Source: Candidatus Omnitrophota bacterium (GTDB lineage: Bacteria; Omnitrophota; Gorgyraeia; Zapsychrales; Fredricksoniimonadaceae). Taken from it: a DNA stretch of 64,000 bases. Below, one piece after another: positions 1 to 64,000 of the stretch (its first letter is position 1; each line of letters opens with the position of its first letter). The notes under the pieces were generated by a model. That model did not search any database, was not told the origin of the DNA, and worked only from the letters and a program-made list of their open reading frames with translations. The stretch is from positions 5,455 to 69,454 of the forward strand of contig PEAF01000001.1 of assembly GCA_002753465.1 (NCBI GenBank). Reading direction: 5' to 3'. The translations under genes and the position numbers were made by a program.

Positions 1-137
1 CAGTATTGGTCATTGACGTCTGGGAGCATGCCTATTATTTGAAATACCAGAACCGCCGGGTTGAGTATATTGAGGCTTTCTATAATATTATAAATTGGGA
101 AAAGGTTAATGAACTTTATACACTGGCCAAGCAATAA
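1..137 (+). CDS. Fe/Mn-family superoxide dismutase, C-terminal fragment (5' end lies upstream of the window)
   Basis: From nt 3 the frame reads [44 protein letters not shown], with stop TAA at 135-137. D-x-W-E-H-A-Y-Y is the C-terminal metal-ligand signature of Fe/Mn SODs. Confidence 0.85.
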
Positions 138-217
138 ATTGAAATTATTCTTTCTTTTATGCTCAGCCTAAGTATAATTATTAAAAATTTTCAAAATCAT
201 TAACCCCTAGGTTAAAT

Positions 218-2107
218 ATGATGCTTTCTTTAATTGTGTTCCTTATCGCTTTCCCATTGATCATTGCCTTGATCCTAGGAGCGGTCCGTAAATCATCAAT
301 ATATCCTGTCGTTATTTATCCTGCTTCAGTGATCTTGATGATCGCTTCATTAGGATTGATATGGCATGGGGCAAAAGCCAAAGCCTCTCTTTTTCCGGCA
401 CATACGAATTGGGTCGAGCCAACTATTCTTATTATTGAAATACTGATCGCTGTTTATCTTTTGCTTTTGGCCTTTAAGCGCAAGGATATGGTTGTTACGG
501 GGTTTGTCCTTGTTCAAACAGCTTTACTTTTAGCATTCCATTACGGGCCTGGCAAAGAGATGCATGTCGCTGCAAACCTGTTCATGGATCAGTTTTCAGT
601 TTTAATGGGCCTGATCGTTGGCGTTATCGGTGGTTTGATCGCTGTATACGCTGTGGGTTATATGCAAGACTTTCATCACCATCACCATGAAGTTAAAGAT
701 AATCGCCCACAGTTTTTTTCGTTAATTTTTGTTTTCCTTTCTGCCATGTTCGGCTTTTGTTTCTCCAATAATTTATTTTGGATGTTTTTGTTTTGGGAGA
801 TCACCACGGTCTGCTCATTCCTGTTGATCCGCTATAAGCAGGATGAACAGTCTATTGCCAATGCCTTCTGGGCCCTACGCTGGAATCTGCTGGGTGGGTT
901 GGCGTTTTTGGTCGGGATCATTTTCCTTTATTTAAATACGCATGTGGCTGAGATGGACAAGATGCTCTTATTGCCCAAGATGCTGATTCTTTTGCCGGTA
1001 TCACTTTTATGTTTTGCCGGTATGACCAAATCAGCGCAGCTGCCTTTCTCCTCATGGCTGGTGGGGGCGATGGTGGCCCCTACGCCTGTTTCAGCTCTTT
1101 TGCATTCGAGCACCATGGTCAAGGCCGGTGTTTATCTTGTTTTACGTTTCGCGTCGGTACTGGAGGGGACGACCGTAGGCCTTTTGGTAGCTATGGTCGG
1201 AGGCGTCACCTTTCTCGTCGCGTCTTTTATTTGTATCAGTCAGAATGATGCCAAGAAAGTGCTGGCATATTCAACGATCGCCAATTTGGGTCTTGTGATC
1301 CTTTGCGCCGGTATTGGATCACCCGAGGCTGTTTGGGCCGGCATGTTGCTTATCGTGTTCCATGCGATCTCCAAAGGTTTGCTTTTCCTGTGTGTCGGAT
1401 CAGTCGAAAATCAGACCGGAAGCCGGCAGATCGAAGATATGTCCGGACTTGTGGTGCGTATGCCTAAGGTAGCCGTTATGATCATGATCGGCATTGCCGG
1501 CATGTTCCTGGCACCGTTCGGCATGCTTATCAGCAAATGGGTTGTGCTGCGCGCTGTTATTTTAGTGAACCCGCTGATATCTTTCTTATTGATCTTCGGC
1601 AGTGCCGCTACACTTTTCTTCTGGGTGAAGTGGCTGGGCAAGGTGATCATGGTCGAACGGGAGTACAAAACCAATGAATCAACCGTTGTAAAAGCTCAAT
1701 GGCTTGTTTTAGGCAGCCTTGCCGCCATGACGATCCTTATATGCGCTTTCTTTGCGCCTGTGGCTGGGTTTCTTGTAGAGCCGTATATTGCGAATATTTA
1801 TCATCAGGTTGTTTCACTCGGTAGCGGCAATATGATCATTGTTGCGATCATGTTGACCATGGTTTGCATGTTCCCGCTTACTTTCCTGGATTACGGTAAG
1901 GGCGTTAAAGTTGTTGATGCCTACCTTGGCGGGGCGAATACGGGCAATAAGAGCATGCAGTTTCTGGGGTCGCTCAGGGATGTTAAGGATATGGATATGA
2001 AGAATTACTATCTTCAGGATTATTTCAGCGAAGCGCGCCTGATGCGCCTGGGCGTTCTTGTGGGTATATTATTTGTTATTGCGGTTGTGCTGATAGGAGC
2101 GATCTAA
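218..2107 (+). CDS. echA: Ech-type (group 4) membrane-bound [NiFe] hydrogenase, antiporter-like subunit EchA (NuoL/HyfB-like)
   Basis: 629-aa polytopic membrane ORF with NuoL/MnhA-type motifs (WEITTVCSFLLI; SAQLPFSSWL..AMVAPTPVSALLHSSTMVKAGVY). It is the first gene of a six-gene cluster in echABCDEF order. Its stop overlaps the next start (TAATG at 2105-2109). Confidence 0.8.
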   Translation: MMLSLIVFLIAFPLIIALILGAVRKSSIYPVVIYPASVILMIASLGLIWHGAKAKASLFPAHTNWVEPTILIIEILIAVYLLLLAFKRKDMVVTGFVLVQTALLLAFHYGPGKEMHVAANLFMDQFSVLMGLIVGVIGGLIAVYAVGYMQDFHHHHHEVKDNRPQFFSLIFVFLSAMFGFCFSNNLFWMFLFWEITTVCSFLLIRYKQDEQSIANAFWALRWNLLGGLAFLVGIIFLYLNTHVAEMDKMLLLPKMLILLPVSLLCFAGMTKSAQLPFSSWLVGAMVAPTPVSALLHSSTMVKAGVYLVLRFASVLEGTTVGLLVAMVGGVTFLVASFICISQNDAKKVLAYSTIANLGLVILCAGIGSPEAVWAGMLLIVFHAISKGLLFLCVGSVENQTGSRQIEDMSGLVVRMPKVAVMIMIGIAGMFLAPFGMLISKWVVLRAVILVNPLISFLLIFGSAATLFFWVKWLGKVIMVEREYKTNESTVVKAQWLVLGSLAAMTILICAFFAPVAGFLVEPYIANIYHQVVSLGSGNMIIVAIMLTMVCMFPLTFLDYGKGVKVVDAYLGGANTGNKSMQFLGSLRDVKDMDMKNYYLQDYFSEARLMRLGVLVGILFVIAVVLIGAI

Positions 2108-2961
2108 TGTCTTTATTTACAGCGATCCTTTATGTTGTCTTAGCGCCTTTAGTGGGCGGTTTGATCTCAGGCCTTGACCGTAAGATCTCGGCGCGCATGC
2201 AAGGGCGTATCGGACCTCCGATCCTTCAGCCGTTCTATGATGTGGGCAAGCTTTTCAAAAAAGAGAACCTGGTTGTCCGCCGTTCACAGAATATGTTCAT
2301 GACATTTTTTGTGATCCTTTCGGTTTTTACAGGGGCTTTGTTCTTTGCGGGTGGAGACCTTCTTCTGGTCATATTTGCCTTGACCCTCGCCGGTGTTTTC
2401 TTTGTCCTGGGTGGGTATAAGTCAAGTTCTCCGTACAGTTTTATCGGTGCGCAGCGTGAAACTCTGCAGATGATGTCGTATGAACCGGCGATCATCATTG
2501 TTGCTGTGGCGATGTTCATGGTAACGGGCAGTTTTCAGGTTAAGGATATTGTCAGTTATCCTCGTCCTTTGATCATGGATCTGCCGGGTGTTTTTATTGC
2601 ATTCCTGTTCATTCTTCCTATCAAATTCAGGAAATCCCCGTTTGACTTGGCTACCTCACACCACGCGCATCAGGAGATCGTCAAGGGTATCACGACCGAG
2701 TTTTCGGGAAGGACCTTGGCGCTGATCGAGATCGCACACTGGTATGAATACGTGTTCGTTCTTGGCGTAGGGTATCTCTTCTTTGCTAATAGCGTCTGGG
2801 TCGGGCTTTTGATGACGTTCCTTATTTTTGAGTTATTGCTTATTATAGATAATGCTACGGCACGCGTTCGCTGGCAGTGGATGTTGGTCGGTTCCTGGGG
2901 GATGGCATTCCTAGCGGGTGGGGTCAATATTATTTTCTTGATGATGAGAGGTTATCCATGA
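2107..2961 (+). CDS. echB: Ech hydrogenase membrane subunit EchB (NuoH/HycD-like)
   Basis: 284-aa membrane ORF. The N-terminus GGLISGLDRKISARMQGRIGPPILQPFYD matches the NuoH/HycD pattern. It is translationally coupled on both sides. Confidence 0.8.
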   Translation: MSLFTAILYVVLAPLVGGLISGLDRKISARMQGRIGPPILQPFYDVGKLFKKENLVVRRSQNMFMTFFVILSVFTGALFFAGGDLLLVIFALTLAGVFFVLGGYKSSSPYSFIGAQRETLQMMSYEPAIIIVAVAMFMVTGSFQVKDIVSYPRPLIMDLPGVFIAFLFILPIKFRKSPFDLATSHHAHQEIVKGITTEFSGRTLALIEIAHWYEYVFVLGVGYLFFANSVWVGLLMTFLIFELLLIIDNATARVRWQWMLVGSWGMAFLAGGVNIIFLMMRGYP

Positions 2962-3395
2962 GTTCAATATCTAAATCACCATGGGTCATACATTATGACG
3001 GATCCAGCTGCAATGGATGTGATATTGAGGTTCTGGCTGCGTTGATGCCGCGTTTTGATGTCGAGCGTTTTGGCGTCATTAATACAGGTAACCCCAAACA
3101 TGCCGATATCCTGCTATTGACAGGATCGATCAATGAACAGAATAAGCCTGTTGTTCAGAACATTTATAATCAGATGCCTGAACCCAAGGTTGTTTTAGCC
3201 CTTGGAATCTGTGCTACATCGGGCGGTATTTTCCGTGAGTGCTATAACGTTATGGGTGGCGCTGATAAGGCGGTCCCGGTTGACCTTTATGTTCCCGGAT
3301 GCGCCATAAGGCCTGAGGCGATCATTGACGCTGTTGTACAGGCGCTGGGTATCCTTGAAAAAAAGCGCGCGGCCATGAACGCCGCGGCAGTTTGA
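2958..3395 (+). CDS. echC: Ech hydrogenase small subunit EchC (NuoB-like, [4Fe-4S])
   Basis: ATG at 2958 overlaps the echB stop (ATGA). The protein starts MSSISKSPWVIHYDGSSCNGCDIEVL and carries GICATSGG and VPGCAIRP, the NuoB/hydrogenase small-subunit Cys ligands. The longer 2877 start in the ORF track lies inside echB. Confidence 0.85.
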   Translation: MSSISKSPWVIHYDGSSCNGCDIEVLAALMPRFDVERFGVINTGNPKHADILLLTGSINEQNKPVVQNIYNQMPEPKVVLALGICATSGGIFRECYNVMGGADKAVPVDLYVPGCAIRPEAIIDAVVQALGILEKKRAAMNAAAV

Positions 3396-3411
3396 TCAGA
3401 AAAGAGAGTTT

Positions 3412-3777
3412 ATGACAGAGCAAACCATCATTGATATCACGATCCCGGAGCTTTTGGGCAAGGTCCGTGAATGCCAGGAAAAGGGGATGCGCCTGGTGCA
3501 GATCTGCTGCACGCGCTTGCCTGAAGTCCTTGAAATTCATTATTCATTTGACCTGGAGTATGCGTTCACCAGTTATCGTTTAACGCTTCAGAATACGGAT
3601 ACGCCGGTTCCCAGTGTCAGCGGGATCTACTTACCGGCATTCCTTTATGAGAACGAGATCCATGACCTTTTTGGCATTAAGGTTGAAGGCATGGCCATTG
3701 ATTTTAAGGGCAAGTTCTACCAGAAGACAATGAAGACCCCTTTCAATCCAGCACAGCCGTCGGGGGAGGCTAAATAA
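3412..3777 (+). CDS. echD: Ech hydrogenase subunit EchD (NuoC/30-kDa-like small subunit)
   Basis: 121-aa soluble ORF between the small and large subunits. The ...ENEIHDLFGI... segment resembles the NuoC/HycE N-terminal fold. Position and size fit EchD. Confidence 0.65.
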   Translation: MTEQTIIDITIPELLGKVRECQEKGMRLVQICCTRLPEVLEIHYSFDLEYAFTSYRLTLQNTDTPVPSVSGIYLPAFLYENEIHDLFGIKVEGMAIDFKGKFYQKTMKTPFNPAQPSGEAK

Positions 3778-4856
3778 TGAGCAACCGTACTATTATCCCA
3801 TTTGGACCGCAGCATCCGGTTTTACCTGAACCTATTCATTTGGACCTCGTGGTTGAGGATGAAAAAGTCGTTGAAGCCATTCCGTCGATCGGGTTCATTC
3901 ACCGCGGTCTTGAAAAGCTTGTCGAGAAAAAGGATTTCATCGATTTTGTTTATGTCGCCGAGCGTATTTGCGGCATTTGCAGCTATATTCACGGCATGAC
4001 CTATTGCATGTCTGTCGAGCAATTGTTAAAGCTTGAGATCCCTGATCGCGCCCAGTATTTGAGGACGATCTGGTCAGAGCTCTCACGTATCCATAGCCAT
4101 TTGCTGTGGCTTGGGCTTACCGCAGATAGTTTTGGATTTGAAAGCTTGTTCATGCAGTCATGGCGCATACGTGAGTCGATCTTGGATATTATCGAAGAAA
4201 CAACGGGTGGACGTGTTATTTTCGGAGCTGCCAAGGTTGGAGGCGTTCGCCGTGATGTTTCATCGGTCAAACTTGATGAGATCATGAAGAAGCTGCGTGT
4301 ATATCAGAAAGAGATCAATACGATCGGATCAGTCTTTTTAAATGATACGACTGTTAAGCACCGCATGCAGGGTGTTGGCGTGCTGTCCCAGGCAGATGCT
4401 AAGAGCCTTGGCGCTGTCGGTCCTATGTTACGCGGTAGCGGCGTTTCACAGGACATGCGTATGACGGGGTATGCTTCCTATGGCAAGATCGGGTTTACGC
4501 CTGTCGTCGAAACGGCGGGTGATTGCTATGCCCGTACAAAGGTGCGCATCCTTGAGATCGCCCAGTCAGTGGATATTATCCAGAAATGCATTGAGCAGAT
4601 CAAAGAAGGTCCTATTGAAGTAAAAGTAATCGGGATGCCGGATGGTGAATATTTTGCCCGTACGGAGCAGCCCCGCGGCGAGGTTATCTATTACGCCAAG
4701 GGTAATGGCACGAAGTTCTTGCAGAGAATGCGTGTGCGTACACCTACGTTTGCTAACCTGGCGCCTCTTTTAGCGACGTTGCGCGGTTGTCAGTTGGCGG
4801 ATGTGCCCGTGATCGTCCTTACTATTGATCCTTGTATCAGCTGTGCGGAGAGATAA
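3777..4856 (+). CDS. echE: Ech hydrogenase large catalytic subunit EchE (NuoD-like, NiFe site)
   Basis: Carries the N-terminal NiFe ligand motif RICGICSYIHG (RxCGxCxxxH) and the C-terminal DPCISCAER (DPCxxCxxR). 359 aa, typical of group 4 large subunits. Confidence 0.9.
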   Translation: MSNRTIIPFGPQHPVLPEPIHLDLVVEDEKVVEAIPSIGFIHRGLEKLVEKKDFIDFVYVAERICGICSYIHGMTYCMSVEQLLKLEIPDRAQYLRTIWSELSRIHSHLLWLGLTADSFGFESLFMQSWRIRESILDIIEETTGGRVIFGAAKVGGVRRDVSSVKLDEIMKKLRVYQKEINTIGSVFLNDTTVKHRMQGVGVLSQADAKSLGAVGPMLRGSGVSQDMRMTGYASYGKIGFTPVVETAGDCYARTKVRILEIAQSVDIIQKCIEQIKEGPIEVKVIGMPDGEYFARTEQPRGEVIYYAKGNGTKFLQRMRVRTPTFANLAPLLATLRGCQLADVPVIVLTIDPCISCAER

Positions 4857-4857
4857 A

Positions 4858-5193
4858 ATGAGCATCCTTGAAATGGGAAAAGTAGTCCTAAAGAATCTTT
4901 TTAATAAACCGGTGACGGAGCGTTATCCTTTTGTTAAGAAAGAATACCCGTCAGGTGCACGTGGCAAGGTTAATATTGATCCTGCAAAATGTATCTATTG
5001 CGGCATTTGCCAGCGTAAATGTCCGACGGCAGCGATCGTTACGACCAAAGAGCCTAAAGTCTGGACCATTGACCGCATGCGTTGTATTTCGTGCAATGCC
5101 TGCGTTGAAGTTTGTCCCAAGAAGTGCTTGGTGCTGGATGTTATGTATTCGCCTTGTTCGGCCAAGCAGGGGACGGATTCTTTTCGTCCTTAA
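4858..5193 (+). CDS. echF: Ech hydrogenase 2x[4Fe-4S] ferredoxin-like subunit EchF (NuoI-like)
   Basis: Two CxxCxxCxxxCP motifs (CIYCGICQRKCP and CISCNACVEVCP). The ATG at 4858 lies directly after the echE stop. The 4825 start in the track overlaps echE. Confidence 0.85.
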   Translation: MSILEMGKVVLKNLFNKPVTERYPFVKKEYPSGARGKVNIDPAKCIYCGICQRKCPTAAIVTTKEPKVWTIDRMRCISCNACVEVCPKKCLVLDVMYSPCSAKQGTDSFRP

Positions 5194-5210
5194 GGATCCT
5201 CAAGTTCAAT

Positions 5211-5242
5211 AAAAAAGCCCCGTCAAGTAACGGGGCTTTTTT
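5211..5242. terminator. Bidirectional rho-independent terminator between echF (+) and ilvN (-)
   Basis: AAAAAA-GCCCCG-tcaagtaa-CGGGGC-TTTTTT. A 6-bp GC stem is flanked by an A-tract and a T-tract, so it can terminate both convergent transcripts. Confidence 0.8.
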
Positions 5243-5262
5243 ATTTTAAGATTACGGTGTAA

Positions 5263-5760
5263 TTAAGTTGTTTCTTTACCCTTGGTCATCAGGATCTTAC
5301 CTGAGCGTACCATTTCAACCAGGCCGTATTTGCTCATGATCGTTTCAAAGGCATTCAGCTCATCTGTTGTGCCTATCTGGGCAATGATCGTAAAGCCATC
5401 GGTCTCGTCAATGATCTTGGCATTGTTCTCCTTGATATATTTGCTCACAACGGCTTTAGCGCTGGAGGTGATCTTCACCTTGAGCAGGGAAAGCTCACGA
5501 TCGACGGAAAGAAGGGTGTTGTGTTCACTGGCATGAATGACATCAATGAGCTTGTTGAGCTGTTTGATGATCGGTTCCAGGATGACAGGATCACCTTTCG
5601 CCGTAACGGTCATACGTGAGAACTTAGGGTTATGTGTGGCAGAAACCACCAGCGAGTCGATGTTAAAAGCACGGCGCGCAAAGGTAAGCGCCACGCGCAC
5701 GAGAACACCGGGTTTATTGGCCACGAGGATGCTGATCGTATGGGTGTCATTTGTTTTCAT
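5263..5760 (-). CDS. ilvN: Acetolactate synthase small (regulatory) subunit
   Basis: MKTNDTHTISILVANKPGVLVRVALTFARRAFNIDSLVV... is the ACT-domain N-terminus typical of IlvN/IlvH. The start was taken at the internal ATG (5760) rather than the 5835 ORF start. Confidence 0.9.
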   Translation of the reverse strand: MKTNDTHTISILVANKPGVLVRVALTFARRAFNIDSLVVSATHNPKFSRMTVTAKGDPVILEPIIKQLNKLIDVIHASEHNTLLSVDRELSLLKVKITSSAKAVVSKYIKENNAKIIDETDGFTIIAQIGTTDELNAFETIMSKYGLVEMVRSGKILMTKGKETT

Positions 5761-5778
5761 AGTGTGCCCTTTTTTCAG

Positions 5779-5877
5779 ATGTTGAACGTGTCCTGCCGCC
5801 TTCGCACCCTGTAATTTTGATGGGTCCCTTCCCATAAAAATTACAGGGGACCCGCTCCGGCGTCACCCGTTCAACAT
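5779..5877. repeat. Structured palindromic intergenic repeat, copy X (homologous to 16844-16938)
   Basis: Outer 10-bp stem ATGTTGAACG/CGTTCAACAT. Inner stem CCCTGTAATTTT/AAAATTACAGGG plus ATGGG/CCCAT closes a TCCCTT loop. The flanks AACGTGTCCTGCCGCCTTCGCACCC and GGGGACCCGCTCCGGCGTCACCCGTT align with copy Y. Confidence 0.7.
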
Positions 5878-5889
5878 TCTTATTTAACG

Positions 5890-7620
5890 TTATGTTGAAC
5901 CTGTTGGTTTTTCCATTTTTGTTTTTGGCGCTTCCATGATGATATGGTAAGCGGATTTTCCGGCCGGGATCATGGGGAAGACATTGCCTTCCTTGATGAC
6001 TTCGGCGTGAATAAGGGCAGGGCCTTTGTGAGCCATCGCCTCAGCCAGCACTTTGCGGCTGTCTTTAACGTTATCAATGTGAAAGCCCTTGATGCCATAG
6101 GCCTCGGCCAGCTTCACAAAGTCAGGATTGCCGACAAGGTCGACACCAGATAAGCGGTTATCGAAGAACAAGGCCTGCCATTGGCGGACCATTCCTAAGT
6201 ACTTGTTATCCACAACAAGGACCTTCACAGGCTGCTTGTTGACAGCGGCTGTCGCCAGCTCACAGAGGGTCATCTGAAAGCCACCGTCGCCAACGATAGC
6301 CACGACCAGTTCGCCGGGGCGTCCGAATTGAGCGCCGATAGCCGCCGGATACCCGTATCCCATGGTCCCAGCGCCGCCGGAAGACAGCCAGTTATGGCAG
6401 TGGTCGACCTTGTAGAACTGCGAAGCCCACATTTGGTGTTGACCGACGTCAGTCGTCACGATGGCTTTGCCTTTAGTGACATGGTAAAGATCATCGATCA
6501 CGCGCTGGGCGGTAAGGCCTTCAGCATCGGAATAGTGCAAAGGGTATTCCTGTTTAACGAAATCAAGTTCCTGCAACCACTCGGCTGTATCAAGTTTATT
6601 CACATGCTTGATCAGTTCTTCAATGACAAGGCGGGCATCACCGACGATCGACAGGTCAGGCCGGACGATCTTATTGATCTCAGCCGGGTCGATATCGATA
6701 TGCACTTTTTTGGCGCCGATGCAGAATTCGTCATTGTTGCCATTAATGCGGTCATCCCAGCGGGAGCCGATGGAAACGATCAGGTCGCATCCGACCAACG
6801 CTTTATTCGCGTAGACGGTCCCGTGCATGCCCAGCATCCCTAATGATAGAGGATGGGTTTCTGGAAAAGCGCCTTTACCTAAAAGCGTCACAGTCACGGG
6901 GCACTGCATTTTTTCGGCCAGTATTTTTACAGCTTTATCAGCATTGGCAATGACAGCACCGTGTCCAACCAAAAGCAGCGGTTTCTTGGAAGCTTTGAAC
7001 AATTTAGCCAACTTGATGATATCGGCCTTATTGCCTTTGCCCGGGATAGTGTAGCCGGGAAGGTCCATTTCCTGGTTCAAAGAACCTGTAAAAGCACCCG
7101 AGGTAATATCCTTAGGAAGGTCAACTAAAACAGGGCCAGGACGTCCGGTTGAAGCAATGTGGAACGCTTCTTTAACGATGCGTGGGATGGAATTGATATC
7201 CTTGACCAGGTAATTGTGTTTGACCACGGGCATGGTGATGCCGGTGATGTCTGATTCCTGGAACGCGTCTTTACCGAGCATGGGTGATATGGTCTGCCCC
7301 GCGAAAACAACGATGGGAATAGAATCCATCATGGCGGTCATGATGCCGGTGACCGTGTTGGTGGCACCAGGACCTGAGGTCACAAGGGCGACACCAACCT
7401 TGCCCGTAGCGCGGGCATAACCGTCAGCCATATGCGTGGCACCCTGTTCATGGCGCACGAGGATGGTTTTGATCTTGGATTCATAAAGTGCGTCGAACAT
7501 CGGGATGGCTGATCCGCCGGGGAGGCCAAATATGTGCTGCACGCCGTGCGCTTCGAGGCATTTGATAAGGGCCTGGGCACCGGTCATAGGTTTTTGCGGT
7601 GATGCAATTTTCTTAGCCAT
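5890..7620 (-). CDS. ilvB: Acetolactate synthase large (catalytic) subunit, ThDP/FAD-dependent
   Basis: 576 aa. [34 protein letters not shown]... and [14 protein letters not shown]...GDGGFQM (ThDP-binding motif) are as in biosynthetic AHAS. Confidence 0.95.
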
Positions 7621-7639
7621 AGTATTTTCCTTATTAATG

Positions 7640-7669
7640 AAAAAGGCGCCGAGACTTCAGCGCCTTTTT
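7640..7669 (-). terminator. Rho-independent terminator-like hairpin after the ferredoxin gene, 19 nt upstream of the ilvB start
   Basis: On the minus strand: AAAAAGGCGC-tgaagtctcg-GCGCCTTTTT, then cattaatAAGGAAAatactATG (ilvB). Confidence 0.7.
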
Positions 7670-7688
7670 CTCAATTCTTTCCGCTGGT

Positions 7689-7964
7689 TTACTTTTTCAG
7701 CGGTTCCTTTTTCGTGTTGATCGGAGGAAGAGAAGGCGCTTTTGTCTTGTTCAGCGCTACATACGACTGCCATTTGGCAGGTACGTCGCCGTCAGGATAA
7801 ATGGCCTGTACCGGGCATTCGCCGACACAAGCGCCGCAATCAATGCATACATCCGGATCAATAACGAGCATATTTTTATCCTCGCGGAAAGCTTCCACAG
7901 GGCATACGACGCAGCAATTGGTTGTACGACAATTCACACAGGGTTCACAGACAACATGTGCCAT
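7689..7964 (-). CDS. Ferredoxin (2 x Fe-S cluster type, FdxA-like)
   Basis: MAHVVCEPCVNCRTTNCCVVCPVEAF...CIDCGACVGECPVQAI carries two ferredoxin Cys clusters. AGGAG lies 7 nt upstream of the ATG at 7964. An alternative start is at 7970. Confidence 0.85.
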   Translation of the reverse strand: MAHVVCEPCVNCRTTNCCVVCPVEAFREDKNMLVIDPDVCIDCGACVGECPVQAIYPDGDVPAKWQSYVALNKTKAPSLPPINTKKEPLKK

Positions 7965-8075
7965 ATTCATTCTCCTCGTATTTGGTTTCAACAGCTTCAG
8001 AAATATAACAGACGAAGCTCGTATTGTCAAAAAAAATCGATTTAATGATAGTGGTTAATATCTTATGCTAAATTA

Positions 8076-8107
8076 TTTGTAACTTTTTGCTTGTGAGTGT
8101 GTTTAAC
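8076..8107 (+). promoter_or_regulatory. Candidate ECF-sigma-dependent promoter upstream of the sigma gene (autoregulation)
   Basis: TTTGTAACTTTT-N13-GTTTAAC. Identical blocks at identical spacing recur at 9365-9396. The AAC -35 core and the spacing fit ECF-type promoters. Confidence 0.55.
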
Positions 8108-8180
8108 AGGTAGGTAAGATCAGACGTTAAGGATGCATTCCGGATAGGATTCTGGCTGTGCGCCCAACGATGAGGGGAAT

Positions 8181-8756
8181 ATGACGGCATATTTGGATGA
8201 CCTGCAACTGGTTCGCGCGTACCACGAAGGGGATAGTGAAGCCTTCAGGGAGCTTTTTAAGCGGTATAAACTGCCGGTTTTAAATTTTGCCTTAAGGTTT
8301 ATCGGTAACCGTGCTGATGCGGAAGATGTGACGAGCGAAGTTTTCTTGCAATTTTCAAATAAGAAATTTACCCCCACCGGTGAAGCCAAACTGTCCACAT
8401 GGCTTTTTACAGTTGCCCGCAATGCCAGCCTGACACGGTTACGCGCCCTCAAGAATCAAGTGTCATTCTGGATGCGCAAAGATAACGGTGAGGATGAACA
8501 ATGGGACGTGCAGGATCCCGGGCCGTCCGTAACGGATAGTATGAAAAGCCGTGAAATGCTCACCGCGATCCACAAGGCGATCGCTGCTTTACCGTCAGAA
8601 CAGCGTGAGGCGATCATTTTACGCGAATACCATGATAGAAGTTATGCAGAGATCGCAGAGATAACGGCATCTTCTTTAGAGAAGGTGAAAATATTGATCT
8701 TTCGCGCGCGGGAAACGTTGCGCGTCCAACTGGCCCGTTTCTTGAAGGAGGCCTGA
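8181..8756 (+). CDS. ECF-family RNA polymerase sigma-70 factor
   Basis: 191 aa. Region 2 (LVRAYHEGDSEAFRELFKRYKLPVLNFALRFIGNRADAEDVTSEVFLQ) and region 4 (LPSEQREAIILREYHDRSYAEIAEITASSLEKVKILIFRARETLR). Confidence 0.9.
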   Translation: MTAYLDDLQLVRAYHEGDSEAFRELFKRYKLPVLNFALRFIGNRADAEDVTSEVFLQFSNKKFTPTGEAKLSTWLFTVARNASLTRLRALKNQVSFWMRKDNGEDEQWDVQDPGPSVTDSMKSREMLTAIHKAIAALPSEQREAIILREYHDRSYAEIAEITASSLEKVKILIFRARETLRVQLARFLKEA

Positions 8757-8757
8757 T

Positions 8758-9282
8758 ATGAGCGACCATCAATGGAAAATATTAATTAGCGCCTATGCTG
8801 ACGGTGAAATTTCACCGGAAGATATCGTCCGTGCCGAGCGTGTATTAATAGAAGTGCCTGAAGCCAGACTTTATTTGAATGAGATCAAGCGCCTTTCTAT
8901 GGGACTCGGTGTGTACCGGGATGTTGAAGGCTCGCCGGACATGGATCATAAGGTCTTAAAGGTGATCTCTGGTAAGAATGTTGCTAAGGCGCCTGCGACT
9001 GGCAGGCCCGGTGCGGTTATCCTTGCCATGTGCCTTTTTGTTGTCATTGGCGGGGTGGTCCTGGATGTGTACATTAAACGCGGTGTGCAAGGCAGGTTGA
9101 AATCAGCGACCGATGATATCGGGGAGCAATATTCAACGCTTCAGTATGAACCTTATTATTCAAAGACGACGGCCGATGCTGATCGAGTGAAAATTACAAG
9201 TAGTCCCGTTGCCGCCGATAATGCAGAGAATGTTAATGCCATTAAGGTCAATGCCGTTTCTAATGTTACGAAGAATCAGTGA
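8758..9282 (+). CDS. Single-pass membrane anti-sigma factor (no zinc-binding Cys/His motif)
   Basis: Starts 2 nt after the sigma stop. The N-terminus LISAYADGEISPEDIVRAERVL is the usual anti-sigma helix. It has one TM helix (AVILAMCLFVVIGGVVLDVYI) and a short extracytoplasmic tail. Confidence 0.7.
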   Translation: MSDHQWKILISAYADGEISPEDIVRAERVLIEVPEARLYLNEIKRLSMGLGVYRDVEGSPDMDHKVLKVISGKNVAKAPATGRPGAVILAMCLFVVIGGVVLDVYIKRGVQGRLKSATDDIGEQYSTLQYEPYYSKTTADADRVKITSSPVAADNAENVNAIKVNAVSNVTKNQ

Positions 9283-9334
9283 TTTAAGGGCATGTTGAAG
9301 TTCACTGAATAATGGCGCTTTTTATAAAAGATGG

Positions 9335-9367
9335 GGGCTGGTATTTATTACCGGCCCTTATTTTTTT
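9335..9367 (+). terminator. Rho-independent terminator after the anti-sigma gene
   Basis: GGGCTGGTA-tttat-TACCGGCCC (one G-U pair) followed by TTATTTTTTT. The T-run runs into the -35 block of the next candidate promoter. Confidence 0.7.
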
Positions 9368-9396
9368 GTAACTTTTGGATCTTGGCTGCGTTTAAC
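9365..9396 (+). promoter_or_regulatory. Second candidate ECF-type promoter, upstream of the DUF4349 gene
   Basis: TTTGTAACTTTT-N13-GTTTAAC, the same blocks and spacing as 8076-8107. It lies 39 nt upstream of the ATG at 9435. Confidence 0.55.
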
Positions 9397-9434
9397 CTAG
9401 TAGAGATGGGGCACAGGTTAAACAAGGAGGCCGT

Positions 9435-10352
9435 ATGAACAAACATTTCAACTGGCTGAATGCGGGTATTGTGATCATGATCATCCTGTTGGGCATTGTT
9501 GCCTTGAATTCTTATGTGCAAAGGGGTATACAGGGAAGGTTAAGGACAGCGACGGATGATGTCGGGGATCAGTATACGTTTAATAAAACAATGCAGTATG
9601 AGCCGTATTACTCAACAACATCTTCAGTTAATGGCGCAACCAGGGTAGAGTCACAGGCACAGACAGGTAAATACGAGGCTATTCCCCGCAAACTCATCAG
9701 AAATGCAACTATCAGTTTAAAGGTTAAAGATTGTGCGCAGGCGAACGTGCGTGTTACGGCGCTTGTTAAGAAATTTAAAGGGACGCTGATAAATTCCCAA
9801 CTGAGCAGACCTTCGCGGTTTAATATGAGCGGCACCATTGTATTAAAAGTTATCCCTAATGACCTTGAGGGTTTCCTTGCTGAATTAAGAGAGCTGGGCG
9901 ATGTTCAGTCTGAGGGTGTCTCGGGTGAAGATGTGACAGAGCAGTATGTTGACCTTCAGGCGCGTCTGACCAATTATAAGGTTGTGCGCGAGCGGATGAT
10001 TAAGATACTGGATGAGCGTGCCCGTGAAGTGAAAGATATCCTTGAGGTCGAGCGTGAGTTAGCGCGTTTAGGCGGTGAAATTGAATCGATCGAAGGGCGC
10101 ATTAAATGCATGGACCGTCAAGTGGACCTTGCTACGATCACGGTTTCATTTTATGAAGATAAGGTCACCGTGACCAATGCCCTTGATCTTGGGGTGAAGT
10201 TCAAGGAGACATCAAGGATAGCTGTTGAAACATTCGTGAACACGTTCAATGGTGCCATTATTGCCCTGGCGTTCCTGTTGCCGGTCGCTATTTGGATCGG
10301 TATCGTATCGGGGATTATCTTTGGCGTACAGAAACTTTTTTGGAAGAAGTAA
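9435..10352 (+). CDS. DUF4349-type membrane protein (N-terminal TM, extracytoplasmic domain, C-terminal TM pair)
   Basis: RKLIRNATISLKVKD...GEDVTEQYVDLQARLTNYKVVRERMIKIL...VERELARLGGEIESIEGRI...ATITVSFYE matches my recollection of the DUF4349 pattern. AGGAGG lies upstream of the ATG. Confidence 0.75.
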   Translation: MNKHFNWLNAGIVIMIILLGIVALNSYVQRGIQGRLRTATDDVGDQYTFNKTMQYEPYYSTTSSVNGATRVESQAQTGKYEAIPRKLIRNATISLKVKDCAQANVRVTALVKKFKGTLINSQLSRPSRFNMSGTIVLKVIPNDLEGFLAELRELGDVQSEGVSGEDVTEQYVDLQARLTNYKVVRERMIKILDERAREVKDILEVERELARLGGEIESIEGRIKCMDRQVDLATITVSFYEDKVTVTNALDLGVKFKETSRIAVETFVNTFNGAIIALAFLLPVAIWIGIVSGIIFGVQKLFWKK

Positions 10353-10467
10353 GTGAGGTTAATATTGAGGCATTTCAAGTCCGGGAGGTGAACTGAAGTT
10401 CAAATATAGCCTCAGGTATACACCGGACTTTTAAATAAGGTGGGCATCAAAAAGCCAGATTTGATGC

Positions 10468-11910
10468 TCACTTTTTCTTTTGGGTAAATTTCTTCCAGAA
10501 ATAATCCAGGAAAGCACCGAAGCCGTAAAGCTTCCGTAATAAGTCGCCGACCGAGCGGATGGAGATGAGCATGCGTCCTATTTGAGCCGGGCGCAGGTAG
10601 AATTCTTTAAGGCCAGTGTCGATAAGCTCGTCGATCTCTTTATTAGAAAGTTGAGGATAGGACAGTAATGTTTTCTGCTCGCCTTCGGCGGTCAGCCAGT
10701 CTTTCCAGTCTTTGGCCAGGAGATACCCGTTGTCTTTAGCCCATTTGTAAAGATGGGTGCCCGGGTAAGTGGCAATGCCCGTGATCTGAATGGTATCCAG
10801 CGGCATACCTTTGGCATAATCGATGGTGGCGTGGGCGCTTTCTTTGGTCTCGCCAGGGGCGCCGATCATAAAGCATCCATGCAGGGTAAAGCCAAGTTCA
10901 TGTGCGCGTTGACTGAAGCGTTTGCCCATGGCCACATTGACGCCGCCTTTACGCACCGCGCGTAAGGCTTCATCTGTTCCAAATTCATATCCAACCATGA
11001 GCATGCGGCATCCGGCCTGTTTCATTAAGGGCAGGATCTCAAGATCGGTATTGATGCGCGTGTTGCATGACCAGGAGATCTCTTTATGGAGACCGCGTTT
11101 GATGATCTCGTTGCAGACGGCACGTACATGCTCAGGGTCTGCGGCAAATGTATCGGTTTCAAACATGATTTCACGTATTTGAGGGAACAGCTTGAGATCA
11201 TATTCCATCTCATCGACAACAAGTTTGGCCGAGCGCGTACGCAGGCGGTAACCGTACATTAATTGCGGGTCACGGCAGAATGAACAGGCATTGTTGCAGC
11301 CACGGCCGGTAAATAAAGTAAGGAATGGGAATTTCTTGCCAGCGTCAGGATACCATTCAGGCTTGATCAGGTCCCATGCCGGGAAGGGCAGTTCATTCAC
11401 ATCGACAGGTTGACGGTCAGGGTTGGCGATGATCCTGGTACCATCAAGCCATGTTAATCCGAGGATATCTTTAGAGGGTATGCCGTTGGCGATGTCACGC
11501 AGGGTGAAATCATACTCGCCGCGCAGGATATAATCAAGTGTACCTCGGGCGATCTCAAAGGTATTCCGAGGTTCGGCGCTGACGTGCTGGCCGACAAAAG
11601 CGACGTTACAGCCATTCTGTTGTTTAATGACGGCCGCCTGTTCGATATCCGCATAGATCGATGGTGTTGTGGCGTGTATCAGCAGCAGTTGCGGTTTAAA
11701 TTCAGCGACTATCTTAAAGCTTTGTTCGGGGGTAAGATTGCGTGCCGCGGCTTCAACAAAGATAACATCATGGCCCTCATCCAGTAGTACTTGAGCCGCG
11801 ATCAAGAGGTAGTCGGGATGACGTTGCACACGCCCGCGCGATTTAGCCGCCCAGCGCGCGACGCGGACAAAGTTCTCACCGAATGAAGGATTGAGGATGG
11901 CGACTTTCAT
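10468..11910 (-). CDS. B12-binding-domain radical SAM protein (class B, soluble)
   Basis: 480 aa. It has an N-terminal Rossmann-like segment (MKVAILNPSF...LLDEGHDVIFVEA...), the radical SAM motif GRGCNNACSFC (CX3CX2C), and GCRMLMVGYEFG. Confidence 0.85.
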   Translation of the reverse strand: MKVAILNPSFGENFVRVARWAAKSRGRVQRHPDYLLIAAQVLLDEGHDVIFVEAAARNLTPEQSFKIVAEFKPQLLLIHATTPSIYADIEQAAVIKQQNGCNVAFVGQHVSAEPRNTFEIARGTLDYILRGEYDFTLRDIANGIPSKDILGLTWLDGTRIIANPDRQPVDVNELPFPAWDLIKPEWYPDAGKKFPFLTLFTGRGCNNACSFCRDPQLMYGYRLRTRSAKLVVDEMEYDLKLFPQIREIMFETDTFAADPEHVRAVCNEIIKRGLHKEISWSCNTRINTDLEILPLMKQAGCRMLMVGYEFGTDEALRAVRKGGVNVAMGKRFSQRAHELGFTLHGCFMIGAPGETKESAHATIDYAKGMPLDTIQITGIATYPGTHLYKWAKDNGYLLAKDWKDWLTAEGEQKTLLSYPQLSNKEIDELIDTGLKEFYLRPAQIGRMLISIRSVGDLLRKLYGFGAFLDYFWKKFTQKKK

Positions 11911-12000
11911 AGATTAGAGGACATAGTAAACATAGTTGGGCACTTTTTCAAGAATTACCTTTAACTATTAATAGACTGAAGTCTGCCGACTGGTTTCAAG

Positions 12001-12016
12001 TAACATATATATGTTA
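12001..12016. promoter_or_regulatory. Perfect 16-bp palindrome in the divergent intergenic region
   Basis: TAACATATATATGTTA is its own reverse complement. It lies between the divergent starts at 11910 (-) and 12062 (+). Confidence 0.35.
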
Positions 12017-12061
12017 TCTTTTATTCTAGGTGGATGGGTCGGTCTTAAAAGGGGATAGGAA

Positions 12062-14116
12062 TTGTATTTTAAACGACTTATGCAGCGGTTTCTTTCAAGC
12101 GCACTGATACTGGCATTTCTGGTATCAGATGCGCGTGTCTATGCCCAGGGCGTGGTCAAGTTGCCTGTGCCTGGTACGCGCTTGGAGTTAAGTCCAATAT
12201 TTGTCCCGCCACTTCTTAAAGGTATTAAAGTTTATCGTAATGAACCCTTCCGGTTTGATTTTATTCTTGATAAGGGTGATGAAAAAGGGCCGGCCCGTAC
12301 AAGTGATGGATTACATGTAGGGGATGGCCCTAATGCCATCCCTTTAAGAGATGATGCCAATCGTCTTATTAAATATTTCCTGGCCGCATTAACGATCCCC
12401 GAAAAAGATTTATGGGTCAATCTTTCTCCCTACGAAAAAGACCGCATTGTGCCCGAGGCCTTTGGCCAGACGGAAATGGGCCGTGATTTACTTGCACAAG
12501 ATTACATCCTAAAACAGATCACCGCATCGCTTATTTATCCTGAAGGCGACGTAGGTAAGCAGTTCTGGGCCAAAGTGTATGCCGCGGCTCAGGCCAAGTT
12601 TGGCACGACCGACATCCCCGTGGATACGTTCAATAAAGTATGGATTATACCAGAGAAGGCGACGGTTTATGAGAACAAGGATGCGGCTTTTGTGGTCGAG
12701 AGCAGATTAAAGGTCATGCTGGAATCAGATTATTTGGCGGAATCAAATAATGTTGTCCGTACATACGATTTGGCAAAAGATATCCTCCGTGAAGTCGTCA
12801 TCCCCATCCTCGAGAAAGAAGTCAACGAGGGTAAGAGTTTTGCTCCTCTACGTCAAGTTTACAATTCACTCATATTAGCGACGTGGTACAAACGTAAGAT
12901 CAAAGCCAGCATCATGGGCCAGGCGTATGTTGATAAGCAAAAGACAGGTGGCATTGATATTGCTGACAAGAATGAGAAAGAAAAGATCTGGTCACTGTAT
13001 GTGGAGTCGTTCAAGAAAGGTGCTTATAACCTGATCAAGGAAGAAGTTGACCCCAAGACACATACGACGGTGCCGAGGAAGTATTTTTCGGGTGGGGCAG
13101 ACATGGCTCAGATCGGTGAAATCTATGCTGTTGCTGATACGGCGGCATTGCTTACAAATGCCGTGCTTGATCATGCCGAGGTCATTGAAGTAAAGGTCGA
13201 TCCCAGCGAGCCACGGGGTGTGTCAATTACTGACGCTCTTGAGCAGGTATCCCAGGGTAGAACTGATCGAATTAAAACATTAGAATCGATTCTTTTACAA
13301 AGACAAATTAAAGCTGGGCTTCCCGCAGAAATATTCACAGTTGATTTCGGATCTGTTATTCAACGCAATATTTTTCTAACACCAATAGTTAATGAATTTA
13401 ATAAGATTGCTAATGCTATGCGAGAAGGCAGGATTTTGAAGATCAATCTGGGGCCTATGCAAAAAGAGGATTACGAAGAAATACTTCTAAAAATAATGGT
13501 ATTTGCAAATTTTATTAATGAGCATGTTGTGCGACAGGAAAAAGGTTCAATTGCAATACGTCACACAATTAAAGAGTTACTAAAGAACGCCTTTGTTCAT
13601 GGAAATCGTCTGAACTTATCATTGCCTATGTATTTGAGGTTCGATTTGCGACAGGGGGTTTTAGAAGTATTTGATACAGCGAATAATAAGCCAATTAATA
13701 AAGCAAAACTTCAAAAAAGCAGCGAATGGCTTCATGGTGGAGGTATAGGCCTTGAAGAAATTAAGAGCCATCCAGGGGTTCATTTCATTGATCCTACTTC
13801 AATTATGGCACACGGAGCGTCAAGCGATATTGTTGTAGGAACTGTTGTTAGAGTTGAGTTCGATACGACAACTCTCATTATTAAAGAGCAAACAAAGAGC
13901 GATTTGCATGATTCTGCTGAAAAAGGTGGCATTGACCTTAACCCTTCAAAGATCAGTATAACGACAAAGAAGCAAGGTGAGGAAATGGAGTTCAACATAG
14001 ACCCTGTCATGCTTCAACGTATAAAAGATGCTTCTGGTGTGACACCTGTTATTATTGGCATCCATCCTCTTAATAATAGTCTTCAGGAATTCTTTGAGAT
14101 TCCTCCATTGACGTAA
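12062..14116 (+). CDS. Large secreted hypothetical protein with an embedded GHKL (HATPase_c)-like segment
   Basis: TTG start with GGGGA 7 nt upstream. Signal-peptide-like N-terminus (LSSALILAFLVSDARVYAQG). Residues around 13540-13870 nt carry an N-box-like IKELLKNAFVHGN and a G2-box-like HGGGIGLEEI. I recognise no characterised family. Confidence 0.6.
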   Translation: MYFKRLMQRFLSSALILAFLVSDARVYAQGVVKLPVPGTRLELSPIFVPPLLKGIKVYRNEPFRFDFILDKGDEKGPARTSDGLHVGDGPNAIPLRDDANRLIKYFLAALTIPEKDLWVNLSPYEKDRIVPEAFGQTEMGRDLLAQDYILKQITASLIYPEGDVGKQFWAKVYAAAQAKFGTTDIPVDTFNKVWIIPEKATVYENKDAAFVVESRLKVMLESDYLAESNNVVRTYDLAKDILREVVIPILEKEVNEGKSFAPLRQVYNSLILATWYKRKIKASIMGQAYVDKQKTGGIDIADKNEKEKIWSLYVESFKKGAYNLIKEEVDPKTHTTVPRKYFSGGADMAQIGEIYAVADTAALLTNAVLDHAEVIEVKVDPSEPRGVSITDALEQVSQGRTDRIKTLESILLQRQIKAGLPAEIFTVDFGSVIQRNIFLTPIVNEFNKIANAMREGRILKINLGPMQKEDYEEILLKIMVFANFINEHVVRQEKGSIAIRHTIKELLKNAFVHGNRLNLSLPMYLRFDLRQGVLEVFDTANNKPINKAKLQKSSEWLHGGGIGLEEIKSHPGVHFIDPTSIMAHGASSDIVVGTVVRVEFDTTTLIIKEQTKSDLHDSAEKGGIDLNPSKISITTKKQGEEMEFNIDPVMLQRIKDASGVTPVIIGIHPLNNSLQEFFEIPPLT

Positions 14117-14162
14117 TTCCTCTCTTTCCTTATAATCCTCAAATTCAACAACAGGGATATAT

Positions 14163-16841
14163 ATGGACTTCAATAAGACAAAGTTGACTCAAACTTTGGC
14201 CGTAGGTGCCAAGAAATACACCATTTACTCACTTCCCAAGCTCGCGAAGCAGGGTTTTGGTGACATATCTAAGCTGCCGTTCTCTATCCGTATCCTTCTG
14301 GAAAGTGCGATCCGTAATTACGATGATTACCAAGTAACGCTGGCTGACGTTAAGACATTGGCGGGCTGGAAACCTAAGAGTGAACTTAAAGAGATCGCTT
14401 TCAAACCAGGGCGTGTTATCCTCCAGGATTTTACCGGAGTGCCGTGCGTGGTGGATCTGGCGGCAATGCGTGAGCAAATGAAGCGCATGGGTGGGGATGT
14501 TAAAAAGATCAATCCCCAGGTCCAGTGCGATCTTGTGATCGATCATTCCCTGCAGGTTGACAGTTATGGTTCATCCAAGGCTTTTGATGAGAATGTGAGC
14601 CTGGAATTTGAGCGTAATAAAGAGCGTTATGAATTCTTAAAGTGGGGGCAGGGCACGTTTGAGAATTTCCGTGTTATCCCGCCGGCCACAGGCATTATTC
14701 ATCAGGTTAATCTCGAGTACCTGGCAGTAGGCGTCCTTTCCAAAGGTAATGTTCTTTATCCCGACTCGTTGGTTGGGACTGACAGCCATACAACTATGAT
14801 CAATGGCATCGGGATCGTCGGTTGGGGCGTGGGTGGTATTGAGGCTGAGTCCGTGATGCTGGGTGAGCCATTATCATTGGTCATGCCTGAGGTCATTGGT
14901 GTACGTTTGACAGGAAAGCTTAATGAAGGCGTTACGGCAACCGATCTGACGCTTACGATCACCGAGATGCTGCGCAAGCGTGGTGTCGTCGATAAGTTTG
15001 TCGAATTCTTTGGTCCTGGCATTAAGAACCTGACGTTACCTGACCGTGCGATGGTATCTAACATGTGCCCGGAATACGGTGCAACTATCGGTATTTTTCC
15101 CATTGATGAGGAAACTATCGCTTTCTACAAGATGACGGGGCGCTCTAAGGAGGCCAGGATCGTTGAGAAGTATTATAAGGCACAGGGCTTGTTCGATCCG
15201 TATAAGAAAATAACGCCGTTATTCTCGGACCTGATCGAACTTGATCTGTCATCGATCGAGCCAAGTCTAGCGGGCCCTAAACGTCCCCAGGACCGTGTGC
15301 GGGTGGTTGATCTGAAAAACAGCTTTCTGCAGACGTTGACGGCTCAGGTCGGGCATAAAGGTTTTGGATTGGCTCAAGCTGATGTTGAGAAGAAGCAGTC
15401 GGTAGCTGATTCCAATGATGTTATTTCTCACGGCAGTGTTGTATTGGCGGCTATCACCAGTTGTACCAATACATCTAATCCGTCTGTGTTGATCGGGGCG
15501 GGTCTTTTAGCCAAGAAGTCTGTGGCTAAAGGCTTGAAGATGAAGTCTTTTGTAAAGACGTCTTTTACCCCGGGATCGCAGGTCGTCGATGAATATTTGA
15601 AGAAGGCCGGTTTGATGAAAAGCCTTGAAGCGCTGGGTTTTCATAATGTCGGCTATGGGTGTGCAACGTGCATTGGGAACAGCGGTCCCTTGCCTGAAGC
15701 CGTGGCCTCGGCCATTGAAAAGGGTGGACTCATCGCCGCAAGTGTTACGTCGGGTAACCGTAACTTTGAGGGGCGTATCAATCCGCATGTGAAGGCCAAT
15801 TATCTGGCATCGCCGATGCTTGTGGTGGCGTATGCCCTGGCAGGCACGGTCAACGTTGACCTGTCTCATGATCCTCTTGGTTTTGATGCCAAGGGCCAGC
15901 CTGTTTATTTGAAAGACATATGGCCGACGCAGGGAGAGATCAGTAAGGCTGTTAAGAAGTTCGTTACGGCAAGGATATTCAGCGGTAAGTACAAGCACGC
16001 GGTAAAAGGCAGTAAACATTGGAAAGCCGTTAAAGAGCTCAAGGGTGAGCTTTATAAGTGGGATGACAAAAGCACTTATATCCAACATCCTCCTTATTTT
16101 GAAAAGATGGGAGGAGGGTTAAAGGCCATTGAAGATATCAAAAGTGCCCGTGCACTTATTATGGTCGGGGATTCGATCACGACAGATCATATTTCACCGG
16201 CCGGCAATATTTCGCTCAAGAGTCCGGCAGGCCAGTACTTAGTGAATCAGGGTGTTGAACAAAAAGATTTTAACAGTTATGGTGCACGGCGCGGTAATGA
16301 TCGTGTCATGGTTCGCGGTACCTTTGCCAATATCCGTTTACGCAATCTGCTCGCACCCGGGACCGAGGGTTCATGGACCACGCACTTCCCGTCGGGTGAG
16401 AAGATGAGCATTTATGCGGCTTCGTACAGATATTTGGAATCAGGCATCGCCCTTATCGGCTTAGCGGGTAAGGAATACGGCACTGGTTCCAGCCGTGATT
16501 GGGCGGCTAAGGGGCCGGCTCTTTTAGGCATACGCGCTGTGATCGCCGAAAGTTTTGAGCGTATCCATCGTTCCAACCTGGCGGGGATGGGCATTATGCC
16601 GTTGCAGTTTAAGCCGGGGGAGAATGCGATAAGCCTTGGCTTGAAAGGTGATGAGGTTTTTGATATCCTAGGGCTTACTGAATCGCTTAAACCGCGTCAG
16701 GATATCGTTGTCAGAGCAATGTCTTCAGACGGGAAGAATATAGAATTCAAGGCGATCGTCAGGCTGGATACGCCGGTAGAGATCGATTATTACCGTAATG
16801 GCGGGATCCTTCAGACCGTGTTGAGGAAGTTAGCAATATGA
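14163..16841 (+). CDS. acnA: Aconitate hydratase A
   Basis: 892 aa. [11 protein letters not shown]..., [32 protein letters not shown] and GNRNFEGR are the aconitase/IRP family signatures. Confidence 0.95.
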
Positions 16842-16843
16842 TT

Positions 16844-16938
16844 CATCAACGGGTCCTGCCGCCTCCGGCATCCCATTGCTATTTGGGACCCTACCCAAAT
16901 AGCAATAGGAACCCTGCCTGCGGCGTCTCCCGTTGATG
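16844..16938. repeat. Structured palindromic intergenic repeat, copy Y (homologous to 5779-5877)
   Basis: Outer stem CATCAACGGG/CCCGTTGATG. Inner 13-bp stem ATTGCTATTTGGG/CCCAAATAGCAAT closes an ACCCTA loop. The flanks AACGGGTCCTGCCGCCTCCGGCATCCC and GGAACCCTGCCTGCGGCGTCTCCCGTT align with copy X. Confidence 0.7.
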
Positions 16939-16969
16939 CATTTAATCACAATAATCAAGAGGGAGTTTT

Positions 16970-18385
16970 ATGGGTAAGACAATGTATCAAAAGATCTGGG
17001 ATGCGCACTTGGTCCATGAGGACAAAGCGACGGCCTCTCTTATTTATGTTGATCGTCAGTTAGTACATGAAGTGACGAGCCCCCAGGCATTTGAAGGTCT
17101 TCGTATTTCAGGGCGCAAGATCCGCTGCACGCAAAAGACGTTCGCGACCATGGACCATAACGTTCCTACAAAAAGTAAGGACCTGTCCTTAGCCAGCACG
17201 ACCTCACGCACACAGATGGATCAGTTGAAAAAAAATTGTGATGAGTTCGGCGTCAGGTGTTTTGATCTTAATGACGAGGATCACGGTGTTGTGCATATTA
17301 TCGGGCCAGAGCTTGGTATCACACAGCCGGGAATGGTGATCGTTTGCGGTGATTCCCATACGGCGACCCATGGCGCTTTCGGCGCTTTGGCATTCGGTAT
17401 CGGTACATCTGAGGTCGAACATGTTATGGCGACGCAGACGCTGCAGCAGAAAACATCCAGGACCATGCTTATTAATATCAATGGTGTACTGGGTGAGGGT
17501 GTGACGCCCAAGGATGTTGTTCTTTATATTATTGGTTTGATCGGTACGGCCGGAGCAACAGGATATGTGATTGAATATGCCGGTGATGTCATTACAGCCA
17601 TGTCCATGGAAGGACGCATGACGGTCTGTAATATGTCCATTGAGGCCGGAGCACGTGGCGGTATGATTGCGCCAGATGAGAAGACATTCACTTATCTTCA
17701 AGGACGGGACTATGCGCCCAAGGGCAGTGATTGGGTTAAAGCCGTGACCTACTGGAAGACATTGACAAGTGATAAGGATGCTGTTTTTGATAAAGTTATC
17801 CATATTAAAGCTGAAGATATCCGTCCGCAGGTTACCTGGGGCACAAGTCCGGGACAGGTGACGTCAGTCGATAATGTTGTTCCGGATCCTGAATCTTTTA
17901 AAGATCCAACGGAAAAGATCGCGGCTGCGAATGCTTTGCGTTATATGGACCTTAAACCCGGCATGAAGATCACGGATATTAAGATCGATGTCGTTTTCAT
18001 CGGTTCGTGCACTAATGGCCGTATTGAAGACCTGCGCGCGGCCTCAGAGGTGATCAAAGGGCGTAAAGTGGCTGCTGGCGTTCAGGCGCTGATCGTCCCG
18101 GGTTCAGGCAGAGTAAAGCGTCAGGCTGAACGTGAAGGTTTGGATAAGATCTTTATGGCGGCCGGCTGTGAATGGCGTCACGCGGGCTGTTCGATGTGCT
18201 TGGCGATGAATGACGATCAATTGACGCCGGGCCAGCGTTGTGCCGCGACATCTAATCGTAATTTTGAAGGCCGTCAGGGCCCTGGCGGGCGTACACATCT
18301 TGTCAGTCCTGAAATGGCTGCCGCGGCGGCTGTTACGGGTCAGATCACGGACATCAGAGAATTCTTGCTCGGGAAGAAAGGTTGA
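16970..18385 (+). CDS. leuC: 3-isopropylmalate dehydratase large subunit
   Basis: 471 aa. [54 protein letters not shown] and [10 protein letters not shown]. Confidence 0.95.
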
Positions 18386-18388
18386 TAT

Positions 18389-19000
18389 ATGGAAGCATTT
18401 ACGACGTTAACAGGGATCGCGGCACCGCTGGATCGTTCCAATGTGGATACGGATGCGATCATTCCCAAGCAGTTTTTAAGGAAGATCGAGCGTACCGGTT
18501 TCGGCAAACATCTTTTTCATGAGTGGCGTTACCTGGATTACGAGGGGACCAAAGAGAACCCTGATTTTATTCTCAACAAAGAACCTTTTCGCAAAGCCAA
18601 GATCCTTCTGGCACGGGATAATTTCGGCTGTGGTTCATCGCGTGAACATGCTCCGTGGGCACTGGCTGATTTCGGGTTTCGTTGTATTATCGCGCCCAGC
18701 TTCGCTGACATTTTTTACAATAACTGCATCAAGAACGGGATATTGCTGGTCAAGTTAAAGGCGGATGACGTTGACGAGCTTTTTGCTGTTTCAGCGTTTG
18801 GGAAATCAGGTCTTATCGCTGTGGATCTGGATAAGCAGGTCGTTGGGGCGGCAAGCAAGAAGTTCAGCTTTGAGATCGATCCTTTTAATAAAGAATGTTT
18901 ACTTAAGGGGTTGGATCAGGTCGGTTGGACGCTTCAATTTTCATCAAAGATCGATGATTTTGAGGCGACTATGGCCAAGGATAAGCCCTGGTTGAAATAA
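18389..19000 (+). CDS. leuD: 3-isopropylmalate dehydratase small subunit
   Basis: 203 aa. [13 protein letters not shown]...[15 protein letters not shown]. Starts 3 nt after leuC. Confidence 0.95.
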
Positions 19001-19043
19001 TTATTTACGCCTGGTGGCAAAGAGTAAAATCAGTGTTACAATT

Positions 19044-19080
19044 GAACCATCGTCACTTACGTGATGATGGTTCTTTTTTT
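19044..19080 (+). terminator. Rho-independent terminator after leuD
   Basis: GAACCATCGTCAC-ttac-GTGATGATGGTTC (one G-U pair) followed by TTTTTTT. Confidence 0.8.
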
Positions 19081-19103
19081 ACCTTAATATTTTGTGAGGT
19101 CAT

Positions 19104-20168
19104 ATGGCAGGAAATTCCTTTGGAGAAGTCTTTCGCGTAACGACTTTCGGTGAAAGCCATGGTGCGGCCATTGGTTGTATTATTGACGGGGTCCCGCCTA
19201 ATATTATCCTTTCAGAAAAAGATATTCAGCATGACCTTGATCGTCGCAAGCCAGGTCAAAGTGAAGTAACGACAGCACGTCAGGAAAGTGACGCTGTTGA
19301 GATCCTTTCCGGCGTTTTTGAAGGACGAACGACCGGCACATCCCTTGCACTTTTGATCCGCAATAAAGACCAGCATTCAGCTGATTATGACAACCTCAAG
19401 GATGTCTTCCGTCCGGGGCATGCGGACTATTCATATTTTCAGAAGTTCGGTATCCGTGATCATCGCGGCGGCGGCAGGTCTTCTGGTCGTGAAACGGCGG
19501 CGCGCGTTGCGGCAGGTGCTGTGGCCAAGAAGATCCTGAGTTTTGAAGGTGTTCGTATTGTGGCGTATACATTGGCTGTTGGTGATATCGTTGTCGATGG
19601 GGTTGATCATTCTGTCATAGAGCAGAATATTGTCCGGGCGCCTGATCTGCGTAAGTCACAGGAGATGATCGCACGCATCAATGAGGCCCGAGAGTTGGGG
19701 GATTCTATCGGAGGCATTGTAGAGGCTGTTGTTATGGGGTGTCCGCCGGGGTTAGGTGATCCTGTCTTTGACAAGCTTGAGGCGAGGCTTTCTCATGCCA
19801 TGATGTCGATCGGGTCCGTCAAAGGTATTGAATTCGGGGCCGGGTTTGCCGTAGCGCAGATGCGCGGGTCCCAATGCAATGATTCTCCTGTTATCGATAA
19901 GGGGCATCTTAAGACAAAGAATAATATCGCCGGCGGCGTTATCGGCGGGATCGCGACGGGGGAAGATATTTGCTTTCGCATCGCGGTCAAACCGGCATCG
20001 TCGATCGCGCGTTCTCAAATAGCTGCCGCCAAAGATCTTTCCTTAACGTCTTTGGAAGTTAAGGGTCGCCATGATCCATGTTTGTGCCCGCGTATGGTGC
20101 CTGTTGTTGAAGCGATGACAGCTATCGTCCTGGCGGATGCGTATCTTATTCAGAAGACTATCCGATAA
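19104..20168 (+). CDS. aroC: Chorismate synthase
   Basis: 354 aa. FRVTTFGESHG..IGCIIDG.P, RPGHADY and GRHDPC are conserved AroC motifs. Confidence 0.95.
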   Translation: MAGNSFGEVFRVTTFGESHGAAIGCIIDGVPPNIILSEKDIQHDLDRRKPGQSEVTTARQESDAVEILSGVFEGRTTGTSLALLIRNKDQHSADYDNLKDVFRPGHADYSYFQKFGIRDHRGGGRSSGRETAARVAAGAVAKKILSFEGVRIVAYTLAVGDIVVDGVDHSVIEQNIVRAPDLRKSQEMIARINEARELGDSIGGIVEAVVMGCPPGLGDPVFDKLEARLSHAMMSIGSVKGIEFGAGFAVAQMRGSQCNDSPVIDKGHLKTKNNIAGGVIGGIATGEDICFRIAVKPASSIARSQIAAAKDLSLTSLEVKGRHDPCLCPRMVPVVEAMTAIVLADAYLIQKTIR

Positions 20169-20170
20169 AT

Positions 20171-21043
20171 ATGGCTAAGCGCTCACTGGTCGTTTTAATA
20201 ACGGGGTGTTCGAGCGGTTTTGGTTTGCTTACGGCCGCGCGTCTGGCTGTTGCCGGCCATCGCGTGCATGCGACGGTCCGTGACTGTAAAAAGGCCGAAT
20301 TCCTGGAAGCTGAAGTTTCTCGCCGCGGAGCTATAAAGAACCTTCGGATCCATCACCTTGATGTTACAGATGCCTTGCTTGTCAAGAGTGTGGTAACCGA
20401 GGTTACGGCCGAGGAGGGCGTGATCGATGTCCTGATCAATAATGCAGGTTACGGGATCGGCGGCTTCTTCGAAGACCTTACAGATACGGAAATCCGCCAG
20501 CAGTTTGATACGAACTTCTTCGGTGTCCTTAATATGACGCGTGCCGTATTGCCGGTGATGCGTCCGCGCCGTTCAGGGCGCATTATTAATGTTTCCAGCG
20601 TGTCGGCATTTTCGGGGTCACCGACATTCAGTGCCTATGCGTCCAGCAAATGGGCGCTGGAAGGCTTCTCAGAGTGTCTTTATATGGAACTCAAGCCTTT
20701 TAATGTCGACGTCGTTCTGGTTGAGCCTGGATCATACCGTACCAAGATATTTACTGATAATGCGCGCTATGCGCAGACCTTTAATGATGCGCAAAGCCCG
20801 TATTATGAAACCGGCCAGTTGATCAAAAAGTTCGTCGGCCAGCATGTGCGTGCCAGCCGCCGTGATCCCGAGGATGTTGCGGCATATGTGCAGTATCTGG
20901 TTGAGACGCCAAGGCCTAGATTCAGGAATATCATTGGACTTCAGTCCAAATTGCGTTGCTGGGCCGTCAGGCACCTTCCTTTTGAGTTTTACGCATGGAT
21001 AGTCTCCAAATTGCTTTCACCGCGAAAGGGCCCGCATGCTTGA
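20171..21043 (+). CDS. Short-chain dehydrogenase/reductase (SDR) family oxidoreductase
   Basis: TGCSSGFG (TGxxxGxG), NNAG and YASSKWAL (YxxxK) motifs. Confidence 0.9.
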   Translation: MAKRSLVVLITGCSSGFGLLTAARLAVAGHRVHATVRDCKKAEFLEAEVSRRGAIKNLRIHHLDVTDALLVKSVVTEVTAEEGVIDVLINNAGYGIGGFFEDLTDTEIRQQFDTNFFGVLNMTRAVLPVMRPRRSGRIINVSSVSAFSGSPTFSAYASSKWALEGFSECLYMELKPFNVDVVLVEPGSYRTKIFTDNARYAQTFNDAQSPYYETGQLIKKFVGQHVRASRRDPEDVAAYVQYLVETPRPRFRNIIGLQSKLRCWAVRHLPFEFYAWIVSKLLSPRKGPHA

Positions 21044-23129
21044 GCCTGTTTCTTTTATCAAGCGTTGTGCCATTGTAAAAAGTCTGCCTGTTTTTGCCCA
21101 ATTAGATTGGTTCCGTATCCAGTCTATTGCGCGTTATGGAGAGGTGGTTCACTGCCATAAGGGTGAGCGCATTGTTCATAAAGGTGCGGCGCCTGATTTT
21201 GTATATTTCATCGTTTCAGGACGCCTGCAATCTTTTTCGCTGGATAGTGACGGGGGAAAGGATGACCTTGAGTTTCTTCATCGCGGGATGTTCTTCGGGA
21301 TCATTTCGGCTCTTACCGGTCAGGAGCATTCCCAAACATTCGAAGCGATCAATGATTCTGTGATCCTCCGTATCCCCGTTAATAAATTCCGCAAGCTTTT
21401 GAAGCAGATACCTGACCTTAGCATGAAGTTCACCAAGATCCTGTCTCAGCGCATCCGCAGCAAGGTGACCAAGACCGAACTTGTCAGCCGAAGTACAATC
21501 ATTTCAGTTTATGCGCCCATTTCAGGGTCGGGCGGGTCGACCTACGCTGTCAATCTGGCCATGAGCCTGGCCAAGGAGACCGGTGAGAAGGTGGTGTGGG
21601 TGAGCATCCGCTCATCAAAGCCGCCCGAGCGTTCGTTTGTGTCCGATATTGATGATGTCCGTCCTAAATGGCTGCGCGAGCCACGGTATTTAACGGAATT
21701 GGTGGGTGATTTTGAGCATATCCTCGAGCATGTTATCAAAAGCGATGTGGGCGTCGACCTTTTGAATGTTATCTTTGACCCACAGGATAAAAGTGTTGTC
21801 GGGCATATCAGTGAATTTGTCAGCCGTTTTATTGATGAATACCGCTATGTGATCGTCGATCTGCCCAGCGACATGGACGATGTTGTTTTAAAAACACTTT
21901 CTCAATCTGACTTTATTCATCTGGTGATGCTGCGTAAACGTGATGCGCTGGACGTCGGACGCACGATGCTTGACCGCATTGAAGAGTTTTTAAAAGAGGA
22001 TTTCAATGACGAGCGGGTCAAGATCATTATCGGGGGAGCCTACATACACCGTAATATTTCCGAGATCTCTGTGCGTGAGGTCTTAGATTATGATGTGATG
22101 GCATTCCTGCCGCATATACAGCATAAGGACCTGGCGGTCAAGATCGAGACGGATGCTATATCTTTCATGCCCATAAGTCCGACGAGCAATTACGGCAAGA
22201 TGATCACGCGTGTTTCACGTCAGATATCCGGTGTTTCCATAGGGCTTGTTCTGGGTGGGGGTGCCGCATTCGGCCTGGCGCATATTGGCGTGCTGAAAGT
22301 TCTTGAAGAAGAGGGGATACCCATTGATGTTGTGGTCGGCAGTTCCATGGGGGCGCTTATCGGCGGTTTATGGGCGGCGGGCTATCATGCGACTGACATC
22401 GAAAAAATGGCGTATGAGTTCAAGAAGAAATCTAATTTGATCAAGCTCATTGATGTGGTATTCCCTTTGTCAGGGCTTATCAGCGGTAAGGCGGTCATGA
22501 TGTGGCTGCACAGTAAGCTGGGCAAGCGTACATTCAAGGACACGAAGATCCCGTTGAAAGTTGTGGCCTATGACCTGGTCCACCGCCAGGATTTGATCAT
22601 TGAGGAAGGCAGCCTTGTTCAGGCCATACGTAAGAGTATCTCGATCCCCGGAGTTTTTCAGCCGATCATCAGTGACGAGCAGATCATCATTGACGGTGGC
22701 GTCATGAATCCTTTGCCCACTAATGTTCTGGTCGCTTCTGATGTGAAAAAGATCATTGCGGTCAATGTGCTGCAGACGCCGGATGATGTGATCAAATCCT
22801 ATGAAAAAGCCAGGGCGGAGATCCACAAGTCATTGCAGGTTTCATTCGTTCGCGAGCCGTTGAAGTATATCGCCAATCATATAAAATGCTGGGTGAACAA
22901 GCGTTTCTTTCCTAATATTTCGGACATTATTGTGCGCACCCTTGAAGCGTCAGAAAGTGTCATTGCGCTTCAGAGCGGCAGGGCCGCTGATATTGTGATC
23001 CATCCTGACCTGACGGGCCTAAGTTGGTATGAGCTTTATCAGGCCGAGGAGCTTATCAAGCGCGGTGAGGAAGCGACACGTAAACACATAGATAAACTGC
23101 GAACCATCGTTAACAAAAAGAAACATTAA
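21036..23129 (+). CDS. Three-domain protein: cyclic-nucleotide-binding domain, degenerate ParA/MinD-like domain and patatin-like phospholipase
   Basis: A CAP_ED-like N-terminus (..FVYFIVSGRLQS...RGMFFGIISALTG..). A middle segment ISVYAPISGSGGSTYAVNLAMSLA...YVIVDLPSD with no Walker-A lysines. Patatin motifs GLVLGGGAAFGLAHIG, GSSMGALIG (GxSxG) and IIDGGVMNPLP. Confidence 0.85.
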   Translation: MLEPVSFIKRCAIVKSLPVFAQLDWFRIQSIARYGEVVHCHKGERIVHKGAAPDFVYFIVSGRLQSFSLDSDGGKDDLEFLHRGMFFGIISALTGQEHSQTFEAINDSVILRIPVNKFRKLLKQIPDLSMKFTKILSQRIRSKVTKTELVSRSTIISVYAPISGSGGSTYAVNLAMSLAKETGEKVVWVSIRSSKPPERSFVSDIDDVRPKWLREPRYLTELVGDFEHILEHVIKSDVGVDLLNVIFDPQDKSVVGHISEFVSRFIDEYRYVIVDLPSDMDDVVLKTLSQSDFIHLVMLRKRDALDVGRTMLDRIEEFLKEDFNDERVKIIIGGAYIHRNISEISVREVLDYDVMAFLPHIQHKDLAVKIETDAISFMPISPTSNYGKMITRVSRQISGVSIGLVLGGGAAFGLAHIGVLKVLEEEGIPIDVVVGSSMGALIGGLWAAGYHATDIEKMAYEFKKKSNLIKLIDVVFPLSGLISGKAVMMWLHSKLGKRTFKDTKIPLKVVAYDLVHRQDLIIEEGSLVQAIRKSISIPGVFQPIISDEQIIIDGGVMNPLPTNVLVASDVKKIIAVNVLQTPDDVIKSYEKARAEIHKSLQVSFVREPLKYIANHIKCWVNKRFFPNISDIIVRTLEASESVIALQSGRAADIVIHPDLTGLSWYELYQAEELIKRGEEATRKHIDKLRTIVNKKKH

Positions 23130-23130
23130 T

Positions 23131-23544
23131 ATGGCAAAGAAAAATCCGAACATCGTTCAAAGGCCGTGGGGTACGTACAACAAGTTTTTTCAGGAAGCTG
23201 GCGTCTGGGTCAAGCGCGTTGAGGTCGAGCCGGGGTCAAGGCTTTCATTGCAAAAGCATAATCACAGGTCTGAGAAGTGGATCATTGTTTCAGGGCAAGG
23301 GTTGGTTGTCATTAACAAGGTCACTTTACCTGTTGGCCCCGGTTCTGTTATCGACGTGCCATTAGGCGCGCTGCATCGCATGGCTAACACCGGCAGGAAG
23401 CCGCTGGTTTTTATCGAGGTGGCGTGTGGCGACAAGTTAACTGAAGATGATATTGTCCGTTTACATGATGACTTTGACAGGATCGTAGGTGCCGGCGGAG
23501 CTGTTACGAAAAGTAATGTTCGTTCAAGGAAGAGATCTAAATGA
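23131..23544 (+). CDS. Cupin-domain protein (phosphomannose isomerase type II C-terminal cupin-like)
   Basis: RPWGTYNKF...[29 protein letters not shown]...LHRMANTG is the cupin pattern of type II PMI C-terminal domains. Confidence 0.8.
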
Positions 23545-23957
23545 AATCGGCAACGCATTACCTGTGGATCAATACGCACGATCGGCAGGGCTTTCTAAAT
23601 ATTACGTCTCAGGTTGACGCTGAGTTGCATAAAAGCGGCATCAAAGAGGGGCTTTGCCTTGTCAATGCGATGCATATTACGGCGTCTGTTTTTATTAACG
23701 ATGATGAGTCTGGTTTGCATAAAGACTTTGCTGTTTGGCTGGAAAAGTTGGCTCCTTTTGGAAAAGACAAGTATCAACACAATCTGACGGGCGAGGATAA
23801 TGCTGACGCGCATTTAAAACGCACTGTTATGGGTCGTGAAGTTGTTGTGGCGGTGACTGATGGCAAGCTTGATCTTGGCCCGTGGGAGCAGATATTTTAT
23901 GGTGAATTTGACGGACAGCGTAGAAAGCGTGTCCTTATCAAGATCATCGGTGAGTAG
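23541..23957 (+). CDS. YjbQ/UPF0047 family protein (secondary thiamine-phosphate synthase-like)
   Basis: 138 aa. [21 protein letters not shown]...[39 protein letters not shown] matches the YjbQ family. ATGA overlap with the cupin gene. Confidence 0.85.
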
Positions 23958-23964
23958 GGTCCCT

Positions 23965-24375
23965 ATGGACAATAAAAAGAAGATCATTGTGACCATTTGG
24001 ATAAGCGCGATCATTCTGACGGCTTTGATCTGCGTTGTGCCGGTTAAGTCAGACCGGTATTTTGTTTCACTGCGCGTCTTATTCCATGAGCGGCAGGCTG
24101 TTCAGGCGAATATCCCTAAAAATGACCCTTTCAAATTCCTGCGCGATCCCAAAGGGGATGTTAAAGTCATTCAGATGCTTGAAGAAGCTGCCAATGAGGA
24201 CGGAAAATGGTTCTTTATTTGTATCGGGGCTATTTTTATTGTCGTTAATGCTGTGGCCGTTTTTTTGTATATTTTCAATATGACGCCTGTTCATATTGCC
24301 CTTTGGGTAGCTGGTCCGTGTCTGATCACGGGAGCTTTGGTCTTTCAAAGTTTTATCCGAATAAGTCCTTTCTAA
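23965..24375 (+). CDS. Small membrane protein, unknown function
   Basis: Starts MDNKKKIIVTIWISAIILTALICVVP and has three hydrophobic helices. The start was taken at the internal ATG 23965, because the 23860 start would overlap yjbQ. Confidence 0.5.
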   Translation: MDNKKKIIVTIWISAIILTALICVVPVKSDRYFVSLRVLFHERQAVQANIPKNDPFKFLRDPKGDVKVIQMLEEAANEDGKWFFICIGAIFIVVNAVAVFLYIFNMTPVHIALWVAGPCLITGALVFQSFIRISPF

Positions 24376-24432
24376 ACTATTATGGTGTTGTTTATGAGGT
24401 TTGACAGAATATATGGATGGAAGGGCTTAATT

Positions 24433-26682
24433 ATGAGAATTCGATTTAATTTACAGCAAAAATTATTTCTGTCGATTTTAGTCAGTGTTGTTTTTACAGC
24501 CATTGCTATGGGTATGTTTTCAAGCAAGCTGGTTGCACTTCTTGTTGTTTTTGTTGGCCTATCGGTGTCGTTATGGATCGCACATGAGACGCTGAAGCCT
24601 CTGGCATTAATCACCCGTGTTTCCAGGGATATTCTGTCGGGAAGGCTTAATGCACGCATTGATATTAAATCCAACGATGAATTTGCCGATCTGGGGGTAT
24701 TGTTCAATGAAATGACCGAGCAACTGGATCAGTCGCAGTCCGTACTCAAAAAAGAACGTGATGCACTGAGTACAGTCAACCAGAATATCGAGGCGTTGAT
24801 TGAAGGGGCCATGGCGGATGTTCATGCACGGCGCGAGAACCCTAACTTGTGCAAGTGTTGGGAAGTTAAGAAATGCGATAAGAAAGAATGTCCTTCCTAT
24901 CACGCTAGTAATTTGCGCTGCTGGTCAGTATCCGGAACGTTTTGCGGCGGGGTTGCACAGGGGGAATTTGCCAAGAAATATGGAAATTGCGAGAAATGCG
25001 ACGTCTATAAGCATGCGGTTAAAGACCCGGTTTTTGCTATTTCCGAGAAGTTCAATAGTCTCATGGACCTTTTGGACGCACGGGCTAATGAATTAAGGGT
25101 AGCGGCAAAAAAGATGGAGCACGCCTATAACGTCAAAGGTCAATTCCTGGCGAATATGAGCCATGAGATTCGTACGCCCATGAATGTGGTGCTGGGGTAT
25201 GCTTCTTTGCTGGCCAAGACGCCGTTGAGTGAAAAACAGCTGAGACATGTCAAATTGATCACCTCCGGCGGAGAATTATTGCTGGGAGTTATTAATGATA
25301 TCCTGGATGTTACAAAATTCGAGTCTGGGAAAGTGATGCTTGAGGTTATTGAGTTCAAACTCGATTATTTATGCCGCGATGTTTTTTATATGATCCAGTC
25401 GCGTTTAATTAACACAGATATAAATACATTTATAAAAATTGCGCCGGATGTCCCTCTCAGGCTAAAAGGTGACCCCACACGGTTAAGGCAAGTATTGATG
25501 AACCTTCTGGGTAATGCCGTTAAATTCACTAAAAAAGGCGAGATAGGGATCAGCATCTTTAAAGATGATCATTCTGTTGAACAGGGTTTTGTTGCGCTAA
25601 GAATTGAGATCTCTGATACAGGGATCGGGATCCCGCCGGGTAAAAGGGAGGAAATTTTTGAGCCATTCAGTCAGGCAGATATATCAACAACGCGCCAGTA
25701 CGGCGGGACTGGTTTAGGCTTGACGATATGCAAAGCGATCGTTCATGCGATGGGCGGGGATATTCACGTTGAATCGGAGGAGGGGAAGGGAAGTAAGTTT
25801 ATTTTTACAACAACTTTTAACGTTATGGAAGATTCGTTTATCAGTGAGATTTACACGGCAGAATTAGAGCAGCTTAAAGGAAAGCGGGTTGTGATCATTG
25901 ATGACCGTCAGCAGAATTGTGACATTCTGGCTCAATATTGTCAGGATGCCGGCTTGGTCGTTTCCGGTATCTTCTATGACTCTGATGGAGCTTATAATGG
26001 CGTGAGCAATCTTGTTAAGGCTGGAGATGTTCCCGATATTATTTTGTCTGACATCATGATGCCGGGTGTGAGCGGGCATGATCTTGCCAAGCGTTTTAGA
26101 GCTGATCAGGCTATCAAGGGAATTAAACTTGTTGCTATAACGTCTGACGCGTCTATTGGGAGTGCTAAAGAGGCTCATGATGCCGGATTCAACGGTTATT
26201 TGACCAAACCGGTTATTCAGGATGATCTTTTGAAGGTTATTGCCGTCGTTTTATTGAATACGCGCCAGGTTGATGAGATCGTGACCCGCCATATTGTCGA
26301 GGAATTGCGGCCCAGTGAAGTGCGAATTCTCGTGGCAGAAGATAATATGGCTAATCAGGAATTGATGCGGGAATATTTGAACATGTTGAATGTAACATGT
26401 GATTTTGTCAGTAATGGGCAGGAGGCCATTGATAAGTTAAAGCAGAATAAGTATAACCTTTGCTTTATGGATGTGCAGATGCCGGTTATGGACGGGCTTA
26501 CTGCGACGAGGATCATCCGTGAACAGATCTCTAAAGATTTTCCGGTGATCGCACTTTCAGCGGCTGTTTTGACAGAAGATAGAAAAAGAGGCGAGGCGGC
26601 GGGGATGAACGATTACGTCAACAAGCCGGTTGATTTCCAAACGCTTAAAGAAATGATCATTAAATGGAAAAAAGAGGTTTGA
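24433..26682 (+). CDS. Hybrid sensor histidine kinase with HAMP, Cys-rich (two-CW-like) module, HisKA, HATPase_c and two receiver domains
   Basis: H-box SHEIRTPMN. N/G boxes LMNLLGNAVKFT, DTGIGI and GGTGLGLTIC. REC1 ..IILSDIMMPGVSGHDL.. and REC2 ..CFMDVQMPVMDGLT... An alternative start is at 24382. Confidence 0.9.
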   Translation: MRIRFNLQQKLFLSILVSVVFTAIAMGMFSSKLVALLVVFVGLSVSLWIAHETLKPLALITRVSRDILSGRLNARIDIKSNDEFADLGVLFNEMTEQLDQSQSVLKKERDALSTVNQNIEALIEGAMADVHARRENPNLCKCWEVKKCDKKECPSYHASNLRCWSVSGTFCGGVAQGEFAKKYGNCEKCDVYKHAVKDPVFAISEKFNSLMDLLDARANELRVAAKKMEHAYNVKGQFLANMSHEIRTPMNVVLGYASLLAKTPLSEKQLRHVKLITSGGELLLGVINDILDVTKFESGKVMLEVIEFKLDYLCRDVFYMIQSRLINTDINTFIKIAPDVPLRLKGDPTRLRQVLMNLLGNAVKFTKKGEIGISIFKDDHSVEQGFVALRIEISDTGIGIPPGKREEIFEPFSQADISTTRQYGGTGLGLTICKAIVHAMGGDIHVESEEGKGSKFIFTTTFNVMEDSFISEIYTAELEQLKGKRVVIIDDRQQNCDILAQYCQDAGLVVSGIFYDSDGAYNGVSNLVKAGDVPDIILSDIMMPGVSGHDLAKRFRADQAIKGIKLVAITSDASIGSAKEAHDAGFNGYLTKPVIQDDLLKVIAVVLLNTRQVDEIVTRHIVEELRPSEVRILVAEDNMANQELMREYLNMLNVTCDFVSNGQEAIDKLKQNKYNLCFMDVQMPVMDGLTATRIIREQISKDFPVIALSAAVLTEDRKRGEAAGMNDYVNKPVDFQTLKEMIIKWKKEV

Positions 26683-26701
26683 GCCTCCTGCAGGTAAGTG
26701 T

Positions 26702-27085
26702 GTGACCAGCCTTGAAAATACGCGCATTGATAAATGGTTATGGTCAGTGCGCATATGTAAGACGCGCGTGATCGCCACCGATCTATGCAAAAGGCATAAG
26801 GTGAGCATTGATGGGCAGGAGGTCAAGCCATCGCGTGACGTTAAAGTCGGGCAGATTATCAGCGTTCGAAAAGAAGGGATCGCCTGGCAGTATCGGGTTT
26901 TAAAATGTATCGACAAGCGTGTTGGCGCTGGCGTTGTTAAAGAGTCCTGCGAAGATATAACGCCTCTTGAGGAAAAAAATAAGATCGCCCTCATCAAGGG
27001 AGGGTGGGTGCCGCGGCGGGCTAAAGGCGAAGGCCGTCCGACCAAGAAGGATCGCCGGGAAATGGATCGCGTTTTAGGATTGTAA
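26702..27085 (+). CDS. S4-domain RNA-binding protein (Hsp15/HslR-like)
   Basis: GTG start. RIDKWLWSVRICKTRVIATDLCKRHKVSIDGQEVKPSRDVKVGQIISV is an S4 alpha-L motif. Confidence 0.8.
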   Translation: MTSLENTRIDKWLWSVRICKTRVIATDLCKRHKVSIDGQEVKPSRDVKVGQIISVRKEGIAWQYRVLKCIDKRVGAGVVKESCEDITPLEEKNKIALIKGGWVPRRAKGEGRPTKKDRREMDRVLGL

Positions 27086-27107
27086 TAGTCGCCATAGAAA
27101 GAAATGC

Positions 27108-27350
27108 ATGTCCGAACAACCACAGCTCCCTGATCCGGATTATCTTTTAAAACTTCTTCAAACACGCATGCCTTTTGGAAAATACAAGGACTGGCTGCTC
27201 ATCGACCTGCCGGAAACGTATATTTGCTGGTTCAGCCGTAAAGGATTTCCGGAGGGTTCTTTGGGCATGATGCTTAAAAGTATTTATGAGATCAAGCTTA
27301 ATGGATTAGAAGGCCTTCTGGAGCCTATTCGAAAAACAATGAAGCAATAA
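27108..27350 (+). CDS. DUF3820-family small protein
   Basis: 80 aa. MPFGKYKDWLLIDLPETYICWFSRKGFPEGSLG matches my recollection of the DUF3820 pattern. Confidence 0.7.
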   Translation: MSEQPQLPDPDYLLKLLQTRMPFGKYKDWLLIDLPETYICWFSRKGFPEGSLGMMLKSIYEIKLNGLEGLLEPIRKTMKQ

Positions 27351-27422
27351 GTTTATGGGTAGCGTAGAGATATAATTTATTTCTACATTGTTTTAGAGTC
27401 TCTCTTTGTTTACAATGGCTTC

Positions 27423-29315
27423 ATGTTGAAAAAGTTATGTTTGAATTTATCCATTAGTTCTTCCGTTTTTCTATTCCTCCTGGGTTTCTTTTCTTCGATG
27501 GCTCTTGCTGCTAACTCGACGACAGATAGTTATTCTGCAATTGAATTGCGGCCGATCGTGATCTCTGCAGTGCGAAGCGCTGTTTATGGCGGCCGCCTGG
27601 CAGAGAATGTTGTTATTTATTCCAAGAGCCGGATCAAGGCCATGCCTGCGCGCGATCTTGGGGAGGTCTTAGGTTATATGCCGGGTGTGGATATGAGTGT
27701 TGGCGGTGGGTTTGGCCAGGCCACATCGCTATCGATCCACGGTTCGAATTCCCGCGATGTCCTTGTCATGGTCGATGATATCCCGTTTAATACCCAGCTT
27801 TCCGGTCAGGCCAGCCCAACGCGTATTCCCATCGATAACATTGAACGTGTCGAGGTCATTAAAGGGGCCTCTTCCAGTGCCTGGGGATCCAGTATGGGGG
27901 GCATTATTAATGTGATCACCAAAGATACGGGCGATAGCGTTATACCAACAGGGAACGTGACCAATTCTTTCGGGGCTTTTGCCACGCGCAAGCATAGTAT
28001 GGATATGGCAGGAAAGGCGGGGGACGTCGGGTACTATTTTATGGACAGTTTTATGGATAGTGACGGAACGCGTTTTCAGTCACCCGTCCGCGAGCAGAAA
28101 TCTTTCGCCAAGATGTCTGTGCCTTTAACCGATATCGCCAAGGTGACCGGTTCTTTTGGTTATAGTGGCGCCAGGGTTCGTCAACGCGTATTCTCGACCA
28201 ACAGGATCAATGAGTCGCCTTATATCGCCCGGTATGGCAAATTGAAGCTCGATCTTGACCAGCCGGATGGGAATGTCAATTTGGCTTATAAATACAACGG
28301 TCAGGAAATGTCGACGGATACGTATAATGCGCTCACGAACAGCCGTGTTTCTACATCAGCCAATCGCAATGAGTATCAAGGTCTCGGTATTAATGGCCAT
28401 ACACGTGTCCGTGAAGATGATACTTTTGTGATGGGCGCTGATCTTGACTGGCAGACGATCAAATCGAGCAATTATTTAAAAACTGCCAAGAGTGTTAAAA
28501 CGCAGGCGCCGTACGCTAACTATACATTGAAGCTTGGCTCCTGGGACTTGATCCCGGGTTTGCGTTTTGATAACAATGAAACTTTTGGTAATCAGCTCAG
28601 CCCCAGTGTTGGGGGTATTTATCATTTTTCACCCGAGAATGATACTCAGTGGCGCTTGAAGGCTTCAAGGGCATTTACGGCGCCTCCTTTGATGTGGATC
28701 TATAACGATGATCCCACGTTGTGGGTTGCCCCGAATCTGGATCTTAAGGCGGAAAGGGCGTTTGTTTATGAAACAGGTGCGACCGCTGATCTCGGGCGCT
28801 GGCGTATGGATGTTAATTTTTACCGCAGTGATGTAACGGATGGCCTTTCGACAGTTTTTGTGAGTGGGTTAAGCGCTTATCAGAAGCAGAATATCGGCAA
28901 ACTCCGGCGCGAAGGCGTCGAGGCGCAGGTTGACTATAGGGTCTCCAGTGAACTTAAGGCTTATGTTTCCGGGGGGTATAGTCACCCTGTGAACCGTGCT
29001 ACGCGAGATGTCGTGCGTGGCAATGGCGTTGCCCTGCAAAGTTTTGGTACTGGCATCAGTTATATGGCGCCTCTGGGCGTTGGCGTTGATCTTTACGGAC
29101 ATTATGACCGTTGGGATTCGCCGGCTTTAGAAGCTAATGACCGCAAACCCATGTTCGATCTCAAATTTAATAGAGCGTGGAAGTCTGTGTACAAGAAGCT
29201 GGATCTGAATGTATTTCTTAATATTTATAATCTGACCAATAGCAAATATTGGACCGCTCCTTCCTTGCCATTACCTGAACGCTACCTTGAGGGTGGCGCA
29301 ACCGTTTCTTTCTGA
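27423..29315 (+). CDS. TonB-dependent outer-membrane receptor
   Basis: Signal peptide, plug domain (..GQATSLSIHGSNSRDVLVMVDDIPFN...IERVEVIKGASSSAWG..), a beta-barrel region and a C-terminal aromatic residue (...GGATVSF*). Confidence 0.9.
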   Translation: MLKKLCLNLSISSSVFLFLLGFFSSMALAANSTTDSYSAIELRPIVISAVRSAVYGGRLAENVVIYSKSRIKAMPARDLGEVLGYMPGVDMSVGGGFGQATSLSIHGSNSRDVLVMVDDIPFNTQLSGQASPTRIPIDNIERVEVIKGASSSAWGSSMGGIINVITKDTGDSVIPTGNVTNSFGAFATRKHSMDMAGKAGDVGYYFMDSFMDSDGTRFQSPVREQKSFAKMSVPLTDIAKVTGSFGYSGARVRQRVFSTNRINESPYIARYGKLKLDLDQPDGNVNLAYKYNGQEMSTDTYNALTNSRVSTSANRNEYQGLGINGHTRVREDDTFVMGADLDWQTIKSSNYLKTAKSVKTQAPYANYTLKLGSWDLIPGLRFDNNETFGNQLSPSVGGIYHFSPENDTQWRLKASRAFTAPPLMWIYNDDPTLWVAPNLDLKAERAFVYETGATADLGRWRMDVNFYRSDVTDGLSTVFVSGLSAYQKQNIGKLRREGVEAQVDYRVSSELKAYVSGGYSHPVNRATRDVVRGNGVALQSFGTGISYMAPLGVGVDLYGHYDRWDSPALEANDRKPMFDLKFNRAWKSVYKKLDLNVFLNIYNLTNSKYWTAPSLPLPERYLEGGATVSF

Positions 29316-29407
29316 CGCCCAGATTCTCCAGAAGACCCTAAAAGGTCAGTCGAAAGCCCCCTTCTACTATTTACAGATCTCTTTTATAGAATATAGTTAA
29401 TGAGTTT
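29296..29407 (+). repeat. Imperfect direct repeat, copy A (pairs with 37019-37125)
   Basis: Covers the last codons of the receptor gene plus the spacer. In the core 29321-29380, 45 of 60 positions are identical to 37040-37099 by hand alignment. The block AGTTAATGAGTT follows in both copies. Confidence 0.7.
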
Positions 29408-29475
29408 AGTTGGAACATTTTTCGTATGTGCAGGATATTTCTATTGAATGAAAACTGTCAGGACAAAGTAATCCG

Positions 29476-31089
29476 ATGGGCTTTTCTGTTATCCGTTTTT
29501 TAAATTGTTTGATAGGCGCGGGCATCATGCTGATGTGCGCAGTGCCAACATCTTCTTTTTCGGCGCAGGACGTGCCATCTTACGGCGGGACTCTTGTATG
29601 GGGAACGATCAATCCGCCGACCATCATCAATCCTGTTTTGACATATCAGGGAGTATCTTCCTCACTGATGTCCCTTATTTTTAATGCGTTGGTCCGTGTT
29701 AATGCGCAAGGAGAGATTATTCCAGATTTGGCAGAATCCTGGGATGTGTCAGAGGATGGATTGATCTATGTATTCCATTTGAAGAGAGGTGTGCACTTTC
29801 ATGATGGCGTTGAGTTGACGGCTGAAGATGTTAAGTTCACGTATGAAGCCATTGAAGATCCCCGGAATGAGTCTCAGAGAAAAGACAGGACCTCAAATGC
29901 TCTTGTGGGGCAATGGCAGGTTATTGATCAATACACTGTAAAATTTTCATTGAAGGCGGCTAATAAGTTTGTTTTGTATAAATTAGCCTTCGTGATCGCT
30001 CCTATGCATCTTTTGACAGGACAAAAAATGTCGGAAGCAGCTTTTAATTGGGCGCCTGTTGGCTCCGGGCCTTTTCGTTTTAAGGCATGGGACCATAAAA
30101 CACAGGAGATCGTGCTTGAAGCTAATCCGTACTATTTCGAAGGCAGGCCGTTCCTGGACCGGATCGTGGTTAAAGTTTATCCGGATAATACCAGTCTTTG
30201 GGCGGCATTAATGCGCCAGGAGGTGGATCTGGTCAAATTCCTGAATCGGGAAGATTATGAGGTGCTGCGCAAAGATAAGTTATTTAAAACTTATGAGATC
30301 TCGTCAGGAATATGTTCGGCCATTGTTTTTGATCTTCATGATCCTCTCCTTGCCGATATCAGGGTAAGGAAGGCCATCGCCATGGGGATCAATGTTGATC
30401 GAATGCTTAATGACATACGTTTAGGGGGAGTTCCTGGGACCGGGATATTTGAATCCGGTTCCTCCGGTTTTAATCCTGATATCAAACCGTTTGCCTATGA
30501 CCCGCAGGAGGCCCGGCGCTTGCTGGAAGCAGTTGGTTGGAAAGATCTGAATGGTGACGGTATTCTTGAAAAAGAAGGCAAGGCGTTGGAGATAAAAATG
30601 CTTGTTGAAGGCCGTAGCGGATATTATCAGGTCATGGCCATGGTTATCCGCCAGCAATTATCTGAGATAGGGGTAAAACTGGTGGTCGATCTATATCAGG
30701 ATGAGAAAGCATTCACCCAGGCGTATTTATCAGCACACAAGCCACAGGCATGGTTAAGGTCTTTTGTTTCATTTATCCGTGATCCGGGGATAGCTCTCGA
30801 GCAATGGTACCCTTCAGGCGATCTGTTGCAAAAGTTGTGGAATTACAAGAATCCCGAGCTGGATGCGCTGATCGTTGAGGCAAAAACGAGTTCCGATAAG
30901 GTGTTACAAAGCAAGGTCTATCAAAAAATACATAAGGTTATTTATGATGATCAACCGGCGTGTTTTCTATTCTCATTTGTTACGCGTCACGCCGTTGCCC
31001 GAAAGTTCTCCAATACGGACGGGTTCTTTTTTCCATTGATGCCTGTCTATTTGATTAAGGATTGGTATTTATCCCCTGTTTCGCATTAG
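29476..31089 (+). CDS. ABC-type substrate-binding protein, family 5 (peptide/nickel/opine type), with no cognate permease genes nearby
   Basis: 537 aa with a signal peptide. GGTLVWG...INP.., PDLAESWDVSEDGLIYVFHLKRGVHFHDG and ...PYYFEGRPFLDRIVVKV are typical of DppA/OppA/NikA-like binding proteins. Confidence 0.9.
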   Translation: MGFSVIRFLNCLIGAGIMLMCAVPTSSFSAQDVPSYGGTLVWGTINPPTIINPVLTYQGVSSSLMSLIFNALVRVNAQGEIIPDLAESWDVSEDGLIYVFHLKRGVHFHDGVELTAEDVKFTYEAIEDPRNESQRKDRTSNALVGQWQVIDQYTVKFSLKAANKFVLYKLAFVIAPMHLLTGQKMSEAAFNWAPVGSGPFRFKAWDHKTQEIVLEANPYYFEGRPFLDRIVVKVYPDNTSLWAALMRQEVDLVKFLNREDYEVLRKDKLFKTYEISSGICSAIVFDLHDPLLADIRVRKAIAMGINVDRMLNDIRLGGVPGTGIFESGSSGFNPDIKPFAYDPQEARRLLEAVGWKDLNGDGILEKEGKALEIKMLVEGRSGYYQVMAMVIRQQLSEIGVKLVVDLYQDEKAFTQAYLSAHKPQAWLRSFVSFIRDPGIALEQWYPSGDLLQKLWNYKNPELDALIVEAKTSSDKVLQSKVYQKIHKVIYDDQPACFLFSFVTRHAVARKFSNTDGFFFPLMPVYLIKDWYLSPVSH

Positions 31090-31254
31090 TACTAAAGCCA
31101 TTCTTAAGGTTGTACAGAAATGAAGCTTTAAATATGAAAGGGGGTGAGGAAGAGTGGTGATCGTAAAGCAGGGTTCAGCGGATGTACGCAGGCTTTCAGC
31201 GCTTAGCTGTTGTTGGCCGCCTATGACAGAGACTATGAATTTAGTGGTTGAATA

Positions 31255-31329
31255 ATGTTTCATGCTTTTGAAAATATCTGTTGCCGGAAAGGGGTTGGAC
31301 TTACGGCAGCAGATATTACTCGGGAATAA
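31255..31329 (+). CDS. Speculative 24-aa ORF immediately upstream of the rSAM/SPASM gene (candidate precursor peptide)
   Basis: ATG at 31255 to TAA at 31327-31329 encodes MFHAFENICCRKGVGLTAADITRE. It ends 14 nt before the maturase ATG. There is no convincing Shine-Dalgarno sequence. Confidence 0.2.
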   Translation: MFHAFENICCRKGVGLTAADITRE

Positions 31330-31343
31330 ATCAAGGTCCTTCC

Positions 31344-32693
31344 ATGCAATTATCTTTCTATAACATTATTGTTGATGATCATCCCATACCCGGAGAGCAT
31401 CTTCTTTACAATACCCGCACCCAGGCGCTGGTTAAGGTCGAGGGGCAGTTGATGGGGCTTTTAAAGCGGCTTGACGATCCTAAGAATTTCTCCTTGAGGA
31501 TGCAGTATGCCAATGAGCTGGTTCATTTGCATGAGATGGGTTTTATTGTCGATAATAAGTGGGATGATGTAAGGCGGTTGGTTCATTTTCTGGGTGATCT
31601 TAAGTACAAGAAAACGACGGACACGTTCTCGGTTACAATCCTGACGACCATGGCGTGTAATTTCAAATGCACTTATTGCTTTGAGGAAAATACGCGCAAG
31701 CCTTTGTGTATGGACCGGCGTACATGTGACGCAACTCTGAAATGGATCAAAGAGAGGGTTATACGGATGAAGTATGACAGCATCTTTGTTACGTTTTATG
31801 GAGGAGAGCCTTTGTTGAATGAAGAAGCGCTTGAATATTTGGCGAATGATCTGCGGGACTGGTGCGCCGGTAATGGGTTCGCGTTCAGGTTCATGATCCA
31901 GACTAATGGATACCTGATGACGCATGAGCGTGTGCAGAAGTATTTGCCCCTGGGGCTTTCTGATGTACGGATATCGCTTGATGGGGTTGCTGAAGACCAT
32001 GACCTTAAGCGCCCGTTGCGCGGCGGTGGCGGGACATTTGACGAGATCATGAAGAATATTGTTGAAAATATTTCACATGTCAGGATAGGGCTTTCTGTCA
32101 GTTATGACAAGAGCGGGGTGGCGCACATTGCCAGGCTTTTGGATCATCTTGAGAAGATCGGGATATTGCATCAATTGGGCCGAATTATCTGTTCGCCTGT
32201 TCGCGCATCGTTGGGTCAGTCTGTGCATCCAGAAAAGATATGTGGCTCGGCCTGCCTGATCAATTACAATGACGAGGAATTATTGCATTCGGTGATCGAG
32301 ATCAACCGCTTGATGAGTGTTAAAGGTATTTCAGTTCAGAAGGGTTTGCCGATCTCAGCATGCCCGTTGCTTCGTGAGCACGGAGCATTTTCTATTGATC
32401 CTCAGGGGCGTTTGTTCGGATGTAATTCCATGCTGGGCCACCCAGAGTTTTCGCTTGGCGACATCTTTCATAATACGTTCAATGATAAACGGCGAAAATT
32501 CCTGAATATGGATGTTGGACTGAATTGCCCCGTTCATTGCCGTTATTTACCGGTTTGTAATGGCGGGTGCCGGCTTATCTCATTTATCGAGCACGGACGA
32601 TTTGAACGCCCTGATTGCAAGGTACGGTATTTGGATAAGATGGCACCTGATCTTGTAAAGAAAGAATATGATGCTTTATGCCAAAGTTCCTGA
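31344..32693 (+). CDS. Radical SAM/SPASM-domain peptide-maturase-like enzyme
   Basis: An N-terminal domain of about 100 aa (possible peptide-recognition element). Radical SAM motif CNFKCTYCFE (CX3CX2C) and GGEPLL. A C-terminal Cys-rich SPASM-like region (..CPLL...GRLFGCNS...CPVHCRYLPVCNGGCR). The start was taken at ATG 31344. Confidence 0.85.
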   Translation: MQLSFYNIIVDDHPIPGEHLLYNTRTQALVKVEGQLMGLLKRLDDPKNFSLRMQYANELVHLHEMGFIVDNKWDDVRRLVHFLGDLKYKKTTDTFSVTILTTMACNFKCTYCFEENTRKPLCMDRRTCDATLKWIKERVIRMKYDSIFVTFYGGEPLLNEEALEYLANDLRDWCAGNGFAFRFMIQTNGYLMTHERVQKYLPLGLSDVRISLDGVAEDHDLKRPLRGGGGTFDEIMKNIVENISHVRIGLSVSYDKSGVAHIARLLDHLEKIGILHQLGRIICSPVRASLGQSVHPEKICGSACLINYNDEELLHSVIEINRLMSVKGISVQKGLPISACPLLREHGAFSIDPQGRLFGCNSMLGHPEFSLGDIFHNTFNDKRRKFLNMDVGLNCPVHCRYLPVCNGGCRLISFIEHGRFERPDCKVRYLDKMAPDLVKKEYDALCQSS

Positions 32694-32760
32694 TCTCATG
32701 CTGATATCCAGCATTCTAGAAATGCATGGCGGTAGGGGTACGCCTATGGTATAAAAATTT

Positions 32761-34509
32761 ATGTCATTGTTATCCCTTGTTAAGCCTCATCGTCGGGGCA
32801 TCTTTTTCATCCTGTTTTCTATCTTCCTGAGTAACGTCCTTGCCTTGTTTTTGCCCTGGGGCATCAAGATCATTGTTGACGGTGTCCTGGTTCGCAGCGG
32901 CGATGCCCTTCTTTTAAGAAAAGTCCTATGTGTATTGCTGGCAGTCCTTGTCGTCCGTACGTTGCTGAGCTTCTTGCAGAAATACATCAGCAGTATGGTT
33001 GGGGAAAAGATCGTGGCGGACCTCAGGGGCCGTCTTTATGCGCATGTCCATGGACTTGCGCTGGTCCGTATCCGGCAAATATCTCCGTCGCAGATCCTCA
33101 CGCGCATTACCTCAGATGTGGATAGTGTCCGGCGTTTTGTATTCGGGGATGCGTTGGATTTCATTTATGCCGTGTTTGCTGTCGGGTTGATCCTGGTCGT
33201 TCTAGGGTGCATTAACGGCCGTATGATGATGTGGACGCTATTGACGCTGCCGTTGTTTGTTGTCATTTATTTTGGAGGGATCCCCAGGTTAAAAAGGTGC
33301 TACGGCCGCTGGCGTGATGTGCATGGCCGGTTGACCTCAAGGGTCAATGAAGTGCTGGGGGGCATGATGACGGTCCGGGCGTTCGGTGGTGAGGTGTATG
33401 AGCGTAAGATGTTCGAGGCCGGGCAAAAGGATGTTGTGCAGGCGGCAGGCCAGGCGCATGCGCTTAACACGGCGTTATGGACAGGGGCAGAGTTCTTCAC
33501 ATCTATGGGCGTGCTGGGCGTCCTGTGGGTCGGCAGTGCGGATGTGATGGCCGGGCGCATGACACCCGGTGCGTTGGTGGCTTTTTATTCATACCTGGGG
33601 ATGCTTTTTGCGCCGCTGATGCGGATGGTCGTGATCAACAGTTCTTATCAAGAGGCTAACGCTGCCTTTGAGCGTATTGCGGATGTCTTGAATATCGACG
33701 ATAAGCTGAAGCTATCGGCGGCGCCTGTGGCCTTGGGCGATCTAAAGGGCGAGGTTGTTTTTGAGGATGTTTCTTTCCGTTATCTTACGCAGCAGCGTGT
33801 CCTTGAAAAGGTTTCGTTCAAGGTTATGCCCGGTGAGACGGTGGCTGTGGTCGGGCCGAGCGGGGTCGGCAAAAGTACGCTGGTAGGCCTTTTACTGCGT
33901 TTGTTCGATGTTGAGGAAGGCCGTATCCTTATTGACGGGCATGATCTGCGGGAACTGGATCTTGATGCATACCGCCGGCGGGTTTCGGTTGTGCTGCAGG
34001 ATGATTTTCTGTTCCAGGATACCGTGGCCGCCAATATCGGGTATGCGCTTGAAGGCCTATCGTTCGATAAGATTGTGGCCGCCGCCAGGGTAGCTCAGGC
34101 TCATGATTTCATTATGGCGCTTTCTGACGGGTACGATACCAAAGTGGGTGAGCGCGGAGTGCTTCTTTCCTGCGGACAACGCCAACGTATCGCCATGGCA
34201 CGGGCCTTGGTGAGGGATCCACGGGTCCTTGTTTTAGATGAGGCGACATCGGCCGTTGATGCCATGACTGAGAATGCCATCCAGAAAGCGGTGAAGGATT
34301 TTGGGGCTCCAAGAACGGTTTTTGTTGTGGCGCACCGTTTCTCGACGATCATGGAGGCGGACAGGATCATTGTCATGCAGGAAGGCAGGCTGGTCGATGT
34401 CGGCGGACATACCGAACTTTTGGAAAGATCACCCTTTTACAGGGAATTGTACCTGGAGCAGTTCAAAGGTTCCGGTGAGTGCATGGGATCGGAGGGGGTG
34501 ATCCTGTGA
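32761..34509 (+). CDS. ABC exporter, fused permease/ATPase (MsbA/type I exporter-like), no peptidase domain
   Basis: 582 aa with six N-terminal TM helices. Walker A GPSGVGKST, signature LSCGQRQR and Walker B LVLDEATSAVD. Confidence 0.9.
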   Translation: MSLLSLVKPHRRGIFFILFSIFLSNVLALFLPWGIKIIVDGVLVRSGDALLLRKVLCVLLAVLVVRTLLSFLQKYISSMVGEKIVADLRGRLYAHVHGLALVRIRQISPSQILTRITSDVDSVRRFVFGDALDFIYAVFAVGLILVVLGCINGRMMMWTLLTLPLFVVIYFGGIPRLKRCYGRWRDVHGRLTSRVNEVLGGMMTVRAFGGEVYERKMFEAGQKDVVQAAGQAHALNTALWTGAEFFTSMGVLGVLWVGSADVMAGRMTPGALVAFYSYLGMLFAPLMRMVVINSSYQEANAAFERIADVLNIDDKLKLSAAPVALGDLKGEVVFEDVSFRYLTQQRVLEKVSFKVMPGETVAVVGPSGVGKSTLVGLLLRLFDVEEGRILIDGHDLRELDLDAYRRRVSVVLQDDFLFQDTVAANIGYALEGLSFDKIVAAARVAQAHDFIMALSDGYDTKVGERGVLLSCGQRQRIAMARALVRDPRVLVLDEATSAVDAMTENAIQKAVKDFGAPRTVFVVAHRFSTIMEADRIIVMQEGRLVDVGGHTELLERSPFYRELYLEQFKGSGECMGSEGVIL

Positions 34510-36284
34510 TGATGTTTTTTGCGCAGCGCTTAAAAGGATGGGTCGCCTTTTTATGGCCTCGACGGATTTGGCAGCAGATCTTCTGGGTGCTCCTTTTACT
34601 AGCGGTTGTGCCGCTGGTTGTCCTGGGTACGTTGCTGATCAATACCAGTCAGCAGGCGGTCAGGACATCTGTCCTGCGTGATCATAAAGAGATCGCTTAT
34701 CGTGCGGCCGGTCAGGTGAATGAATTTGTTCGAAAACCTCAGGATCTGCTGATGACGGCGGCATCCATCATGGGGGTAAGCCATGCCGATGCCTGGCGAC
34801 AGGAAACGGCTATCGTCGAGCTTTCCCTGCGTTTTCCAATGTTGCGCCGTGTGGCGTCCATTGATATCAACGGGCAGGAGGTCGCCGTATCAAAGCTGGG
34901 CAGTGACAAGATCGATCGGTCCAAAGAAGAATCTTTCTTAAGTGCGCGTGAGGGTAGGCCGTTCATCTCTTCTGTTAATATCCATGGGACGGATACGCCG
35001 GTTGTTACTATTTCAGTGCCCATTACGCAATGGGGTAAGGTCAATGGCGTTCTTATGGCTGAGGTTGATCTTAGGGGTATGTGGGATATCGTAGATGGCA
35101 TCCATGTAGGAACGACAGGGTATGCGTGCGTGGTCGATCGTTCTGGAGCGCTCATTTCGCATCCGAACAAGAAAATGATCCTGAGCCACGAACCTCTTTT
35201 TAATACAAAGATAGTGGGGGAGGTGTTATCCGGCAAGGGGGGCAGCCTGGAGGATGTGGATGCTCAGGGCGGAGGATGGATCGCCTCCTACGCGCCGGTA
35301 GAAGGTGCTGGCTGGGGACTTTTGATCTTTCAGTCAGCGGCGGAAGCTTATGCTTTTTCGAAGATCATGAAGGTTCAGGCATGGTCATTTATTTTGATCG
35401 TTATGGTGGCCGCCTTCATCATTAGTATGGCATTGGCAAGGTTCATGAGCCGTCCGCTTAATATGTTGCTTGATGGCGCCCGGCGGATATCGCTGCGGGA
35501 TTATGATCATCCCTTGCCTGTGGCGCATCAGGACGAGATCGGGCAGATCATGGCTTCTTTTAATGATATGACGGCTAAACTCAAGCAGGTCCGCCAGGCA
35601 GAGAAGCTGTCGCTCATAGGTAAAGCCGTGACGAGCATTGTGCATGAGCTCAAGAATTCGCTGGTACTGGTCGATACGTACATTCAGCTCCTGGGTGAGC
35701 GTTATAAGGATAAACAGTTCATCCAGGAATTCACCCGTGTTGTGCCCCAGGAGTTGAACGCCTGGAAAGGGATGCTGCAGAACATGGGGGAGTATGCGCG
35801 CGTGCCGTATTTTGCGCTTGATCCGGTCGATGTCAATGTATTGCTTAAGGATGTGGCTCTCTTGGCGGATCACCGGGTCAAACAGCATGGGGCTGACTTT
35901 GTTGTCGAGGAGGCATTCGGTATCCCGCCGGTGCGCGGTAATGCCGACAAGCTCAGGCAGGTGTTGATGAATTTACTTTCTAATGCCCTGGATTCCATGT
36001 CTTATGCCGGGACCGTGTGGCTGACGTCCGCTCTCAGGGCGCATCCATCCCACGCAGGCAGGTTGTTTGTGGTAATATCGGTTGAGAATACGGGAGAGGT
36101 CATTTCTCCCGAGAGGCTGGAGCGTATCTTTGAGCCGTTTTTTACGACCAAGGACGGCGGGTTGGGTTTGGGCTTGGCGATCTGCCGTGAGATTGTCGAA
36201 CGTCATGATGGTTTTATTGATGTTGTCAGCGGCCCTGTGAAGACGGCGTTCCGCGTTCATTTACCGTTGGATAATGGGGGTTGA
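34509..36284 (+). CDS. Sensor histidine kinase with extracytoplasmic Cache-like domain and HAMP
   Basis: The start ATG overlaps the ABC stop (GTGATGATG). TM, then a periplasmic region of about 250 aa (..GYACVVDRSGALISHPNKK..), a second TM and HAMP. H-box SIVHELKNSL. LMNLLSNALDS and GGLGLGLAICREIV. Confidence 0.85.
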   Translation: MMFFAQRLKGWVAFLWPRRIWQQIFWVLLLLAVVPLVVLGTLLINTSQQAVRTSVLRDHKEIAYRAAGQVNEFVRKPQDLLMTAASIMGVSHADAWRQETAIVELSLRFPMLRRVASIDINGQEVAVSKLGSDKIDRSKEESFLSAREGRPFISSVNIHGTDTPVVTISVPITQWGKVNGVLMAEVDLRGMWDIVDGIHVGTTGYACVVDRSGALISHPNKKMILSHEPLFNTKIVGEVLSGKGGSLEDVDAQGGGWIASYAPVEGAGWGLLIFQSAAEAYAFSKIMKVQAWSFILIVMVAAFIISMALARFMSRPLNMLLDGARRISLRDYDHPLPVAHQDEIGQIMASFNDMTAKLKQVRQAEKLSLIGKAVTSIVHELKNSLVLVDTYIQLLGERYKDKQFIQEFTRVVPQELNAWKGMLQNMGEYARVPYFALDPVDVNVLLKDVALLADHRVKQHGADFVVEEAFGIPPVRGNADKLRQVLMNLLSNALDSMSYAGTVWLTSALRAHPSHAGRLFVVISVENTGEVISPERLERIFEPFFTTKDGGLGLGLAICREIVERHDGFIDVVSGPVKTAFRVHLPLDNGG

Positions 36285-36286
36285 AG

Positions 36287-36997
36287 ATGTTCTACGAGAA
36301 GATCGTTGCCATAGATGATGATGTACGTCAGCTTGAAAGTTTGAAGCTTGTTTTGGGCAGGCATTATGAGCTCATTTGCTTCAGGAGTGGCGAAGAAGCT
36401 CTTTTGTACCTGAAGCGTCCTAATGGCATCAGGCTTGTTCTTCTGGATATTTGCATGAAGGGTATGGATGGGCTTGCCGTATTAAATGAGATCCGTCAGA
36501 TGGGTTTGGATATCAAGGTCGTTATTATGACCGGGCATGGTTCCAAGGAAATGGCTGTGCAGGCGTTGCGCTATGGTGCGAATGATTTTATCGACAAGCC
36601 TTTTGATATCCGGGTTCTGCAAGACAAGGTTCGTCAATTCCTGAAAAAGAACAATAGTCATGAGCATGAGCAGGGCCTTATCCCCGGACGGATGAAGTCT
36701 TTCATGGAAAAAAATCTTGCGGGTGTGACGCTTAAAGATATGGCCGAGGACCTTTGTTTGAGCGAGAAATACGTTGGCCGTGTTTTCAGGAAAAACAATG
36801 CGTCCAGCTTCAGGGATTGCAAGATCAACATGAAGATTGAGAAAGCCAAGGACCTTTTGCAGAGCTCGGCTTATCCAGTTTACAAGATTGCAAGCATGTT
36901 GGGTTATCAGAACCCCGAAACCTTCATGCGGATATTCAAACGCAAAACCACATTATCGCCGCTTCAATACCGCAACGCCACCAAACCTGCCAAGTGA
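36287..36997 (+). CDS. Response regulator with AraC-type HTH output domain
   Basis: REC (..LVLLDICMKGMDGLAVL..) followed by a C-terminal HTH_AraC domain (..LKDMAEDLCLSEKYVGRVFRK...IASMLGYQNPETFMRIFKRKTTLSPLQYR). Confidence 0.85.
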   Translation: MFYEKIVAIDDDVRQLESLKLVLGRHYELICFRSGEEALLYLKRPNGIRLVLLDICMKGMDGLAVLNEIRQMGLDIKVVIMTGHGSKEMAVQALRYGANDFIDKPFDIRVLQDKVRQFLKKNNSHEHEQGLIPGRMKSFMEKNLAGVTLKDMAEDLCLSEKYVGRVFRKNNASSFRDCKINMKIEKAKDLLQSSAYPVYKIASMLGYQNPETFMRIFKRKTTLSPLQYRNATKPAK

Positions 36998-37018
36998 TCC
37001 TGTAACAGATTCACTCTC

Positions 37019-37125
37019 TGGCGCCTCCTTTTCTCTTCGACATTCTCCAGAATGTACGAAAAAGTCAGTTGAAAGTCCCCTTATCCTATCGACAGATAAA
37101 TAAGAGTTGATAAGTTAATGAGTTC
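37019..37125 (+). repeat. Imperfect direct repeat, copy B (pairs with 29296-29407)
   Basis: Begins 22 nt after the response-regulator stop. It contains ATTCTCCAGAA, GTCAGTTGAAAGTCCCCTT, CTAT..ACAGAT and AGTTAATGAGTT in the same order and spacing as copy A. Confidence 0.7.
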
Positions 37126-37185
37126 TACTTTATCGCATGATGTATTTTAAGTTGATCTAAGTCAGAAGAGGCGGGGTAAGGGCGG

Positions 37186-37557
37186 ATGAAAAGTATACAT
37201 ATTCTTATTGTTGAAGATGATGATGACTGTCGATTATTCACTGAAATGATTTTAAAAGAACTGGGCTGTACCTTTGAGATTGCGCTAAACGGGCATGAAT
37301 CTGTGGACAAAGTTGGGAAGGGAAAGTTTGATGCGGTCCTGATGGATGTGCTGATGCCGGTCATGAAGGGCTATGATGCGATAGCTGCGATTAGACAGAT
37401 ACATATAAATTTACCGATCATCGTGGTGACAGCCTACCGTATCGACTTGGTCGAGCAGAAATGTTTTGAACTTGGTGTGAATGACTATTTGATAAAGCCT
37501 TTTCAGAAAGAGGAGTTGGCTGAGAAACTAAAAAAATGGACGGTTCTTAGGCAATAG
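37186..37557 (+). CDS. Single-domain response regulator (REC only)
   Basis: 123 aa. ILIVEDDDDCR...AVLMDVLMPVMKGYDA...VVTAY...DYLIKP. Confidence 0.85.
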   Translation: MKSIHILIVEDDDDCRLFTEMILKELGCTFEIALNGHESVDKVGKGKFDAVLMDVLMPVMKGYDAIAAIRQIHINLPIIVVTAYRIDLVEQKCFELGVNDYLIKPFQKEELAEKLKKWTVLRQ

Positions 37558-37588
37558 CTGAATACGACAGATTTCAAGGAGAAAGTAG

Positions 37589-37798
37589 ATGGCATTATCC
37601 GTAATAAATGACCTGATCAAGGATCCTGAGATCAGGAAAGAGATCGAACACTACAAGTGGATCGAAAGTGAAAAGATGGGCGCTGATATCGGTTTCGAAC
37701 GGGCGGCTGAAGAATGGTTCGTTCAATATTCCAAGGCATGGCTCAAGGTCCTCGCTGCGGCAGCCAAAAAGCCGGCACGCAAGGCGAAGAATGTTTGA
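37589..37798 (+). CDS. Small protein, first of three tandem paralogs, with a Lys/Ala-rich tail
   Basis: 69 aa with GGAG upstream. Core DPEIRKEIEHYKWIESEKMGADIGFERAAEEWFVQYSKAW. The tail is AAAAKKPARKAKNV. Confidence 0.6.
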   Translation: MALSVINDLIKDPEIRKEIEHYKWIESEKMGADIGFERAAEEWFVQYSKAWLKVLAAAAKKPARKAKNV

Positions 37799-37833
37799 CG
37801 TTAACCGCGTTCATCTTTTTATAAAGGAGTTAA

Positions 37834-37992
37834 ATGTTGTCCTTAATAAAGGCAGGATTGATCAATGATCCCGAAATATGCGTAGAGATCGAGTGTTACA
37901 GACAGACCGAAAGTAAGAAGCTGGGGGTGGATATTGGTTTTGAAAAGGCGGCTGAAGAATGGGTCCGCTCAATATTCAAAGAAAGAGCTTAA
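37834..37992 (+). CDS. Small protein, second tandem paralog (1-nt indel and 45-nt deletion relative to copy 1; possibly decaying)
   Basis: AAGGAG lies 5 nt upstream. Encodes MLSLIKAGLINDPEICVEIECYRQTESKKLGVDIGFEKAAEEWVRSIFKERA*. It is not in the ORF track because it is under 60 aa. Confidence 0.45.
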   Translation: MLSLIKAGLINDPEICVEIECYRQTESKKLGVDIGFEKAAEEWVRSIFKERA

Positions 37993-38037
37993 AGTTTGAC
38001 GTTCATCGTTTTGTTCCTTGAATAGATGGGGGTGCGG

Positions 38038-38205
38038 ATGAAGCGCTTATGGTCGGCAATGATCAAGGTTTATAAGGAAAGAGCGGCTGATTATTTTCCG
38101 GTGAAGAATGAAAAAGCTGCTGTGTGCTCTCCAGACAGGAATGCAAAGAAGCTTAAGACTATGCTTGATGCGGTGGCTTCGAATAAGGATCAAACCGAGT
38201 CCTAA
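38038..38205 (+). CDS. Small ORF, possible third, strongly diverged paralog
   Basis: 55 aa, MKRLWSAMIKVYKERAADYFPVKNEKAAV.... KERAADYF resembles FERAAEEWF of copy 1, and 8 nt (GCGGCTGA) are identical. Confidence 0.3.
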   Translation: MKRLWSAMIKVYKERAADYFPVKNEKAAVCSPDRNAKKLKTMLDAVASNKDQTES

Positions 38206-38259
38206 GAATCTTGGCGTTTTTATTCGCCCGTCAATTCATTATCGTGTATATTAAAGTCC

Positions 38260-38619
38260 ATGAACATCGCCATCATCGGTGCCACAGACAAGCCGGATCG
38301 ATATGCCTACATGGCCTTAAGGGCTTTATTAGACCATGGGCATATGGTTTTTCCGGTCCATCCCAAGATCCGTAACATTGATGGCATTCCTGTTTTTGCC
38401 ACGATCAAGGACATCCCAGGGCCCATAGATACGGTAACCTTGTATGTTGGCCCTCAAACTTCCTCTTTGTTAAAAAAGGACATTCTGGAGAAGTCGCCCC
38501 AAAGGATCATCTTTAACCCGGGTGCAGAGAATCCCGAGCTTAAGGCTCTGGCAGATCAAAAGGGAATAGAAACGATCAACGGATGTACATTGGTGATGCT
38601 AAGTACGGGGCAGTTTTAA
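38260..38619 (+). CDS. CoA-binding domain protein (YccU-like)
   Basis: 119 aa. IAIIGATDKPDRYAYMALRALLDHGHMVFPVHPK...TVTLYVGP. Confidence 0.8.
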   Translation: MNIAIIGATDKPDRYAYMALRALLDHGHMVFPVHPKIRNIDGIPVFATIKDIPGPIDTVTLYVGPQTSSLLKKDILEKSPQRIIFNPGAENPELKALADQKGIETINGCTLVMLSTGQF

Positions 38620-38760
38620 TGAGAAATGAATTGATCATGACTCAAAAGCGGGTGAAATGTATTTAGGCTGCCACAAAAGTATTTTCCTATGTGCGAAGTT
38701 AACATAACGTATATTATAGGAAGTTCGCAGAGTGCCCCAAAAGGCCCTGTGGGATCAACT

Positions 38761-39819
38761 TTACGGCTTGGCTGTCAGTAGTTTTTCAACGATCTTGGCA
38801 CTGCCTGATGGCATTGGATACAGTTGCAGTTCTTTAAGCCCTGCCCAACGTTGATGAGTTTGGATCTTGTATGACTTGCCCATCATTTTGACATCGAAGC
38901 CTATCAAATGTACTTTGTTGGTCGTGTAATAATGGCGTACACGGCAGAATTCATCCCCTACAAGGCATTCTGATCCAAGTTCTTCTAAAATCTCCCTTTT
39001 TAGGGCCGATTTAAGGTTTTTGTCGTTAGGTTCGACCTTTCCACCTGGAAATTCCCACATTCCAGCCAAAAGACCTTTTTCCGGCCTTTGCTGGATGAGG
39101 TATTTGCTGCCTTTTTTGATCAGAGCAATAACAGCTGTTATTTCATTTAATGATACCTTTTTGGGCTCCGGGATCAGCTCCTGGCAGCCTTTTTCAAAGG
39201 CTTTACAGTGAATTTTGACCGGACATTGGTTGCATTTAGGTTCTTTGGATGTGCAGACCATGGCACCGAGTTCCATTAATGCCTGGTTAAAATCACCGCA
39301 ATGATGTGTTGGCATGACCTTATTAAGGAATTCAAGTATCTTGTCATCCAGTGAACTGACCGCCGGTCCATGGACGTTGGTGATGCGCATGATCACGCGC
39401 CTGACATTGGCATCGACCAAAGGTATCTTCACGTCGAATGCAATACTGGCCACCGACGCTGACATATAAGGCCCGAAACCGGGCAGTTTTCTTAATTCAG
39501 CAGGATCTGAAGGTAAATTCCCGTCGAATTCTCCTACGACGATCTGCGCGGCTTTATGGAAATTACGGGCGCGATTGTAATAGCCTAGTCCTTGCCATGC
39601 TTTAAGGACTTTTTCGACGGGAGATCTTGCCAGCGTGTGAACGTCGGGAAAAGCCTTTAACCATGCCGGATAATAACCCAGGACGGTCTTGACGGTCGTT
39701 TGCTGCAACATCGCCTCAGAGACCCATATTTTATAAGGGTCTTTGGTGGCGCGCCAAGGCATTTCACGGGCATTGGCGTGATACCATTTCAGCAATTGTT
39801 GATCAAAACTTTGGTTCAT
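38761..39819 (-). CDS. mutY: A/G-specific adenine DNA glycosylase with C-terminal NUDIX-like domain
   Basis: LLKWYHANAREMPWR..DPYKIWVSEAMLQQTTV. The Fe-S loop is C..KEPKCNQCPVKIHC. The C-terminus carries GMWEFPGGKVE. Confidence 0.9.
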   Translation of the reverse strand: MNQSFDQQLLKWYHANAREMPWRATKDPYKIWVSEAMLQQTTVKTVLGYYPAWLKAFPDVHTLARSPVEKVLKAWQGLGYYNRARNFHKAAQIVVGEFDGNLPSDPAELRKLPGFGPYMSASVASIAFDVKIPLVDANVRRVIMRITNVHGPAVSSLDDKILEFLNKVMPTHHCGDFNQALMELGAMVCTSKEPKCNQCPVKIHCKAFEKGCQELIPEPKKVSLNEITAVIALIKKGSKYLIQQRPEKGLLAGMWEFPGGKVEPNDKNLKSALKREILEELGSECLVGDEFCRVRHYYTTNKVHLIGFDVKMMGKSYKIQTHQRWAGLKELQLYPMPSGSAKIVEKLLTAKP

Positions 39820-40657
39820 GGACGAGCTGGATGAAATTTTTGGATGAAGATACTTCAGCGCGGCTGCCGTAACTGAACGGCAGCTTCACATGTGATCCGT
39901 CGACAAAAATACATCCGCGGGCCATAGATGAGACGATCTGTGCCTTTTTCATTTTCGGGATAAAGCCGCCTGTTAATTGATAACTAACGCTTTGTACCTG
40001 GTATAGCTCACGTGGCTTGTACTGGATATCCGTTGATGAGGGTTTCATGCGAACGCCTCCGGCCGATAGCATGGCGCCCGTCGAACCTGCCGCTGTTGAG
40101 AACCAGATGCCGGAGTTACGGTGAAATTCAGTGACTGTACCGATCTTTAACTGGTAGCGCGTCATAGCAGCAGGATTGGCATGGCATATGAGGATATCGT
40201 TGAGGCACTCAACGCTATATTTCTCTTTATTACTGAACAGGTCCAGCTTTAATTTGGTAAGTCGGAAGACGGATGGTTCTTTGAGGGTTTTTAGCAATAC
40301 CTGTTCAAATGTCCCCTGGTGGCAAGAGCAAAACTGGCCAATGCTCCATTTCGGGTCAGAGTTTACGCCTAACAGGATCTGTTTACTGGTAAGCCCTCGG
40401 GCGGCTTCCAGGAGCGTTCCGTCTCCCCCGACAGTAATGACAAGACTATAGGGTTTGTAGTTCAGGCCACGGCTGCGGGTGTGTTTATGGTATTTGATCT
40501 TATGCGTGTTCAGTATCGATTCAACATGACGCAGTGTCAGATAATGGGCTTTATGATTAGCCTGAAAGCGTTCATTATAGCGCAGTTGTTCGGAAAGTTT
40601 TCCGGCAACAGACAGTGAACTGCGTTTGTAGATCACAAGGATCTTGGGGTGTTTCAT
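39803..40657 (-). CDS. nadK: NAD(+) kinase
   Basis: 284 aa with VITVGGDGTLL (the GGDG motif). Overlaps mutY by 17 nt and the upstream HAD gene by 4 nt. Confidence 0.85.
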   Translation of the reverse strand: MKHPKILVIYKRSSLSVAGKLSEQLRYNERFQANHKAHYLTLRHVESILNTHKIKYHKHTRSRGLNYKPYSLVITVGGDGTLLEAARGLTSKQILLGVNSDPKWSIGQFCSCHQGTFEQVLLKTLKEPSVFRLTKLKLDLFSNKEKYSVECLNDILICHANPAAMTRYQLKIGTVTEFHRNSGIWFSTAAGSTGAMLSAGGVRMKPSSTDIQYKPRELYQVQSVSYQLTGGFIPKMKKAQIVSSMARGCIFVDGSHVKLPFSYGSRAEVSSSKNFIQLVHEPKF

Positions 40658-41316
40658 AAGGCGTAGTGTTGTTTCAGGTACTTTTCAAGTTCCTTAAAAT
40701 TGTGAACGATATGGTCGGCATCTTTTAAATATCTTTGGGGCAGTGATGTTTCTATGGCAATGCATTTAATTTTTGCTTTAACCGCCGATGTGATGCCAAA
40801 AGGTGCATTTTCGATGACAATAGCCTCTTCCCTATTAAGCTTTAAGGCTTTGATGGCTTTTCTGTAAGGCTCCGGATGAGGTTTTCCGTAACGCACATCA
40901 CTGCCGCTGATGATGATATTAAAACATGCGAGAAGACTTTTAGGGAGTATTTTTTCAATTTCATGGCGCGCTGTGCCTGTGACCAAAGCGAGCATGACGC
41001 CCTTACGGTGATATTTCTTAATGAATGGTTTTGCTCCGGTCACAAATGGGGTTTTATCGAGCGTTTTGAACAGCGATTCTTTCTGATGCAAAAGAGCTTT
41101 TGCCTGTGAGGCCGTTACTGTTTTATTGTGTTTTTTGAATATTTCAATAACGCTGCGTATGCCTTTTTGACCTTCTCGGGAATAGACTTCAAATTTACTA
41201 ACGTTGATCCCTGCCTCGGCAAAAACTTTGCGCCAGGCACGGAAATGATAAGGCATGGTCATGGTGATCACGCCATCCATATCAAAAATGATCGCATTCA
41301 GGGCAAGTTTAGGCAT
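40654..41316 (-). CDS. HAD-superfamily hydrolase (beta-phosphoglucomutase-like subfamily IA)
   Basis: IIFDMDGVI (DxDG motif I), ..LVTGTAR.. and ..YGKPHPEPY...IENAPFGI. Confidence 0.85.
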   Translation of the reverse strand: MPKLALNAIIFDMDGVITMTMPYHFRAWRKVFAEAGINVSKFEVYSREGQKGIRSVIEIFKKHNKTVTASQAKALLHQKESLFKTLDKTPFVTGAKPFIKKYHRKGVMLALVTGTARHEIEKILPKSLLACFNIIISGSDVRYGKPHPEPYRKAIKALKLNREEAIVIENAPFGITSAVKAKIKCIAIETSLPQRYLKDADHIVHNFKELEKYLKQHYAL

Positions 41317-41340
41317 TGATTGACCGTAGGGGAAGATCAG

Positions 41341-41781
41341 TTAATGTTTTAATCTGATACTGGGGAGTTTTTTGTTGCGCATCTTTTGCTGCTTTTTTAA
41401 TTCTTTAATGCGTTTCTTTCTTTTCTTTTCCATGTCTGCAAGTCGCTGTTTTTCAAGCTCCTGAGCCTTGATCCTGGCTTTTTCTTTGGCTGCCTTAGCT
41501 TTGAGCTTCTTTATTTGCTCTTTCTTCTTTAGTTTCTCGGCACGCATACGTTCAATTTTGGCCTTCAACCTTTTTGCCTTTAATTCTTCCGGAGTAAGTT
41601 CTTCATCAGATTTTGTTGAATCTGACTTTACTTCACTGGGTGTTGTCCCATCAGGTATTATTTCTGGGGATATTTTATCAATGGCTGCACTGGTGAGAAT
41701 AGCATCTGTTACCTGTGCATTCACAGGAAAACAAAAGAACGAAACAAATATAACAATAAATGAAAAATAATAGGCGTTCAT
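41341..41781 (-). CDS. Secreted Lys/Glu-rich coiled-coil protein, unknown function
   Basis: Signal peptide MNAYYFSFIVIFVSFFCFPVNAQ, then a low-complexity KAKRLKAKIERMRAEKLKKKEQIKKLKAKAAKEKARIK... region. Confidence 0.55.
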   Translation of the reverse strand: MNAYYFSFIVIFVSFFCFPVNAQVTDAILTSAAIDKISPEIIPDGTTPSEVKSDSTKSDEELTPEELKAKRLKAKIERMRAEKLKKKEQIKKLKAKAAKEKARIKAQELEKQRLADMEKKRKKRIKELKKQQKMRNKKLPSIRLKH

Positions 41782-41836
41782 TTTTAATGATCTCCTTAAA
41801 GAAAGTATAACATATCTTTAAGATGGATTATGGGGC

Positions 41837-42631
41837 TTAGAGTTGAGTTAAAGGGGGTTCACCCTTAACATAAATGATAATGTCTTTGGCGGCAACCTGG
41901 TTGTTGGGGGGTGTATTCCAGAGGCCAATAACGCTGATACTCGCCTGCCCGACAGCCGTGTTTTCAGGAGTAGCAATATTGTAAACATTTTCCTCAGAAG
42001 GAGATAGGTCTTCAAAGGTATGGTCAAAGGCAAGAACGATAAGTTTATTCGGGAGTTGCCCTGCTTTGAGTTTGATCTTGAGGGGAAAAACCGTCCCCTT
42101 CTCGATTACAGAACCATTTTCAGGGGATATGATCTCTATCCATTGGTTGTCAGAGTGTTCGGTTTGTGCGGTTGGATTGAACGGGCTGATGGAGAAATGA
42201 ACAGATACAGGTGTATTTATGCCCAGGCTGGGGGCGGTGACCAAAAGTTCAAGGGTCGATGCATTTGGCACAGGTGCTTCAAAGAAAAGCGTTGTTATGC
42301 AGGACTCTCCGGGATAAACGCTCGGGAAATTCTTGGGTAATTGTTCGAGTTGTTTGGTATAATCTGCCGGCTTTGGCAAAGGACGGTAACGGTTATTGAA
42401 GTTATCTGCCAGCGCGTATTGAAAACCGCTATCGAGGTCTATTTTTCTGGAACCAGTCTGGTTGTTGAATTTGAATTCGATGACGAGGTATTTTGTAGCC
42501 CCGATCGTGTTGATAGCGGTGCTGGCTACTTCGAAGTTAAGGCCATCTTTGGTTGTTGTAGCCGATGGTGCCGCGAAGACGGGACATGAGAAGCAAATTA
42601 GAATGAGGAGTAAGATAATTTTCTGTAGCAT
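41837..42631 (-). CDS. Secreted beta-rich protein, unknown function
   Basis: Signal peptide MLQKIILLLILICFSCPVFAAP. 264 aa with no recognisable motif. Confidence 0.55.
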   Translation of the reverse strand: MLQKIILLLILICFSCPVFAAPSATTTKDGLNFEVASTAINTIGATKYLVIEFKFNNQTGSRKIDLDSGFQYALADNFNNRYRPLPKPADYTKQLEQLPKNFPSVYPGESCITTLFFEAPVPNASTLELLVTAPSLGINTPVSVHFSISPFNPTAQTEHSDNQWIEIISPENGSVIEKGTVFPLKIKLKAGQLPNKLIVLAFDHTFEDLSPSEENVYNIATPENTAVGQASISVIGLWNTPPNNQVAAKDIIIYVKGEPPLTQL

Positions 42632-42705
42632 TTATTCTCGGGAGCTTTTATTATTTTTTTAGTATAACATAGCGGACTTTTCAATCAACCTCATTTTCTT
42701 TTAAA

Positions 42706-43293
42706 ATGACAATGGATCCTGTAAATAAAAAAATACTTTTGCATGTTTGCTGCGCCCCCTGTTCAGGCGGCATCATAGAAACTCTTTTGAATGAGGGCTG
42801 CCACCCGACTTTATTCTTTTATAACCCGAACATTCATCCGGTCCAGGAATATTTGCGTCGCAAGGAAGAGATCATCTTGTTTGCCGGTAAAGCCGGTTTT
42901 GATTGCGTGGACGTAGATCATGATCCTGATCAGTGGTTTTTGAGGGTGTCGGGATTGGAGTCAGAGCCAGAGCGCGGACGCCGTTGTCAGGCCTGTTTTG
43001 ATATGCGCCTTGAGCGGGCGGCACTTTACGCGTATGAGCATGCTTTTGACGTCCTGGCCACTACCAATGGCATATCACGCTGGAAAGATATGGATCAGGT
43101 CAATTCCGCAGGGATAAAAGCCGTACGCCTCTACCCTTCAGTTCGATTTTGGGACAGAAATTGGCGGAAGGTTGACGGTATAAAGCGTATGCTGGACGTT
43201 TTAAGGCGTGAGAACTTCTATCAGCAGGATTATTGCGGGTGTTTATTTTCTTTTGAAGCGGCAAAAAGGCGTAAAAACACTAAAACCCTGTAA
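42706..43293 (+). CDS. queH: Epoxyqueuosine reductase QueH (DUF208)
   Basis: LLHVCCAPCSGG...FFYNPNIHP..EY..R... and a C-terminal ..QDYCGC are the QueH/DUF208 Cys pattern. Confidence 0.85.
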   Translation: MTMDPVNKKILLHVCCAPCSGGIIETLLNEGCHPTLFFYNPNIHPVQEYLRRKEEIILFAGKAGFDCVDVDHDPDQWFLRVSGLESEPERGRRCQACFDMRLERAALYAYEHAFDVLATTNGISRWKDMDQVNSAGIKAVRLYPSVRFWDRNWRKVDGIKRMLDVLRRENFYQQDYCGCLFSFEAAKRRKNTKTL

Positions 43294-43318
43294 TGCATAA
43301 TGCTTTACAGGGTTTTTT
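43282..43318. terminator. Bidirectional terminator after queH
   Basis: AAAACCCTGTAA-tgcataatgct-TTACAGGGTTTT. The A/T tracts on either side allow termination from both directions. Confidence 0.75.
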
Positions 43319-43340
43319 AGTGAATCAAGATCGTGCTTGT

Positions 43341-43430
43341 TTAGATAAGGATATCAATATTATCCCAACCGAAAATCTCGCGTTGAGCTTGATTGACCTT
43401 GATCGGCTTGTCTTCTTTCCATTCACTCAT
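43341..43430 (-). CDS. Speculative 29-aa ORF with a strong ribosome-binding site
   Basis: GGGAGG-tacccc-ATG, encoding MSEWKEDKPIKVNQAQREIFGWDNIDILI*. The 63-aa ORF in the track extends upstream without a better start. Confidence 0.3.
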   Translation of the reverse strand: MSEWKEDKPIKVNQAQREIFGWDNIDILI

Positions 43431-43581
43431 GGGGTACCTCCCTTTTAAGGGTCTATCGAGAAAGCAACTTAATGATAATTTTGCTTTTTTAAGATTAAAG
43501 TAAATATACACCATTTTAGGATTTATTGCCAATATATTTTTTTAGCCTTGTTCGAAACATGATTTTGGGTAGAATGACAAC

Positions 43582-44172
43582 ATGACAAGTAATTCGTTTA
43601 GATCGACCATCCGTTATGATGAAGAAATCGCCCGTTGGGCCTTGAGACTACTGGCGCACAAGCCGGTAAGGACGTATTTTTCATCTTCTTCCAGGGCCAA
43701 AGAGATCAAGATGTTTCTCTTGTTCCATGTTTTTATTATGCTCGTTAATCTTTCTGTGGCCGGCTATATTCTGAAAGCTGGCCTTTCATATAAGCCATAT
43801 GACGGCATCTGGATATTCTTGTCTTTGGCAGCGGCTTATCTGATCGAGATACCGTATAAGAACCTTTTGGCAGATAATGTTACGGCATTTGTACAGTCAG
43901 AATTTTCGGAAGAAGATCTGAAGAAGATAACTATTGTTCAAATGAGTGTTCGTTTGGAAAAGAAATATCAGGCGCCAGAACTGATAGATACAGTTTCGGG
44001 GTGGATGTCTATATTCCGGTATGGTTTGGTATTTCTATATGCATTTCTGCTGTTGATCTTTATCCCTTTTACGCAGGCATCACTGATCATATTGTCTGTA
44101 GCCTGGGCTGCCCGGGCTCTCTCCAGGTCTTCTATCCTTGCAGACCGCATAGTACCTGTTAAAGTCGTTTAG
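43582..44172 (+). CDS. Membrane protein, unknown function (about 4 TM)
   Basis: 196 aa. Its stop overlaps by 4 nt the stop of the convergent radical SAM gene. Confidence 0.5.
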   Translation: MTSNSFRSTIRYDEEIARWALRLLAHKPVRTYFSSSSRAKEIKMFLLFHVFIMLVNLSVAGYILKAGLSYKPYDGIWIFLSLAAAYLIEIPYKNLLADNVTAFVQSEFSEEDLKKITIVQMSVRLEKKYQAPELIDTVSGWMSIFRYGLVFLYAFLLLIFIPFTQASLIILSVAWAARALSRSSILADRIVPVKVV

Positions 44173-46088
44173 ATTAATCCAAAGTAGAAATAACTGAGCA
44201 TTAGCATCAGGAAAATTAATCCTGTAGTGGATGTACTTAGGAAAAAGAAGAAGTTTACGACAATAAAACAATTTCTAAAGAATGGATTATTCAGTTTCGG
44301 GTGATCATACGTCAGTGTTAGAAAATCGATCCTGTTCCAATTCAGGTTAATAAAGCGGTCTTGCTTTTCAATATCCCCGTATAAACGCGAATTAGGGATT
44401 GGTGTGAACAGTGTCAAGGTGGACATCAGGGGCCTGATCTTGGCTGAAGACCATACCAGTTTCCAGAATGTCATAAAGTCATCTGAATCAAATCCGTAAA
44501 GGAACTGCCCTTTGATCTGTATGCCCATTTTCTTAAGTTTTTGGGTCAGGCTGATATAGTCATGCGCCATGGACAGTTTCGGGATCCTGGCAACTTCTTT
44601 TGATCCGGCGAAGATCTCATAGCCGATCAACAACTGTACGCACCCACTGTCTTTGCACAGTTGCAGGGCTTCGGGGTCTTTGGCAATATCAATGCTGCTG
44701 TTGGCATTCCAATGGATCTTCAGAGGGATCAGGCGTTTAAAAAGCTCTTTGGCGTAGGCAGGATCCGAATAAATGTTGTCATCAAGAAAGTTCAGGGTTT
44801 TCTCATAGGTACTGGCTTTTTTGACCAGTTCAATGACAAGATCCAGCGGATGATTGTAATAGCCAATACGCAGATGCCCTGCCCCGCAGAAATTACAATT
44901 GAATTTGCAACCGCGCGTTGTTTCAATTGAACTGGTGATCAATTCCGGTGGTTGGGTTAACAGGAATCGAGTTACTTTATTGTATGCTTCAGGGGTAGGT
45001 TTTCCAGCATAGGTTCTTTTTAAATTGCCTGATTCATAGTCACGGATCAGATCTTCCCAAACACCTTCTACCGGTCCGACAACAACGGTATCACAAAATT
45101 CCAAAGCCTCTTCAGGGAAGGCGGTAACATGAGAACCTCCCATGATGACCTTACTGCCTCTTTTCCGAAATCCTTTGGCGATCCTGTAAGCCTCCATACA
45201 ATTATTGGAAAAGCAGGTAATCCCTACTATGCCGGCAGGTGTGTAATGTTCTTCTTTCCAGGGAATGCGGGTGAATTCTTTAAATTCATAACCGTCAGGG
45301 GTAAGGCCGCGCAGGATGTTAAAGACGTAGGGACGTTTTTCACGAAAAGCGAATGATGAAAGGCTGTAGATCAGGCTGCCTGAGACAGGGTTTATCAGGA
45401 TGATCGTTCTTTCTTTAGGCCAGGAGACGGTTTTAGGAAGGTTCAATTGTTGGATGATCGTCGTAGCCGCGCTTAAGAATATCCAGAAACTTGAGTATTT
45501 CAGAAGAAAAATACCCATGGCATTAAGGGCAACCCATTCTTCAGGAATGAAATAATAGAAAGAATAGACGCTGTAAAAGATCAACGAAGTTATGATAACA
45601 ACGCCCCAGGTAGTGCCTGTGGTCATTTTCTGACGTGCCGCGGTTTCTGAGGGATATTTATGCTCCAGGACTATTTTGACCCACAAGATCGCTACCAATG
45701 GCTGTACAAGCATTTGGACGGTATGGAACGGGGTTGGTGTATTTAATAATAAATAAACAGCAAAATGCAACAGATAAGGTAGTAAGGTCAAACAAACGGC
45801 TGTCTTGAAGAAAGCTTTTTTATTAATGTTGAACGATTTGACCAGGGGCGGAAACTCCTGGCCAGTGGCATGCTCGATCAGGTAGCCATAGGTGAAAGCG
45901 GTTAAAGTTGCTTTCAGCAGGAACATGCCAATGAATTCTGGCCAGGCGAGGATATTGGCCAATGCTTGAGGTAAATGGAAAGCAATGACCGGGCTCCAGG
46001 ATTCAAAGTACGTTAGAACGGCAACGGGCAGAATGAGTTTATTGAGTAAATTGAAGGACTCGCGTAAACGGTCAAATATCTGCCTCAT
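44169..46088 (-). CDS. Membrane-embedded B12-binding-type radical SAM protein, paralog 2
   Basis: About 220 aa of N-terminal TM helices. A Rossmann-like segment (TIILINP...GSKVIMGGSHVTAFPEEALEFCDTVVVGP). Radical SAM motif IETTRGCKFNCNFCGAGHL and a C-terminal TM helix. The ATG at 46088 forms an ATGA overlap with paralog 1. A GTG start at 46094 is also possible. Confidence 0.85.
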   Translation of the reverse strand: MRQIFDRLRESFNLLNKLILPVAVLTYFESWSPVIAFHLPQALANILAWPEFIGMFLLKATLTAFTYGYLIEHATGQEFPPLVKSFNINKKAFFKTAVCLTLLPYLLHFAVYLLLNTPTPFHTVQMLVQPLVAILWVKIVLEHKYPSETAARQKMTTGTTWGVVIITSLIFYSVYSFYYFIPEEWVALNAMGIFLLKYSSFWIFLSAATTIIQQLNLPKTVSWPKERTIILINPVSGSLIYSLSSFAFREKRPYVFNILRGLTPDGYEFKEFTRIPWKEEHYTPAGIVGITCFSNNCMEAYRIAKGFRKRGSKVIMGGSHVTAFPEEALEFCDTVVVGPVEGVWEDLIRDYESGNLKRTYAGKPTPEAYNKVTRFLLTQPPELITSSIETTRGCKFNCNFCGAGHLRIGYYNHPLDLVIELVKKASTYEKTLNFLDDNIYSDPAYAKELFKRLIPLKIHWNANSSIDIAKDPEALQLCKDSGCVQLLIGYEIFAGSKEVARIPKLSMAHDYISLTQKLKKMGIQIKGQFLYGFDSDDFMTFWKLVWSSAKIRPLMSTLTLFTPIPNSRLYGDIEKQDRFINLNWNRIDFLTLTYDHPKLNNPFFRNCFIVVNFFFFLSTSTTGLIFLMLMLSYFYFGLI

Positions 46089-47998
46089 GCCCACCCCATC
46101 GTTATATAGAAAATGGTAAAAACGAGGAGTATTCTGCCGAACCAGGAAGTTGTTGCTACAGAAAAGACGGTGATCAGCATGAATCCGTCACGGAATAAGG
46201 GGTTATTCAGTTTCGGATGTTTGAACATTAACGACATGCCATCCAGTCTATTCCAGTTAAGATTGATGAATCGATCGCTGTTTTCTATGTCCTGATAGAA
46301 ACGTGAGTTAGGTATGGGGGTAAACAGGGATATCCTTGTCGAATTTAATGAAAGTCTGATCATGAAGGCCCATAGTTTCCAGAAGGAAAAGAAATCGTCT
46401 GATTCAAAACCATAAATAAAATTCCCGATAACCGGGATGCCCGCTTTCTTGAGGACGTTGGTCAGTTTAATATAATCCTCCGCCATTGCAAACTTCCCTT
46501 TCCCTGATTCTTTTGAGCCGGGAAAAGTTTCGTATCCGATGGTTAGTCCGACACAGCCACTTGCCTTGCAGAGTTTTATTAATTCCGGGTCTTTGGCAAT
46601 ATCCAGGCTCGCCGAGCTTCTCCAACGGATGTTAAGGGGGCGCAGTCGTTCGAAGAGCTCTTTGGTGTAGGCAGGATTTGAATAGATATTATCATCAATG
46701 AAAACAACTGTCCTGGCGTGTTGGGCCGCTTTACGTGCCAGGGCAATGGTAGTTTCGATCGGATGCTGGTGGTAACCGATCTTAAGATGACCTCCCCCGC
46801 AGAAATAACAATTGAACTTGCATCCACGCGTCGTTTCTAAACAGCGATGGGCAAGATAAGGGGAAGCTTTTTTCAAAAGAAATTCATTCGTTGTGGCGAA
46901 ATCTTTTTCTAGAGGTGGTGCCGCGTATTTCCCGTGCAGTGTTCCCTGCTCGTAGTCGCGGATGATATCTTTCCATATGCTTTCGACAGGACCGATGACG
47001 ACCGCATCACAGAATTCCAGGGCCTCATCGGGGAATGCGGTTACATGCGGCCCCCCCATAACAACCTTACTGCCCTGCTTACGGAACTCCTTGGCGACCT
47101 TATAGGCCAGGATGATATTGGTTGACATGGAAGTTATGGCTACAAGCCGGCCTGACCTGAAGAAATCCTTACGCCAGGCGATCCGGGTATATTCACGGAA
47201 GGAATATTGGACGGGTGTCAGCGCTTTGATGATCGTGAAAACAAAAGGGGTTGAGTGTGTCGCGATCGATACAATGCCCTGGACTATTCCTCCTAATGGT
47301 GGGCTGATAAGGATGATCTCATTTTCAGTTTGATCCGGGTTATTCCGGGAGGGGCTTTCATTGATCATGGTATGAAGGAAGGCCAGGAACATCCAGAAAC
47401 CAGCATATTTCAGGGTAAAGATCGTTAAACTTTTAACCGCATTAAGCTCATCCGGGATGCAGAAATAAAGGCCATATGCCAGGTAAAAGACAATGATAGC
47501 GGCAATAATCGTAAGTAAGGCGGATAAGGATAGATCTTTTGCTAGAAGATCCGGCGCTTTCTTGGCAAGGACCACGCGTAACAGCAGGATCGCTATAACA
47601 GGCTGGCAGACCATTTGGATCGTATGAAAAGGAATGTTTATTTGCATCGGGTTTGATGAAGATATGAATACAATAAAGTGAGCCAGATACGGAAGGCCGC
47701 TCAGGACAAAAGTCAAAATTAAGAAAGAACGTATGTTGTTGAACAAGGCGGCTTTGGTTTGAAAGAGTTCATTCTTTAAAGCGATATCAGCCAGGAAACC
47801 ATAGGCAAACGCGGTTATGAATAACTTTAATGCATTATTGACGATAAATTCCATCCAGGCCAAAGAGGCAACGGTAGATGCCGGGAGGCGGAAGGCAAGT
47901 AAAAGATTAGTTGATTCCAGGAAGCTTAAAGCGACAACAGGCCAAAGCAGTGTATTGAGGGTTTTGGTTGCTTTGAGCAAGTTAGAGACGTTTGGCAC
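46085..47998 (-). CDS. Membrane-embedded B12-binding-type radical SAM protein, paralog 1
   Basis: Same architecture as paralog 2: an N-terminal multi-TM region, EIILISPP...GSKVVMGGPHVTAFPDEALEFCDAVVIGP, LETTRGCKFNCYFCGGGHL and a C-terminal TM helix. The GTG start lies 3 nt after the upstream stop. Confidence 0.85.
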   Translation of the reverse strand: MPNVSNLLKATKTLNTLLWPVVALSFLESTNLLLAFRLPASTVASLAWMEFIVNNALKLFITAFAYGFLADIALKNELFQTKAALFNNIRSFLILTFVLSGLPYLAHFIVFISSSNPMQINIPFHTIQMVCQPVIAILLLRVVLAKKAPDLLAKDLSLSALLTIIAAIIVFYLAYGLYFCIPDELNAVKSLTIFTLKYAGFWMFLAFLHTMINESPSRNNPDQTENEIILISPPLGGIVQGIVSIATHSTPFVFTIIKALTPVQYSFREYTRIAWRKDFFRSGRLVAITSMSTNIILAYKVAKEFRKQGSKVVMGGPHVTAFPDEALEFCDAVVIGPVESIWKDIIRDYEQGTLHGKYAAPPLEKDFATTNEFLLKKASPYLAHRCLETTRGCKFNCYFCGGGHLKIGYHQHPIETTIALARKAAQHARTVVFIDDNIYSNPAYTKELFERLRPLNIRWRSSASLDIAKDPELIKLCKASGCVGLTIGYETFPGSKESGKGKFAMAEDYIKLTNVLKKAGIPVIGNFIYGFESDDFFSFWKLWAFMIRLSLNSTRISLFTPIPNSRFYQDIENSDRFINLNWNRLDGMSLMFKHPKLNNPLFRDGFMLITVFSVATTSWFGRILLVFTIFYITMGWA

Positions 47999-48001
47999 AG
48001 A

Positions 48002-48403
48002 TCAGACCGATGGTACAGATTGACGGATAAATAGGGGTAATGAGAGCTTATTCTGTCCATCGACCGAAAGTTCCAAAGAATACTCCCCCGGCTTGGCTAG
48101 ATTCAGGGATTGAATGTTCAGGATAATATCCGCTGATGAGGACAGCTGATTGTCCGGCATTGTTATGGGGAATGTGCCGGTGGCTGGAGGCAATACATTC
48201 TGTCCGTCGGCGTCAATGAAGCGTACAGACAGTCCGTGGTTGCCTTTTTCAGCAGATGAGAAACGTATTTTTACGGCAACAGCGCAGTGAGGGTACAACG
48301 TCGGGAATTGCCGGACCCAGATCGTATCGAAAGAACCCAGGATATTTATCTTGCCGTGGTCGCTGGTAGCCGCATCGCAGATAGTGAACATTTCGACTTG
48401 CAT
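48002..48403 (-). CDS. Small beta-rich protein, resembles the DUF6941-type family (from memory, unverified)
   Basis: 133 aa. MQVEMFTICDAATSDHGKINILGSFDTIWVRQFPTLYPHCAVAVKIRF.... AAGGAGA lies 5 nt upstream of the ATG. Confidence 0.55.
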   Translation of the reverse strand: MQVEMFTICDAATSDHGKINILGSFDTIWVRQFPTLYPHCAVAVKIRFSSAEKGNHGLSVRFIDADGQNVLPPATGTFPITMPDNQLSSSADIILNIQSLNLAKPGEYSLELSVDGQNKLSLPLFIRQSVPSV

Positions 48404-48413
48404 GTTGATCTCC

Positions 48414-49514
48414 TTAAGGTGACGCTGTAATGATATCTTTTAAGGCCGGGGTCTGTGACAGATTACTATAGTAAAAGAAAACACAGGCCCCTCCTTTTGA
48501 ATCCTGGCAGAGCGATAATTGCTGGACAAAAGATTCCGGGTCCTTTAAAAGTTTGTATACGCCGATCCCTACGTGCACTTTACTGAAATCAGTCACTCTT
48601 TTTTGGGCATCTGAGATGCTTTTGATGAATTCAGGGGTAGTGTCCGGATAGCTCATGATCGTTACATAGTCTACTAACCCTGAGTTGATCCATGACGGCC
48701 AATCCTGGAACGCCTCTTCATAGGCGCGGGTGTAGCTCATGCAACCGGTTGTGGAAACATGAATATCAGGTTTTATAGAATGAGCTTTTCGGGTAAGGAT
48801 TGTAAGCAAGAGAGATACTTGATCTCGTTTCCAGGTTTTCCAAACGGGATCAGTATCACTAATGGTGGCTATTCCTGTTGACCGTTTGAAGCGTTCGATG
48901 TTGGATTTTGTGTACCCGTAAATCGGATGTATATCAGGGTAACGGATATAGTCGAATTGTATGCCATCCAGTTTGGGGTAAGCGGTGACAACTTCTTTCA
49001 CCAGGTCGGTCAGTTCTTTGTGAACGCGCAGGTCCCCCGGTTCAAGGAAATACTGCTCATCGATCTTATAGTCATCCAACGTTTTCTTAGGTGCAAGACT
49101 TCTGGTCAGTATCTCATAGCCATATTTCTTAAGTAAGGGTGCATTGGCATTCTTGGCAAGGCTCAACAGGTTAAGCCAGGCATGTACCTCAATATCGTTA
49201 GCGTGGGCTTGTTTGATCAAAAGGCTCAGAGGGTCTTCACCGACAGATTTGAGCGCATTTTGATAAGGCGATGAGTCCCCTACGTTTGAAGCGAACCAGC
49301 ACATATTTGCGCGGTAGATCTGGATATAAAGTACTTTTATACGCGCTTGTTTTGCGAATAAAATGAGTTTGTTAATTTCTTCACGGTTTGAAAGGACTTG
49401 AGGTTCCTCAATAACGCTGACAAACATTTCCCGGCGATAAGATTCTTTGGCATGGGCAACAGGAATGCTTGTTGCAAAAAGTAAAAGGATTAAGAAGAAA
49501 GGAGCTCTTTTCAT
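48414..49514 (-). CDS. Glycoside-hydrolase-like family 10 (GHL10/DUF187, YngK-like) secreted protein
   Basis: Starts MKRAPFFLILLLFATSIPVAHA (signal peptide). A TIM-barrel-like pattern ..VLYIQIYR...IEVHAWLN...DGIQFDYIRYPD.... The ATG at 49514 forms an ATGA overlap with the upstream gene. Confidence 0.7.
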   Translation of the reverse strand: MKRAPFFLILLLFATSIPVAHAKESYRREMFVSVIEEPQVLSNREEINKLILFAKQARIKVLYIQIYRANMCWFASNVGDSSPYQNALKSVGEDPLSLLIKQAHANDIEVHAWLNLLSLAKNANAPLLKKYGYEILTRSLAPKKTLDDYKIDEQYFLEPGDLRVHKELTDLVKEVVTAYPKLDGIQFDYIRYPDIHPIYGYTKSNIERFKRSTGIATISDTDPVWKTWKRDQVSLLLTILTRKAHSIKPDIHVSTTGCMSYTRAYEEAFQDWPSWINSGLVDYVTIMSYPDTTPEFIKSISDAQKRVTDFSKVHVGIGVYKLLKDPESFVQQLSLCQDSKGGACVFFYYSNLSQTPALKDIITASP

Positions 49515-50029
49515 TTGTTTTTGGTATTCCTGATAGCTTTTCTGCGTTGCATCCAAGACGTTACGGCTAAAGCAATGAGATAGGCCAATACTCCGGCACA
49601 AAGTGATAAAAAAATATATCCCAGAACAATAGGGATAAAGATCTTTTGTGCAGCTCCTTCCATTAACTTAGCCCAATGGAAATCCTGAAATAATAAGATC
49701 CATTCGGCCTTGATACTTTCCGGGGTACTTCCCGATAATTTTGCGCCGATCTGAATAGACATGAAGAAAAATGGGATGGTCACCCATGTATTGGTGATGA
49801 CGCTGCCAAGAATAGCGCTGGCGCGGTTGATGCGCAAAAAGACTGACAGAATGATCGCGGCAATAACGCCAGTAGCTGGTAATATCCCCAAGAAAACACC
49901 AAGACCAAATCCTGCGGCGATCTTATGGGGTGAATCATTGATCCTGAAGATCTTTAAATAAAGCGACTGCAGGCCGCGTAGGGTCTTTTGTGTAATGCTT
50001 TTTTTGTCAATGGGCTGAATGGTTGCCAT
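49511..50029 (-). CDS. DUF2062-family membrane protein
   Basis: 172 aa. SPHKIAAGFGLGVFLGILPATGVIAAIILSVFLRINRASAILGSVITNTWVTIPFF matches the DUF2062 pattern. Confidence 0.75.
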   Translation of the reverse strand: MATIQPIDKKSITQKTLRGLQSLYLKIFRINDSPHKIAAGFGLGVFLGILPATGVIAAIILSVFLRINRASAILGSVITNTWVTIPFFFMSIQIGAKLSGSTPESIKAEWILLFQDFHWAKLMEGAAQKIFIPIVLGYIFLSLCAGVLAYLIALAVTSWMQRRKAIRNTKNK

Positions 50030-50066
50030 TAGCAGTATTTCATTTTACAGGGATGAATGATCAGGA

Positions 50067-50465
50067 TCACTGGGCAGAGGGCGTTAATGGTCCAAGTCTT
50101 TCTTCGATGATATTTATAATGGCCTCAGGATCAACTGGTTTAGTTAAATAATCATTACATCCCAGGCGGTGGGCTTCATCGGAAAGTTTCTTATAGGCAG
50201 TCACGATAATAACCGGTGTTTGTTCAAGCTTATGATGGATTTTTTCAAGATTCCTCATTTCAAAAAGGACTGTCAAACCGTTGATATCAGGCATCCCTAT
50301 GTCTAAAAGGACCAGATCATACGGAGTTGCAGATAAAGCTTCTTTGAATAGCTGCAGACCTACTTTACCGCTATCCGCTTCATCACATTTGATCTGATCA
50401 AGCAGGATCTCCACCAAAAGCTGCCGATTGACAGCGTTATCATCAATAACCAAGGCTCGTTTCAT
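50067..50465 (-). CDS. Single-domain response regulator (REC only)
   Basis: ALVIDDNAVNRQLL...LVLLDIGMPDINGLTV...IIVTAY...DYLTKP. Confidence 0.9.
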   Translation of the reverse strand: MKRALVIDDNAVNRQLLVEILLDQIKCDEADSGKVGLQLFKEALSATPYDLVLLDIGMPDINGLTVLFEMRNLEKIHHKLEQTPVIIVTAYKKLSDEAHRLGCNDYLTKPVDPEAIINIIEERLGPLTPSAQ

Positions 50466-50479
50466 TTATGCTCCAAAGG

Positions 50480-50767
50480 TTAATTGCTGCGAGAATTTCT
50501 TCTCAGGGCGCTGATCCTTGTCGAAATAGAAGATTTAAATATAGATGTGTTTGTGAATCTGTTTGAACGACCAAGACGCTGAAAAGCCATGTTGCTGCGA
50601 TCTAAAAACGCCTTTTTCTTGAATAAATTAGCATTATCACGAGAAAAAATGCTTACCCTTGTACCTGGTGCTCTGGAGCTGTTGATCCGAGCATATGACA
50701 AGGTACACGTATTTAGAAGTAATAAACTTGAAAATATTAATGTTAAGATTAATTTTAAGTTTTTCAT
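50480..50767 (-). CDS. Small secreted protein, unknown function
   Basis: The internal start MKNLKLILTLIFSSLLLLNTCTLSYA looks like a signal peptide. The longer 50824 start would overlap the SUI1 gene. Confidence 0.4.
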   Translation of the reverse strand: MKNLKLILTLIFSSLLLLNTCTLSYARINSSRAPGTRVSIFSRDNANLFKKKAFLDRSNMAFQRLGRSNRFTNTSIFKSSISTRISALRRNSRSN

Positions 50768-50804
50768 AAAACACCTGCCGTTCTCAGTGCGATACATTTT
50801 TAAA

Positions 50805-51194
50805 CTAATATTCTGAAAAATCAATCATACCCAACGCCTTGCGGTGGTCTCCCTGGATCTCAATTATCCCGATATTATTTTCAATGTAGTATGTGCCACC
50901 GCACCCTGTCTTTATTTTAAGACTTTTTGTTAATTTTTGCAGAAATGTTTTATCATTCGGCAATCCGCCAATGATGGTGACTGTTTTGCCTTTTCGCCCG
51001 GATTTCTCGAGGCGGATATGGGGTGTGACACGTAATTTCTTATGCTGTTCGTTTTGCTGTACAGGACAAGTGCACATAGGGATCAGCGCCGCACATTTTG
51101 GACAAAGGCACTCACCTTTTTCATTCTTTGGAAGCATGGAATCAGGAATATCTATCATCTCAGTAATCTTCTTTAGGGATATTGAAATACCCAT
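50805..51194 (-). CDS. SUI1/eIF1-family translation initiation factor-like protein (YciH-like) with a Cys-rich N-terminal extension
   Basis: SUI1 core RLEKSGRKGKTVTIIGGL...LKIKTGCGGTYYIENNIGIIEIQGDHRKAL. The N-terminus carries CLCPKC...CTCP. The start is ambiguous (51194, 51158 or 51137). Confidence 0.8.
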   Translation of the reverse strand: MGISISLKKITEMIDIPDSMLPKNEKGECLCPKCAALIPMCTCPVQQNEQHKKLRVTPHIRLEKSGRKGKTVTIIGGLPNDKTFLQKLTKSLKIKTGCGGTYYIENNIGIIEIQGDHRKALGMIDFSEY

Positions 51195-52407
51195 ATCGTA
51201 GCATCGGAAAGTTTTCTTTTACAGCAACGATCAGATCCTTAATCCCTAACAATCGTGATGAGGATCGCAGGTTCAGTTTTTTAAAATAGCGCTGAGGGTC
51301 ATAATTAAGGTTGCGCCATTGGATCATGTCGGGGTTTGTGGCAGAAAGAAGCCCGTGCAACGCGTTGAACTCATCTTCCCTGTCAGTGAGGCCTGGCATG
51401 GTTAAATAATTCAGGGCAACGAACTTTTTGTGTTTTTTGGCAGTCAGGATCGACCGTTTTACAGCATTGAATGTGTATCCGCGCGGTGCGTAGTAACGGG
51501 TATAAATATGGCTTTGAGCGCTATTAAGGCTTACACGAATACTATCGAGCCCGGCATCGAACAGTAACTCAAGTTCGTTGGTAAGGCTGCCATTGGTATT
51601 CATGTGGATCGTGCCATGCGGGGTTTGAGAACGTATTAGGCGGATAGCCTTTCTGATCGTAGCCGCGGCGAGAAGAGGCTCGCCTTCACAGCCTTGTCCA
51701 AAGCTGACGATGGGCTTTGAAGCGGTTCCGATATGCATGAGGGCGATCTCAGCGATCTCTTCAGGTTTTGGTGTAAATTTGAGGCGTGATTGTGTTGACG
51801 GGCATGAGCCTTTGGCTTGTAGCGAGATGCAGCCTAAACAACGGGCATTGCATCCGGGTGATACCGGCAACGGGCATTCAAGTTTGCCAAGAAAGAAATT
51901 GATCGCATTTGGACATCCGTGGCATTTTGCACAGGATATTAAGTGAGGGATGAGACGGTTTCTAAGTTTACGGAATGAATTGATCTTGCGGTCTACCCTT
52001 CCCCAGTCGGTCAATGTGATATCGTGATTTTTGCGCTTGTCGATATGTACGGCAGGGACGTAGAAAGCATTCTTATAATACGCGACGGGTGTGTAAGCAA
52101 AAAGCGGCAGTAATTCAGCGCCTGCTGTTTCTTTATAGGCCGTTGTAAAGAGCTGCGTGTAGCCTGGGGGCAAGAAGGCGGCAACGGCTAAATGATCATC
52201 AATAGCTTGAAATGAATTTGTTTGAGGGTTAAAGGCGATCGGTTGCCGGTCAGGAAGTAGATAGAGATTGCTGCCTTTAGGCAGAGGGATCAGGTCTTTT
52301 CCAGCCAGGACAGATAAAAAGCTTCCGGCCTGGCCGCAAGCATTAAACTTCGGCATGTCGTAAATTTCTTTATTTTTATCGGCGACAAGGAGGATCGGGT
52401 CAGGCAT
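51160..52407 (-). CDS. Radical SAM protein with an extra CxxCxxC cluster and a ~170-aa N-terminal domain of unknown function
   Basis: CAKCHGC, then the radical SAM motif PGCNARCLGC (CX3CX2C), then FGQGCEGEPLL. 415 aa. Confidence 0.8.
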   Translation of the reverse strand: MPDPILLVADKNKEIYDMPKFNACGQAGSFLSVLAGKDLIPLPKGSNLYLLPDRQPIAFNPQTNSFQAIDDHLAVAAFLPPGYTQLFTTAYKETAGAELLPLFAYTPVAYYKNAFYVPAVHIDKRKNHDITLTDWGRVDRKINSFRKLRNRLIPHLISCAKCHGCPNAINFFLGKLECPLPVSPGCNARCLGCISLQAKGSCPSTQSRLKFTPKPEEIAEIALMHIGTASKPIVSFGQGCEGEPLLAAATIRKAIRLIRSQTPHGTIHMNTNGSLTNELELLFDAGLDSIRVSLNSAQSHIYTRYYAPRGYTFNAVKRSILTAKKHKKFVALNYLTMPGLTDREDEFNALHGLLSATNPDMIQWRNLNYDPQRYFKKLNLRSSSRLLGIKDLIVAVKENFPMLRYGYFNIPKEDY

Positions 52408-52651
52408 GAGGATGAATAGTGTCGTTTGTTTTATTGATTTTATTGATCGTCAGTAACACAGCATAGAAACTTAAGGCAAAACCAGTAAATACAGCGACAG
52501 GCATCGTAAGCGCCGGCATGCCGAACTTTGTAGTCAGAAAGATGCCAGTGAAGTATCCGATAAAAGGACCGGCAAGCAATTCAAAAACGGCTGAGGTTGC
52601 CAGAGCGAACATGCGTATGTTTTTAGCTGTAGGATCTTTTGAGGGCTTCAT
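52400..52651 (-). CDS. AtpZ/AtpI-like small membrane protein
   Basis: 83 aa with two TM helices. ..FELLAGPFIGYFTGIFL.. resembles the ATP synthase gene-1 family. 8-nt overlap with the radical SAM gene. Confidence 0.5.
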   Translation of the reverse strand: MKPSKDPTAKNIRMFALATSAVFELLAGPFIGYFTGIFLTTKFGMPALTMPVAVFTGFALSFYAVLLTINKINKTNDTIHPHA

Positions 52652-52729
52652 ATTTCAGAGTAAGTTCGCCCTATTTTCCAAGGCGCATCAAATATAAATT
52701 TTGAACTTATTGATCATGTGAACAAGAGA

Positions 52730-53107
52730 TCATTTGGCCCATTTATCAATAAATTCTTTTATTTTGTCGAATGTGAAAGGTTTTGAAATATAGTCATTCA
52801 TTCCCATTTCCAGGCATTTTCCGGGTACCCATTCCATAGCGTGTGCTGTTACTGCAATGATCGGGATCTCTTTATTGAACAAGCGGATGGCCGTCGTAGC
52901 TTCATAACCATTCATGATCGGCATACGTATGTCCATGAATATCAAAGAAAAGTCCTCTGTCTTTAAACGGTCGACGGCCTCTTGTCCGTTGGAGACGATC
53001 TCACACGGTTGCTTCAATTCGTCCATGAGGACTTGCATGAGGTATTTATTGTCAGGGTCGTCTTCGGCGATAAGGATCTTTTTCTTCGAGGAAATAGTAT
53101 TTTCCAT
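52730..53107 (-). CDS. Single-domain response regulator (REC only)
   Basis: ILIAEDDPDNKYLM...LIFMDIRMPIMNGYEA...IIAVTAH...DYISKP. Confidence 0.9.
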   Translation of the reverse strand: MENTISSKKKILIAEDDPDNKYLMQVLMDELKQPCEIVSNGQEAVDRLKTEDFSLIFMDIRMPIMNGYEATTAIRLFNKEIPIIAVTAHAMEWVPGKCLEMGMNDYISKPFTFDKIKEFIDKWAK

Positions 53108-53160
53108 GTTATGCCGCCATTTCTTTTGTGGTATTTAGGAAGAAAGACATATTGAAAACC

Positions 53161-53550
53161 TTAGTGTTTCAAATAATGAAGCAATGCGCTGGCTAACTCC
53201 TCAAGAGAAACGGGTTTCATACAACAGCTGTTCATGCCAATGCTCAAGCCGACTTTAAGGTCTTCGATGGTGGCTGATCCCGTTAAGGCTATGATGGGAA
53301 TGTTAGATTTTAACTCGCCCCGGATCACCTTCGTGGCTTCGATCCCACCCATGACAGGCATCTGGAAGTCCATTAAACAGACATCATATTGGTTGGCTTT
53401 GATCTTATTGATGGCTTCGACCCCGTTCAAGGCATAGTCGCCGCTGCAACCTAACACCTCGAAATAAGCTTTCATAAGGTCCAGATTAGGCTTTAGATCA
53501 TCAACAACCAGAACGTGCATTCCTTTGCACAGACCATCAAGATTCTTCAT
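53161..53550 (-). CDS. Single-domain response regulator (REC only)
   Basis: VLVVDDLKPNLDLM...VCLMDFQMPVMGGIEA...IIALTG. Confidence 0.9.
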   Translation of the reverse strand: MKNLDGLCKGMHVLVVDDLKPNLDLMKAYFEVLGCSGDYALNGVEAINKIKANQYDVCLMDFQMPVMGGIEATKVIRGELKSNIPIIALTGSATIEDLKVGLSIGMNSCCMKPVSLEELASALLHYLKH

Positions 53551-53617
53551 AATTTTCTCCTACCCCATCAGTTGTGACTTCAGTGATGCGTCCATCAATG
53601 GTCTATTTCTTTAACAT

Positions 53618-53647
53618 AATCTTCCTGAAAATATTTTCAGGAAGATT
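53618..53647. promoter_or_regulatory. Perfect 30-bp palindrome between the NRAMP stop and the REC gene start
   Basis: AATCTTCCTGAAAATATTTTCAGGAAGATT equals its own reverse complement (checked by hand). No T-run follows on the minus strand. Confidence 0.5.
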
Positions 53648-53718
53648 TTAGCAGTATACAAACGATTGATTAACATTTCAATTTATTATCTCGTCAGTGA
53701 GTATCCCAGAATAAAGAA

Positions 53719-55005
53719 TTATTTAATAAGTAGATTAAAGATATTCTTGAAGAGGGGCTCTAAAGGCGATATTAACATTAAGATTGTTAAGCAGATCAAT
53801 ATAAAGGTTGTGCCTAGCCCGACAATGTTCTGAAATCGATTATTAACATATTCACCCATGATGTAACGGCTGTTAACCATATAGATCATGGAGATTAGAA
53901 CAACGGGTAAAAGCATGGCGTTAATGATCTGTGACCATATGGTGATCATGATGAGCGGAGCGTTTGGCCAAAGGATGATACCGACAGCGATCGCTATGAT
54001 GCTGCCAAAAAGCCAATAGAACTGCGGAGCTTCATCCACACGTTTATCGATCCCGGCTTCAAATCCGAAGGCTTCGCAAACATAGAAAGCTGTTGCCAAT
54101 GGCAGGATCGTTGCAGAAAATGCTGAAGCGATAAACAGACCGAAGGCAAAGAATTGTGATGCCAGGACGCCAGCGAATGGCTTAAGGGCCATGGCGGCAT
54201 CACTTGCCTCTTTAATGACAATGCCATTTTTGTTCAGGGTTGCCGCGCAGGCAACGATGATGAAAAATGCTACTACCACGGTCGCTGTGCAGCCGATGAT
54301 CACGTCAATAAGCGCATATTTATATTCTTTGACCGTAATGCCTTTTTCAATGACCGCGGATTGCATATAAAATTGCATCCACGGTGCGATGGTCGTACCG
54401 ATGATCCCAAGGACCATGCCTAGGTACTCATTATCCATTTTAACGGAAGGATGGACAAAAGCATGTCCGATAGCCGGCCAGTCTGGCTTGGCCATAAGCG
54501 CTGAAATGATGTAAAACAAAAGACAGAAACTGAAGAAAAGGAATATCCGTTCGGCGATCTTATAATTCCCTTTTGTAGCCAGGACCCAGACAGCAAAGGC
54601 GGTCAATGGCACAGAAATATATTTGCTGACACCAAAGATCGACATACTGCCGGCTACACCGGCAAATTCAGTCGCGGTATTACCGATGTCAGCAATGATG
54701 AGGCCGACGAAAATAAACGCGGTGATCTTAACGCCAAAGTTTTCACGGATAAGGTCAGCAAGGCCCTTACCGGTTATCATACCCATGCGCAGGTTCATTT
54801 CCTGGATGACCAAAAGGGCAATGAATGACGGGATCAGTGTCCATAGAAGATTGTAGCCATACAGAGCTCCGGCTACAGAATACGTTGTAATGCCACCGGC
54901 ATCGTTATCAACGCTCCCGGTAACAATGCCTGGCCCTAAAATAGCCAGAAAAATGACAATGTTTCGAAAAGCAGGGCTATTTTTAAAGTTCTCAATTATT
55001 TTCAT
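53719..55005 (-). CDS. NRAMP-family divalent metal cation transporter (MntH-like)
   Basis: 428 aa, about 11 TM. LGPGIVTGSVDNDAGGITTYS (the DPGN-like first motif region) and ..TIAPWMQFYMQSAV... Confidence 0.85.
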   Translation of the reverse strand: MKIIENFKNSPAFRNIVIFLAILGPGIVTGSVDNDAGGITTYSVAGALYGYNLLWTLIPSFIALLVIQEMNLRMGMITGKGLADLIRENFGVKITAFIFVGLIIADIGNTATEFAGVAGSMSIFGVSKYISVPLTAFAVWVLATKGNYKIAERIFLFFSFCLLFYIISALMAKPDWPAIGHAFVHPSVKMDNEYLGMVLGIIGTTIAPWMQFYMQSAVIEKGITVKEYKYALIDVIIGCTATVVVAFFIIVACAATLNKNGIVIKEASDAAMALKPFAGVLASQFFAFGLFIASAFSATILPLATAFYVCEAFGFEAGIDKRVDEAPQFYWLFGSIIAIAVGIILWPNAPLIMITIWSQIINAMLLPVVLISMIYMVNSRYIMGEYVNNRFQNIVGLGTTFILICLTILMLISPLEPLFKNIFNLLIK

Positions 55006-55026
55006 GAATATTCCCAGTGCAGCACA

Positions 55027-56328
55027 TTACAGTTGATCCTTATATTTGCCCCATGTTAATGTGATCAGTTCTTCCATGACATCATCCACCGTAATGGCAC
55101 CCACGAGGACATCATCGTCATTAACGACGGGGATGGCAGAATATTTGTATTGTTCAATAAGAACAGCAACCTTCTCCATGCCGTCGTCTGTATGGACAAA
55201 GATCTTTTGAGCGTGGCATGTAGTGATGATGGGACGTTCAGGCGGTTCATTGATGAAACGCCTGATTGTTGTTGTACCTAAGTACTTATTTTGGTCATCT
55301 ACAACATAAATCGTATTAAAACTTCCCGGGAAATCGACAGAGCTTTTCAGTTTATTCATGGCATCAGCAACAGTGGCGTCTTTCCCCAGGCTTAGGAATT
55401 CGGTGGCCATGAGGCCTCCCGCTGAATCTTTACGGAAACCTAAAAGAGCACGTAATCGTTTCGAAGCTTGAGATTCCATTAAACGCATCAGTTGCTGAAC
55501 GCGTGTTTTAGGAATACTCATCAAAAAGTCAGCGGCTTCATCAGAAGGGATATTAGAGATCAGTTGTACCAATTCCCTGTCGTCAAGAAGTCCCACAAGG
55601 CCTAATTTGTCATCAGGTGTCATGTCTGTAAATACCTTTAGTTGTATATCAAAGGCAAGGGTACGGAAAACAGACAGCTGCTCAAAAATGTCCAGGTCAC
55701 GCATAATATCGGCCAGTGCTACAGGAGGGATTTTGGCGATCTTCGCGCGTGCTACGTCAAGTTTAAGGACGTTCTTTTGATTACCTAGTGTAAGAACTTG
55801 AGAGTTTTTCCATGAAACAAGTTCATCGGCGGTCAGATAATCAGCATTGGGTTTAAATGTACGTACAATAAAATCAACGAAGGGGTTGATGCCAAGTCGA
55901 CTGATGAGTGAGCGAAGGCCGACATCGACATGCGCCACGTGGTACTGGTTCTCCACTTTTAGAAGATGAACATCATTGACGCGAACGACCTTTTTATTTT
56001 CGACATCAACAATTTGCTGGTCCAGAACATCACGCCTCAGCGCAAATTCAACGTCTAACTTGGACCTGTGGCGATGGATGGCGGAAAGAGGAACGCGTAA
56101 ATGGATCTGATCAGCAAAACGTACGACATCGCTGATAGGGATCTCCATATAAAAGGGCGATATCAGTCCATCTTTAACGATGATCCCTTTAGCCCTGGGG
56201 TAAATATCATTGTTAAGGGCCATTGAAAAGTCGTAGAGCCTGCCGATGTATTTTCCATCAGCATCAATGACCTTCATGTCAAGAAGGTCGGAAAAATAGA
56301 TAAAAAATGGGTTAGCTATCGTATTCAT
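55027..56328 (-). CDS. Soluble PRC-barrel-like + MgtE N-terminal + tandem CBS domain protein (no transporter membrane domain)
   Basis: 433 aa. The middle ..LADIMRDLDIFEQLSVFRTL...LVGLLDDRELVQLISNIPSDEAADFL.. is MgtE_N-like. The C-terminal CBS pair is ..ATEFLSLGKDATVADAM... and ...AIPVVNDDDVLVGAITVDDVMEE. The protein ends without TM helices. Confidence 0.8.
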   Translation of the reverse strand: MNTIANPFFIYFSDLLDMKVIDADGKYIGRLYDFSMALNNDIYPRAKGIIVKDGLISPFYMEIPISDVVRFADQIHLRVPLSAIHRHRSKLDVEFALRRDVLDQQIVDVENKKVVRVNDVHLLKVENQYHVAHVDVGLRSLISRLGINPFVDFIVRTFKPNADYLTADELVSWKNSQVLTLGNQKNVLKLDVARAKIAKIPPVALADIMRDLDIFEQLSVFRTLAFDIQLKVFTDMTPDDKLGLVGLLDDRELVQLISNIPSDEAADFLMSIPKTRVQQLMRLMESQASKRLRALLGFRKDSAGGLMATEFLSLGKDATVADAMNKLKSSVDFPGSFNTIYVVDDQNKYLGTTTIRRFINEPPERPIITTCHAQKIFVHTDDGMEKVAVLIEQYKYSAIPVVNDDDVLVGAITVDDVMEELITLTWGKYKDQL

Positions 56329-56374
56329 CAGGTATTAACTTTATCACAGCATTAGTTGCCAAGGCTAGTTAAGA

Positions 56375-57745
56375 TTAATTTTTATAGTAATTAAGACCTA
56401 TCGCCTGCATGATCGAGGCTAGTACGAAATTAAATGGTTTATTGAAATGAGGCAGAAAATATACATCCGTAAAGGCGATGTCCAGTAAGGTCAGTTTTTG
56501 CTGTATCGCCAGGGCCAGGTAATAAATGACTTCCGTGTGGCTGGTATCGCCATAGGATCCGATCTGGGCTCCCAGCAGGCGCAAGGTGTCTTTATCATAG
56601 ACAAGCTTGATCTTGGTTTTGCCGTAGGAACTCATGAATTCCGGGCGGTCATTATCTTCGATATAGCTTGAGGCAACATTAAGCTTAAGCCGTCGGGCGG
56701 TCTCTTCATTTATTCCTGTGCTGGCCAGTTTGTTCGCAAAGACACAAATGGCATTAGTCCCGGCGACACTGGCAATTTTGATATTTTCATTGCCATTAAT
56801 ATGACTTGCCGCTGTGATGCCGGATTTTACGGCGTTAGTGGCCAGAGCGACCTGCTGATGTGATTGGAATGCGGCATGGTACATGGCACAGGCGTCACCG
56901 ATGGCATAAATATCGGGGAGATTCGTGCGCATGTATTGATCAACAATGATGGCATTGTTGGATGTCTTTTTGGCATCCGGCAGCAGTTCAGTGTTCGGTT
57001 TGAACCCAACGCATTTGATCACCAGGTCCGCAGCGTATGAACCCTTGTCAGTGATGACATGGGTTACTTTATTGTTCTCGCCTTTAAAATCAATAACCTT
57101 CTCCCCTAAGGCAAGTTTGATGCCGGCTTTAATGATATCGCTTTCAAGTTGTGATGTGAATTCCGGATCAAAATAACGTGCCAGGGTGCGTTTATCGAAG
57201 TCAATGAGCGTCACACTTTTGCCCTTATGACAATAGGCTTCAGCAAGCTCGACGCCAATATACCCTGAACCTATGACGGCTACATTCTTGATGGACGTGT
57301 CATCGGCTTTGCGGATGAGTTCCTGGGCGTGCTGGTAAAGTTTGCAAATGTCCACGTTCGTAAGAGCGCTGTTTTCCTGGGGTATGTTCGGTATGTCGAT
57401 AGGCCATGACCCAGCGGCATAGATCAATTTATCGTAAGTGTCTTCAAAGACATTATTCGTAGACAGGTCTTTAACCGTGACAGTTTTTGTTAGAGGGTTG
57501 ATGGCGATGACATCATGGTTCATTTTGATATTGGCGCCTTTCTTCTCAAGTTGTACCGGCGTGCAATAAAAAAGGTCATTGATGTTCTTAACAGTCCCCC
57601 CTACTACAAGGGCGATACCGCATCCGAGGAAAGAGATATTCGTATTCCTGTCGTAGGCCGTTATTTGGTGGGCGCTGTTTTGAGCCAGCAGTGTTCTTAG
57701 GGCGGAGGTACCCGCGTGATTGATGCCGATAATGATGATCTTCAT
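56375..57745 (-). CDS. FAD-dependent pyridine nucleotide-disulfide oxidoreductase (NADH oxidase/peroxidase/CoA-disulfide reductase family)
   Basis: MKIIIIGINHAGTSA (FAD fold), the single redox Cys context ISFLGCGIAL, and the second dinucleotide fold VAVIGSGYIGVELAE. Confidence 0.85.
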   Translation of the reverse strand: MKIIIIGINHAGTSALRTLLAQNSAHQITAYDRNTNISFLGCGIALVVGGTVKNINDLFYCTPVQLEKKGANIKMNHDVIAINPLTKTVTVKDLSTNNVFEDTYDKLIYAAGSWPIDIPNIPQENSALTNVDICKLYQHAQELIRKADDTSIKNVAVIGSGYIGVELAEAYCHKGKSVTLIDFDKRTLARYFDPEFTSQLESDIIKAGIKLALGEKVIDFKGENNKVTHVITDKGSYAADLVIKCVGFKPNTELLPDAKKTSNNAIIVDQYMRTNLPDIYAIGDACAMYHAAFQSHQQVALATNAVKSGITAASHINGNENIKIASVAGTNAICVFANKLASTGINEETARRLKLNVASSYIEDNDRPEFMSSYGKTKIKLVYDKDTLRLLGAQIGSYGDTSHTEVIYYLALAIQQKLTLLDIAFTDVYFLPHFNKPFNFVLASIMQAIGLNYYKN

Positions 57746-58530
57746 GGATGGCTCCTATGGTTCGTGTTATTCAATTTATCAACGGTCCCGCAGACAGGGC
57801 ATTGTTGCATACGCAGTGGTTTCTCAAGATTAGAGCGATGCAAAAGGGTCGTATCTTTAAAAAGTTCTGCAGTCGGCCCGTCGGCAACTACACGCCCTTC
57901 ATGTAAGACGATGGTGCGTTCACATAGATCCATCGCCATGTCCAGATCGTGCGTGGCAATGATCTTAGTGTGACGGAATGTTTTTAATAATTTGATCAGG
58001 TTTAAGCGTGATGTAGGGTCAAGGCTTGATGTGGGTTCATCCATGACCAGAATATCCGGCGACATGGCCAGCACCGTTGCAATAGCTACAGAGCGTTTCT
58101 CGCCTTGTGAAAGCCTGTAGGGCGGCCGTTTTGATAAATGGGATGCGCCTACGGTGGTAAGAGCTTCACGGACTCTTTTTTCGACCTCTGCCTTTTCAAG
58201 GCCAAGGTTCATGGGGCCAAAGGCGACATCATCAAAGACGGTGGGCATGAATAATTGATCATCAGAGTTCTGAAAGACCATGCCCACTGTACGGCGGATG
58301 ATATTCAGGTTATGGGTTGTGACCGGGGCATCGCCGATACGCATTTCACCGCGCGAGGCTAAAAGGTAGCCGTTCGTGTGCATGAGGAGGGTTGATTTTC
58401 CGGCGCCATTCTCCCCCACCAGGGCGATAGATTCACCGTGGGTGATGCGGAAAGTAACTCCCTGAAGGCCTATTGTGCCGTCAGAGTACGTGTAATGAAG
58501 GTCACGGGCTTCGACTATATGATGGCTCAC
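57742..58530 (-). CDS. cbiO: ECF-transporter ATPase (CbiO/EcfA-like)
   Basis: Walker A GENGAGKST, signature LSQGEKRSV and Walker B LVMDEPTSSLD. Short C-terminal tail with CPVCG. ATGA-type overlaps on both sides. Confidence 0.9.
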   Translation of the reverse strand: MSHHIVEARDLHYTYSDGTIGLQGVTFRITHGESIALVGENGAGKSTLLMHTNGYLLASRGEMRIGDAPVTTHNLNIIRRTVGMVFQNSDDQLFMPTVFDDVAFGPMNLGLEKAEVEKRVREALTTVGASHLSKRPPYRLSQGEKRSVAIATVLAMSPDILVMDEPTSSLDPTSRLNLIKLLKTFRHTKIIATHDLDMAMDLCERTIVLHEGRVVADGPTAELFKDTTLLHRSNLEKPLRMQQCPVCGTVDKLNNTNHRSHP

Positions 58531-59339
58531 TTAACTACTCCAGTGACAAGATCGCCTAATAAAACAGGAATATTATAAAGCCTGAACAGTAAGAATAATG
58601 ATACCCATACTGCCACAAAACTGAACTCTTTCCATGTATTTTTTATTGTCTTGGTCATGTGGATGTGCCCGTTAAATCCACGGGAACACATAGCCAGATA
58701 GATCCTCTCCGCACGATCTAGCGTGCGCAGCAGCAAATGTCCGATGAATGAACTGAATGTGTAGAGTTTCATTGAGGAAGTATTGAATGAACGAAGAGCC
58801 CGGGCTCTGTCCATGCGTTGAGCTTCATCCGTTAGAACGAACAGGTAACGGTAGAAAAATAAGAGCTGGATGACAAATGGCCTTGGGATGCCAAGTTTGA
58901 TCAGGGCTTCGCATACGGCATTAAAGCCGGTCAGGGATATGAGGATCAACGCGGCAGACACGGTCAGAAGTGATTTTATGATAATAGAAAAGAAAGATAC
59001 CCACCCGTCAGATACTTCCATGTTGCCAATATGAAACAGTATCTGCGTGTCAATGATCGGATTGAATATGCCGATGAGAATGGCAAAAGGACAAACCAAA
59101 AGCACTTTATTTATGATGTACCTGGCAGGTATCTTTCCCGACGTGATAAGGGCGGCTGGATAAAGGAAGAAAGGAAGAAAGGCTGACAGGGTGTATTTGT
59201 CAAATGAAACAACAGTCACGATAAATAATAAGGTCGTGATCAGTTTTGCCCGCGGGTCAAGGCGGTGCAAGGGACTGTCGCCTGCGGAGAGCGTGTCCAT
59301 ATAATTAATATCAAAATAATTTCTGCCGATATTATTCAT
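58527..59339 (-). CDS. cbiQ: ECF-transporter transmembrane T component (CbiQ/EcfT-like)
   Basis: 270 aa. ..SPLHRLDPRAKL... at the N-terminus and ..ERIYLAMCSRGF.. are typical CbiQ motifs. Confidence 0.85.
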   Translation of the reverse strand: MNNIGRNYFDINYMDTLSAGDSPLHRLDPRAKLITTLLFIVTVVSFDKYTLSAFLPFFLYPAALITSGKIPARYIINKVLLVCPFAILIGIFNPIIDTQILFHIGNMEVSDGWVSFFSIIIKSLLTVSAALILISLTGFNAVCEALIKLGIPRPFVIQLLFFYRYLFVLTDEAQRMDRARALRSFNTSSMKLYTFSSFIGHLLLRTLDRAERIYLAMCSRGFNGHIHMTKTIKNTWKEFSFVAVWVSLFLLFRLYNIPVLLGDLVTGVVK

Positions 59340-60165
59340 CGCCGGCTTTCACACGATCGGATGAAGTGTTTTGATAAGAGTTTGAATACAGCCGTGATTT
59401 TGAAATAGACCATTCCAGTCCGTCGGGATCCTTTGAGGAGAATCTGCTTAAAAGAGTTCCGAAGATCAAGGCGCACGCCGCAAAACCAAGCAGAATGCCG
59501 CGGAGATCCAAAATTTTATCTGAAGGAGACGGCATGACGACTTCCGGGCGGGCTTTCCACACAAAAGTCACAACAGCCGCTGTGGCGATGCCCTCAACAA
59601 TGCCGATAGCCAGGTGGATAGGCTGCATCAGAAGGATGAATGTTTTAAAAGACAGTGAGGATATGCCCGAAAGAAATGTTTCAATGACGACGCCAAAAGC
59701 GCCTAATTGCAGCCCGATGATCGAGGCGATAACGCTGGCGAGCATAATGCGGCCTTGTTTTGGTTTGTCGTGGACAATAAGGCGATAAATAAGCGGATAA
59801 GCGATGAAGCATGGAAAGAATCCCAGATTAACAACATTACAACCCAGGGCCAGTAAGCCGCCATCAGCAAAAAAGAGTGCCTGTACAAAAAGAACTGAGG
59901 CCATGACCAGGAATGCGGCATAAGGTCCCAGCAGGATAGCCAGGATCATGCCTCCGCCTAAGTGTCCGCTGGATCCTGTTGCCGGGATAGTGAAATTGAT
60001 CATTTGGACGGCGAAGATGAACGCGCCCAGAACACCCATGAGTGGGACTTTGCGGTCATCCCCCTGAGCCGTTACTTTTTTCGAACTATGGGCAATAAGG
60101 CCTGCCGTGGCAAGCCACATTGTTCCGCCAACAGCGGGAGAAATTAAGGCATCAGCCATGTGCAT
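59332..60165 (-). CDS. cbiM: Cobalt/nickel ECF substrate-capture component CbiM fused to a C-terminal PDGLE-type segment
   Basis: The N-terminus MHMADALISPAVGG is the conserved CbiM/NikM metal-binding start. The C-terminal ..SSKDPDGLEWS.. is the PDGLE motif, usually on a separate small protein. Confidence 0.85.
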   Translation of the reverse strand: MHMADALISPAVGGTMWLATAGLIAHSSKKVTAQGDDRKVPLMGVLGAFIFAVQMINFTIPATGSSGHLGGGMILAILLGPYAAFLVMASVLFVQALFFADGGLLALGCNVVNLGFFPCFIAYPLIYRLIVHDKPKQGRIMLASVIASIIGLQLGAFGVVIETFLSGISSLSFKTFILLMQPIHLAIGIVEGIATAAVVTFVWKARPEVVMPSPSDKILDLRGILLGFAACALIFGTLLSRFSSKDPDGLEWSISKSRLYSNSYQNTSSDRVKAGDE

Positions 60166-60198
60166 GAACAGGTGCTCTTTTCAGTTCGTGTTCGATTC

Positions 60199-61062
60199 TT
60201 AAACATTAGTATTAACTAGTTTAGTTGTCAAACGGCCAGCTAGAACGGAGATGACATAACACCCTGCAGAAAACAGGACGATCGTTGCGCCTGATGCTGT
60301 CCCCCAATAATATGATGCGATCAGTCCGGTAATGCCAGAGACAAGACTGAACACGACAGCCCAGAATGTGTAGGCCCGCGTATCACGCGCAAAATTACGG
60401 CTGGCAGCGGCAGGTAATACTAAAAGCGAGTTAATGATCAGGACGCCGACCAGGCGTATCGAAAGCATGACTATGACGGCGAGCAGTATGGTGAATGTGG
60501 TTTCCAGGAGGAATACTTTTATACGACGGCTACGTGCCAGGGAGCTGTTAACGCTGGTCAGGATGAGTGCATTGCCCGCAATACACCAATAAACCAGAAC
60601 AAAAAAGAATATGACCGCCAACCAGTTGATCTCCGCAGGAGTAACGGCAAGGATATCTCCGATAAGGTATTTCGTGTATTTTACAAAACCTCCCTGTCGA
60701 CTCAGTATTGTGATCCCCAGCGCTACCATGAATGCAAGGAACACGCCAAGAACAGTATCTGTAGAAGTGCGTGTCAGTCCTTTAAAAATATTAACAAGAA
60801 TGGCTAAAAAGACCGCCATCAGGATCATAGGCCATGTGGGATCATGAATGCCGCAGAGAACCCCGATACCGATCCCGGCGAGCGCTGAATGGCCAAGGAC
60901 ATCGGTAAAAAATGCCATACGGTTACTGACGACCATGGTCCCTAAAACAGCATAGATAGGTGTGATGATCACAATGGCTAAAAGGGCATTTTTCATAAAG
61001 ATGTAATGTCCCCAGTCAAACGGCAGCAAGACATCAACTAATTTATACCAGGTCTCGATCAT
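60199..61062 (-). CDS. Metal (Zn/Mn-type) ABC transporter permease
   Basis: 287 aa with about 8 TM helices, ZnuB/TroC-like (..LGHSALAGIGIGVL...). Operon position is between the ATPase gene and the 3' end. Confidence 0.85.
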   Translation of the reverse strand: MIETWYKLVDVLLPFDWGHYIFMKNALLAIVIITPIYAVLGTMVVSNRMAFFTDVLGHSALAGIGIGVLCGIHDPTWPMILMAVFLAILVNIFKGLTRTSTDTVLGVFLAFMVALGITILSRQGGFVKYTKYLIGDILAVTPAEINWLAVIFFFVLVYWCIAGNALILTSVNSSLARSRRIKVFLLETTFTILLAVIVMLSIRLVGVLIINSLLVLPAAASRNFARDTRAYTFWAVVFSLVSGITGLIASYYWGTASGATIVLFSAGCYVISVLAGRLTTKLVNTNV

Positions 61063-61862
61063 AATGATCTTTCATTGGATATAGTGGGCAGTGAAGATAT
61101 ATTCCATAAACCGGGGCCGAAGATTTGGATCAGTTTTTCGTTGGAAAGAACATCTTTCGGATTCCCCTCAGCCACGATCGCGTGATTAAGAAGGACCAGG
61201 CGGTCAACGTACTCGGATATGCCGGAAAGGTCATGCGTGACCAGAATTACGGAAATGTCATGTTGTTTTCTAAGGTCACGGACAAGTTGATAGAAGAGCC
61301 CGAGTCCTTTGGCATCCACGCCGCTGCCGGGTTCATCCAGCAGTAATAATTCCGGTTTCGCGGTCATGGCGATCGCCAGTAAAACCCTTTGGAGTTCGCC
61401 GCCAGACAACTCTCCGATCCGCCTTGTGATCAAATCATCGGCGGCAAACACACTGAGGATGCGTTTAACTTTTTCAAAAGATTTAGTACTGATCCCCCAC
61501 CAGACTGGCCTTTGGCTTACCGCGGCAACAACCAAATCAGCGACACTGACCGGAGAGTCTATTTCAAAATGAAGCTTTTGCGGAACATATCCGATACGCG
61601 GTCTTCTGCGTTCGACCCCGCCCATAAGAGACGACATGGTCCCTTGATACGGAACCTCACCCAGGATAGCGCGCAGGAGCGTTGATTTCCCGGCACCATT
61701 CGGCCCTACGATGGCCACAACTTCACCGCAATGAACGTGAAGGTTTATCCCATCAAGGATCGTGTGGCCGGAAAGACAGACCGTCAGATCCTGGATTTTA
61801 ATACAACAGTGCCGGCATGACGGTTCGAGGGTGGCATTGGGTTGATCATTTTGAGAAAGCAT
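61059..61862 (-). CDS. Metal (Zn/Mn-type) ABC transporter ATP-binding protein
   Basis: Walker A GPNGAGKST, signature LSGGELQRV and Walker B LLLDEPGSGVD. Confidence 0.9.
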   Translation of the reverse strand: MLSQNDQPNATLEPSCRHCCIKIQDLTVCLSGHTILDGINLHVHCGEVVAIVGPNGAGKSTLLRAILGEVPYQGTMSSLMGGVERRRPRIGYVPQKLHFEIDSPVSVADLVVAAVSQRPVWWGISTKSFEKVKRILSVFAADDLITRRIGELSGGELQRVLLAIAMTAKPELLLLDEPGSGVDAKGLGLFYQLVRDLRKQHDISVILVTHDLSGISEYVDRLVLLNHAIVAEGNPKDVLSNEKLIQIFGPGLWNISSLPTISNERSL

Positions 61863-62745
61863 TTTTCAAGACCTCAACATTAGTTTCCATGATCTTCACG
61901 TACGCGTTAGGATCATCGGGACCACTGACAGAAGGATCAAGGGTATAAACCGTTGCGCCTGTTTCTGCGGCAATCGTCTGTGCCGCAAGGGCAGGATATT
62001 GCGGTTCACTGAATAAAACCTTGATGCCAGAGCTGTTAACCGTATCAATTGTTTGTGCCAATTCCCGGGCACTCGGTTCACTGCCCGGTTCACGTTCGAC
62101 AACAGTCACGATATTAAGATCAAATTCCTGGGCGAAATATGTGAACGCTTCATGAAATGTAATGATCTTTCTTGCCTTATATGGCGCCAGAGCGGCATGC
62201 ATTTTTTGACGCAAGGTTTCAAGTTTAGATAAATACGCCTGAGTATTCCTGCGATAAAGTTCAGCATGTCGTGGGTCGGCCTTTTGCATATCTAAACCAA
62301 GGTTCCTGACCTGATTGATCGCATTTAGAACGCTTACCCATACATGCGGGTTATCGGTGTCACGGCCGGCCTCTTTTATAAGCGGGATACCCTCAGATAA
62401 TTTAAGGATATTGACCTTGGGGTATTGCATCATGATCCGATCAAGGAATGATTCCATGCCAGCGCCATTGGAAACAAAGATGTCGGCATCAGCCAGTTTT
62501 TTCATGTCATTTGTTGTGGCGGCATAATCATGTAAGCATCCGGTCATGGGAGGGGTAAGATTTGTGAGCGTTACGCCGGGGACATCTTTCAGCACATTCA
62601 GCGCCATAATATACATAGGATAAAATGACGTCACGACGCGGATCGTTCGATGTGACGGGTCTGTCAGGGTTTGCGCCTGTGTGACGGGGACAAATAAAAG
62701 CATAGCCCATGTACTTAAAATGAAAACTATTGATGACTTTTTCAT
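61846..62745 (-). CDS. Metal (Zn/Mn-type) ABC transporter substrate-binding protein (cluster A-I, ZnuA/TroA-like)
   Basis: Signal peptide. ..IRVVTSFYPMY... ..GCLHDY.. ..DNPHVW.. ..ITFHEAFTYFA.. are typical metal-ligand His/Asp contexts. Confidence 0.85.
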   Translation of the reverse strand: MKKSSIVFILSTWAMLLFVPVTQAQTLTDPSHRTIRVVTSFYPMYIMALNVLKDVPGVTLTNLTPPMTGCLHDYAATTNDMKKLADADIFVSNGAGMESFLDRIMMQYPKVNILKLSEGIPLIKEAGRDTDNPHVWVSVLNAINQVRNLGLDMQKADPRHAELYRRNTQAYLSKLETLRQKMHAALAPYKARKIITFHEAFTYFAQEFDLNIVTVVEREPGSEPSARELAQTIDTVNSSGIKVLFSEPQYPALAAQTIAAETGATVYTLDPSVSGPDDPNAYVKIMETNVEVLKNAFSK

Positions 62746-62767
62746 AAGATAACCTTGCCTGGGCCGA

Positions 62768-63199
62768 TCACTCTTTACAGCGAATACATAAACCTTCGAT
62801 ATTTAAAGAATGGCGTTCAACCACGCCCCCCAACTTTTTGGCGATCAGTTTCGAGATGGCGTCAAAATTACAGTAATCGACCTCATCAACGTTATGGCAC
62901 TTTCGGCAAACAAAATGGTGGTGATGAACCTTTGGTTTTCCGCACAGTGCATAAGATAAAAGGCGGTTGTCAGAAAGGACGGGGACTAAAATGCCTATTG
63001 AGGATAATTCTTCAAGGATACGGTAGATCGTCGGGATACCTAGCGGCGTGATCACAGCCTTTAGCATTTGATGTACGTCTTGAGGGGCAAGGATGCGCTT
63101 TTCTTTAATGAAGAGCTCAATGACGGATCTGCGTTTAGGGGTAAGCTTAAATCCCTGGGACCTGAGGATCGATAAGTACGCGTCTAGTATGTTAGCCAT
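62768..63199 (-). CDS. Fur-family metalloregulator (Zur/Fur-like)
   Basis: Winged-helix N-terminus (..GFKLTPKRRSVIELF...) and a C-terminus with HHHHFVCRKCHNV...CIRC (structural Zn CxxC pairs). The start was taken at ATG 63199. Confidence 0.85.
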   Translation of the reverse strand: MANILDAYLSILRSQGFKLTPKRRSVIELFIKEKRILAPQDVHQMLKAVITPLGIPTIYRILEELSSIGILVPVLSDNRLLSYALCGKPKVHHHHFVCRKCHNVDEVDYCNFDAISKLIAKKLGGVVERHSLNIEGLCIRCKE

Positions 63200-63231
63200 A
63201 GGGGTTAATTCTAGCATAAAATACACGCCCG

Positions 63232-63253
63232 TAAACAGAAACTTTTCTGTTTA
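63232..63253. promoter_or_regulatory. 22-bp inverted repeat upstream of the Fur-family gene (candidate auto-operator)
   Basis: TAAACAGAAA-ct-TTTCTGTTTA, located 33 nt upstream of the ATG at 63199. The fur-like gene is followed 22 nt later by the metal ABC operon. Confidence 0.45.
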
Positions 63254-63296
63254 TAAACGGTGTTCTTTGTCTTTATGTCATTAAGATGAAAGTTGT

Positions 63297-63980
63297 TTAT
63301 GGCGAAGGTTTGTTGAGGATAATGACAGGTTTCAGATCAGCCCGTAACCATGCCAGGAGTTGACGTAAGTTCCTTTGGTTCAAGGCTACGCACCCTGCCG
63401 TTGGTTTAAGGCCGTGATCGCGCCATATATGGATGAAGATAGCACTGCCGTTGCCAGGAATAACAGGTGATGTATTGTATTCAATAACGGCACCGATATC
63501 ATACAGTCCATCGGGACGCAGCATATTTTCGAAAGAGGTTGCCTGTGTCGGCGCACTTACCCATTGGTTATATTGAGTGGAGTTCACATCATCAACCCAT
63601 AGATCGTTGGCCCTTGTCTGACGGTAAGTGAGCCCTGTATTAATTTGGGAGGCTTTGCCAAAAGCCAGGCCAATGGGGTAAGTACCCGATGGCGTTCGCC
63701 CGTCGCCTTCTTTCTTTTCATTTATAGGTGCGAAGCCATTGCGACCTACGGCGACGGGCCACGGACCAAAACATCTGTGCCAGTTGCGGTTTTTATATGC
63801 CCATGCGGTCAGCGTCGCCTTGAAGGGTACTTTGTTTGAAGGGGTTACCGCGAGAACTTGTCTGGGAGTGGATGGATCGACCAAAAGAGCCTTGAAGTAT
63901 GCAGGCGGTGTTAACCTGGCGCATGATGAACAAATGAGCATCAGTGAGAATATGCTGAGGCTGCGAATAGAAAAATGCAT
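63297..63980 (-). CDS. L,D-transpeptidase (YkuD-fold) family protein
   Basis: Signal peptide or lipoprotein-like start (..LMLICSSCA). The catalytic context is GSAIFIHIW....KPTAGCVAL (His ... Cys). Confidence 0.8.
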   Translation of the reverse strand: MHFSIRSLSIFSLMLICSSCARLTPPAYFKALLVDPSTPRQVLAVTPSNKVPFKATLTAWAYKNRNWHRCFGPWPVAVGRNGFAPINEKKEGDGRTPSGTYPIGLAFGKASQINTGLTYRQTRANDLWVDDVNSTQYNQWVSAPTQATSFENMLRPDGLYDIGAVIEYNTSPVIPGNGSAIFIHIWRDHGLKPTAGCVALNQRNLRQLLAWLRADLKPVIILNKPSP

Positions 63981-64000
63981 GGTTATCCCTTGTTAGATTT

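Follow-up and report, generated by a model that had tools for sequence, protein, structure and literature searches.

The stretch of DNA analysed here (the window, 64 kb in length) contains two copies, X and Y, of a hairpin-shaped element, X lying between ilvB and ilvN and Y between the aconitase gene acnA and leuC (Table 1). The identities of the four genes were taken from syntenic relatives annotated with Pfam. The ilvB-ilvN spacer extends from position 5761 to 5889 and measures 129 nt, 99 nt of which are occupied by X. The outer stem of X is formed by ATGTTGAACG (5779-5788) and CGTTCAACAT (5868-5877). When checked against the sequence, the coordinates and sequence of X, the 129-nt spacer and the TCCCTT loop were all found as described in the initial annotation, and X is indeed antisense, and Y sense, to its own flanking genes. 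Read antisense to the family orientation, X is a stem-loop of about -47 kcal/mol that lies downstream of the ilvB stop by 12 nt and upstream of the ilvN start by 18 nt. The last codons of ilvB contain a 9-nt direct repeat, ATGTTGAAC, of the beginning of X; this repeat is isolated and its relation to insertion is unexplained.

Table 1. Coordinates of the genes and of the parts of copies X and Y in the window.
Feature	Position	Strand	Remarks
ilvN	5263-5760	-	Identity via Pfam-annotated syntenic relatives
X, element copy	5779-5877	+	Family '+' orientation on the plus strand of the window; antisense to ilvB and ilvN
X closing stem P1, 5' arm ATGTTGAACGTG	5779-5790	+	Pairs with 5866-5877; P1 covaries family-wide
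X 5' core GTCCTGCCGCC	5790-5800	+	Exact pattern match; invariant across 90 relatives
X variable apical hairpin P3	5807-5848	+	Arms 5807-5824 and 5831-5848; loop TCCCTT at 5825-5830
X 3' core GGCGTCACCCG	5859-5869	+	Pattern match; invariant columns in alignment A2
X closing stem P1, 3' arm CCCGTTCAACAT	5866-5877	+	Fold and inverted-repeat scan
ilvB ORF	5890-7620	-	Identity via Pfam-annotated syntenic relatives
Direct repeat ATGTTGAAC	5892-5900	+	Exact copy of X 5' arm 5779-5787, in the last codons of ilvB
acnA (aconitase)	14163-16841	+	Stop at 16841; identity via Pfam-annotated syntenic relatives
Y, element copy	16844-16938	+	Between acnA and leuC, sense to both
Y closing stem P1, 5' arm CATCAACGGG	16844-16853	+	Pairs with 16929-16938
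Y 5' core GTCCTGCCGCC	16853-16863	+	Pattern match
Y variable apical hairpin P3	16871-16910	+	Arms 16871-16887 and 16894-16910; loop ACCCTA; inverted repeat
Y 3' core GGCGTCTCCCG	16922-16932	+	Pattern match
Y closing stem P1, 3' arm CCCGTTGATG	16929-16938	+	Fold and inverted-repeat scan
leuC	16970-18385	+	Start at 16970; identity via Pfam-annotated syntenic relatives

On either strand, X and Y form long irregular hairpins (minimum free energies between -45 and -59 kcal/mol, z-scores between -6.3 and -10.1), and none of 200 shuffled sequences folded as well; the structure is far beyond chance. The fold of X has -45.5 kcal/mol (z -7.4) and that of Y -54.7 kcal/mol (z -10.1). The arms of the apical hairpin P3 of X are 94% complementary in an inverted-repeat scan, and the sequence of P3 differs from that of Y and of all relatives while the pairing is the same. 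This agrees with the initial annotation, in which the inner stems of the two copies were held to be unrelated in sequence yet both paired, and the left and right cores to be common to both. Within the window the exact GTCCTGCCGCCT and CGGCGTC.CCCGTT are present at X and Y only. A first covariance model (R1) scored X at 56.2 bits and Y at 61.6 bits. An independent model (R2), trained on 96 elements from other organisms and on no window sequence, recovered Y at 57.6 bits (E=3e-10) and X at 49.1 bits (E=1.9e-8), with no other match in the 64 kb. The status of Y as a second copy of the X design is thereby supported without use of the window itself. Pattern searches, the inverted-repeat scan and a full unfiltered covariance model scan of the 64 kb revealed no third copy.

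IlvN assigns the window to a Candidatus Omnitrophota bacterium; a look-up of window proteins by exact sequence gave no record. The junctions at which X and Y lie are very short in a syntenic relative (L140/L141, 84% IlvN identity), where the ilvB-ilvN junction measures 18 nt and the acnA-leuC junction 14 nt, both without an element. Since relatives have junctions of only 14-18 nt, X and Y are insertions, and the description of X as splitting ilvB from ilvN applies literally, as an insertion event. In another relative (L138/L139, 88% identity) the ilvB-ilvN site holds a shortened remnant in the same orientation as X, which retains the outer arms and the 5' core TGGGTCCTGCCGCC; the insertion of X therefore predates the split and has partly decayed there. 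The acnA-leuC site of L138 carries a perfect 19-bp palindrome, the outermost CATC/GATG of which match the arms of Y; this is unexplained. Copies of the element thus arise by insertion into very short junctions of co-transcribed genes.

The exact composite pattern GTCCTGCCGCCT N40-70 GGCGTC.CCCGTT was searched against one genome per prokaryotic species and gave 15 loci, 13 of which are clearly homologous, from 8 MAGs with 7 taxonomic labels. These 13 copies belong to Planctomycetia (2), to a groundwater deltaproteobacterium (5, within one MAG) and otherwise to Saccharibacteria, two Omnitrophota, Dormibacteraeota, Patescibacteria and Myxococcales. A slightly looser pattern yielded at least 120 loci on metagenome contigs. 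About 99 of the matches among those listed follow a CGG and are bounded by pairing flanks (P1), the rest being coincidences in GC-rich coding sequence. On viral contigs the looser pattern gave two chance matches only, and no BLAST match to the element was obtained in plasmid and phage collections. Several contigs carry two copies 0.1-8 kb apart in the same or opposite orientation, and on one contig at least three copies form a tandem array with 30-nt separation. At least about 100 relatives of X and Y were recovered by the pattern scans; the initial annotation had predicted further copies with retained pairing, and in the roughly 100 found the stems covary. Judged from these sequence matches, the family is large and phylogenetically very widespread.

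The element is an imperfect palindrome of about 70-100 bp (65-95 nt from CGGG to CCCG) and consists of three parts, namely a closing stem that differs from locus to locus, a core that is invariant and asymmetric, and an apical hairpin that varies in sequence but is paired in every copy. In alignment A2 the closing stem P1 is made of 3-8 locus-specific nucleotides plus CGGG, paired with CCCG and the complementary nucleotides. The core, 5'-GGG[UCC]UGYC-3' opposite 5'-GYCACCC-3', is common across phyla and forms three G-C pairs, a 3-nt UCC bulge, a U-A pair, a G-C pair, a pyrimidine-pyrimidine mismatch and a C-G pair. In X the segment GTCCTGCCGCC comprises the UCC bulge, U-A, G-C, the C.U mismatch and the start of P2. 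In the alignment the bulge is followed inward by U-A, G-C, the C.U mismatch, CGCC/GGCG and then the variable part of P2, with a short 3' bulge, often NCCCC; P3 is lineage-specific and only its pairing is required. Both window copies carry the core together with P1, P2 and P3 pairing. They depart from the family at single positions: T5789 of X, where the family has G, causes one mismatch in the closing stem, and an A-to-T change at 16929 of Y (A108 to U) is also found in 6 of 90 relatives. The GC content of the element is 0.5-0.7 versus 0.39-0.5 in the flanks. The AACG...CGTT flanks, listed as conserved parts in the initial annotation, are present in X and Y but not family-wide, AAC..GTT being found in 17 of 93 relatives, and the general flank feature is CGG(G)...(C)CCG only. 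Likewise, the apex GGG.CCCT.CCC is shared by X and Y but is not a family trait, since it recurs only in copies of the Omnitrophota type (L006).

The pairing is supported by compensatory change throughout. One pair of P1 is G-C in 42 and A-U in 39 sequences, and the next pair occurs in four Watson-Crick types. The covariation score, calculated on a structure specified by the authors, is 0.283 versus 0.109 in column-shuffled alignments (0.283 was reached in none of 500); with slid partners it does not exceed 0.125. An alternative register of P2 proposed by RNAalifold (UGCC/GGCG) scores worse than CGCC+N/N+GGCG and was rejected, the register being fixed by compensatory changes. Invariance of the core among pattern-selected copies is forced by the search pattern, so copies found only by the covariance model were examined. 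In these, GGGUCCUG and G(Y)CACCC are fixed in nearly all, and the changes in P2 are compensated, C22-G102 to A-U and U-A, G20-C104 to A-U, and C21-G103 to A-U or G-C. The closing pair C9-G112 has changed once to G-C, and the mismatch C18.U106 has become U18.C106 in three contigs. The outer arms differ even among near-identical copies in one genome (gacg/cgtc, agtg/cact, gtg/cac, uugg/cuag).

The layout, in which a paired box on the outside is followed by a spacer that is unpaired or bulged, then by another paired box and finally by a variable stem, agrees with that of a folded single-strand recombination site, either an orphan integron attC or a comparable site of a tyrosine recombinase. As in attC, structure rather than sequence is conserved, so that recognition would be by the folded structure; the paired boxes are separated by an unpaired region and bulged bases, the variable terminal stem-loop is of similar size, AAC...GTT is present at the outer box of X and Y, and the tandem array of at least three copies 30 nt apart is suggestive. 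However, the R''(RYYYAAC)/R'(GTTRRRY) boxes are unmet, AAC..GTT being in X and Y a subfamily trait only (17 of 93 members). The internal words GGGUCCUG and GYCACCC are strongly conserved and foreign to attC, single copies are scattered among or within housekeeping genes instead of forming cassette arrays, and no integrase clusters with them. Such a site is considered highly improbable.

The element occupies very short gaps between genes. Gene contexts were derived from crude ORF calls, and only contigs with unambiguous ORFs were counted; among the clean contexts, the element runs along with both flanking genes in 10 and against both in 14, and the flanking genes converge on it in 10 and diverge from it in 2. 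The flanking pairs, named from ORF translations and not annotated by a tool, are unrelated (carA|carB, nuoE|nuoF, xseA|xseB, murA|prmC, hisC|pheA, frr|glyS). All-against-all clustering of 1,213 neighbouring ORFs revealed no gene family linked to more than 4 of about 95 loci, which argues against a linked transposase and against a regulated gene family. In low-GC genomes many copies are located inside real genes and are read through in frame. Pfam identified GatB, CysRS, TopA, a pseudouridine synthase and an AMP-binding enzyme as intragenic hosts; in MnmA and KsgA, net loop insertions of about 21-26 residues are evident when the proteins are aligned to solved structures, and TyrRS and a methyltransferase are further hosts. 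The reading frame relative to the element is identical in 10 of 10 intragenic cases, comprising both orientations; one orientation encodes the peptide (T/A)GPAA...ASP(V/A) and the opposite one (T/A)GDA...AAGP(V/A). Of 93 copies, 47 have a length divisible by 3, versus 22 and 24 for the other two residues. Some copies are thus inserted in frame in loops of housekeeping proteins, in either orientation. The preference of the initial annotation for an orientation-independent role over a strand-specific riboregulator is borne out, both orientations being found relative to host genes and also inside coding sequences.

Copies in essential genes and at operon junctions could be phenotypically silent if the hairpin were excised from the RNA as a 'mini-intron' by a structure-specific endonuclease and a ligase, with P1 bringing the flanks together. 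P1 does pair the two flanks in every case, and the roughly symmetric rod could be recognized without regard to orientation. The verified intragenic copies, however, all keep the frame open, with the same benign frame in 10 of 10, and lengths divisible by 3 are enriched. Moreover, as judged from the structure, the core has a single 3-nt bulge and no bulge-helix-bulge geometry. No hairpin mini-intron system is known from bacteria, and this explanation is barely credible.

The architecture and the covariation also resemble those of an RNA motif, such as a new self-cleaving ribozyme, a riboswitch or a small RNA acting on one strand. The isosteric exchange of C.U for U.C, observed three times at one position, and a slight excess of G.U pairs on the '+' strand (58 vs 39 on the '-' strand) point in that direction, but the G.U excess lacks statistical significance, and in 69 of 90 copies the '-' strand has the higher predicted stability. 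The element occurs in both orientations relative to host transcription, also within ORFs, there is no conserved downstream gene family, and the flanking gaps of 0-30 nt are often too small for a promoter; no promoter signals attributable to X or Y were found. The comparison with Rfam recommended in the initial annotation was run, and it points to no known RNA family: the window gave no match to Rfam 15 at gathering thresholds, and at E<=10 the window and related loci gave only generic hairpin matches to miRNA models, none of them relevant. The nucleotides that define the K-turn, bulge-helix-bulge, HDV-like, twister and hairpin-ribozyme motifs and the Y-RNA Ro-site are absent, a judgement made from the sequence alone. 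A strand-specific structured RNA is accordingly regarded as very unlikely. A mobile DNA element is preferred because orientation is free, ORFs are read through, copies are polymorphic for presence and absence, remnants exist, the element is multicopy and no gene is associated with it.

The dynamics of such an element can be followed in Saccharibacteria. TyrRS proteins that are 76-98% identical differ in one variable loop, which is either empty (411 aa), filled with a '-' element or with a '+' element at the same codon, reduced by a 4-residue deletion footprint, or occupied by other inserts. Apart from 2 differences in about 75 nt, counted by eye, the '+' copy (L145) is the reverse complement of the '-' copy (L143), whereas the TyrRS proteins that hold them are only 82% identical. 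The filled TyrRS allele closest to an empty one differs from it by a tract of about 200 nt at 60-85% identity within genes that are 95-100% identical, which implies that this copy arrived by homologous recombination of a diverged allele. Copies can thus pass between strains by homologous recombination of flanking host DNA. In the adjoining methyltransferase gene the element is present in all four lineages. Two orthologous copies there differ at 14 positions, of which 10 represent five fully compensated pair changes and none is disruptive; these changes point to continuing constraint on the hairpin and not simple decay of junk, but they could instead stem from repeated re-insertion at a hotspot. 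The third lineage examined has, in this gene, a canonical copy beside the stump of an older one. Other length differences among the four syntenic loci were traced to start sites or low-complexity sequence and do not represent elements.

Compensatory changes that preserve pairing even in orthologous copies within coding sequence would also be expected of a domesticated module that benefits the host, for example as an mRNA stabiliser, a processing or decoupling signal, or a site for nucleoid or topology proteins, as proposed for REP/BIME. The placement in tight co-directional or convergent junctions with depletion between divergent genes, the very high predicted stability of the copies (mean about -51 kcal/mol) and a core conserved across phyla while the remainder diverges are compatible with this explanation. 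It is nevertheless held to be unlikely: the same junctions vary in presence and absence between close relatives, decayed remnants exist, an mRNA signal has no obvious use in the in-frame copies within unrelated enzymes, and the two orientations that occur present different RNA cores. The U-tract of a terminator is also lacking. An intrinsic terminator was rejected for X and Y, there being no U-tract or T-run beyond either arm and no terminator-like site matching the full hairpin. As to the local effect, X and Y would likely act as passive strong stem-loops in the ilvBN and acnA-leuCD transcripts; it is conjectured that they may modulate mRNA stability or coupling, without having been selected as riboregulators.

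X and Y are therefore probably copies of a small, non-autonomous, hairpin-shaped mobile DNA element that belongs to a large and widespread family. On the best reading, which rests on analogy, this element behaves like REPs, MITEs and the Rickettsia palindromic elements. The analysis of 0.83 Mb of loci, not whole genomes, revealed neither a transposase, a recombinase or an autonomous parent near the copies nor distant pairs of 5' and 3' cores. A search for half-sites standing alone and for long autonomous versions yielded nothing but remnants and nested fragments. No target-site duplication is visible, the flanks being inverted complements and not direct repeats, and a systematic search for nearby duplicates of the arm sequences in other copies, as expected of a duplicated or copied target, gave no enrichment.

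Mobile GC-rich palindromic clusters are known from fungal and algal mitochondria, where GC-rich hairpins have invaded intergenic and coding sequence of AT-richer genomes without a known transposase. The X/Y family likewise consists of GC-rich hairpins in intergenic and coding positions for which no transposase is known, whereas the mitochondrial clusters are organellar and not known to be related to it in sequence; the comparison is one of analogy. Like the MITEs (Correia, ERIC, RUP), the elements are small and non-coding, form long hairpins, are found in either orientation and share transcripts with their neighbours, and the imperfect inverted ends CGGGTCCTGCCGCC and CGGGTGACGCC, the latter being the reverse complement of the 3' core, could pass as terminal inverted repeats. 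Unlike MITEs, they have no direct target-site duplication and no related autonomous IS in the loci searched, their flanks are inverted complements that differ at every locus, and their core is conserved across phyla.

REPs measure 20-40 bp and have an unpaired GTAG or CGTC tag, stems of 8-9 bp and loops of 4-5 nt (PMC3733652). The X/Y family shares with REP, BIME and REPIN repeats that the palindromes lie mainly between unidirectional or convergent genes, are sometimes intragenic, are multicopy and give stable hairpins in the transcript, and with REPINs in particular the two imperfectly inverted ends with a variable middle. However, the X/Y element is 65-95 nt long, has another core and lacks a short stem with a GTAG or CGTC tag at its base; a CGTC-tagged REP family was excluded, as the published GTAG- and CGTC-tagged REPs are much smaller and differently built. 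REP families are, moreover, lineage-specific, whereas the X/Y family is cross-phylum. No RAYT gene was seen in the loci, which were at most 21 kb long and not whole genomes. Of the roles offered in the initial annotation (a REP/BIME-like repeat, a terminator, a stabiliser or a recombinase target), a palindromic repeat of the REP/BIME kind is thus retained, but the element is not REP/BIME proper and lacks the U-tract of a terminator.

The Rickettsia palindromic elements (RPE; Ogata et al. 2000, 2002, cited after PMC10969869) are palindromic repeats of about 100-150 bp without a transposase of their own, which occur between genes as well as in frame within unrelated housekeeping genes, where they encode a short peptide in tolerated loops. 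The X/Y family resembles them in behaviour only, being also palindromic, transposase-free, intergenic and in frame in unrelated protein genes. RPEs are limited to Rickettsia and relatives, whereas the X/Y family has at least 7 taxonomic labels and an invariant core, uses both orientations at the same codon and has hosts that are not Rickettsiales. Small palindromic mobile repeats, including those that invade proteins, are a kind already known. The literature searched contained no description of the X/Y family, and this family, with its invariant core and cross-phylum breadth, appears to be undescribed in the resources searched.

The complementary, locus-specific outer arms fit no standard transposition mechanism, which counts against reading X and Y as mobile elements. 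The combination of a cross-phylum core with lineage-specific variable parts is likewise not usual among MITEs or REPs. That the core has been retained in different phyla speaks for purifying selection exerted by a conserved partner and not for recent transfer. In the mechanism inferred for a mobile element, action would be at the DNA level, and the folded core would be recognised either by a structure-specific enzyme that acts in trans from a gene at another place, or by a conserved host factor, neither of which has been demonstrated. The host would transcribe and, where needed, translate through the element. The arms would be generated or selected at insertion, again an inference without proof, and possible routes may include insertion at dyads or copies already present at the site, as well as intrastrand templated repair. 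A more specific proposal is that the family represents a new class of mobile palindromes without a transposase of their own, in which the core docks a conserved enzyme of the host whose substrates are extruded hairpins or single-stranded DNA, while insertion and intrastrand templated repair create the arms and keep the stems paired; this proposal is doubtful. If true, such an element could colonise operon junctions and the loops of essential proteins in any orientation, from Saccharibacteria to Planctomycetes.

One structural signature of 8+7 nt is found in very distant phyla, including the Saccharibacteria and Patescibacteria with their reduced genomes, and this implies a common, still unidentified recognition partner, for which the covariance model provides a handle by phylogenetic profiling. 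The family also supplies a natural series of insertions, empty sites, inversions and footprints in essential genes such as that for TyrRS, and it illustrates that strong covariation by itself is not indicative of a functional RNA. Annotators should expect such elements to lengthen intergenic spacers, as between ilvB and ilvN, and to add loops of 24-31 residues to enzymes.

The perfect inverted repeat at the acnA-leuC junction of L138, a syntenic Omnitrophota relative of the window, is located at the exact junction of the two genes, overlaps the acnA stop and is orthologous to about 16842-16969 of the window, where copy Y of the element lies (16844-16938). An outer CATC/GATG is common to this repeat and the arms of Y. 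The L138 palindrome is possibly a dyad that served as a target, the footprint of an excision, or a further palindromic insert. At copy X, in the ilvB-ilvN spacer, the 5' arm is present as one unit of a 9-nt direct repeat, the second unit of which is found 14 nt past the opposite end of X, within the final ilvB codons; relatives carry GTTCAACCT at the ilvB position of this second unit. A comparable arm repeat was looked for around other element copies, and none was found. X and Y share one orientation on the window; two copies are too few for inference of a strand bias. All 4-kb bins of the window (1-64000) show positive GC skew, so the window is probably on one replichore, with the plus strand leading.

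Features at and around element copies and related loci.
Feature	Location	Detail
Direct repeat, 9-mer ATGTTGAAC	window 5779-5787 and 5892-5900	First unit is the 5' arm of X
Perfect inverted repeat, 19-bp arms, 1-nt centre	L138:3473-3511	CATCTCCACCTCGTAGGTG-C-CACCTACGAGGTGGAGATG
Tandem array, at least 3 identical 72-nt elements, nearly identical 30-nt spacers	L045:2716-2935	
Truncated 5' cores adjoining full copies, inverted orientation; head-to-head 5' core pair	L019:512-545 and L085:5412-5480	Pair: GGTCCTGTCG-GCA-CGGCAGGACC
Conserved GC-rich region, about 450 nt	L036:3100-3600; also L108, L109, L119	Four metagenome contigs
Terminator-like hairpins, flanking A- and T-runs	window 5208-5245, 7639-7670, 43282-43316	After ilvN, upstream of ilvB, 43.3 kb
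Cobalamin riboswitch, 71 bits	L006:7124-7328	Omnitrophota MAG
GC-rich insert of about 100 nt, folding as a hairpin (-50 kcal/mol)	L146:600-760	TyrRS P0135, another Saccharibacteria lineage

The three terminator-like hairpins of the window are ordinary and unrelated to the element family. The GC-rich region of the four metagenome contigs contains both core words (GTCCTGCCGCC ... GGGCGTCACCCG); P1 pairing, that of the closing stem, is absent, the covariance model scores are weak (24-28 bits) and no Rfam match was obtained for the region, which may have been hit by chance or be distantly related. The cobalamin riboswitch lies about 200 nt upstream of an element copy, probably by coincidence.

The array at L045 looks like a local tandem duplication and not a CRISPR- or cassette-like array. 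The core arrangements at L019 and L085 suggest that copies already in place received nested or repeated insertions. The insert in L146 occupies the same TyrRS loop as the family elements in Saccharibacteria, is a different one that lacks the family core, and is bordered on either side by TCTCGA. The TyrRS loop appears to be a hotspot shared by hairpin elements of more than one type.

Follow-up and report, generated by a model that had tools for sequence, protein, structure and literature searches.

Which peptide, if any, is made by a locus that surrounds a radical SAM (rSAM) enzyme with a receptor, a binding protein, an exporter and a sensor, and to what end would it be made? The DNA analysed here (64,000 nucleotides, henceforth the window) holds, at 27423-37557, seven co-directional genes on the + strand, flanked by housekeeping genes, in the order TonB-dependent receptor, family-5 binding protein, RRE-rSAM-SPASM enzyme, ABC exporter, dCache histidine kinase, REC-AraC regulator and REC. 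The seven genes that a preliminary description had placed here are all present at the same coordinates, and the domains it assigned to them agree with our domain search. The window also holds many rSAM genes and metal transporters. The features of the locus are the following.

27423..29315, + strand: TonB-dependent outer-membrane receptor, 630 aa (Plug 1.8e-21, TonB_dep_Rec barrel 1e-28)
29476..31089, + strand: orphan periplasmic family-5 solute-binding protein with signal peptide (SBP_bac_5 3.2e-80)
31137..31149, + strand: Shine-Dalgarno region AAAGGGGGTGAGG ahead of the precursor ORF (read directly from the window sequence)
31154..31255, + strand: precursor peptide gene, 33 aa, GTG start, MVIVKQGSADVRRLSALSCCWPPMTETMNLVVE (conserved orthologous ORFs, strong SD)
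31273..31317, + strand: hairpin with a 14-bp stem, between the precursor and maturase genes (RNAfold)
31344..32693, + strand: RRE-radical SAM-SPASM peptide maturase, 449 aa (Radical_SAM 1.3e-17)
32761..34509, + strand: fused ABC exporter (TMD + NBD), no peptidase domain (ABC_membrane 2.9e-39, ABC_tran 1.5e-31)
34509..36284, + strand: sensor histidine kinase with periplasmic dCache, HAMP and kinase core (dCache_1 4.7e-25, HAMP, HATPase_c)
36281..36997, + strand: response regulator with AraC-type DNA-binding output (Response_reg 4.5e-24, HTH_18 3.7e-15)
37186..37557, + strand: stand-alone CheY-like receiver, REC only (Response_reg 1.8e-25)

The precursor gene and the hairpin behind it

The preliminary description had stated that no ORF of at least 60 aa qualifies as a precursor, and had pointed to the gap at 31090-31343 as a place to look for one. 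The statement stands for ORFs of that length, but the gap does contain a conserved ORF of 33 aa (31154-31255), which by its sequence is the missing precursor and the eighth gene of a module described as having seven. Orthologous ORFs were recovered from homologous clusters (L001, L002, L006, L081, L082, L084, L086, L087, L089-L100 and L102), and in all 20 orthologous precursor ORFs a AAAGGAGGTG-like ribosome-binding site lies 5-8 nt before the start codon. Residues G7, D10, C19, C20 and P22 are the same in all orthologues although encoded by differing synonymous codons; variation is highest at the third codon position (59, versus 40 and 28 at the other two). The leader would span roughly residues 1-17 and carries a conserved M-E/V-I-I-x-x-G-x-x-D, the core contains the invariant Cys-Cys-(Trp/Phe)-Pro, i.e. 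CC(W/F)P, and in the family of the window the core reads CC(W/F)PPGT, with a variable acidic tail behind it. The ORF can be aligned with the precursors of the so-called geopeptides (EIIVLDEGID...CCxGP), the match to the corresponding model TIGR04229 being weak and coming from one orthologue.

With RNAfold, the 110 nt that follow the stop codon of the precursor give -27.5 kcal/mol and the hairpin at 31273-31317. A strong, GC-rich hairpin occurs at the same place in all orthologous loci that extend far enough downstream (19 folded), and 3' of the precursor in geopeptide loci as well; the sequences of the orthologous hairpins are unrelated and several are followed by a U-run. The element is probably a terminator, an attenuator or an mRNA-stabilising structure. 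Its presence in every locus folded, together with a conserved Trp-Pro-Pro prone to stalling, could also be taken to mean that the ORF encodes a regulatory leader or arrest peptide, which controls the maturase operon through W-P-P stalling and an attenuator hairpin and is not a substrate at all. We regard this as highly improbable: the N-terminal half of the peptide is conserved to the same degree as the WPP region and can be aligned with geopeptide leaders, the element that is invariant across all branches is Cys-Cys and not Pro-Pro (CCRIG in L009, CCGFD in L008), geopeptide loci carry the ORF in up to nine tandem copies (L105), which is typical of precursors, and the RRE-bearing maturase needs a peptide substrate, for which there are no other candidates.

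The maturase and the geopeptide systems

The maturase starts at the ATG at 31344 (the longest ORF begins at a TTG at 31281) and has an invariant CX3CX2C motif (C105/C109/C112) plus seven invariant C-terminal cysteines in a SPASM pattern. Its best NCBIfam match is TIGR04280, the geopeptide maturase, aligned end to end at 238 bits, which is below the cut-off of 400 bits. The best matches, i.e. geopeptide maturase, CefB, TIGR04463, Clo7bot and PapB, are maturases of Cys-rich peptides throughout. In an AlphaFold2 model (pLDDT 92) the N-terminal ~100 aa, which had been put forward as the usual place of a peptide-recognition element, indeed form an RRE-like domain of three strands and three helices. 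CteB is the best PDB match both by sequence (3.9e-31) and by Foldseek with the model (5wgg/5why, ~450 columns, full length), so that the predicted overall fold is that of this thioether synthase, at an identity of 16-18%. The protein scores 65.7 bits as an anaerobic sulfatase maturase (anSME), against a cut-off of 349. NCBIfam scores and structural match place it among the peptide maturases and not among the sulfatase maturases, in line with the original reading of the locus as one for a peptide natural product (RiPP), which is supported.

Geopeptide systems are defined by NCBIfam (TIGR04280 for the maturase, TIGR04229 for the precursor) and known from genomes alone; a literature search for 'geopeptide' or TIGR04280 returned nothing. 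The maturases of L009 and L018 pass TIGR04280 with 531 and 566 bits, and in L009, L018 and L103-L105 a receptor is followed by one or more CC-peptides and then by the rSAM gene. Five of the six true geopeptide loci combine a related receptor and a CC-core peptide with a kinase and, beside it, an orphan binding protein that is not homologous to that of the window. In five of six, this binding protein gene (PF04392) directly adjoins or overlaps the histidine kinase gene, and there is no permease. The window maturase is 27% identical to true geopeptide maturases, and its receptor 28-30% over the full length to the receptors in those loci. Judged by these sequence comparisons, the system is of the catalogued but uncharacterised geopeptide kind, the present locus being a divergent branch; the family of the binding protein, the sensor domain of the kinase and the output of the regulator all differ by exchange between the branches, with the overall logic kept.

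The order receptor, SBP5, peptide, rSAM, (ABC), dCache kinase, AraC regulator recurs in about 15 loci of Omnitrophota, Auribacterota and Planctomycetota (listed: L001, L002, L005, L006, L081, L082, L084, L086, L087, L090, L095, L098 and L100), with flanks that vary from locus to locus. Across phyla, the genes for receptor, binding protein, kinase and regulator are co-inherited with those for the peptide and the maturase, as the proposal of a co-conserved module had anticipated. The locus could still consist of two unrelated neighbours, namely an uptake-and-sensing unit for peptides or nickel and, functionally unconnected to it, a RiPP pair of peptide and rSAM, and L094 and L102, which have the binding protein and the peptide without the maturase, do show that the parts are separable. 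This is very unlikely nonetheless, given that loci of Omnitrophota, Auribacterota, Nitrospirota and Desulfobacterota all have the combination, between different flanks, that it is retained where binding protein, kinase and regulator are replaced by non-homologous ones, that receptor and maturase have diverged in parallel, and that the precursor gene sits between the binding-protein and maturase genes within a single co-directional block. The two loci belong to a clade (L089, L094, L102) in which the peptide has no adjoining maturase, the binding-protein gene lying upstream of it in L094 and L102; the model proposed below does not account for this clade.

Proposed export, re-import and sensing

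The ABC protein is MsbA/HlyB-like according to NCBIfam and consists of ABC_membrane and ABC_tran only, so the absence of a peptidase domain, noted earlier, holds. It would probably export the modified peptide, although less certainly so because its gene, present in most orthologous loci, is missing from L084, L086 and L095, where it is dispensable, and from the geopeptide loci examined. Precursor, rSAM enzyme, ABC exporter, kinase and regulator together form the classic layout of a bacteriocin locus, and relatives of the maturase yield sactipeptide and ranthipeptide products. The peptide might then kill competitors or hosts, the ABC protein serving both export and self-immunity, the two-component system sensing the product and amplifying its production as in nisin-style autoinduction, and the receptor and binding protein acting in sensing or retrieval. 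We find this unlikely, as the CCWPPGT core is strongly kept across distant genomes where the cores of warfare peptides typically diversify, the ABC gene is often absent, a receptor taking up the cell's own toxin would harm the producer, and no immunity gene is recognisable at the locus.

The receptor is 41-71% identical to those at the same position in homologous loci, its PDB relatives cover the plug domain only (BtuB, 67 bits), and the domain search found no N-terminal signalling or transducer extension. We propose that it admits the mature peptide back into the periplasm. The binding-protein gene immediately precedes the precursor ORF in every orthologous locus with sequence reaching upstream. 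As had been observed for the window, it has no partners: DppBCDF-type permease or ATPase genes were found neither among the annotated window ORFs nor in the gene tables of homologous loci. The closest solved relative of the binding protein is the oligopeptide binder AppA of B. subtilis (1xoc, 7e-59, full length), ahead of Ni/peptide binders; no MbnE-like protein is found among the best 60 of 94 solved matches. We propose it as binder of the mature peptide and as co-sensor.

Wherever the sequence extends that far downstream, the kinase gene lies 3' of the rSAM or ABC gene. Its longest ORF runs from a GTG at 34479, yet the likely start is the ATG at 34509, because it overlaps the ABC stop (TGATG, the overlap that had been described) and is preceded by GGAGG seven bases upstream. 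The regulator gene overlaps the kinase stop by 4 nt and follows the kinase in L002, L006, L081, L082, L084, L086 and L087 too; REC-only genes lie 3' of it in L084 and L087.

From these parts we infer the chemistry and the function of the product, and propose a geopeptide-type RiPP system in which the cell both produces and senses the peptide, a reading to which we give about an even chance. The RRE would dock the leader and the rSAM domain would cross-link one or both of the adjacent cysteines to nearby carbons (thioethers of the sacti or ranthi type), with the hairpin ensuring a high ratio of precursor to enzyme transcripts. The peptide would be released by the ABC exporter, or by a general exporter where this is absent, and stripped of its leader by some protease. 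Too large for porins, it would return to the periplasm via the dedicated receptor and be captured by the orphan binding protein, which may present it to the dCache kinase or act alongside it; the kinase would then phosphorylate the AraC-type regulator and the CheY-like receiver, adjusting transcription of the locus and other targets.

The same parts might instead serve a metallophore like methanobactin, i.e. a secreted Cys-Cys peptide that chelates Cu, Ni, Zn or Co and is re-imported by the receptor. A NikA/CntA-like binding protein would then pass the metal complex to a permease whose gene lies elsewhere, or the metal would be freed in the periplasm, and the kinase would sense the loaded peptide and induce uptake genes. 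There are two-component systems for the sensing of imported siderophores, e.g. PfeS/PfeR, so the kinase is compatible with this role. The invariant adjacent Cys pair, the relatives NikA and CntA of the binding protein, the high Fe-S and metal demand of the anaerobic Omnitrophota, the many rSAM genes and metal transporters of the window, and the receptor with its orphan binding protein, which mirror methanobactin operons (PMC3621798), all speak for it. Against it, the nearest characterised maturases use up Cys thiols for thioethers, removing the obvious metal ligands, the closest solved binding protein binds oligopeptides and not metal, the locus has no Fur or ECF sigma/anti-sigma, the receptor has no N-terminal transducer extension, and the geopeptide binding protein, a member of an unrelated family, has a kinase gene as its partner and in no case a permease. 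We consider a metallophore possible but doubtful, and favour a peptide signal, since the orphan binding protein of true geopeptide loci, although not homologous, is paired directly with a kinase; it is this recurring logic of receptor, binding protein and kinase that favours outer-membrane import followed by periplasmic sensing. Several observations run counter to the sensing model: some loci have no exporter gene, a leader peptidase gene is absent from the locus, the binding-protein gene in the window family adjoins the receptor and precursor genes and not the kinase gene, and NCBIfam relates the binding protein to NikA (180 bits) and to CntA (143 bits), which binds staphylopine. Two free thiols could also bind metal.

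Comparison with known systems

Precedents exist for parts of the proposed sensing. LuxP is a binding protein docked on LuxQ, a double-PDC sensor kinase, and in Bacteroides SusC-type import is followed by periplasmic sensing through hybrid two-component systems with AraC outputs. The locus would share with the former a periplasmic binding protein paired with a double-PDC/dCache kinase and with the latter the TonB-dependent import of a large ligand ahead of two-component sensing with an AraC-type output, but its ligand would be a modified peptide that the cell makes itself.

Methanobactin operons encode a ribosomal precursor together with an exporter and a TonB-dependent importer, and some of them an orphan periplasmic binding protein as well (PMC3621798); the present locus unites the same components. 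The resemblance noted in the preliminary description is thus apt as an analogy of logic but goes no further: an rSAM enzyme replaces the MbnB/MbnC chemistry, the exporter is of the ABC and not the MATE type, a two-component system takes the place of the FecIR-like sigma/anti-sigma pair, the receptor is without the N-terminal extension, and the binding protein is nearest to AppA.

The thioether maturases of the CteB/SCIFF and PapB types (sactipeptides, ranthipeptides) have the same RRE-rSAM-SPASM architecture and fold and likewise act on Cys-containing substrates. With only 16-18% identity, however, the product chemistry is extrapolated from distant relatives, the precursor has just two, adjacent cysteines, and the hosts of the window family are diderm, with an outer-membrane receptor and a periplasmic binding protein.

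Closest are the geopeptide systems. There, too, a precursor whose leader is homologous (EII..G.D) and whose core contains an invariant CC lies directly upstream of the maturase and is followed by a hairpin, in a locus with a related TonB-dependent receptor, an orphan binding protein and a sensor kinase. The core of the window family, CC(W/F)PPGT with its acidic tail, contrasts with a CCxGP that continues with four or five residues, most of them hydrophobic, before a terminal R or RG. The binding protein belongs to SBP_bac_5 and not to PF04392, the dCache sensor of the kinase differs from the sensors of geopeptide kinases, the regulator acts through an AraC output where geopeptide loci have sigma-54 or hybrid types, most loci include an ABC exporter, and the host belongs to the Omnitrophota, whereas geopeptide hosts are Thermodesulfobacteriota or Nitrospirota.

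The module and its short reading frame

The listing of open reading frames (ORFs) and the Pfam and NCBIfam scans confirmed the seven consecutive plus-strand genes that the preliminary description had placed at 27423-37557 of the window. Together with a short ORF and a hairpin between the second and the third gene, the region is composed as follows.

27423-29315, plus strand: TonB-dependent receptor (Plug and barrel)
29476-31089, plus strand: family-5 solute-binding protein (SBP5; Pfam/NCBIfam scan)
31154-31255, plus strand: proposed precursor ORF, GTG start, encoding MVIVKQGSADVRRLSALSCCWPPMTETMNLVVE; the sole conserved ORF upstream of the maturase gene
31273-31317: hairpin 3' of the precursor stop, 14-bp stem
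31344-32693 (counted from ATG), plus strand: radical SAM enzyme, the maturase (Pfam/NCBIfam scan)
32761-34509, plus strand: fused ABC exporter without peptidase domain (Pfam/NCBIfam scan)
34479 (GTG) or 34509 (ATG) to 36284, plus strand: dCache-HAMP histidine kinase
36281-36997, plus strand: REC-AraC response regulator
37186-37557, plus strand: REC-only protein

Seven bases before the ATG of the kinase gene at 34509 stands a GGAGG, and this ATG shares bases with the ABC stop codon (TGATG); the alternative start is the GTG at 34479. Kinase and regulator genes overlap by 4 nt at the kinase stop. The module forms a discrete block, as it has housekeeping genes on both flanks: chorismate synthase, SDR, a patatin-like protein, a cupin, UPF0047, a hybrid kinase and an S4 protein upstream, and a CoA-binding protein, MutY, a HAD hydrolase and QueH downstream. 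All named close homologues of the window's chorismate synthase belong to Candidatus Omnitrophota. The annotated ORFs of the window include no Dpp/Opp-type permease or ATPase; the sole importers among them are CbiMQO and ZnuABC-type systems some 20 kb away on the opposite strand.

Several neighbouring genes deserve a separate mention. The gene directly upstream of the receptor gene (27108-27350, plus strand) has an 80-aa product that strongly matches (2.8e-30) the Pfam family QSregVF_b, a putative quorum-sensing-regulated virulence factor. Neither this gene nor the S4 gene has a homologue in any other of the fetched loci (denoted by L and a number), so that the S4 gene was rejected as a member of the module and the QSregVF_b gene probably lies outside it as well. 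The hybrid kinase gene (24382-26682, plus strand) was likewise rejected as a member, the other loci giving only generic kinase and receiver-domain matches; its product combines HAMP, HisKA, HATPase and two REC domains with a Cys-rich insert between HAMP and HisKA (CKCWEVKKCDKKECPSYHASNLRCWSVSGTFCGG...CEKCDVYKH) that resembles a sensor module for binding a metal or cluster. The REC-only gene is closely followed by two small paralogous ORFs in tandem (37589-37798 and 37834-37992, plus strand; 69 and 52 aa, 64% identical), which have the motif KWIESEK.G.DIGFE.AAEEW in common and match DUF4032 weakly (E 0.0047). Homologues occur in L081 (2969-3181) and in L084/L085 (3917-4141, minus strand), some 2 kb ahead of the receptor gene, so that the pair may be loosely tied to the module. 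Elsewhere in the window, a metal-transport gene run (53719-62745, minus strand) encodes Nramp, an MgtE_N/CBS protein, a pyridine-nucleotide disulphide oxidoreductase, CbiO/CbiQ/CbiM (Co/Ni) and ZnuA/ABC-3/ATPase. Radical SAM proteins unrelated to the SPASM maturase are encoded on the minus strand at 44169-47998, 10468-11910 and 51160-52407. Three of them are of the B12-binding type (a neighbouring pair of paralogues, each about 640 aa long, and a 480-aa protein), and there is one more.

To find the precursor, ORFs of at least 20 aa were listed and the region upstream of the maturase gene was then compared across homologous loci. The preliminary description had seen no precursor-grade ORF of 60 aa or more and had pointed to the gap at 31090-31343; that gap indeed holds a conserved ORF, of 33 aa, with orthologues such as MEIIKQGVQDVRRLSVLCCCWPPGTENMALTVE (L081) and MDIIQEGKTDIKEMAALGCCWPPGTQNMQLTEPEED (L087). 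Other small ORFs in the gap, for instance MFHAFENICCRKGVGLTAADITRE at 31255-31329, are not conserved in other loci. A peptide-derived DNA pattern recovered 14 stretches from metagenomes, 13 of them genuine (the match in L101, without a Shine-Dalgarno sequence, was due to chance); in the genuine stretches with enough flank the peptide follows an SBP5 gene, mostly with a radical SAM gene on the other side. All 20 distinct precursor sequences carry a AAAGGAGGTG-type ribosome-binding site 5-8 nt before the start codon, and G7, D10, C19, C20 and P22 are invariant among them, although the codons used for these residues differ synonymously (G7 is encoded by each of the four GGN codons); variation is greatest at third codon positions (59 versus 40 and 28). 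On the strength of this conserved ribosome-binding site, the invariant residues, the synonymous codon variation and the third-position excess, comparative sequence analysis identifies 31154-31255 as a translated gene under selection. Gene callers nearly always miss it, considering that a phmmer search of 1.84 billion representative proteins with the peptide returned only two genuine called ORFs, next to one repeat-protein false positive. Pfam and NCBIfam searches with the precursor peptides gave nothing significant.

It is unlikely that the 33-codon ORF merely specifies a leader or arrest peptide, because its universal element is Cys-Cys rather than Pro-Pro and because tandem copies occur. Wherever enough downstream sequence is available, the precursor gene is followed by a strong hairpin; these hairpins are unrelated in sequence, and a U-run comes after several of them. 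Rfam recognized no known RNA in the hairpin and found nothing in the window as a whole. The scan for promoter and terminator consensus sequences gave site counts not above shuffled expectation, its only notable site being a promoter-like TTTACA-16-TATAGT (29370-29397, plus strand, 10/12 matches) before the binding-protein gene, in a region whose site count is not above chance. The site is compatible with a separate transcript for binding protein and precursor that ends at the hairpin, and attenuation at the hairpin would yield an excess of precursor transcript.

One clade has a different arrangement. In L089, L094 (peptide at 635, reverse strand) and L102 (5044-5142) the peptide, MEIIKQGTNDIINATIPGCCWPPGTEVQENPN, is followed by a terminator and unrelated housekeeping genes (RluD-, Lgt-, LspA- and IleS-like, as judged by eye), and no receptor, radical SAM or kinase gene lies beside it. 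An SBP5 gene precedes the peptide in L094 and L102, the upstream sequence of L089 being too short to tell. The 249-kb contig Ga0256914_1000007 is an example with just the binding-protein and peptide genes. The maturase of this clade may be encoded elsewhere in the genome or have been lost.

Architecture of the maturase

The enzyme encoded at 31344-32693 has an RRE-rSAM-SPASM architecture. In an alignment of 28 homologues the cysteines of the CX3CX2C radical SAM motif (C105, C109, C112) are invariant, and so are G355 and seven SPASM cysteines, enough for two auxiliary clusters, spaced as C340-x14-G355-x4-C360 ... C395-x3-C399-x5-C405-x3-C409 ... C425; this region aligns with the SPASM region of CteB. 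CteB is also the best match of the maturase profile among solved structures (3.9e-31), and Foldseek superposed the AlphaFold2 model (pLDDT 92, pTM 0.87) best on CteB over 451-469 alignment columns including gaps, essentially the whole protein, followed by TigE, anSME and ChlB. In the model, the N-terminal domain is formed by three strands (7-10, 18-23, 29-33) and three helices (34-41, 46-54, 56-64) with pLDDT above 90, an arrangement typical of an RRE-like (winged-helix) peptide-recognition element, for which leader binding is predicted.

The best-scoring NCBIfam families all consist of maturases that act on Cys-rich peptides.

Best NCBIfam matches of the maturase
TIGR04280 geopeptide maturase (best match, model positions 1-424/428): 238.3 bits, cut-off 400
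CefB: 165 bits, cut-off 600
TIGR04463: 152 bits, cut-off 525
Clo7bot: 139 bits, cut-off 600
PapB: 125 bits, cut-off 340

An assignment as anaerobic sulfatase maturase was rejected, given a score of 65.7 bits for TIGR03942 (cut-off 349.45), the presence of the RRE-like domain and annotated flanks in which no sulfatase was found. All in all, it is very probable that the locus is a RiPP locus with its precursor at 31154-31255. The original reading as a RiPP-type peptide locus has thereby been supported and at the same time sharpened, namely by a precursor and by a relation to the geopeptide systems.

Conserved gene order and the geopeptide systems

Conservation of the module was assessed from gene tables for homologues at 46-65% identity and by tblastn searches of every fetched locus with the proteins of the window; a scan of a genome collection with the maturase alignment, which contains generic radical SAM motifs, gave about 8 true relatives among the 80 loci listed. 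The order receptor, SBP5, peptide, radical SAM enzyme, (ABC), dCache kinase, REC-AraC, (REC) recurs in L001, L002, L006, L081, L082, L084, L086, L087, L090, L095, L098 and L100, and in the more distant L005 (Auribacterota), L003 and L004 (Planctomycetota) and L008, while the surrounding genes differ in each locus. Receptor, binding protein, kinase and regulator are thus co-inherited with the peptide and the maturase. The ABC exporter gene is missing from L084, L086 and L095. In each of L081 and L082 a single additional gene is inserted between receptor and binding protein, encoding a 251-aa protein without Pfam match (L081, 7304-8059) and a 333-aa HisKA/HATPase kinase-like protein (L082, 6934-7935), respectively.

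At E <= 1e-60 the TIGR04280-type family numbers 2,071 proteins, and NCBI gives many of these the name geopeptide radical SAM maturase. Two true members, the L009 (Nitrospiraceae) maturase with 531 bits and that of L018 (Desulfobacteraceae) with 566 bits, pass the curated 400-bit cut-off, below which the window maturase stays. The window peptide gave no match to the geopeptide precursor model TIGR04229 (criterion 30 bits), and its L087 orthologue scored 13.3 bits (E 0.058); this test is weakly informative since the peptides beside true TIGR04280 members also fail the narrow 22-position model. In both groups the maturase gene is directly preceded by that of a short precursor whose leader is conserved and whose core has two neighbouring cysteines, and geopeptide precursors, for example MEREKGEERKEEIIVLDEGIDVEDMAGPKGICCRGPFFAFR, align with the window family in the leader (EII..G.D) and in the CC core. 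In L105 nine identical tandem copies of the geopeptide precursor MKEERIIIIDEGIDEVNPDGWQACCWGPLFAFRG, with a period of 166 nt (6225-7741), lie between receptor and maturase genes.

The resemblance extends to the neighbourhood. Like the window, five of the six geopeptide loci sampled (L009, L018, L103, L104 and L105) encode a receptor, an orphan binding protein and a sensor kinase along with peptide and maturase, a feature derived here from these six loci rather than a published criterion. In the five, the TonB-dependent receptor immediately precedes the small CC-core ORF(s) and the maturase, an orphan PF04392 binding-protein gene adjoins or overlaps the histidine kinase gene, and no permease was found; the sixth, L106, lacks these features. 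The receptors of the geopeptide loci align with the window receptor over the full length (28-30% identity, 187-227 bits), whereas its best match among solved structures, BtuB, covers the plug domain only (67 bits). Since the maturases are 27% identical, the divergence of receptor and maturase has been parallel. The window locus forms a sister branch to the geopeptide system and scores below both curated cut-offs. Our literature search returned no papers on 'geopeptide' or TIGR04280, no description of a receptor, binding protein, kinase and radical SAM RiPP together, and in the Cariaco Basin paper nothing specific on such clusters in Omnitrophota.

A putative peptide signal and its counterparts

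The gene content suggests the following circuit. The maturase would introduce Cys-derived thioether cross-links into the precursor, by analogy with CteB and PapB-type enzymes; the peptide would be exported, the mature product would re-enter the periplasm in a TonB-dependent manner and be captured there by the orphan binding protein, and the kinase would then signal to the AraC regulator and the CheY-like receiver. We consider the chances of this complete scheme of production, export, re-import and sensing to be evenly balanced. Periplasmic sensing is favoured over cytoplasmic nutrient uptake because the two branches use non-homologous binding proteins, because binding-protein and kinase genes are physically coupled in the geopeptide branch, and because no locus has an accompanying inner-membrane importer. 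The nearest solved relative of the binding protein is the oligopeptide binder AppA (7e-59), so that a peptide ligand would fit. Precedents for individual steps are LuxP-LuxQ and the SusC/hybrid two-component systems of Bacteroides.

A role as metallophore is a plausible alternative. Methanobactin operons likewise have a TonB-dependent importer, in some cases along with a periplasmic binding protein, beside their biosynthetic genes (PMC3621798), a match to the window locus by analogy only; moreover, NikA and CntA are among the relatives of the binding protein, and the Cys-Cys pair of the precursor is invariant. Nevertheless, the expected chemistry would use up the thiols and a metal regulator is absent from the locus. 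Neither the MbnB/MbnC pair nor an MbnA-type precursor is present in 27423-37557, where the sole biosynthetic enzyme is the radical SAM/SPASM protein. A bacteriocin with autoinduction is possible too, but fits poorly with a highly conserved core and with a producer that encodes an importer.

Peptide pheromones count as a hallmark of bacteria with a single membrane, since an outer membrane stops peptides of such size. With a peptide, a maturase, an outer-membrane gate and a periplasmic reader, the locus offers a testable route by which double-membrane bacteria could use modified-peptide signals, or else metal carriers. With the precursor sequence and the conserved core CCWPPGT now supplied, the product can be made from two co-expressed genes. 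For the Omnitrophota, which are uncultured and in many cases associated with hosts, a peptide that they both make and sense could thus play a part in the detection of partners or of population density. More tentatively, and with the odds somewhat against it, geopeptide-type loci in general (more than 2,000 public maturases, including the Omnitrophota branch) might encode a new kind of cell-cell signalling in double-membrane anaerobes, in which a radical SAM-cross-linked pheromone passes a dedicated TonB-dependent gate and is read in the periplasm by an orphan solute-binding protein and a histidine kinase, cytoplasmic entry never being needed.

With the peptide autoinducer circuits (Agr, Com, NisRK) the locus has in common that precursor, processing/export genes, sensor kinase and response regulator are encoded together. 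From the geopeptide systems the window branch differs in its own core motif, CC(W/F)PPGT, in its SBP_bac_5 binding protein, dCache kinase and AraC output, and in an ABC exporter that is usually present. A hitherto unannotated Omnitrophota cluster is herewith tied to the large geopeptide family: it is a new variant, with a newly identified precursor, within a RiPP kind that is already catalogued yet uncharacterised.

Follow-up and report, generated by a model that had tools for sequence, protein, structure and literature searches.

Peptide operons whose regulator recognises the same box in at least two promoters are known from agr of Staphylococcus aureus (P2/P3) and from the nisin, subtilin and plantaricin loci. 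In these loci one promoter drives the operon with the genes for the precursor, maturation and export, the kinase and the regulator, and another one drives an output gene. The regulators are of the LytTR or OmpR type, they act on short direct-repeat boxes in Gram-positive bacteria, and the peptide is the proven signal. In the locus described here, by contrast, the second promoter region is a traceable segmental duplicate of the first one, and the peptide is at most a candidate signal. With regard to promoter architecture, the marbox of the AraC/XylS-type activators MarA, SoxS and Rob is comparable: an asymmetric box of ~17-20 bp with two sub-elements about one helical turn apart is placed at a fixed distance and in a fixed orientation to the -35 hexamer. 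However, these activators carry no receiver domain and have another consensus, and the resemblance is geometric only.

Concerning gene content, the methanobactin (mbn) operons likewise combine a ribosomal precursor, a TonB-dependent transporter and an orphan binding protein of the family-5 type in one cluster. They differ in maturation, which depends on MbnB and MbnC instead of a radical-SAM enzyme, as well as in regulation, and the comparison with our locus comes with no sequence evidence of relatedness. A further related arrangement is found in S. aureus, where HptA (binding protein), HptS (dCache-like kinase) and HptR (AraC-family regulator) are combined and the HptR site lies at -67 to -96 of uhpT (PMC6291074, PMC8050422, PMC11019936). 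In HptRSA and here alike, the gene of an extracytoplasmic solute-binding protein neighbours those of a dCache-type kinase and a response regulator of the AraC family, and the activator site, which is predicted in our case, is located upstream of the -35. The two also differ: HptRSA belongs to another phylum with other targets, it responds to glucose-6-phosphate as ligand, and HptA falls outside family 5. Moreover, no peptide, radical-SAM enzyme or TonB receptor takes part in HptRSA and no duplicated promoter is known from it.

We analyzed a window of 64 kb (the whole stretch of 64,000 nucleotides of an Omnitrophota genome) together with orthologous loci of this phylum. The genes for receptor, binding protein, CCWPP precursor (33-42 aa), maturase, dCache kinase and AraC-type response regulator occurred together in eight Omnitrophota loci. 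All features of the window named in the following are located on the + strand. The left neighbour of the module is the gene of a TonB-dependent receptor (27423-29315; Pfam Plug and TonB_dep_Rec_b-barrel), which was syntenic in all loci. The next gene (29476-31089), which matched Pfam SBP_bac_5 with 270 bits, encodes a family-5 solute-binding protein. It has no permease partner, and its best NCBIfam matches, NikA, Opp4A and CntA, each remained under the respective cut-off. The precursor peptide gene (31154-31255; 33 aa, ..LSALSCCWPPMTE..) was present in all loci as an ORF with a conserved ribosome-binding site and with an invariant CC[W/F]PP motif. It is followed by the gene of a radical-SAM/SPASM peptide maturase (31281-32693; Pfam Radical_SAM and Fer4_12), the true start of which is probably near 31344.

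The gene of the ABC exporter, a fusion of membrane and ATPase domains (32761-34509; Pfam ABC_membrane and ABC_tran), was found in the window, L001-L003 and L017 and was absent in L013, L015, L016 and L018. The domain search assigned dCache and HAMP domains to the histidine kinase gene (34479-36284). The response regulator gene (36281-36997) encodes a REC domain and an AraC-type HTH (Pfam Response_reg, HTH_18 and HTH_AraC) and is the candidate binder of the box described below. Finally, a CheY-like stand-alone receiver (Pfam Response_reg) is encoded at 37186-37557.

The best-scoring family for the radical-SAM enzyme is that of the Geopeptide system (precursor TIGR04229, maturase TIGR04280). The maturase scored 238 bits where the cut-off is 400, with an alignment beginning at residue 22. 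The sole match of the precursor model was the L018 orthologue with 12.7 bits against a cut-off of 30, and the precursor of the window itself gave none. Both scores are far under the curated thresholds, and membership in this family was rejected. A literature search on TIGR04229/TIGR04280 returned no paper.

Two similar segments, here named copy A (29294-29406) and copy B (37019-37124), are located at the two ends of this gene block. Their best local alignment had a score of 39, whereas shuffled sequences reached 9.3±1.3 with a maximum of 15 (z=23), and the intergenic spacers alone still gave z=18.6 with dinucleotide-preserving shuffles. The alignment contains one gap of 6 nt and one of 1 nt. 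The overall identity is 68% and rises to 79% in the core (29323-29378 versus 37042-37097). The imperfect direct repeat proposed in the initial annotation is thus genuine. Its count of 45 identities in 60 ungapped positions (29321-29380 versus 37040-37099) was reproduced exactly, the four shared blocks it had named were all found in the order described, and its coordinates hold as well: copy B begins 22 nt past the stop codon of the regulator gene (36997), and the copies end 60-70 nt 5' of the start codons at 29476 and 37186. Both copies lie upstream of a gene, and within the 64 kb there are only these two (search with a core pattern of 20 bases, 3 mismatches allowed; 0.01 expected). A profile built from 12 sites found no further site in the window below E=14.

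In copy A the leftmost part (29294-29316) is the end of the receptor gene, namely its six final codons (G-A-T-V-S-F) together with the stop TGA. The corresponding part of copy B (37019-37041) is non-coding, TGA being changed to CGA, and is identical at 17 of 23 positions. This is followed in both copies by the same distal block, ATTCTCCAGAA, with a TTCT-NN-AGAA inverted repeat (29323-29333 and 37042-37052). The block reads TTCTCTAGAA in L001, and most other loci carry an A/T-rich, ATTTTTAAAA-like sequence at equal distance; a second factor might use this block. The upstream box, which reads AAAAGGTCAGTCGAAAG in copy A (29340-29356) and AAAAAGTCAGTTGAAAG in copy B (37059-37075, recognised by the core pattern and the alignment of 12 sites), is the presumed activator site and would be situated at about -66 to -50 in copy A.

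Downstream of the box, copy A contains a sigma-70-like promoter (29370-29397; TTTACA, 16 nt, TATAGT) matching 10 of 12 consensus positions, with hexamers close to TTGACA and TATAAT within the usual distance of 16-18 nt. The promoter scan ranked it as the best + strand site of this type in 27000-38400. The hexamers of copy B were read from the sequence (37089-37116; TCGACA, 16 nt, TAAGTT). As they match at 5/6 and 3/6 positions, the -10 being weak, and are below the threshold of the scan, the promoter of copy B would be the weaker one. Both copies are most likely activator-dependent promoters of the sigma-70 type.

The same module was found directly after the receptor gene in 8/8 loci. It consists, ungapped, of AAAAnGTCAGTnnAAAG, 10 nt, CTATTTAC(A) as -35, 16 nt and TAnanT as -10. 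In its fixed register, the control region of copy A would comprise the distal TTCT-NN-AGAA block, the asymmetric 17-nt box AAAAnGTCAGTnnAAAG and, 13 nt on, TTTACA-16 nt-TATAGT. The box was invariant in copies A and B of the window, in L001 and in L002, and these four sites only were used to train the search profile. The binding proteins of the eight orthologous clusters are only 48-67% identical, yet the spacing of the repeat core is fixed. Twelve sites could be aligned without gaps (aAAAa.GTCAGt..AAaG.....T...cCTATTTac, 16 nt, TA.a.t), with GTCAG and its flanks kept at fixed spacing in all of them. The element is accordingly present in each of the homologous loci; its absence there had been named initially as an argument against it.

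The site of L001, directly after the receptor gene, was already detected by a profile of the two window copies (E=5e-11). Second sites were detected by the four-site profile in L015 (E=7e-7) and L016 (E=1e-5). A loose pattern, AAA..GTCAG..N15-18..C[CT]ATT, identified the site after the receptor in 8/8 loci and a second site in L013, L015 and L016, and on neither strand of the roughly 204 kb searched did it occur at any other place. Its 28 matches are overlapping registers at 11 places, and shuffles yielded 0.26 matches by the same counting; this pattern was composed after the sites had been seen and does not match copy B, which reads CTATCG. In the genomes of L013, L015 and L016 the second instance of the module precedes a REC-domain gene, and in L016 the second box is located directly before the gene of the AraC-type regulator itself. 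L001, L002, L017 and L018 contain the motif as a single copy and hold the gene block as well. In another Omnitrophota genome (L004/L011), the box together with TTGACA was also seen before an unrelated Schlafen-type helicase gene. This match may be due to chance or may be a sign of a more general factor.

Copy B can be traced back to copy A. All eight receptor orthologues share a C-terminus of ..EGG.....F/Y followed by the stop, which identifies the sequence at 29294-29316 as ancestral and coding. When the segment 37019-37041 was compared with 127,956 positions on both strands, the only place with at least 16 matches was 29294. The weak similarity upstream of the core, already suspected in the initial annotation, is hence real. 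No sequence resembling the receptor relic was found upstream of the motif in L001. Since copy B retains a relic of the last six codons and the stop of the receptor gene, it is a segmental copy of A, and the direction from A to B is fixed because the copy still holds the last codons of its source gene. Outside the columns conserved in other genomes the copies are still identical at 33 of 56 positions (59%), which points to a common descent that extends beyond the motif. The segment of ~113 nt, composed of the last receptor codons and the control region, was duplicated and landed right behind the regulator gene and before the gene of the CheY-like receiver, which goes with another kinase in relatives.

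The receiver gene itself is, judging by the position of its homologues, a newcomer at this place. The pseudo-receiver found behind the regulator in L013 and L016-L018 is no orthologue of it, and the closest homologues of the receiver gene (63% and 54% identity) are located elsewhere, behind a PAS kinase gene and without the box.

Taken as sequence evidence, the peptide operon has its conserved control region in copy A, and copy B is an old copy of it before a small signalling gene. The initial annotation had offered a shared cis-regulatory region, for example for the AraC-type regulator, as one of two readings. The core with fixed spacing in eight clusters, the sigma-70-like match and the recurrence of the element in three genomes favour this proposal. 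The activator, assigned by association, is probably the AraC-type regulator of the cluster. Among the conserved genes of this family of loci, only the REC-HTH_18 gene carries an annotated DNA-binding domain; it was present in every locus whose contig extends that far, and the HTH region was strongly conserved in seven orthologues. A regulator with an AraC-type HTH is encoded in cis and conserved along with the site, and the box keeps its distance to the -35 in 12 sites, with the pattern confined to these places.

The operon under copy A would include the genes for the binding protein, the CCWPP precursor, the radical-SAM maturase, the ABC exporter, the dCache kinase and the AraC-type response regulator. 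According to our model, the kinase would sense a periplasmic signal and phosphorylate the AraC-type regulator. The orphan binding protein may mediate the sensing, and the signal may be the matured peptide, alone or in a complex. The phosphorylated regulator would then bind the box beside the -35 and recruit RNA polymerase at both promoters. As a consequence the peptide operon would induce itself, and the receiver gene, probably together with two small ORFs behind it, would be switched on by the same signal. With both copies under the regulator of the cluster, the peptide operon and the CheY-like receiver would share one signal. We assign a probability of roughly 0.65 to this account as a whole, with copy A as the control region of the operon, copy B as its duplicate before the receiver gene and the AraC-type regulator as activator of both.

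A different protein might read the promoter and operator region. Possible candidates would be a metal or nutrient regulator connected with the TonB receptor, a factor binding TTCT-NN-AGAA, or an alternative sigma factor recognising GTCAGT and TATTTA, which are spaced by exactly 17 nt, as its -35 and -10. The positional conservation of the distal palindromic block and the similar box before the helicase gene in L004/L011 would agree with such a protein, as would the fact that the AraC-type regulator is linked to the box by association only. However, in most of the 12 sites TTTAC(A) is followed after 16 nt by a conserved TAnanT, in agreement with sigma-70, and neither a sigma factor gene nor a further regulator gene is conserved in the loci. 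In addition, the box is asymmetric, unlike the palindromes of the Fur or NikR type, and it tracks the cluster up to the position before the regulator gene itself in L016. We therefore consider another reader of the region unlikely.

The activity of copy B deserves separate consideration, since it might be a dead fossil with the receiver gene being transcribed from another start or by read-through from the regulator gene. Read-through is conceivable, as no terminator-like site was found behind the regulator gene, and the 8/12 hexamers of copy B failed the scan threshold. Furthermore, identities between A and B are only marginally enriched in the conserved columns (17/21 versus 33/56; Fisher p=0.059). 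On the other hand, copy B has kept the box and the CTAT..AC element exactly despite an overall identity to A of only 68%, and it agrees with 18 of the 21 positions conserved in ten sites of other genomes (p about 0.009 against the background identity of B). The change of the -35 from TTTACA to TCGACA leaves it equally near to TTGACA, and a second box precedes a REC-domain gene in three other genomes, too. A non-functional copy B thus appears quite improbable to us.

The second reading of the initial annotation, a scar of recombination or duplication by which the five genes had come to lie between those of the receptor and the REC protein, was right about a duplication. What was duplicated is the promoter segment of ~113 nt, though, and an insertion of the block is at odds with receptor and block being a conserved unit. 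Like att-type repeats, the two direct repeats bracket several genes, here over 7.7 kb, and the ABC exporter and kinase genes have the highest G+C content among the long ORFs of the window (53.7% and 52.7%). In contrast to att-type repeats, they are imperfect copies of a conserved promoter module, conservation resides in the block they bracket, and the Pfam search found neither an integrase nor a transposase between them, but only the binding protein, the radical-SAM enzyme, the ABC exporter, the kinase and the regulator.

An arrangement in which the receptor gene is directly followed by the REC gene was not found; the block follows the receptor in 8/8 loci, the REC gene is the variable part, and L001, L002, L017 and L018 hold the block with a single copy of the motif. 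The G+C difference noted initially stood in its direction (the binding-protein gene has 45.2% and the window 46.5%), but it is modest and its size had been overstated by counts in 60-nt lines. The rise is limited to about 33.0-36.3 kb, that is to the ABC and kinase genes, without a break in composition at the repeats. Because it does not end at the repeats and is seen in the closest relative L001 as well, it is no evidence for an island bracketed by them. Without a recombinase, an empty site in the eight loci or a composition break at the repeats, att-type island ends were rejected, and we regard an insertion scar of any kind as very improbable.

Two intergenic copies about 60-70 nt upstream of start codons would also suit a structured RNA, be it a leader, a riboswitch or a small RNA. 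This is hardly tenable, as no Rfam family reached its gathering score in the window, the folding energies equalled those of shuffles on both strands (z -0.8 to +1.2), and conservation covers the -35/-10 and the sequence 5' of them, with similarity ending near the predicted start. A dispersed intergenic repeat of the REP/MITE type would suit this position as well, but appears very improbable on the scale of the window: only two copies exist in the 64 kb, no significant hairpin was found, and plasmid and phage collections gave no match.

The activation of both copies by the AraC-type regulator would leave the general view on the regulation of two-component systems or peptide clusters unchanged, and as regulatory rewiring the pair of A and B is neat but not surprising. 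It is nevertheless an unusually legible example of regulon growth by copying of a promoter segment, since the copy carries the last codons of the source gene. To our knowledge there is almost no experimental genetics for the Omnitrophota. The present analysis provides a concrete and testable promoter/operator motif for a conserved, uncharacterised peptide cluster of this phylum. The 12-site profile can be used for a regulon search in complete Omnitrophota genomes, and the pair of box and regulator is suited to testing in a heterologous host.

As a tentative extension, the box may be the operator of an undescribed peptide-sensing circuit which is widespread in Omnitrophota. A CCWPP peptide modified by the radical-SAM enzyme, acting as a signal or as a carrier of a metal or other cargo, would be exported. 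Its recapture or sensing would involve the TonB receptor, the dCache kinase and the orphan binding protein of family 5, and a positive feedback would arise through the AraC-type regulator. In this lineage, the promoter copy with its relic of the receptor end would have brought a CheY-like receiver out of a PAS-kinase pathway and under the control of this circuit. If this is true, the sensing of the peptide would be coupled to a second signalling output.

The imperfect direct repeat described in the initial annotation was confirmed in the window, which stems from a metagenome-assembled genome of Candidatus Omnitrophota. Both stretches read as claimed, and a recount of 29321-29380 versus 37040-37099 gave exactly the reported 45 of 60 identities. 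Repeat detection returned 29323-29378 and 37042-37097 as repeat family D7 with 79% identity. Local alignment of the two intergenic spacers scored 36, compared to 9.4±1.4 in 2000 dinucleotide-preserving shuffles (z=18.6). When longer flanks were included, it extended over 29294-29406 (copy A) and 37019-37124 (copy B) with one gap of 6 nt and one of 1 nt and a score of 39 (z=23), so that the similarity lies far above that of shuffled sequences. The weaker similarity proposed further upstream was real as well: the 23-mer 37019-37041 matched best at 29294 (17/23), and no other match of at least 16 was found among 127,956 window positions on both strands.

Copy A follows the gene of a TonB-dependent receptor (27423-29315, +). 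Just 5' of the receptor gene an 80-aa ORF (27108-27350, +) matched PF12843 ('putative quorum-sensing-regulated virulence factor', 104 bits); at the equivalent place two of the loci fetched from other genomes, L001 (the closest relative) and L016, carried a GIY-YIG ORF of 80-84 aa. The first gene past copy A encodes a family-5 solute-binding protein (29476-31089, +), whose relatives bear the names Omnitrophota or Omnitrophica. No permease gene was found near it. Domain and family searches further identified a radical-SAM/SPASM peptide maturase (31281-32693, +; best NCBIfam model TIGR04280, 238 bits versus a cut-off of 400), an ABC exporter (32761-34509, +), a dCache-HAMP histidine kinase (34479-36284, +) and a response regulator with receiver and AraC-type HTH domains (36281-36997, +), which is the last gene ahead of copy B. 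A stand-alone CheY-like receiver (REC, 37186-37557, +) is the first gene past copy B. It is directly followed by a pair of small paralogous ORFs (69 aa at 37589-37798 and 52 aa at 37834-37992, both +), each with an AGGAG ribosome-binding site, which share the motif DPEI..EIE.Y..ES.K.G.DIGFE.AAEEW and give rise to a 107-nt repeat of 74% identity (family D1). Their sole family match was weak (DUF4032, E=0.005). Elsewhere in the window, tandem paralogous genes of ~640-670 aa (44171-46187 and 46087-48001, -) yield several repeats of 74-79% identity, spaced by 1913 nt (families D2, D3, D6 and D10).

Between the binding-protein and radical-SAM genes lies a 33-aa ORF (31154-31255, +) with a GTG start and the ribosome-binding site GAAAGGGGGTGA, which looks unannotated. 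Its CC[W/F]PP motif (e.g. ..LSALSCCWPPMTE..) was invariant in all homologous loci (L001-L003, L013 and L015-L018), and the ribosome-binding site and the reading frame were kept across all of them. By its sequence the ORF is a conserved precursor peptide, so that the block from binding protein to regulator represents a ribosomal-peptide cluster equipped with a two-component system of its own. Of the precursors, the L018 orthologue matched the NCBIfam 'geopeptide' precursor model faintly (12.7 bits, cut-off 30), and the peptide of the window did not match it. No relevant literature was found on geopeptide, TIGR04280 or CCWPP.

Searched with a profile of copies A and B, L001 (E=5e-11) and L002 (E=0.006) both showed the element directly past their receptor gene. 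In the four-way alignment the invariant parts were, in this order, AAAAnGTCAGTnnAAAG, 10 nt, CTATnnAC and, further downstream, a ATAGTTAAT-like block. Both copies also contain a third block, ATTCTCCAGAA, a TTCT-NN-AGAA inverted repeat located ~16 nt upstream of GTCAG (29323-29333 and 37042-37052). In L001 this position is occupied by TTCTCTAGAA, and in most other loci A/T-rich variants similar to ATTTTTAAAA stand equally far from GTCAG; the block may be the site of a second protein, or a bend or UP-like element. With a four-sequence profile, weaker matches were obtained in L015-L018, always in the interval from receptor to binding protein. Second sites were found past the regulator and ahead of a REC-PAS kinase gene in L015 (E=7e-7) and directly ahead of the regulator gene in L016 (E=1e-5). 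The loose pattern AAA..GTCAG..N15-18..C[CT]ATT occurred after the receptor gene in 8 of 8 loci and at a second site in L013, L015 and L016, and nowhere else in ~204 kb on both strands. Its 28 matches are overlapping registers at 11 places, from which copy B (CTATCG) is excluded, versus 0.26 matches in shuffles on the same count. Since the pattern was composed with the sites already known, the E-values of the profiles carry more weight as independent evidence.

Twelve sites, anchored on GTCAG, aligned without gaps to the consensus aAAAa.GTCAGt..AAaG.....T...cCTATTTac, 16 nt, TA.a.t. The consensus can be read as three elements at fixed spacing: an upstream box, TTTAC(A), which resembles a -35 hexamer, and TAnanT, which resembles a -10 hexamer. 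An independent promoter scan of 27000-38400 placed the best plus-strand site at 29370-29397 within copy A (TTTACA, 16 nt, TATAGT; 10/12). The corresponding hexamers of copy B (TCGACA, 16 nt, TAAGTT) reached 8/12 and remained under the scan threshold. The predicted arrangement is that of an activator-dependent promoter: the box is asymmetric, 17 nt long and situated at roughly -66 to -50, and 13 nt separate its end from the -35 hexamer. The conserved gapless module after the receptor gene, together with its promoter-like hexamers, supports the earlier proposal of a shared cis-regulatory region. The repeat is a predicted duplicated promoter/operator.

Copies A and B share more than the motif: they are still 59% identical (33/56) in columns that lack conservation in the ten sites from other genomes, and on the left their alignment takes in the final six codons of the receptor gene together with its stop codon. 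The sequence there is T GGC GCA ACC GTT TCT TTC TGA C in copy A and TGGCGCCTCCTTTTCTCTTCGAC in copy B. As every receptor orthologue terminates in ..EGG.....F/Y and a stop codon, the stretch at A is ancestral coding sequence and the one at B (37019-37041) a non-coding relic. In L001, ~85 nt separate the receptor stop codon from the ATTCTCTAGAA block, and this spacer contains no relic-like sequence. Copy B is thus a duplicate of a ~113-nt segment at A, made once the promoter of this lineage lay immediately next to the receptor stop codon. The duplication is not recent: copies A and B are 68% identical over 96 columns, about as much as copy A and its L001 orthologue (69%). In other genomes similarity between the two sites of a locus is confined to the box and the -35 element (z=3-8), which makes the long repeat lineage-specific and the two-site design recurrent.

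It is possible that copy B is a dead fossil, given its weak -10 element and the read-through that could occur. However, copy B matches 18 of the 21 positions conserved in the other genomes (p ~0.009 against the 59% background), a modest argument that selection has maintained it. Conserved columns were only marginally enriched in A/B identities (p=0.059).

The best candidate to bind the box would be the AraC-type response regulator, since it is the sole conserved gene of the locus family with an annotated DNA-binding domain, both its HTH segments are nearly invariant across seven orthologues and one box of L016 lies directly ahead of the regulator's own gene. Members of the AraC/XylS family contact two adjacent major grooves with the two HTH motifs of one DNA-binding domain. 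Their sites are asymmetric and ~17-20 bp long, and the protein acts beside or over the -35 element. By analogy, the geometry of the box fits this family. Another possibility is that a different factor or an alternative sigma factor recognises the module, as GTCAGT and TATTTA are spaced by 17 nt; the conservation of TAnanT 16 nt past TTTAC(A) and the lack of a conserved sigma gene in the loci speak against an alternative sigma factor.

The homologous loci were represented by L001, L002, L003, L013/L014, L015, L016, L017 and L018, only eight independent loci, with binding-protein homologues of 48-67% identity. The gene order binding protein, precursor, radical-SAM enzyme, dCache kinase and AraC-type regulator was kept in every locus. 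The receptor gene was present in front wherever the contig reaches upstream (all except L003). The ABC exporter was found only in the window, L001-L003 and L017, and L001 and L002 carried one additional PAS-domain gene in the interval from receptor to binding protein. The L001 regulator is called as two overlapping ORFs with receiver and HTH apart (15058-15761), from either a frameshift or an assembly error. The gene after the regulator was rsmD in L002 and L003 and a REC-PAS kinase gene in L015. Receiver-like proteins of 122-133 aa directly follow it in L013 (15966-16334), L016 (15767-16153), L017 (17739-18140) and L018 (15764-16162). Orthology of these to the REC gene of the window was rejected (24% identity): they form a distinct 'IIDAHPVY' pseudo-receiver family, absent from the window, L002 and L003, whose start (..ILIIDAHPVY..) replaces the usual acidic pair. 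On other Omnitrophica contigs the closest homologues of the window's receiver (63% and 54% identity) follow a PAS histidine-kinase gene at a distance of 31-35 nt, and no sign of the motif was found there.

The second reading of the initial annotation, a scar left by insertion of the block between receptor and REC gene, is contradicted by this synteny. Receptor and block are conserved and the follower of the regulator varies, so that receptor and block form the ancestral unit and the REC gene is the newcomer. On these grounds the insertion scar was rejected; a recombinase was also not found between the copies. The higher G+C content noted for the ABC and kinase genes was correct, but the rise is modest and does not end at the repeats. 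The two genes (53.7% and 52.7%, with 61.7% and 59.7% at third codon positions, respectively) are the highest among the long ORFs of the window, followed by ORFs of 51-52% (third positions 59.4%). The rise covers ~33.0-36.3 kb and is older than the split from the nearest relative, since L001 shows the same pattern (ABC 51.0%, kinase 53.2%). It says nothing about the repeats. The patchy occurrence of the ABC gene among the loci suggests a separate history for this gene.

Other readings were dismissed. A sigma-54 promoter lacks the -12 GC despite TGGCGC-N5-TTTC in both copies, and in copy A the match falls on the final codons of the receptor gene. A structured RNA had no Rfam match, and folding energies on either strand were no better than those of shuffles. 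A Fur-like reading of TAATGA in AGTTAATGAGTT showed partial hexamer resemblance only. A dispersed repeat is unlikely: the 64-kb window contained no more than the two copies, and neither of them had a match in plasmid and phage collections.

Genome and metagenome collections were also scanned with a 20-base core pattern (~1.2e12 positions, the source genome not among them). Matches were the contig of L001 itself, one Omnitrophica WOR_2 contig and a handful of varied G+C; two of the matches, L010 and L012, had no related genes. As ~1 chance match is expected for 20 fixed bases in 1.2e12 positions, these matches were not used. Omnitrophica WOR_2 bacterium RIFOXYA2_FULL_38_17 carries the box, followed by TTGACA, ~110 nt upstream of a gene for a 797-aa Schlafen-type helicase / S24 peptidase (L004 4128-4183, -, the same sequence as L011 4804-4842), next to a restriction-modification pair. 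It may be a chance match or a distant regulon member.

In regulator type and sensor layout the closest known system is HptRSA of S. aureus. There HptA is the binding protein, HptS the dCache-like kinase and HptR the AraC-family regulator, whose site lies at -67 to -96 of uhpT (PMC6291074, PMC8050422, PMC11019936). Binding proteins that stimulate kinases tend to be encoded next to signalling genes, as reviewed (PMC8050422), and the permease-less binding protein found here matches this description. In the circuit we propose, the kinase would sense a signal with or without the binding protein and the AraC-type regulator would become phosphorylated. Promoter A would then be switched on, leading to self-induction of peptide, maturase, exporter, kinase and regulator. 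Promoter B would be switched on as well and express the CheY-like receiver, probably together with the two small ORFs behind it, which are probably co-transcribed from this predicted promoter.

The promoters of agr P2/P3, nisin, subtilin and plantaricin are the familiar examples of a shared-box design, and the locus resembles them in that one regulator box is common to the promoters of a peptide/two-component locus. The specific box and the phylum are new, and so is the occurrence of an AraC-type regulator in a radical-SAM peptide cluster that has a TonB receptor. The single less common feature is a promoter copy that can be traced to its source via a coding relic.
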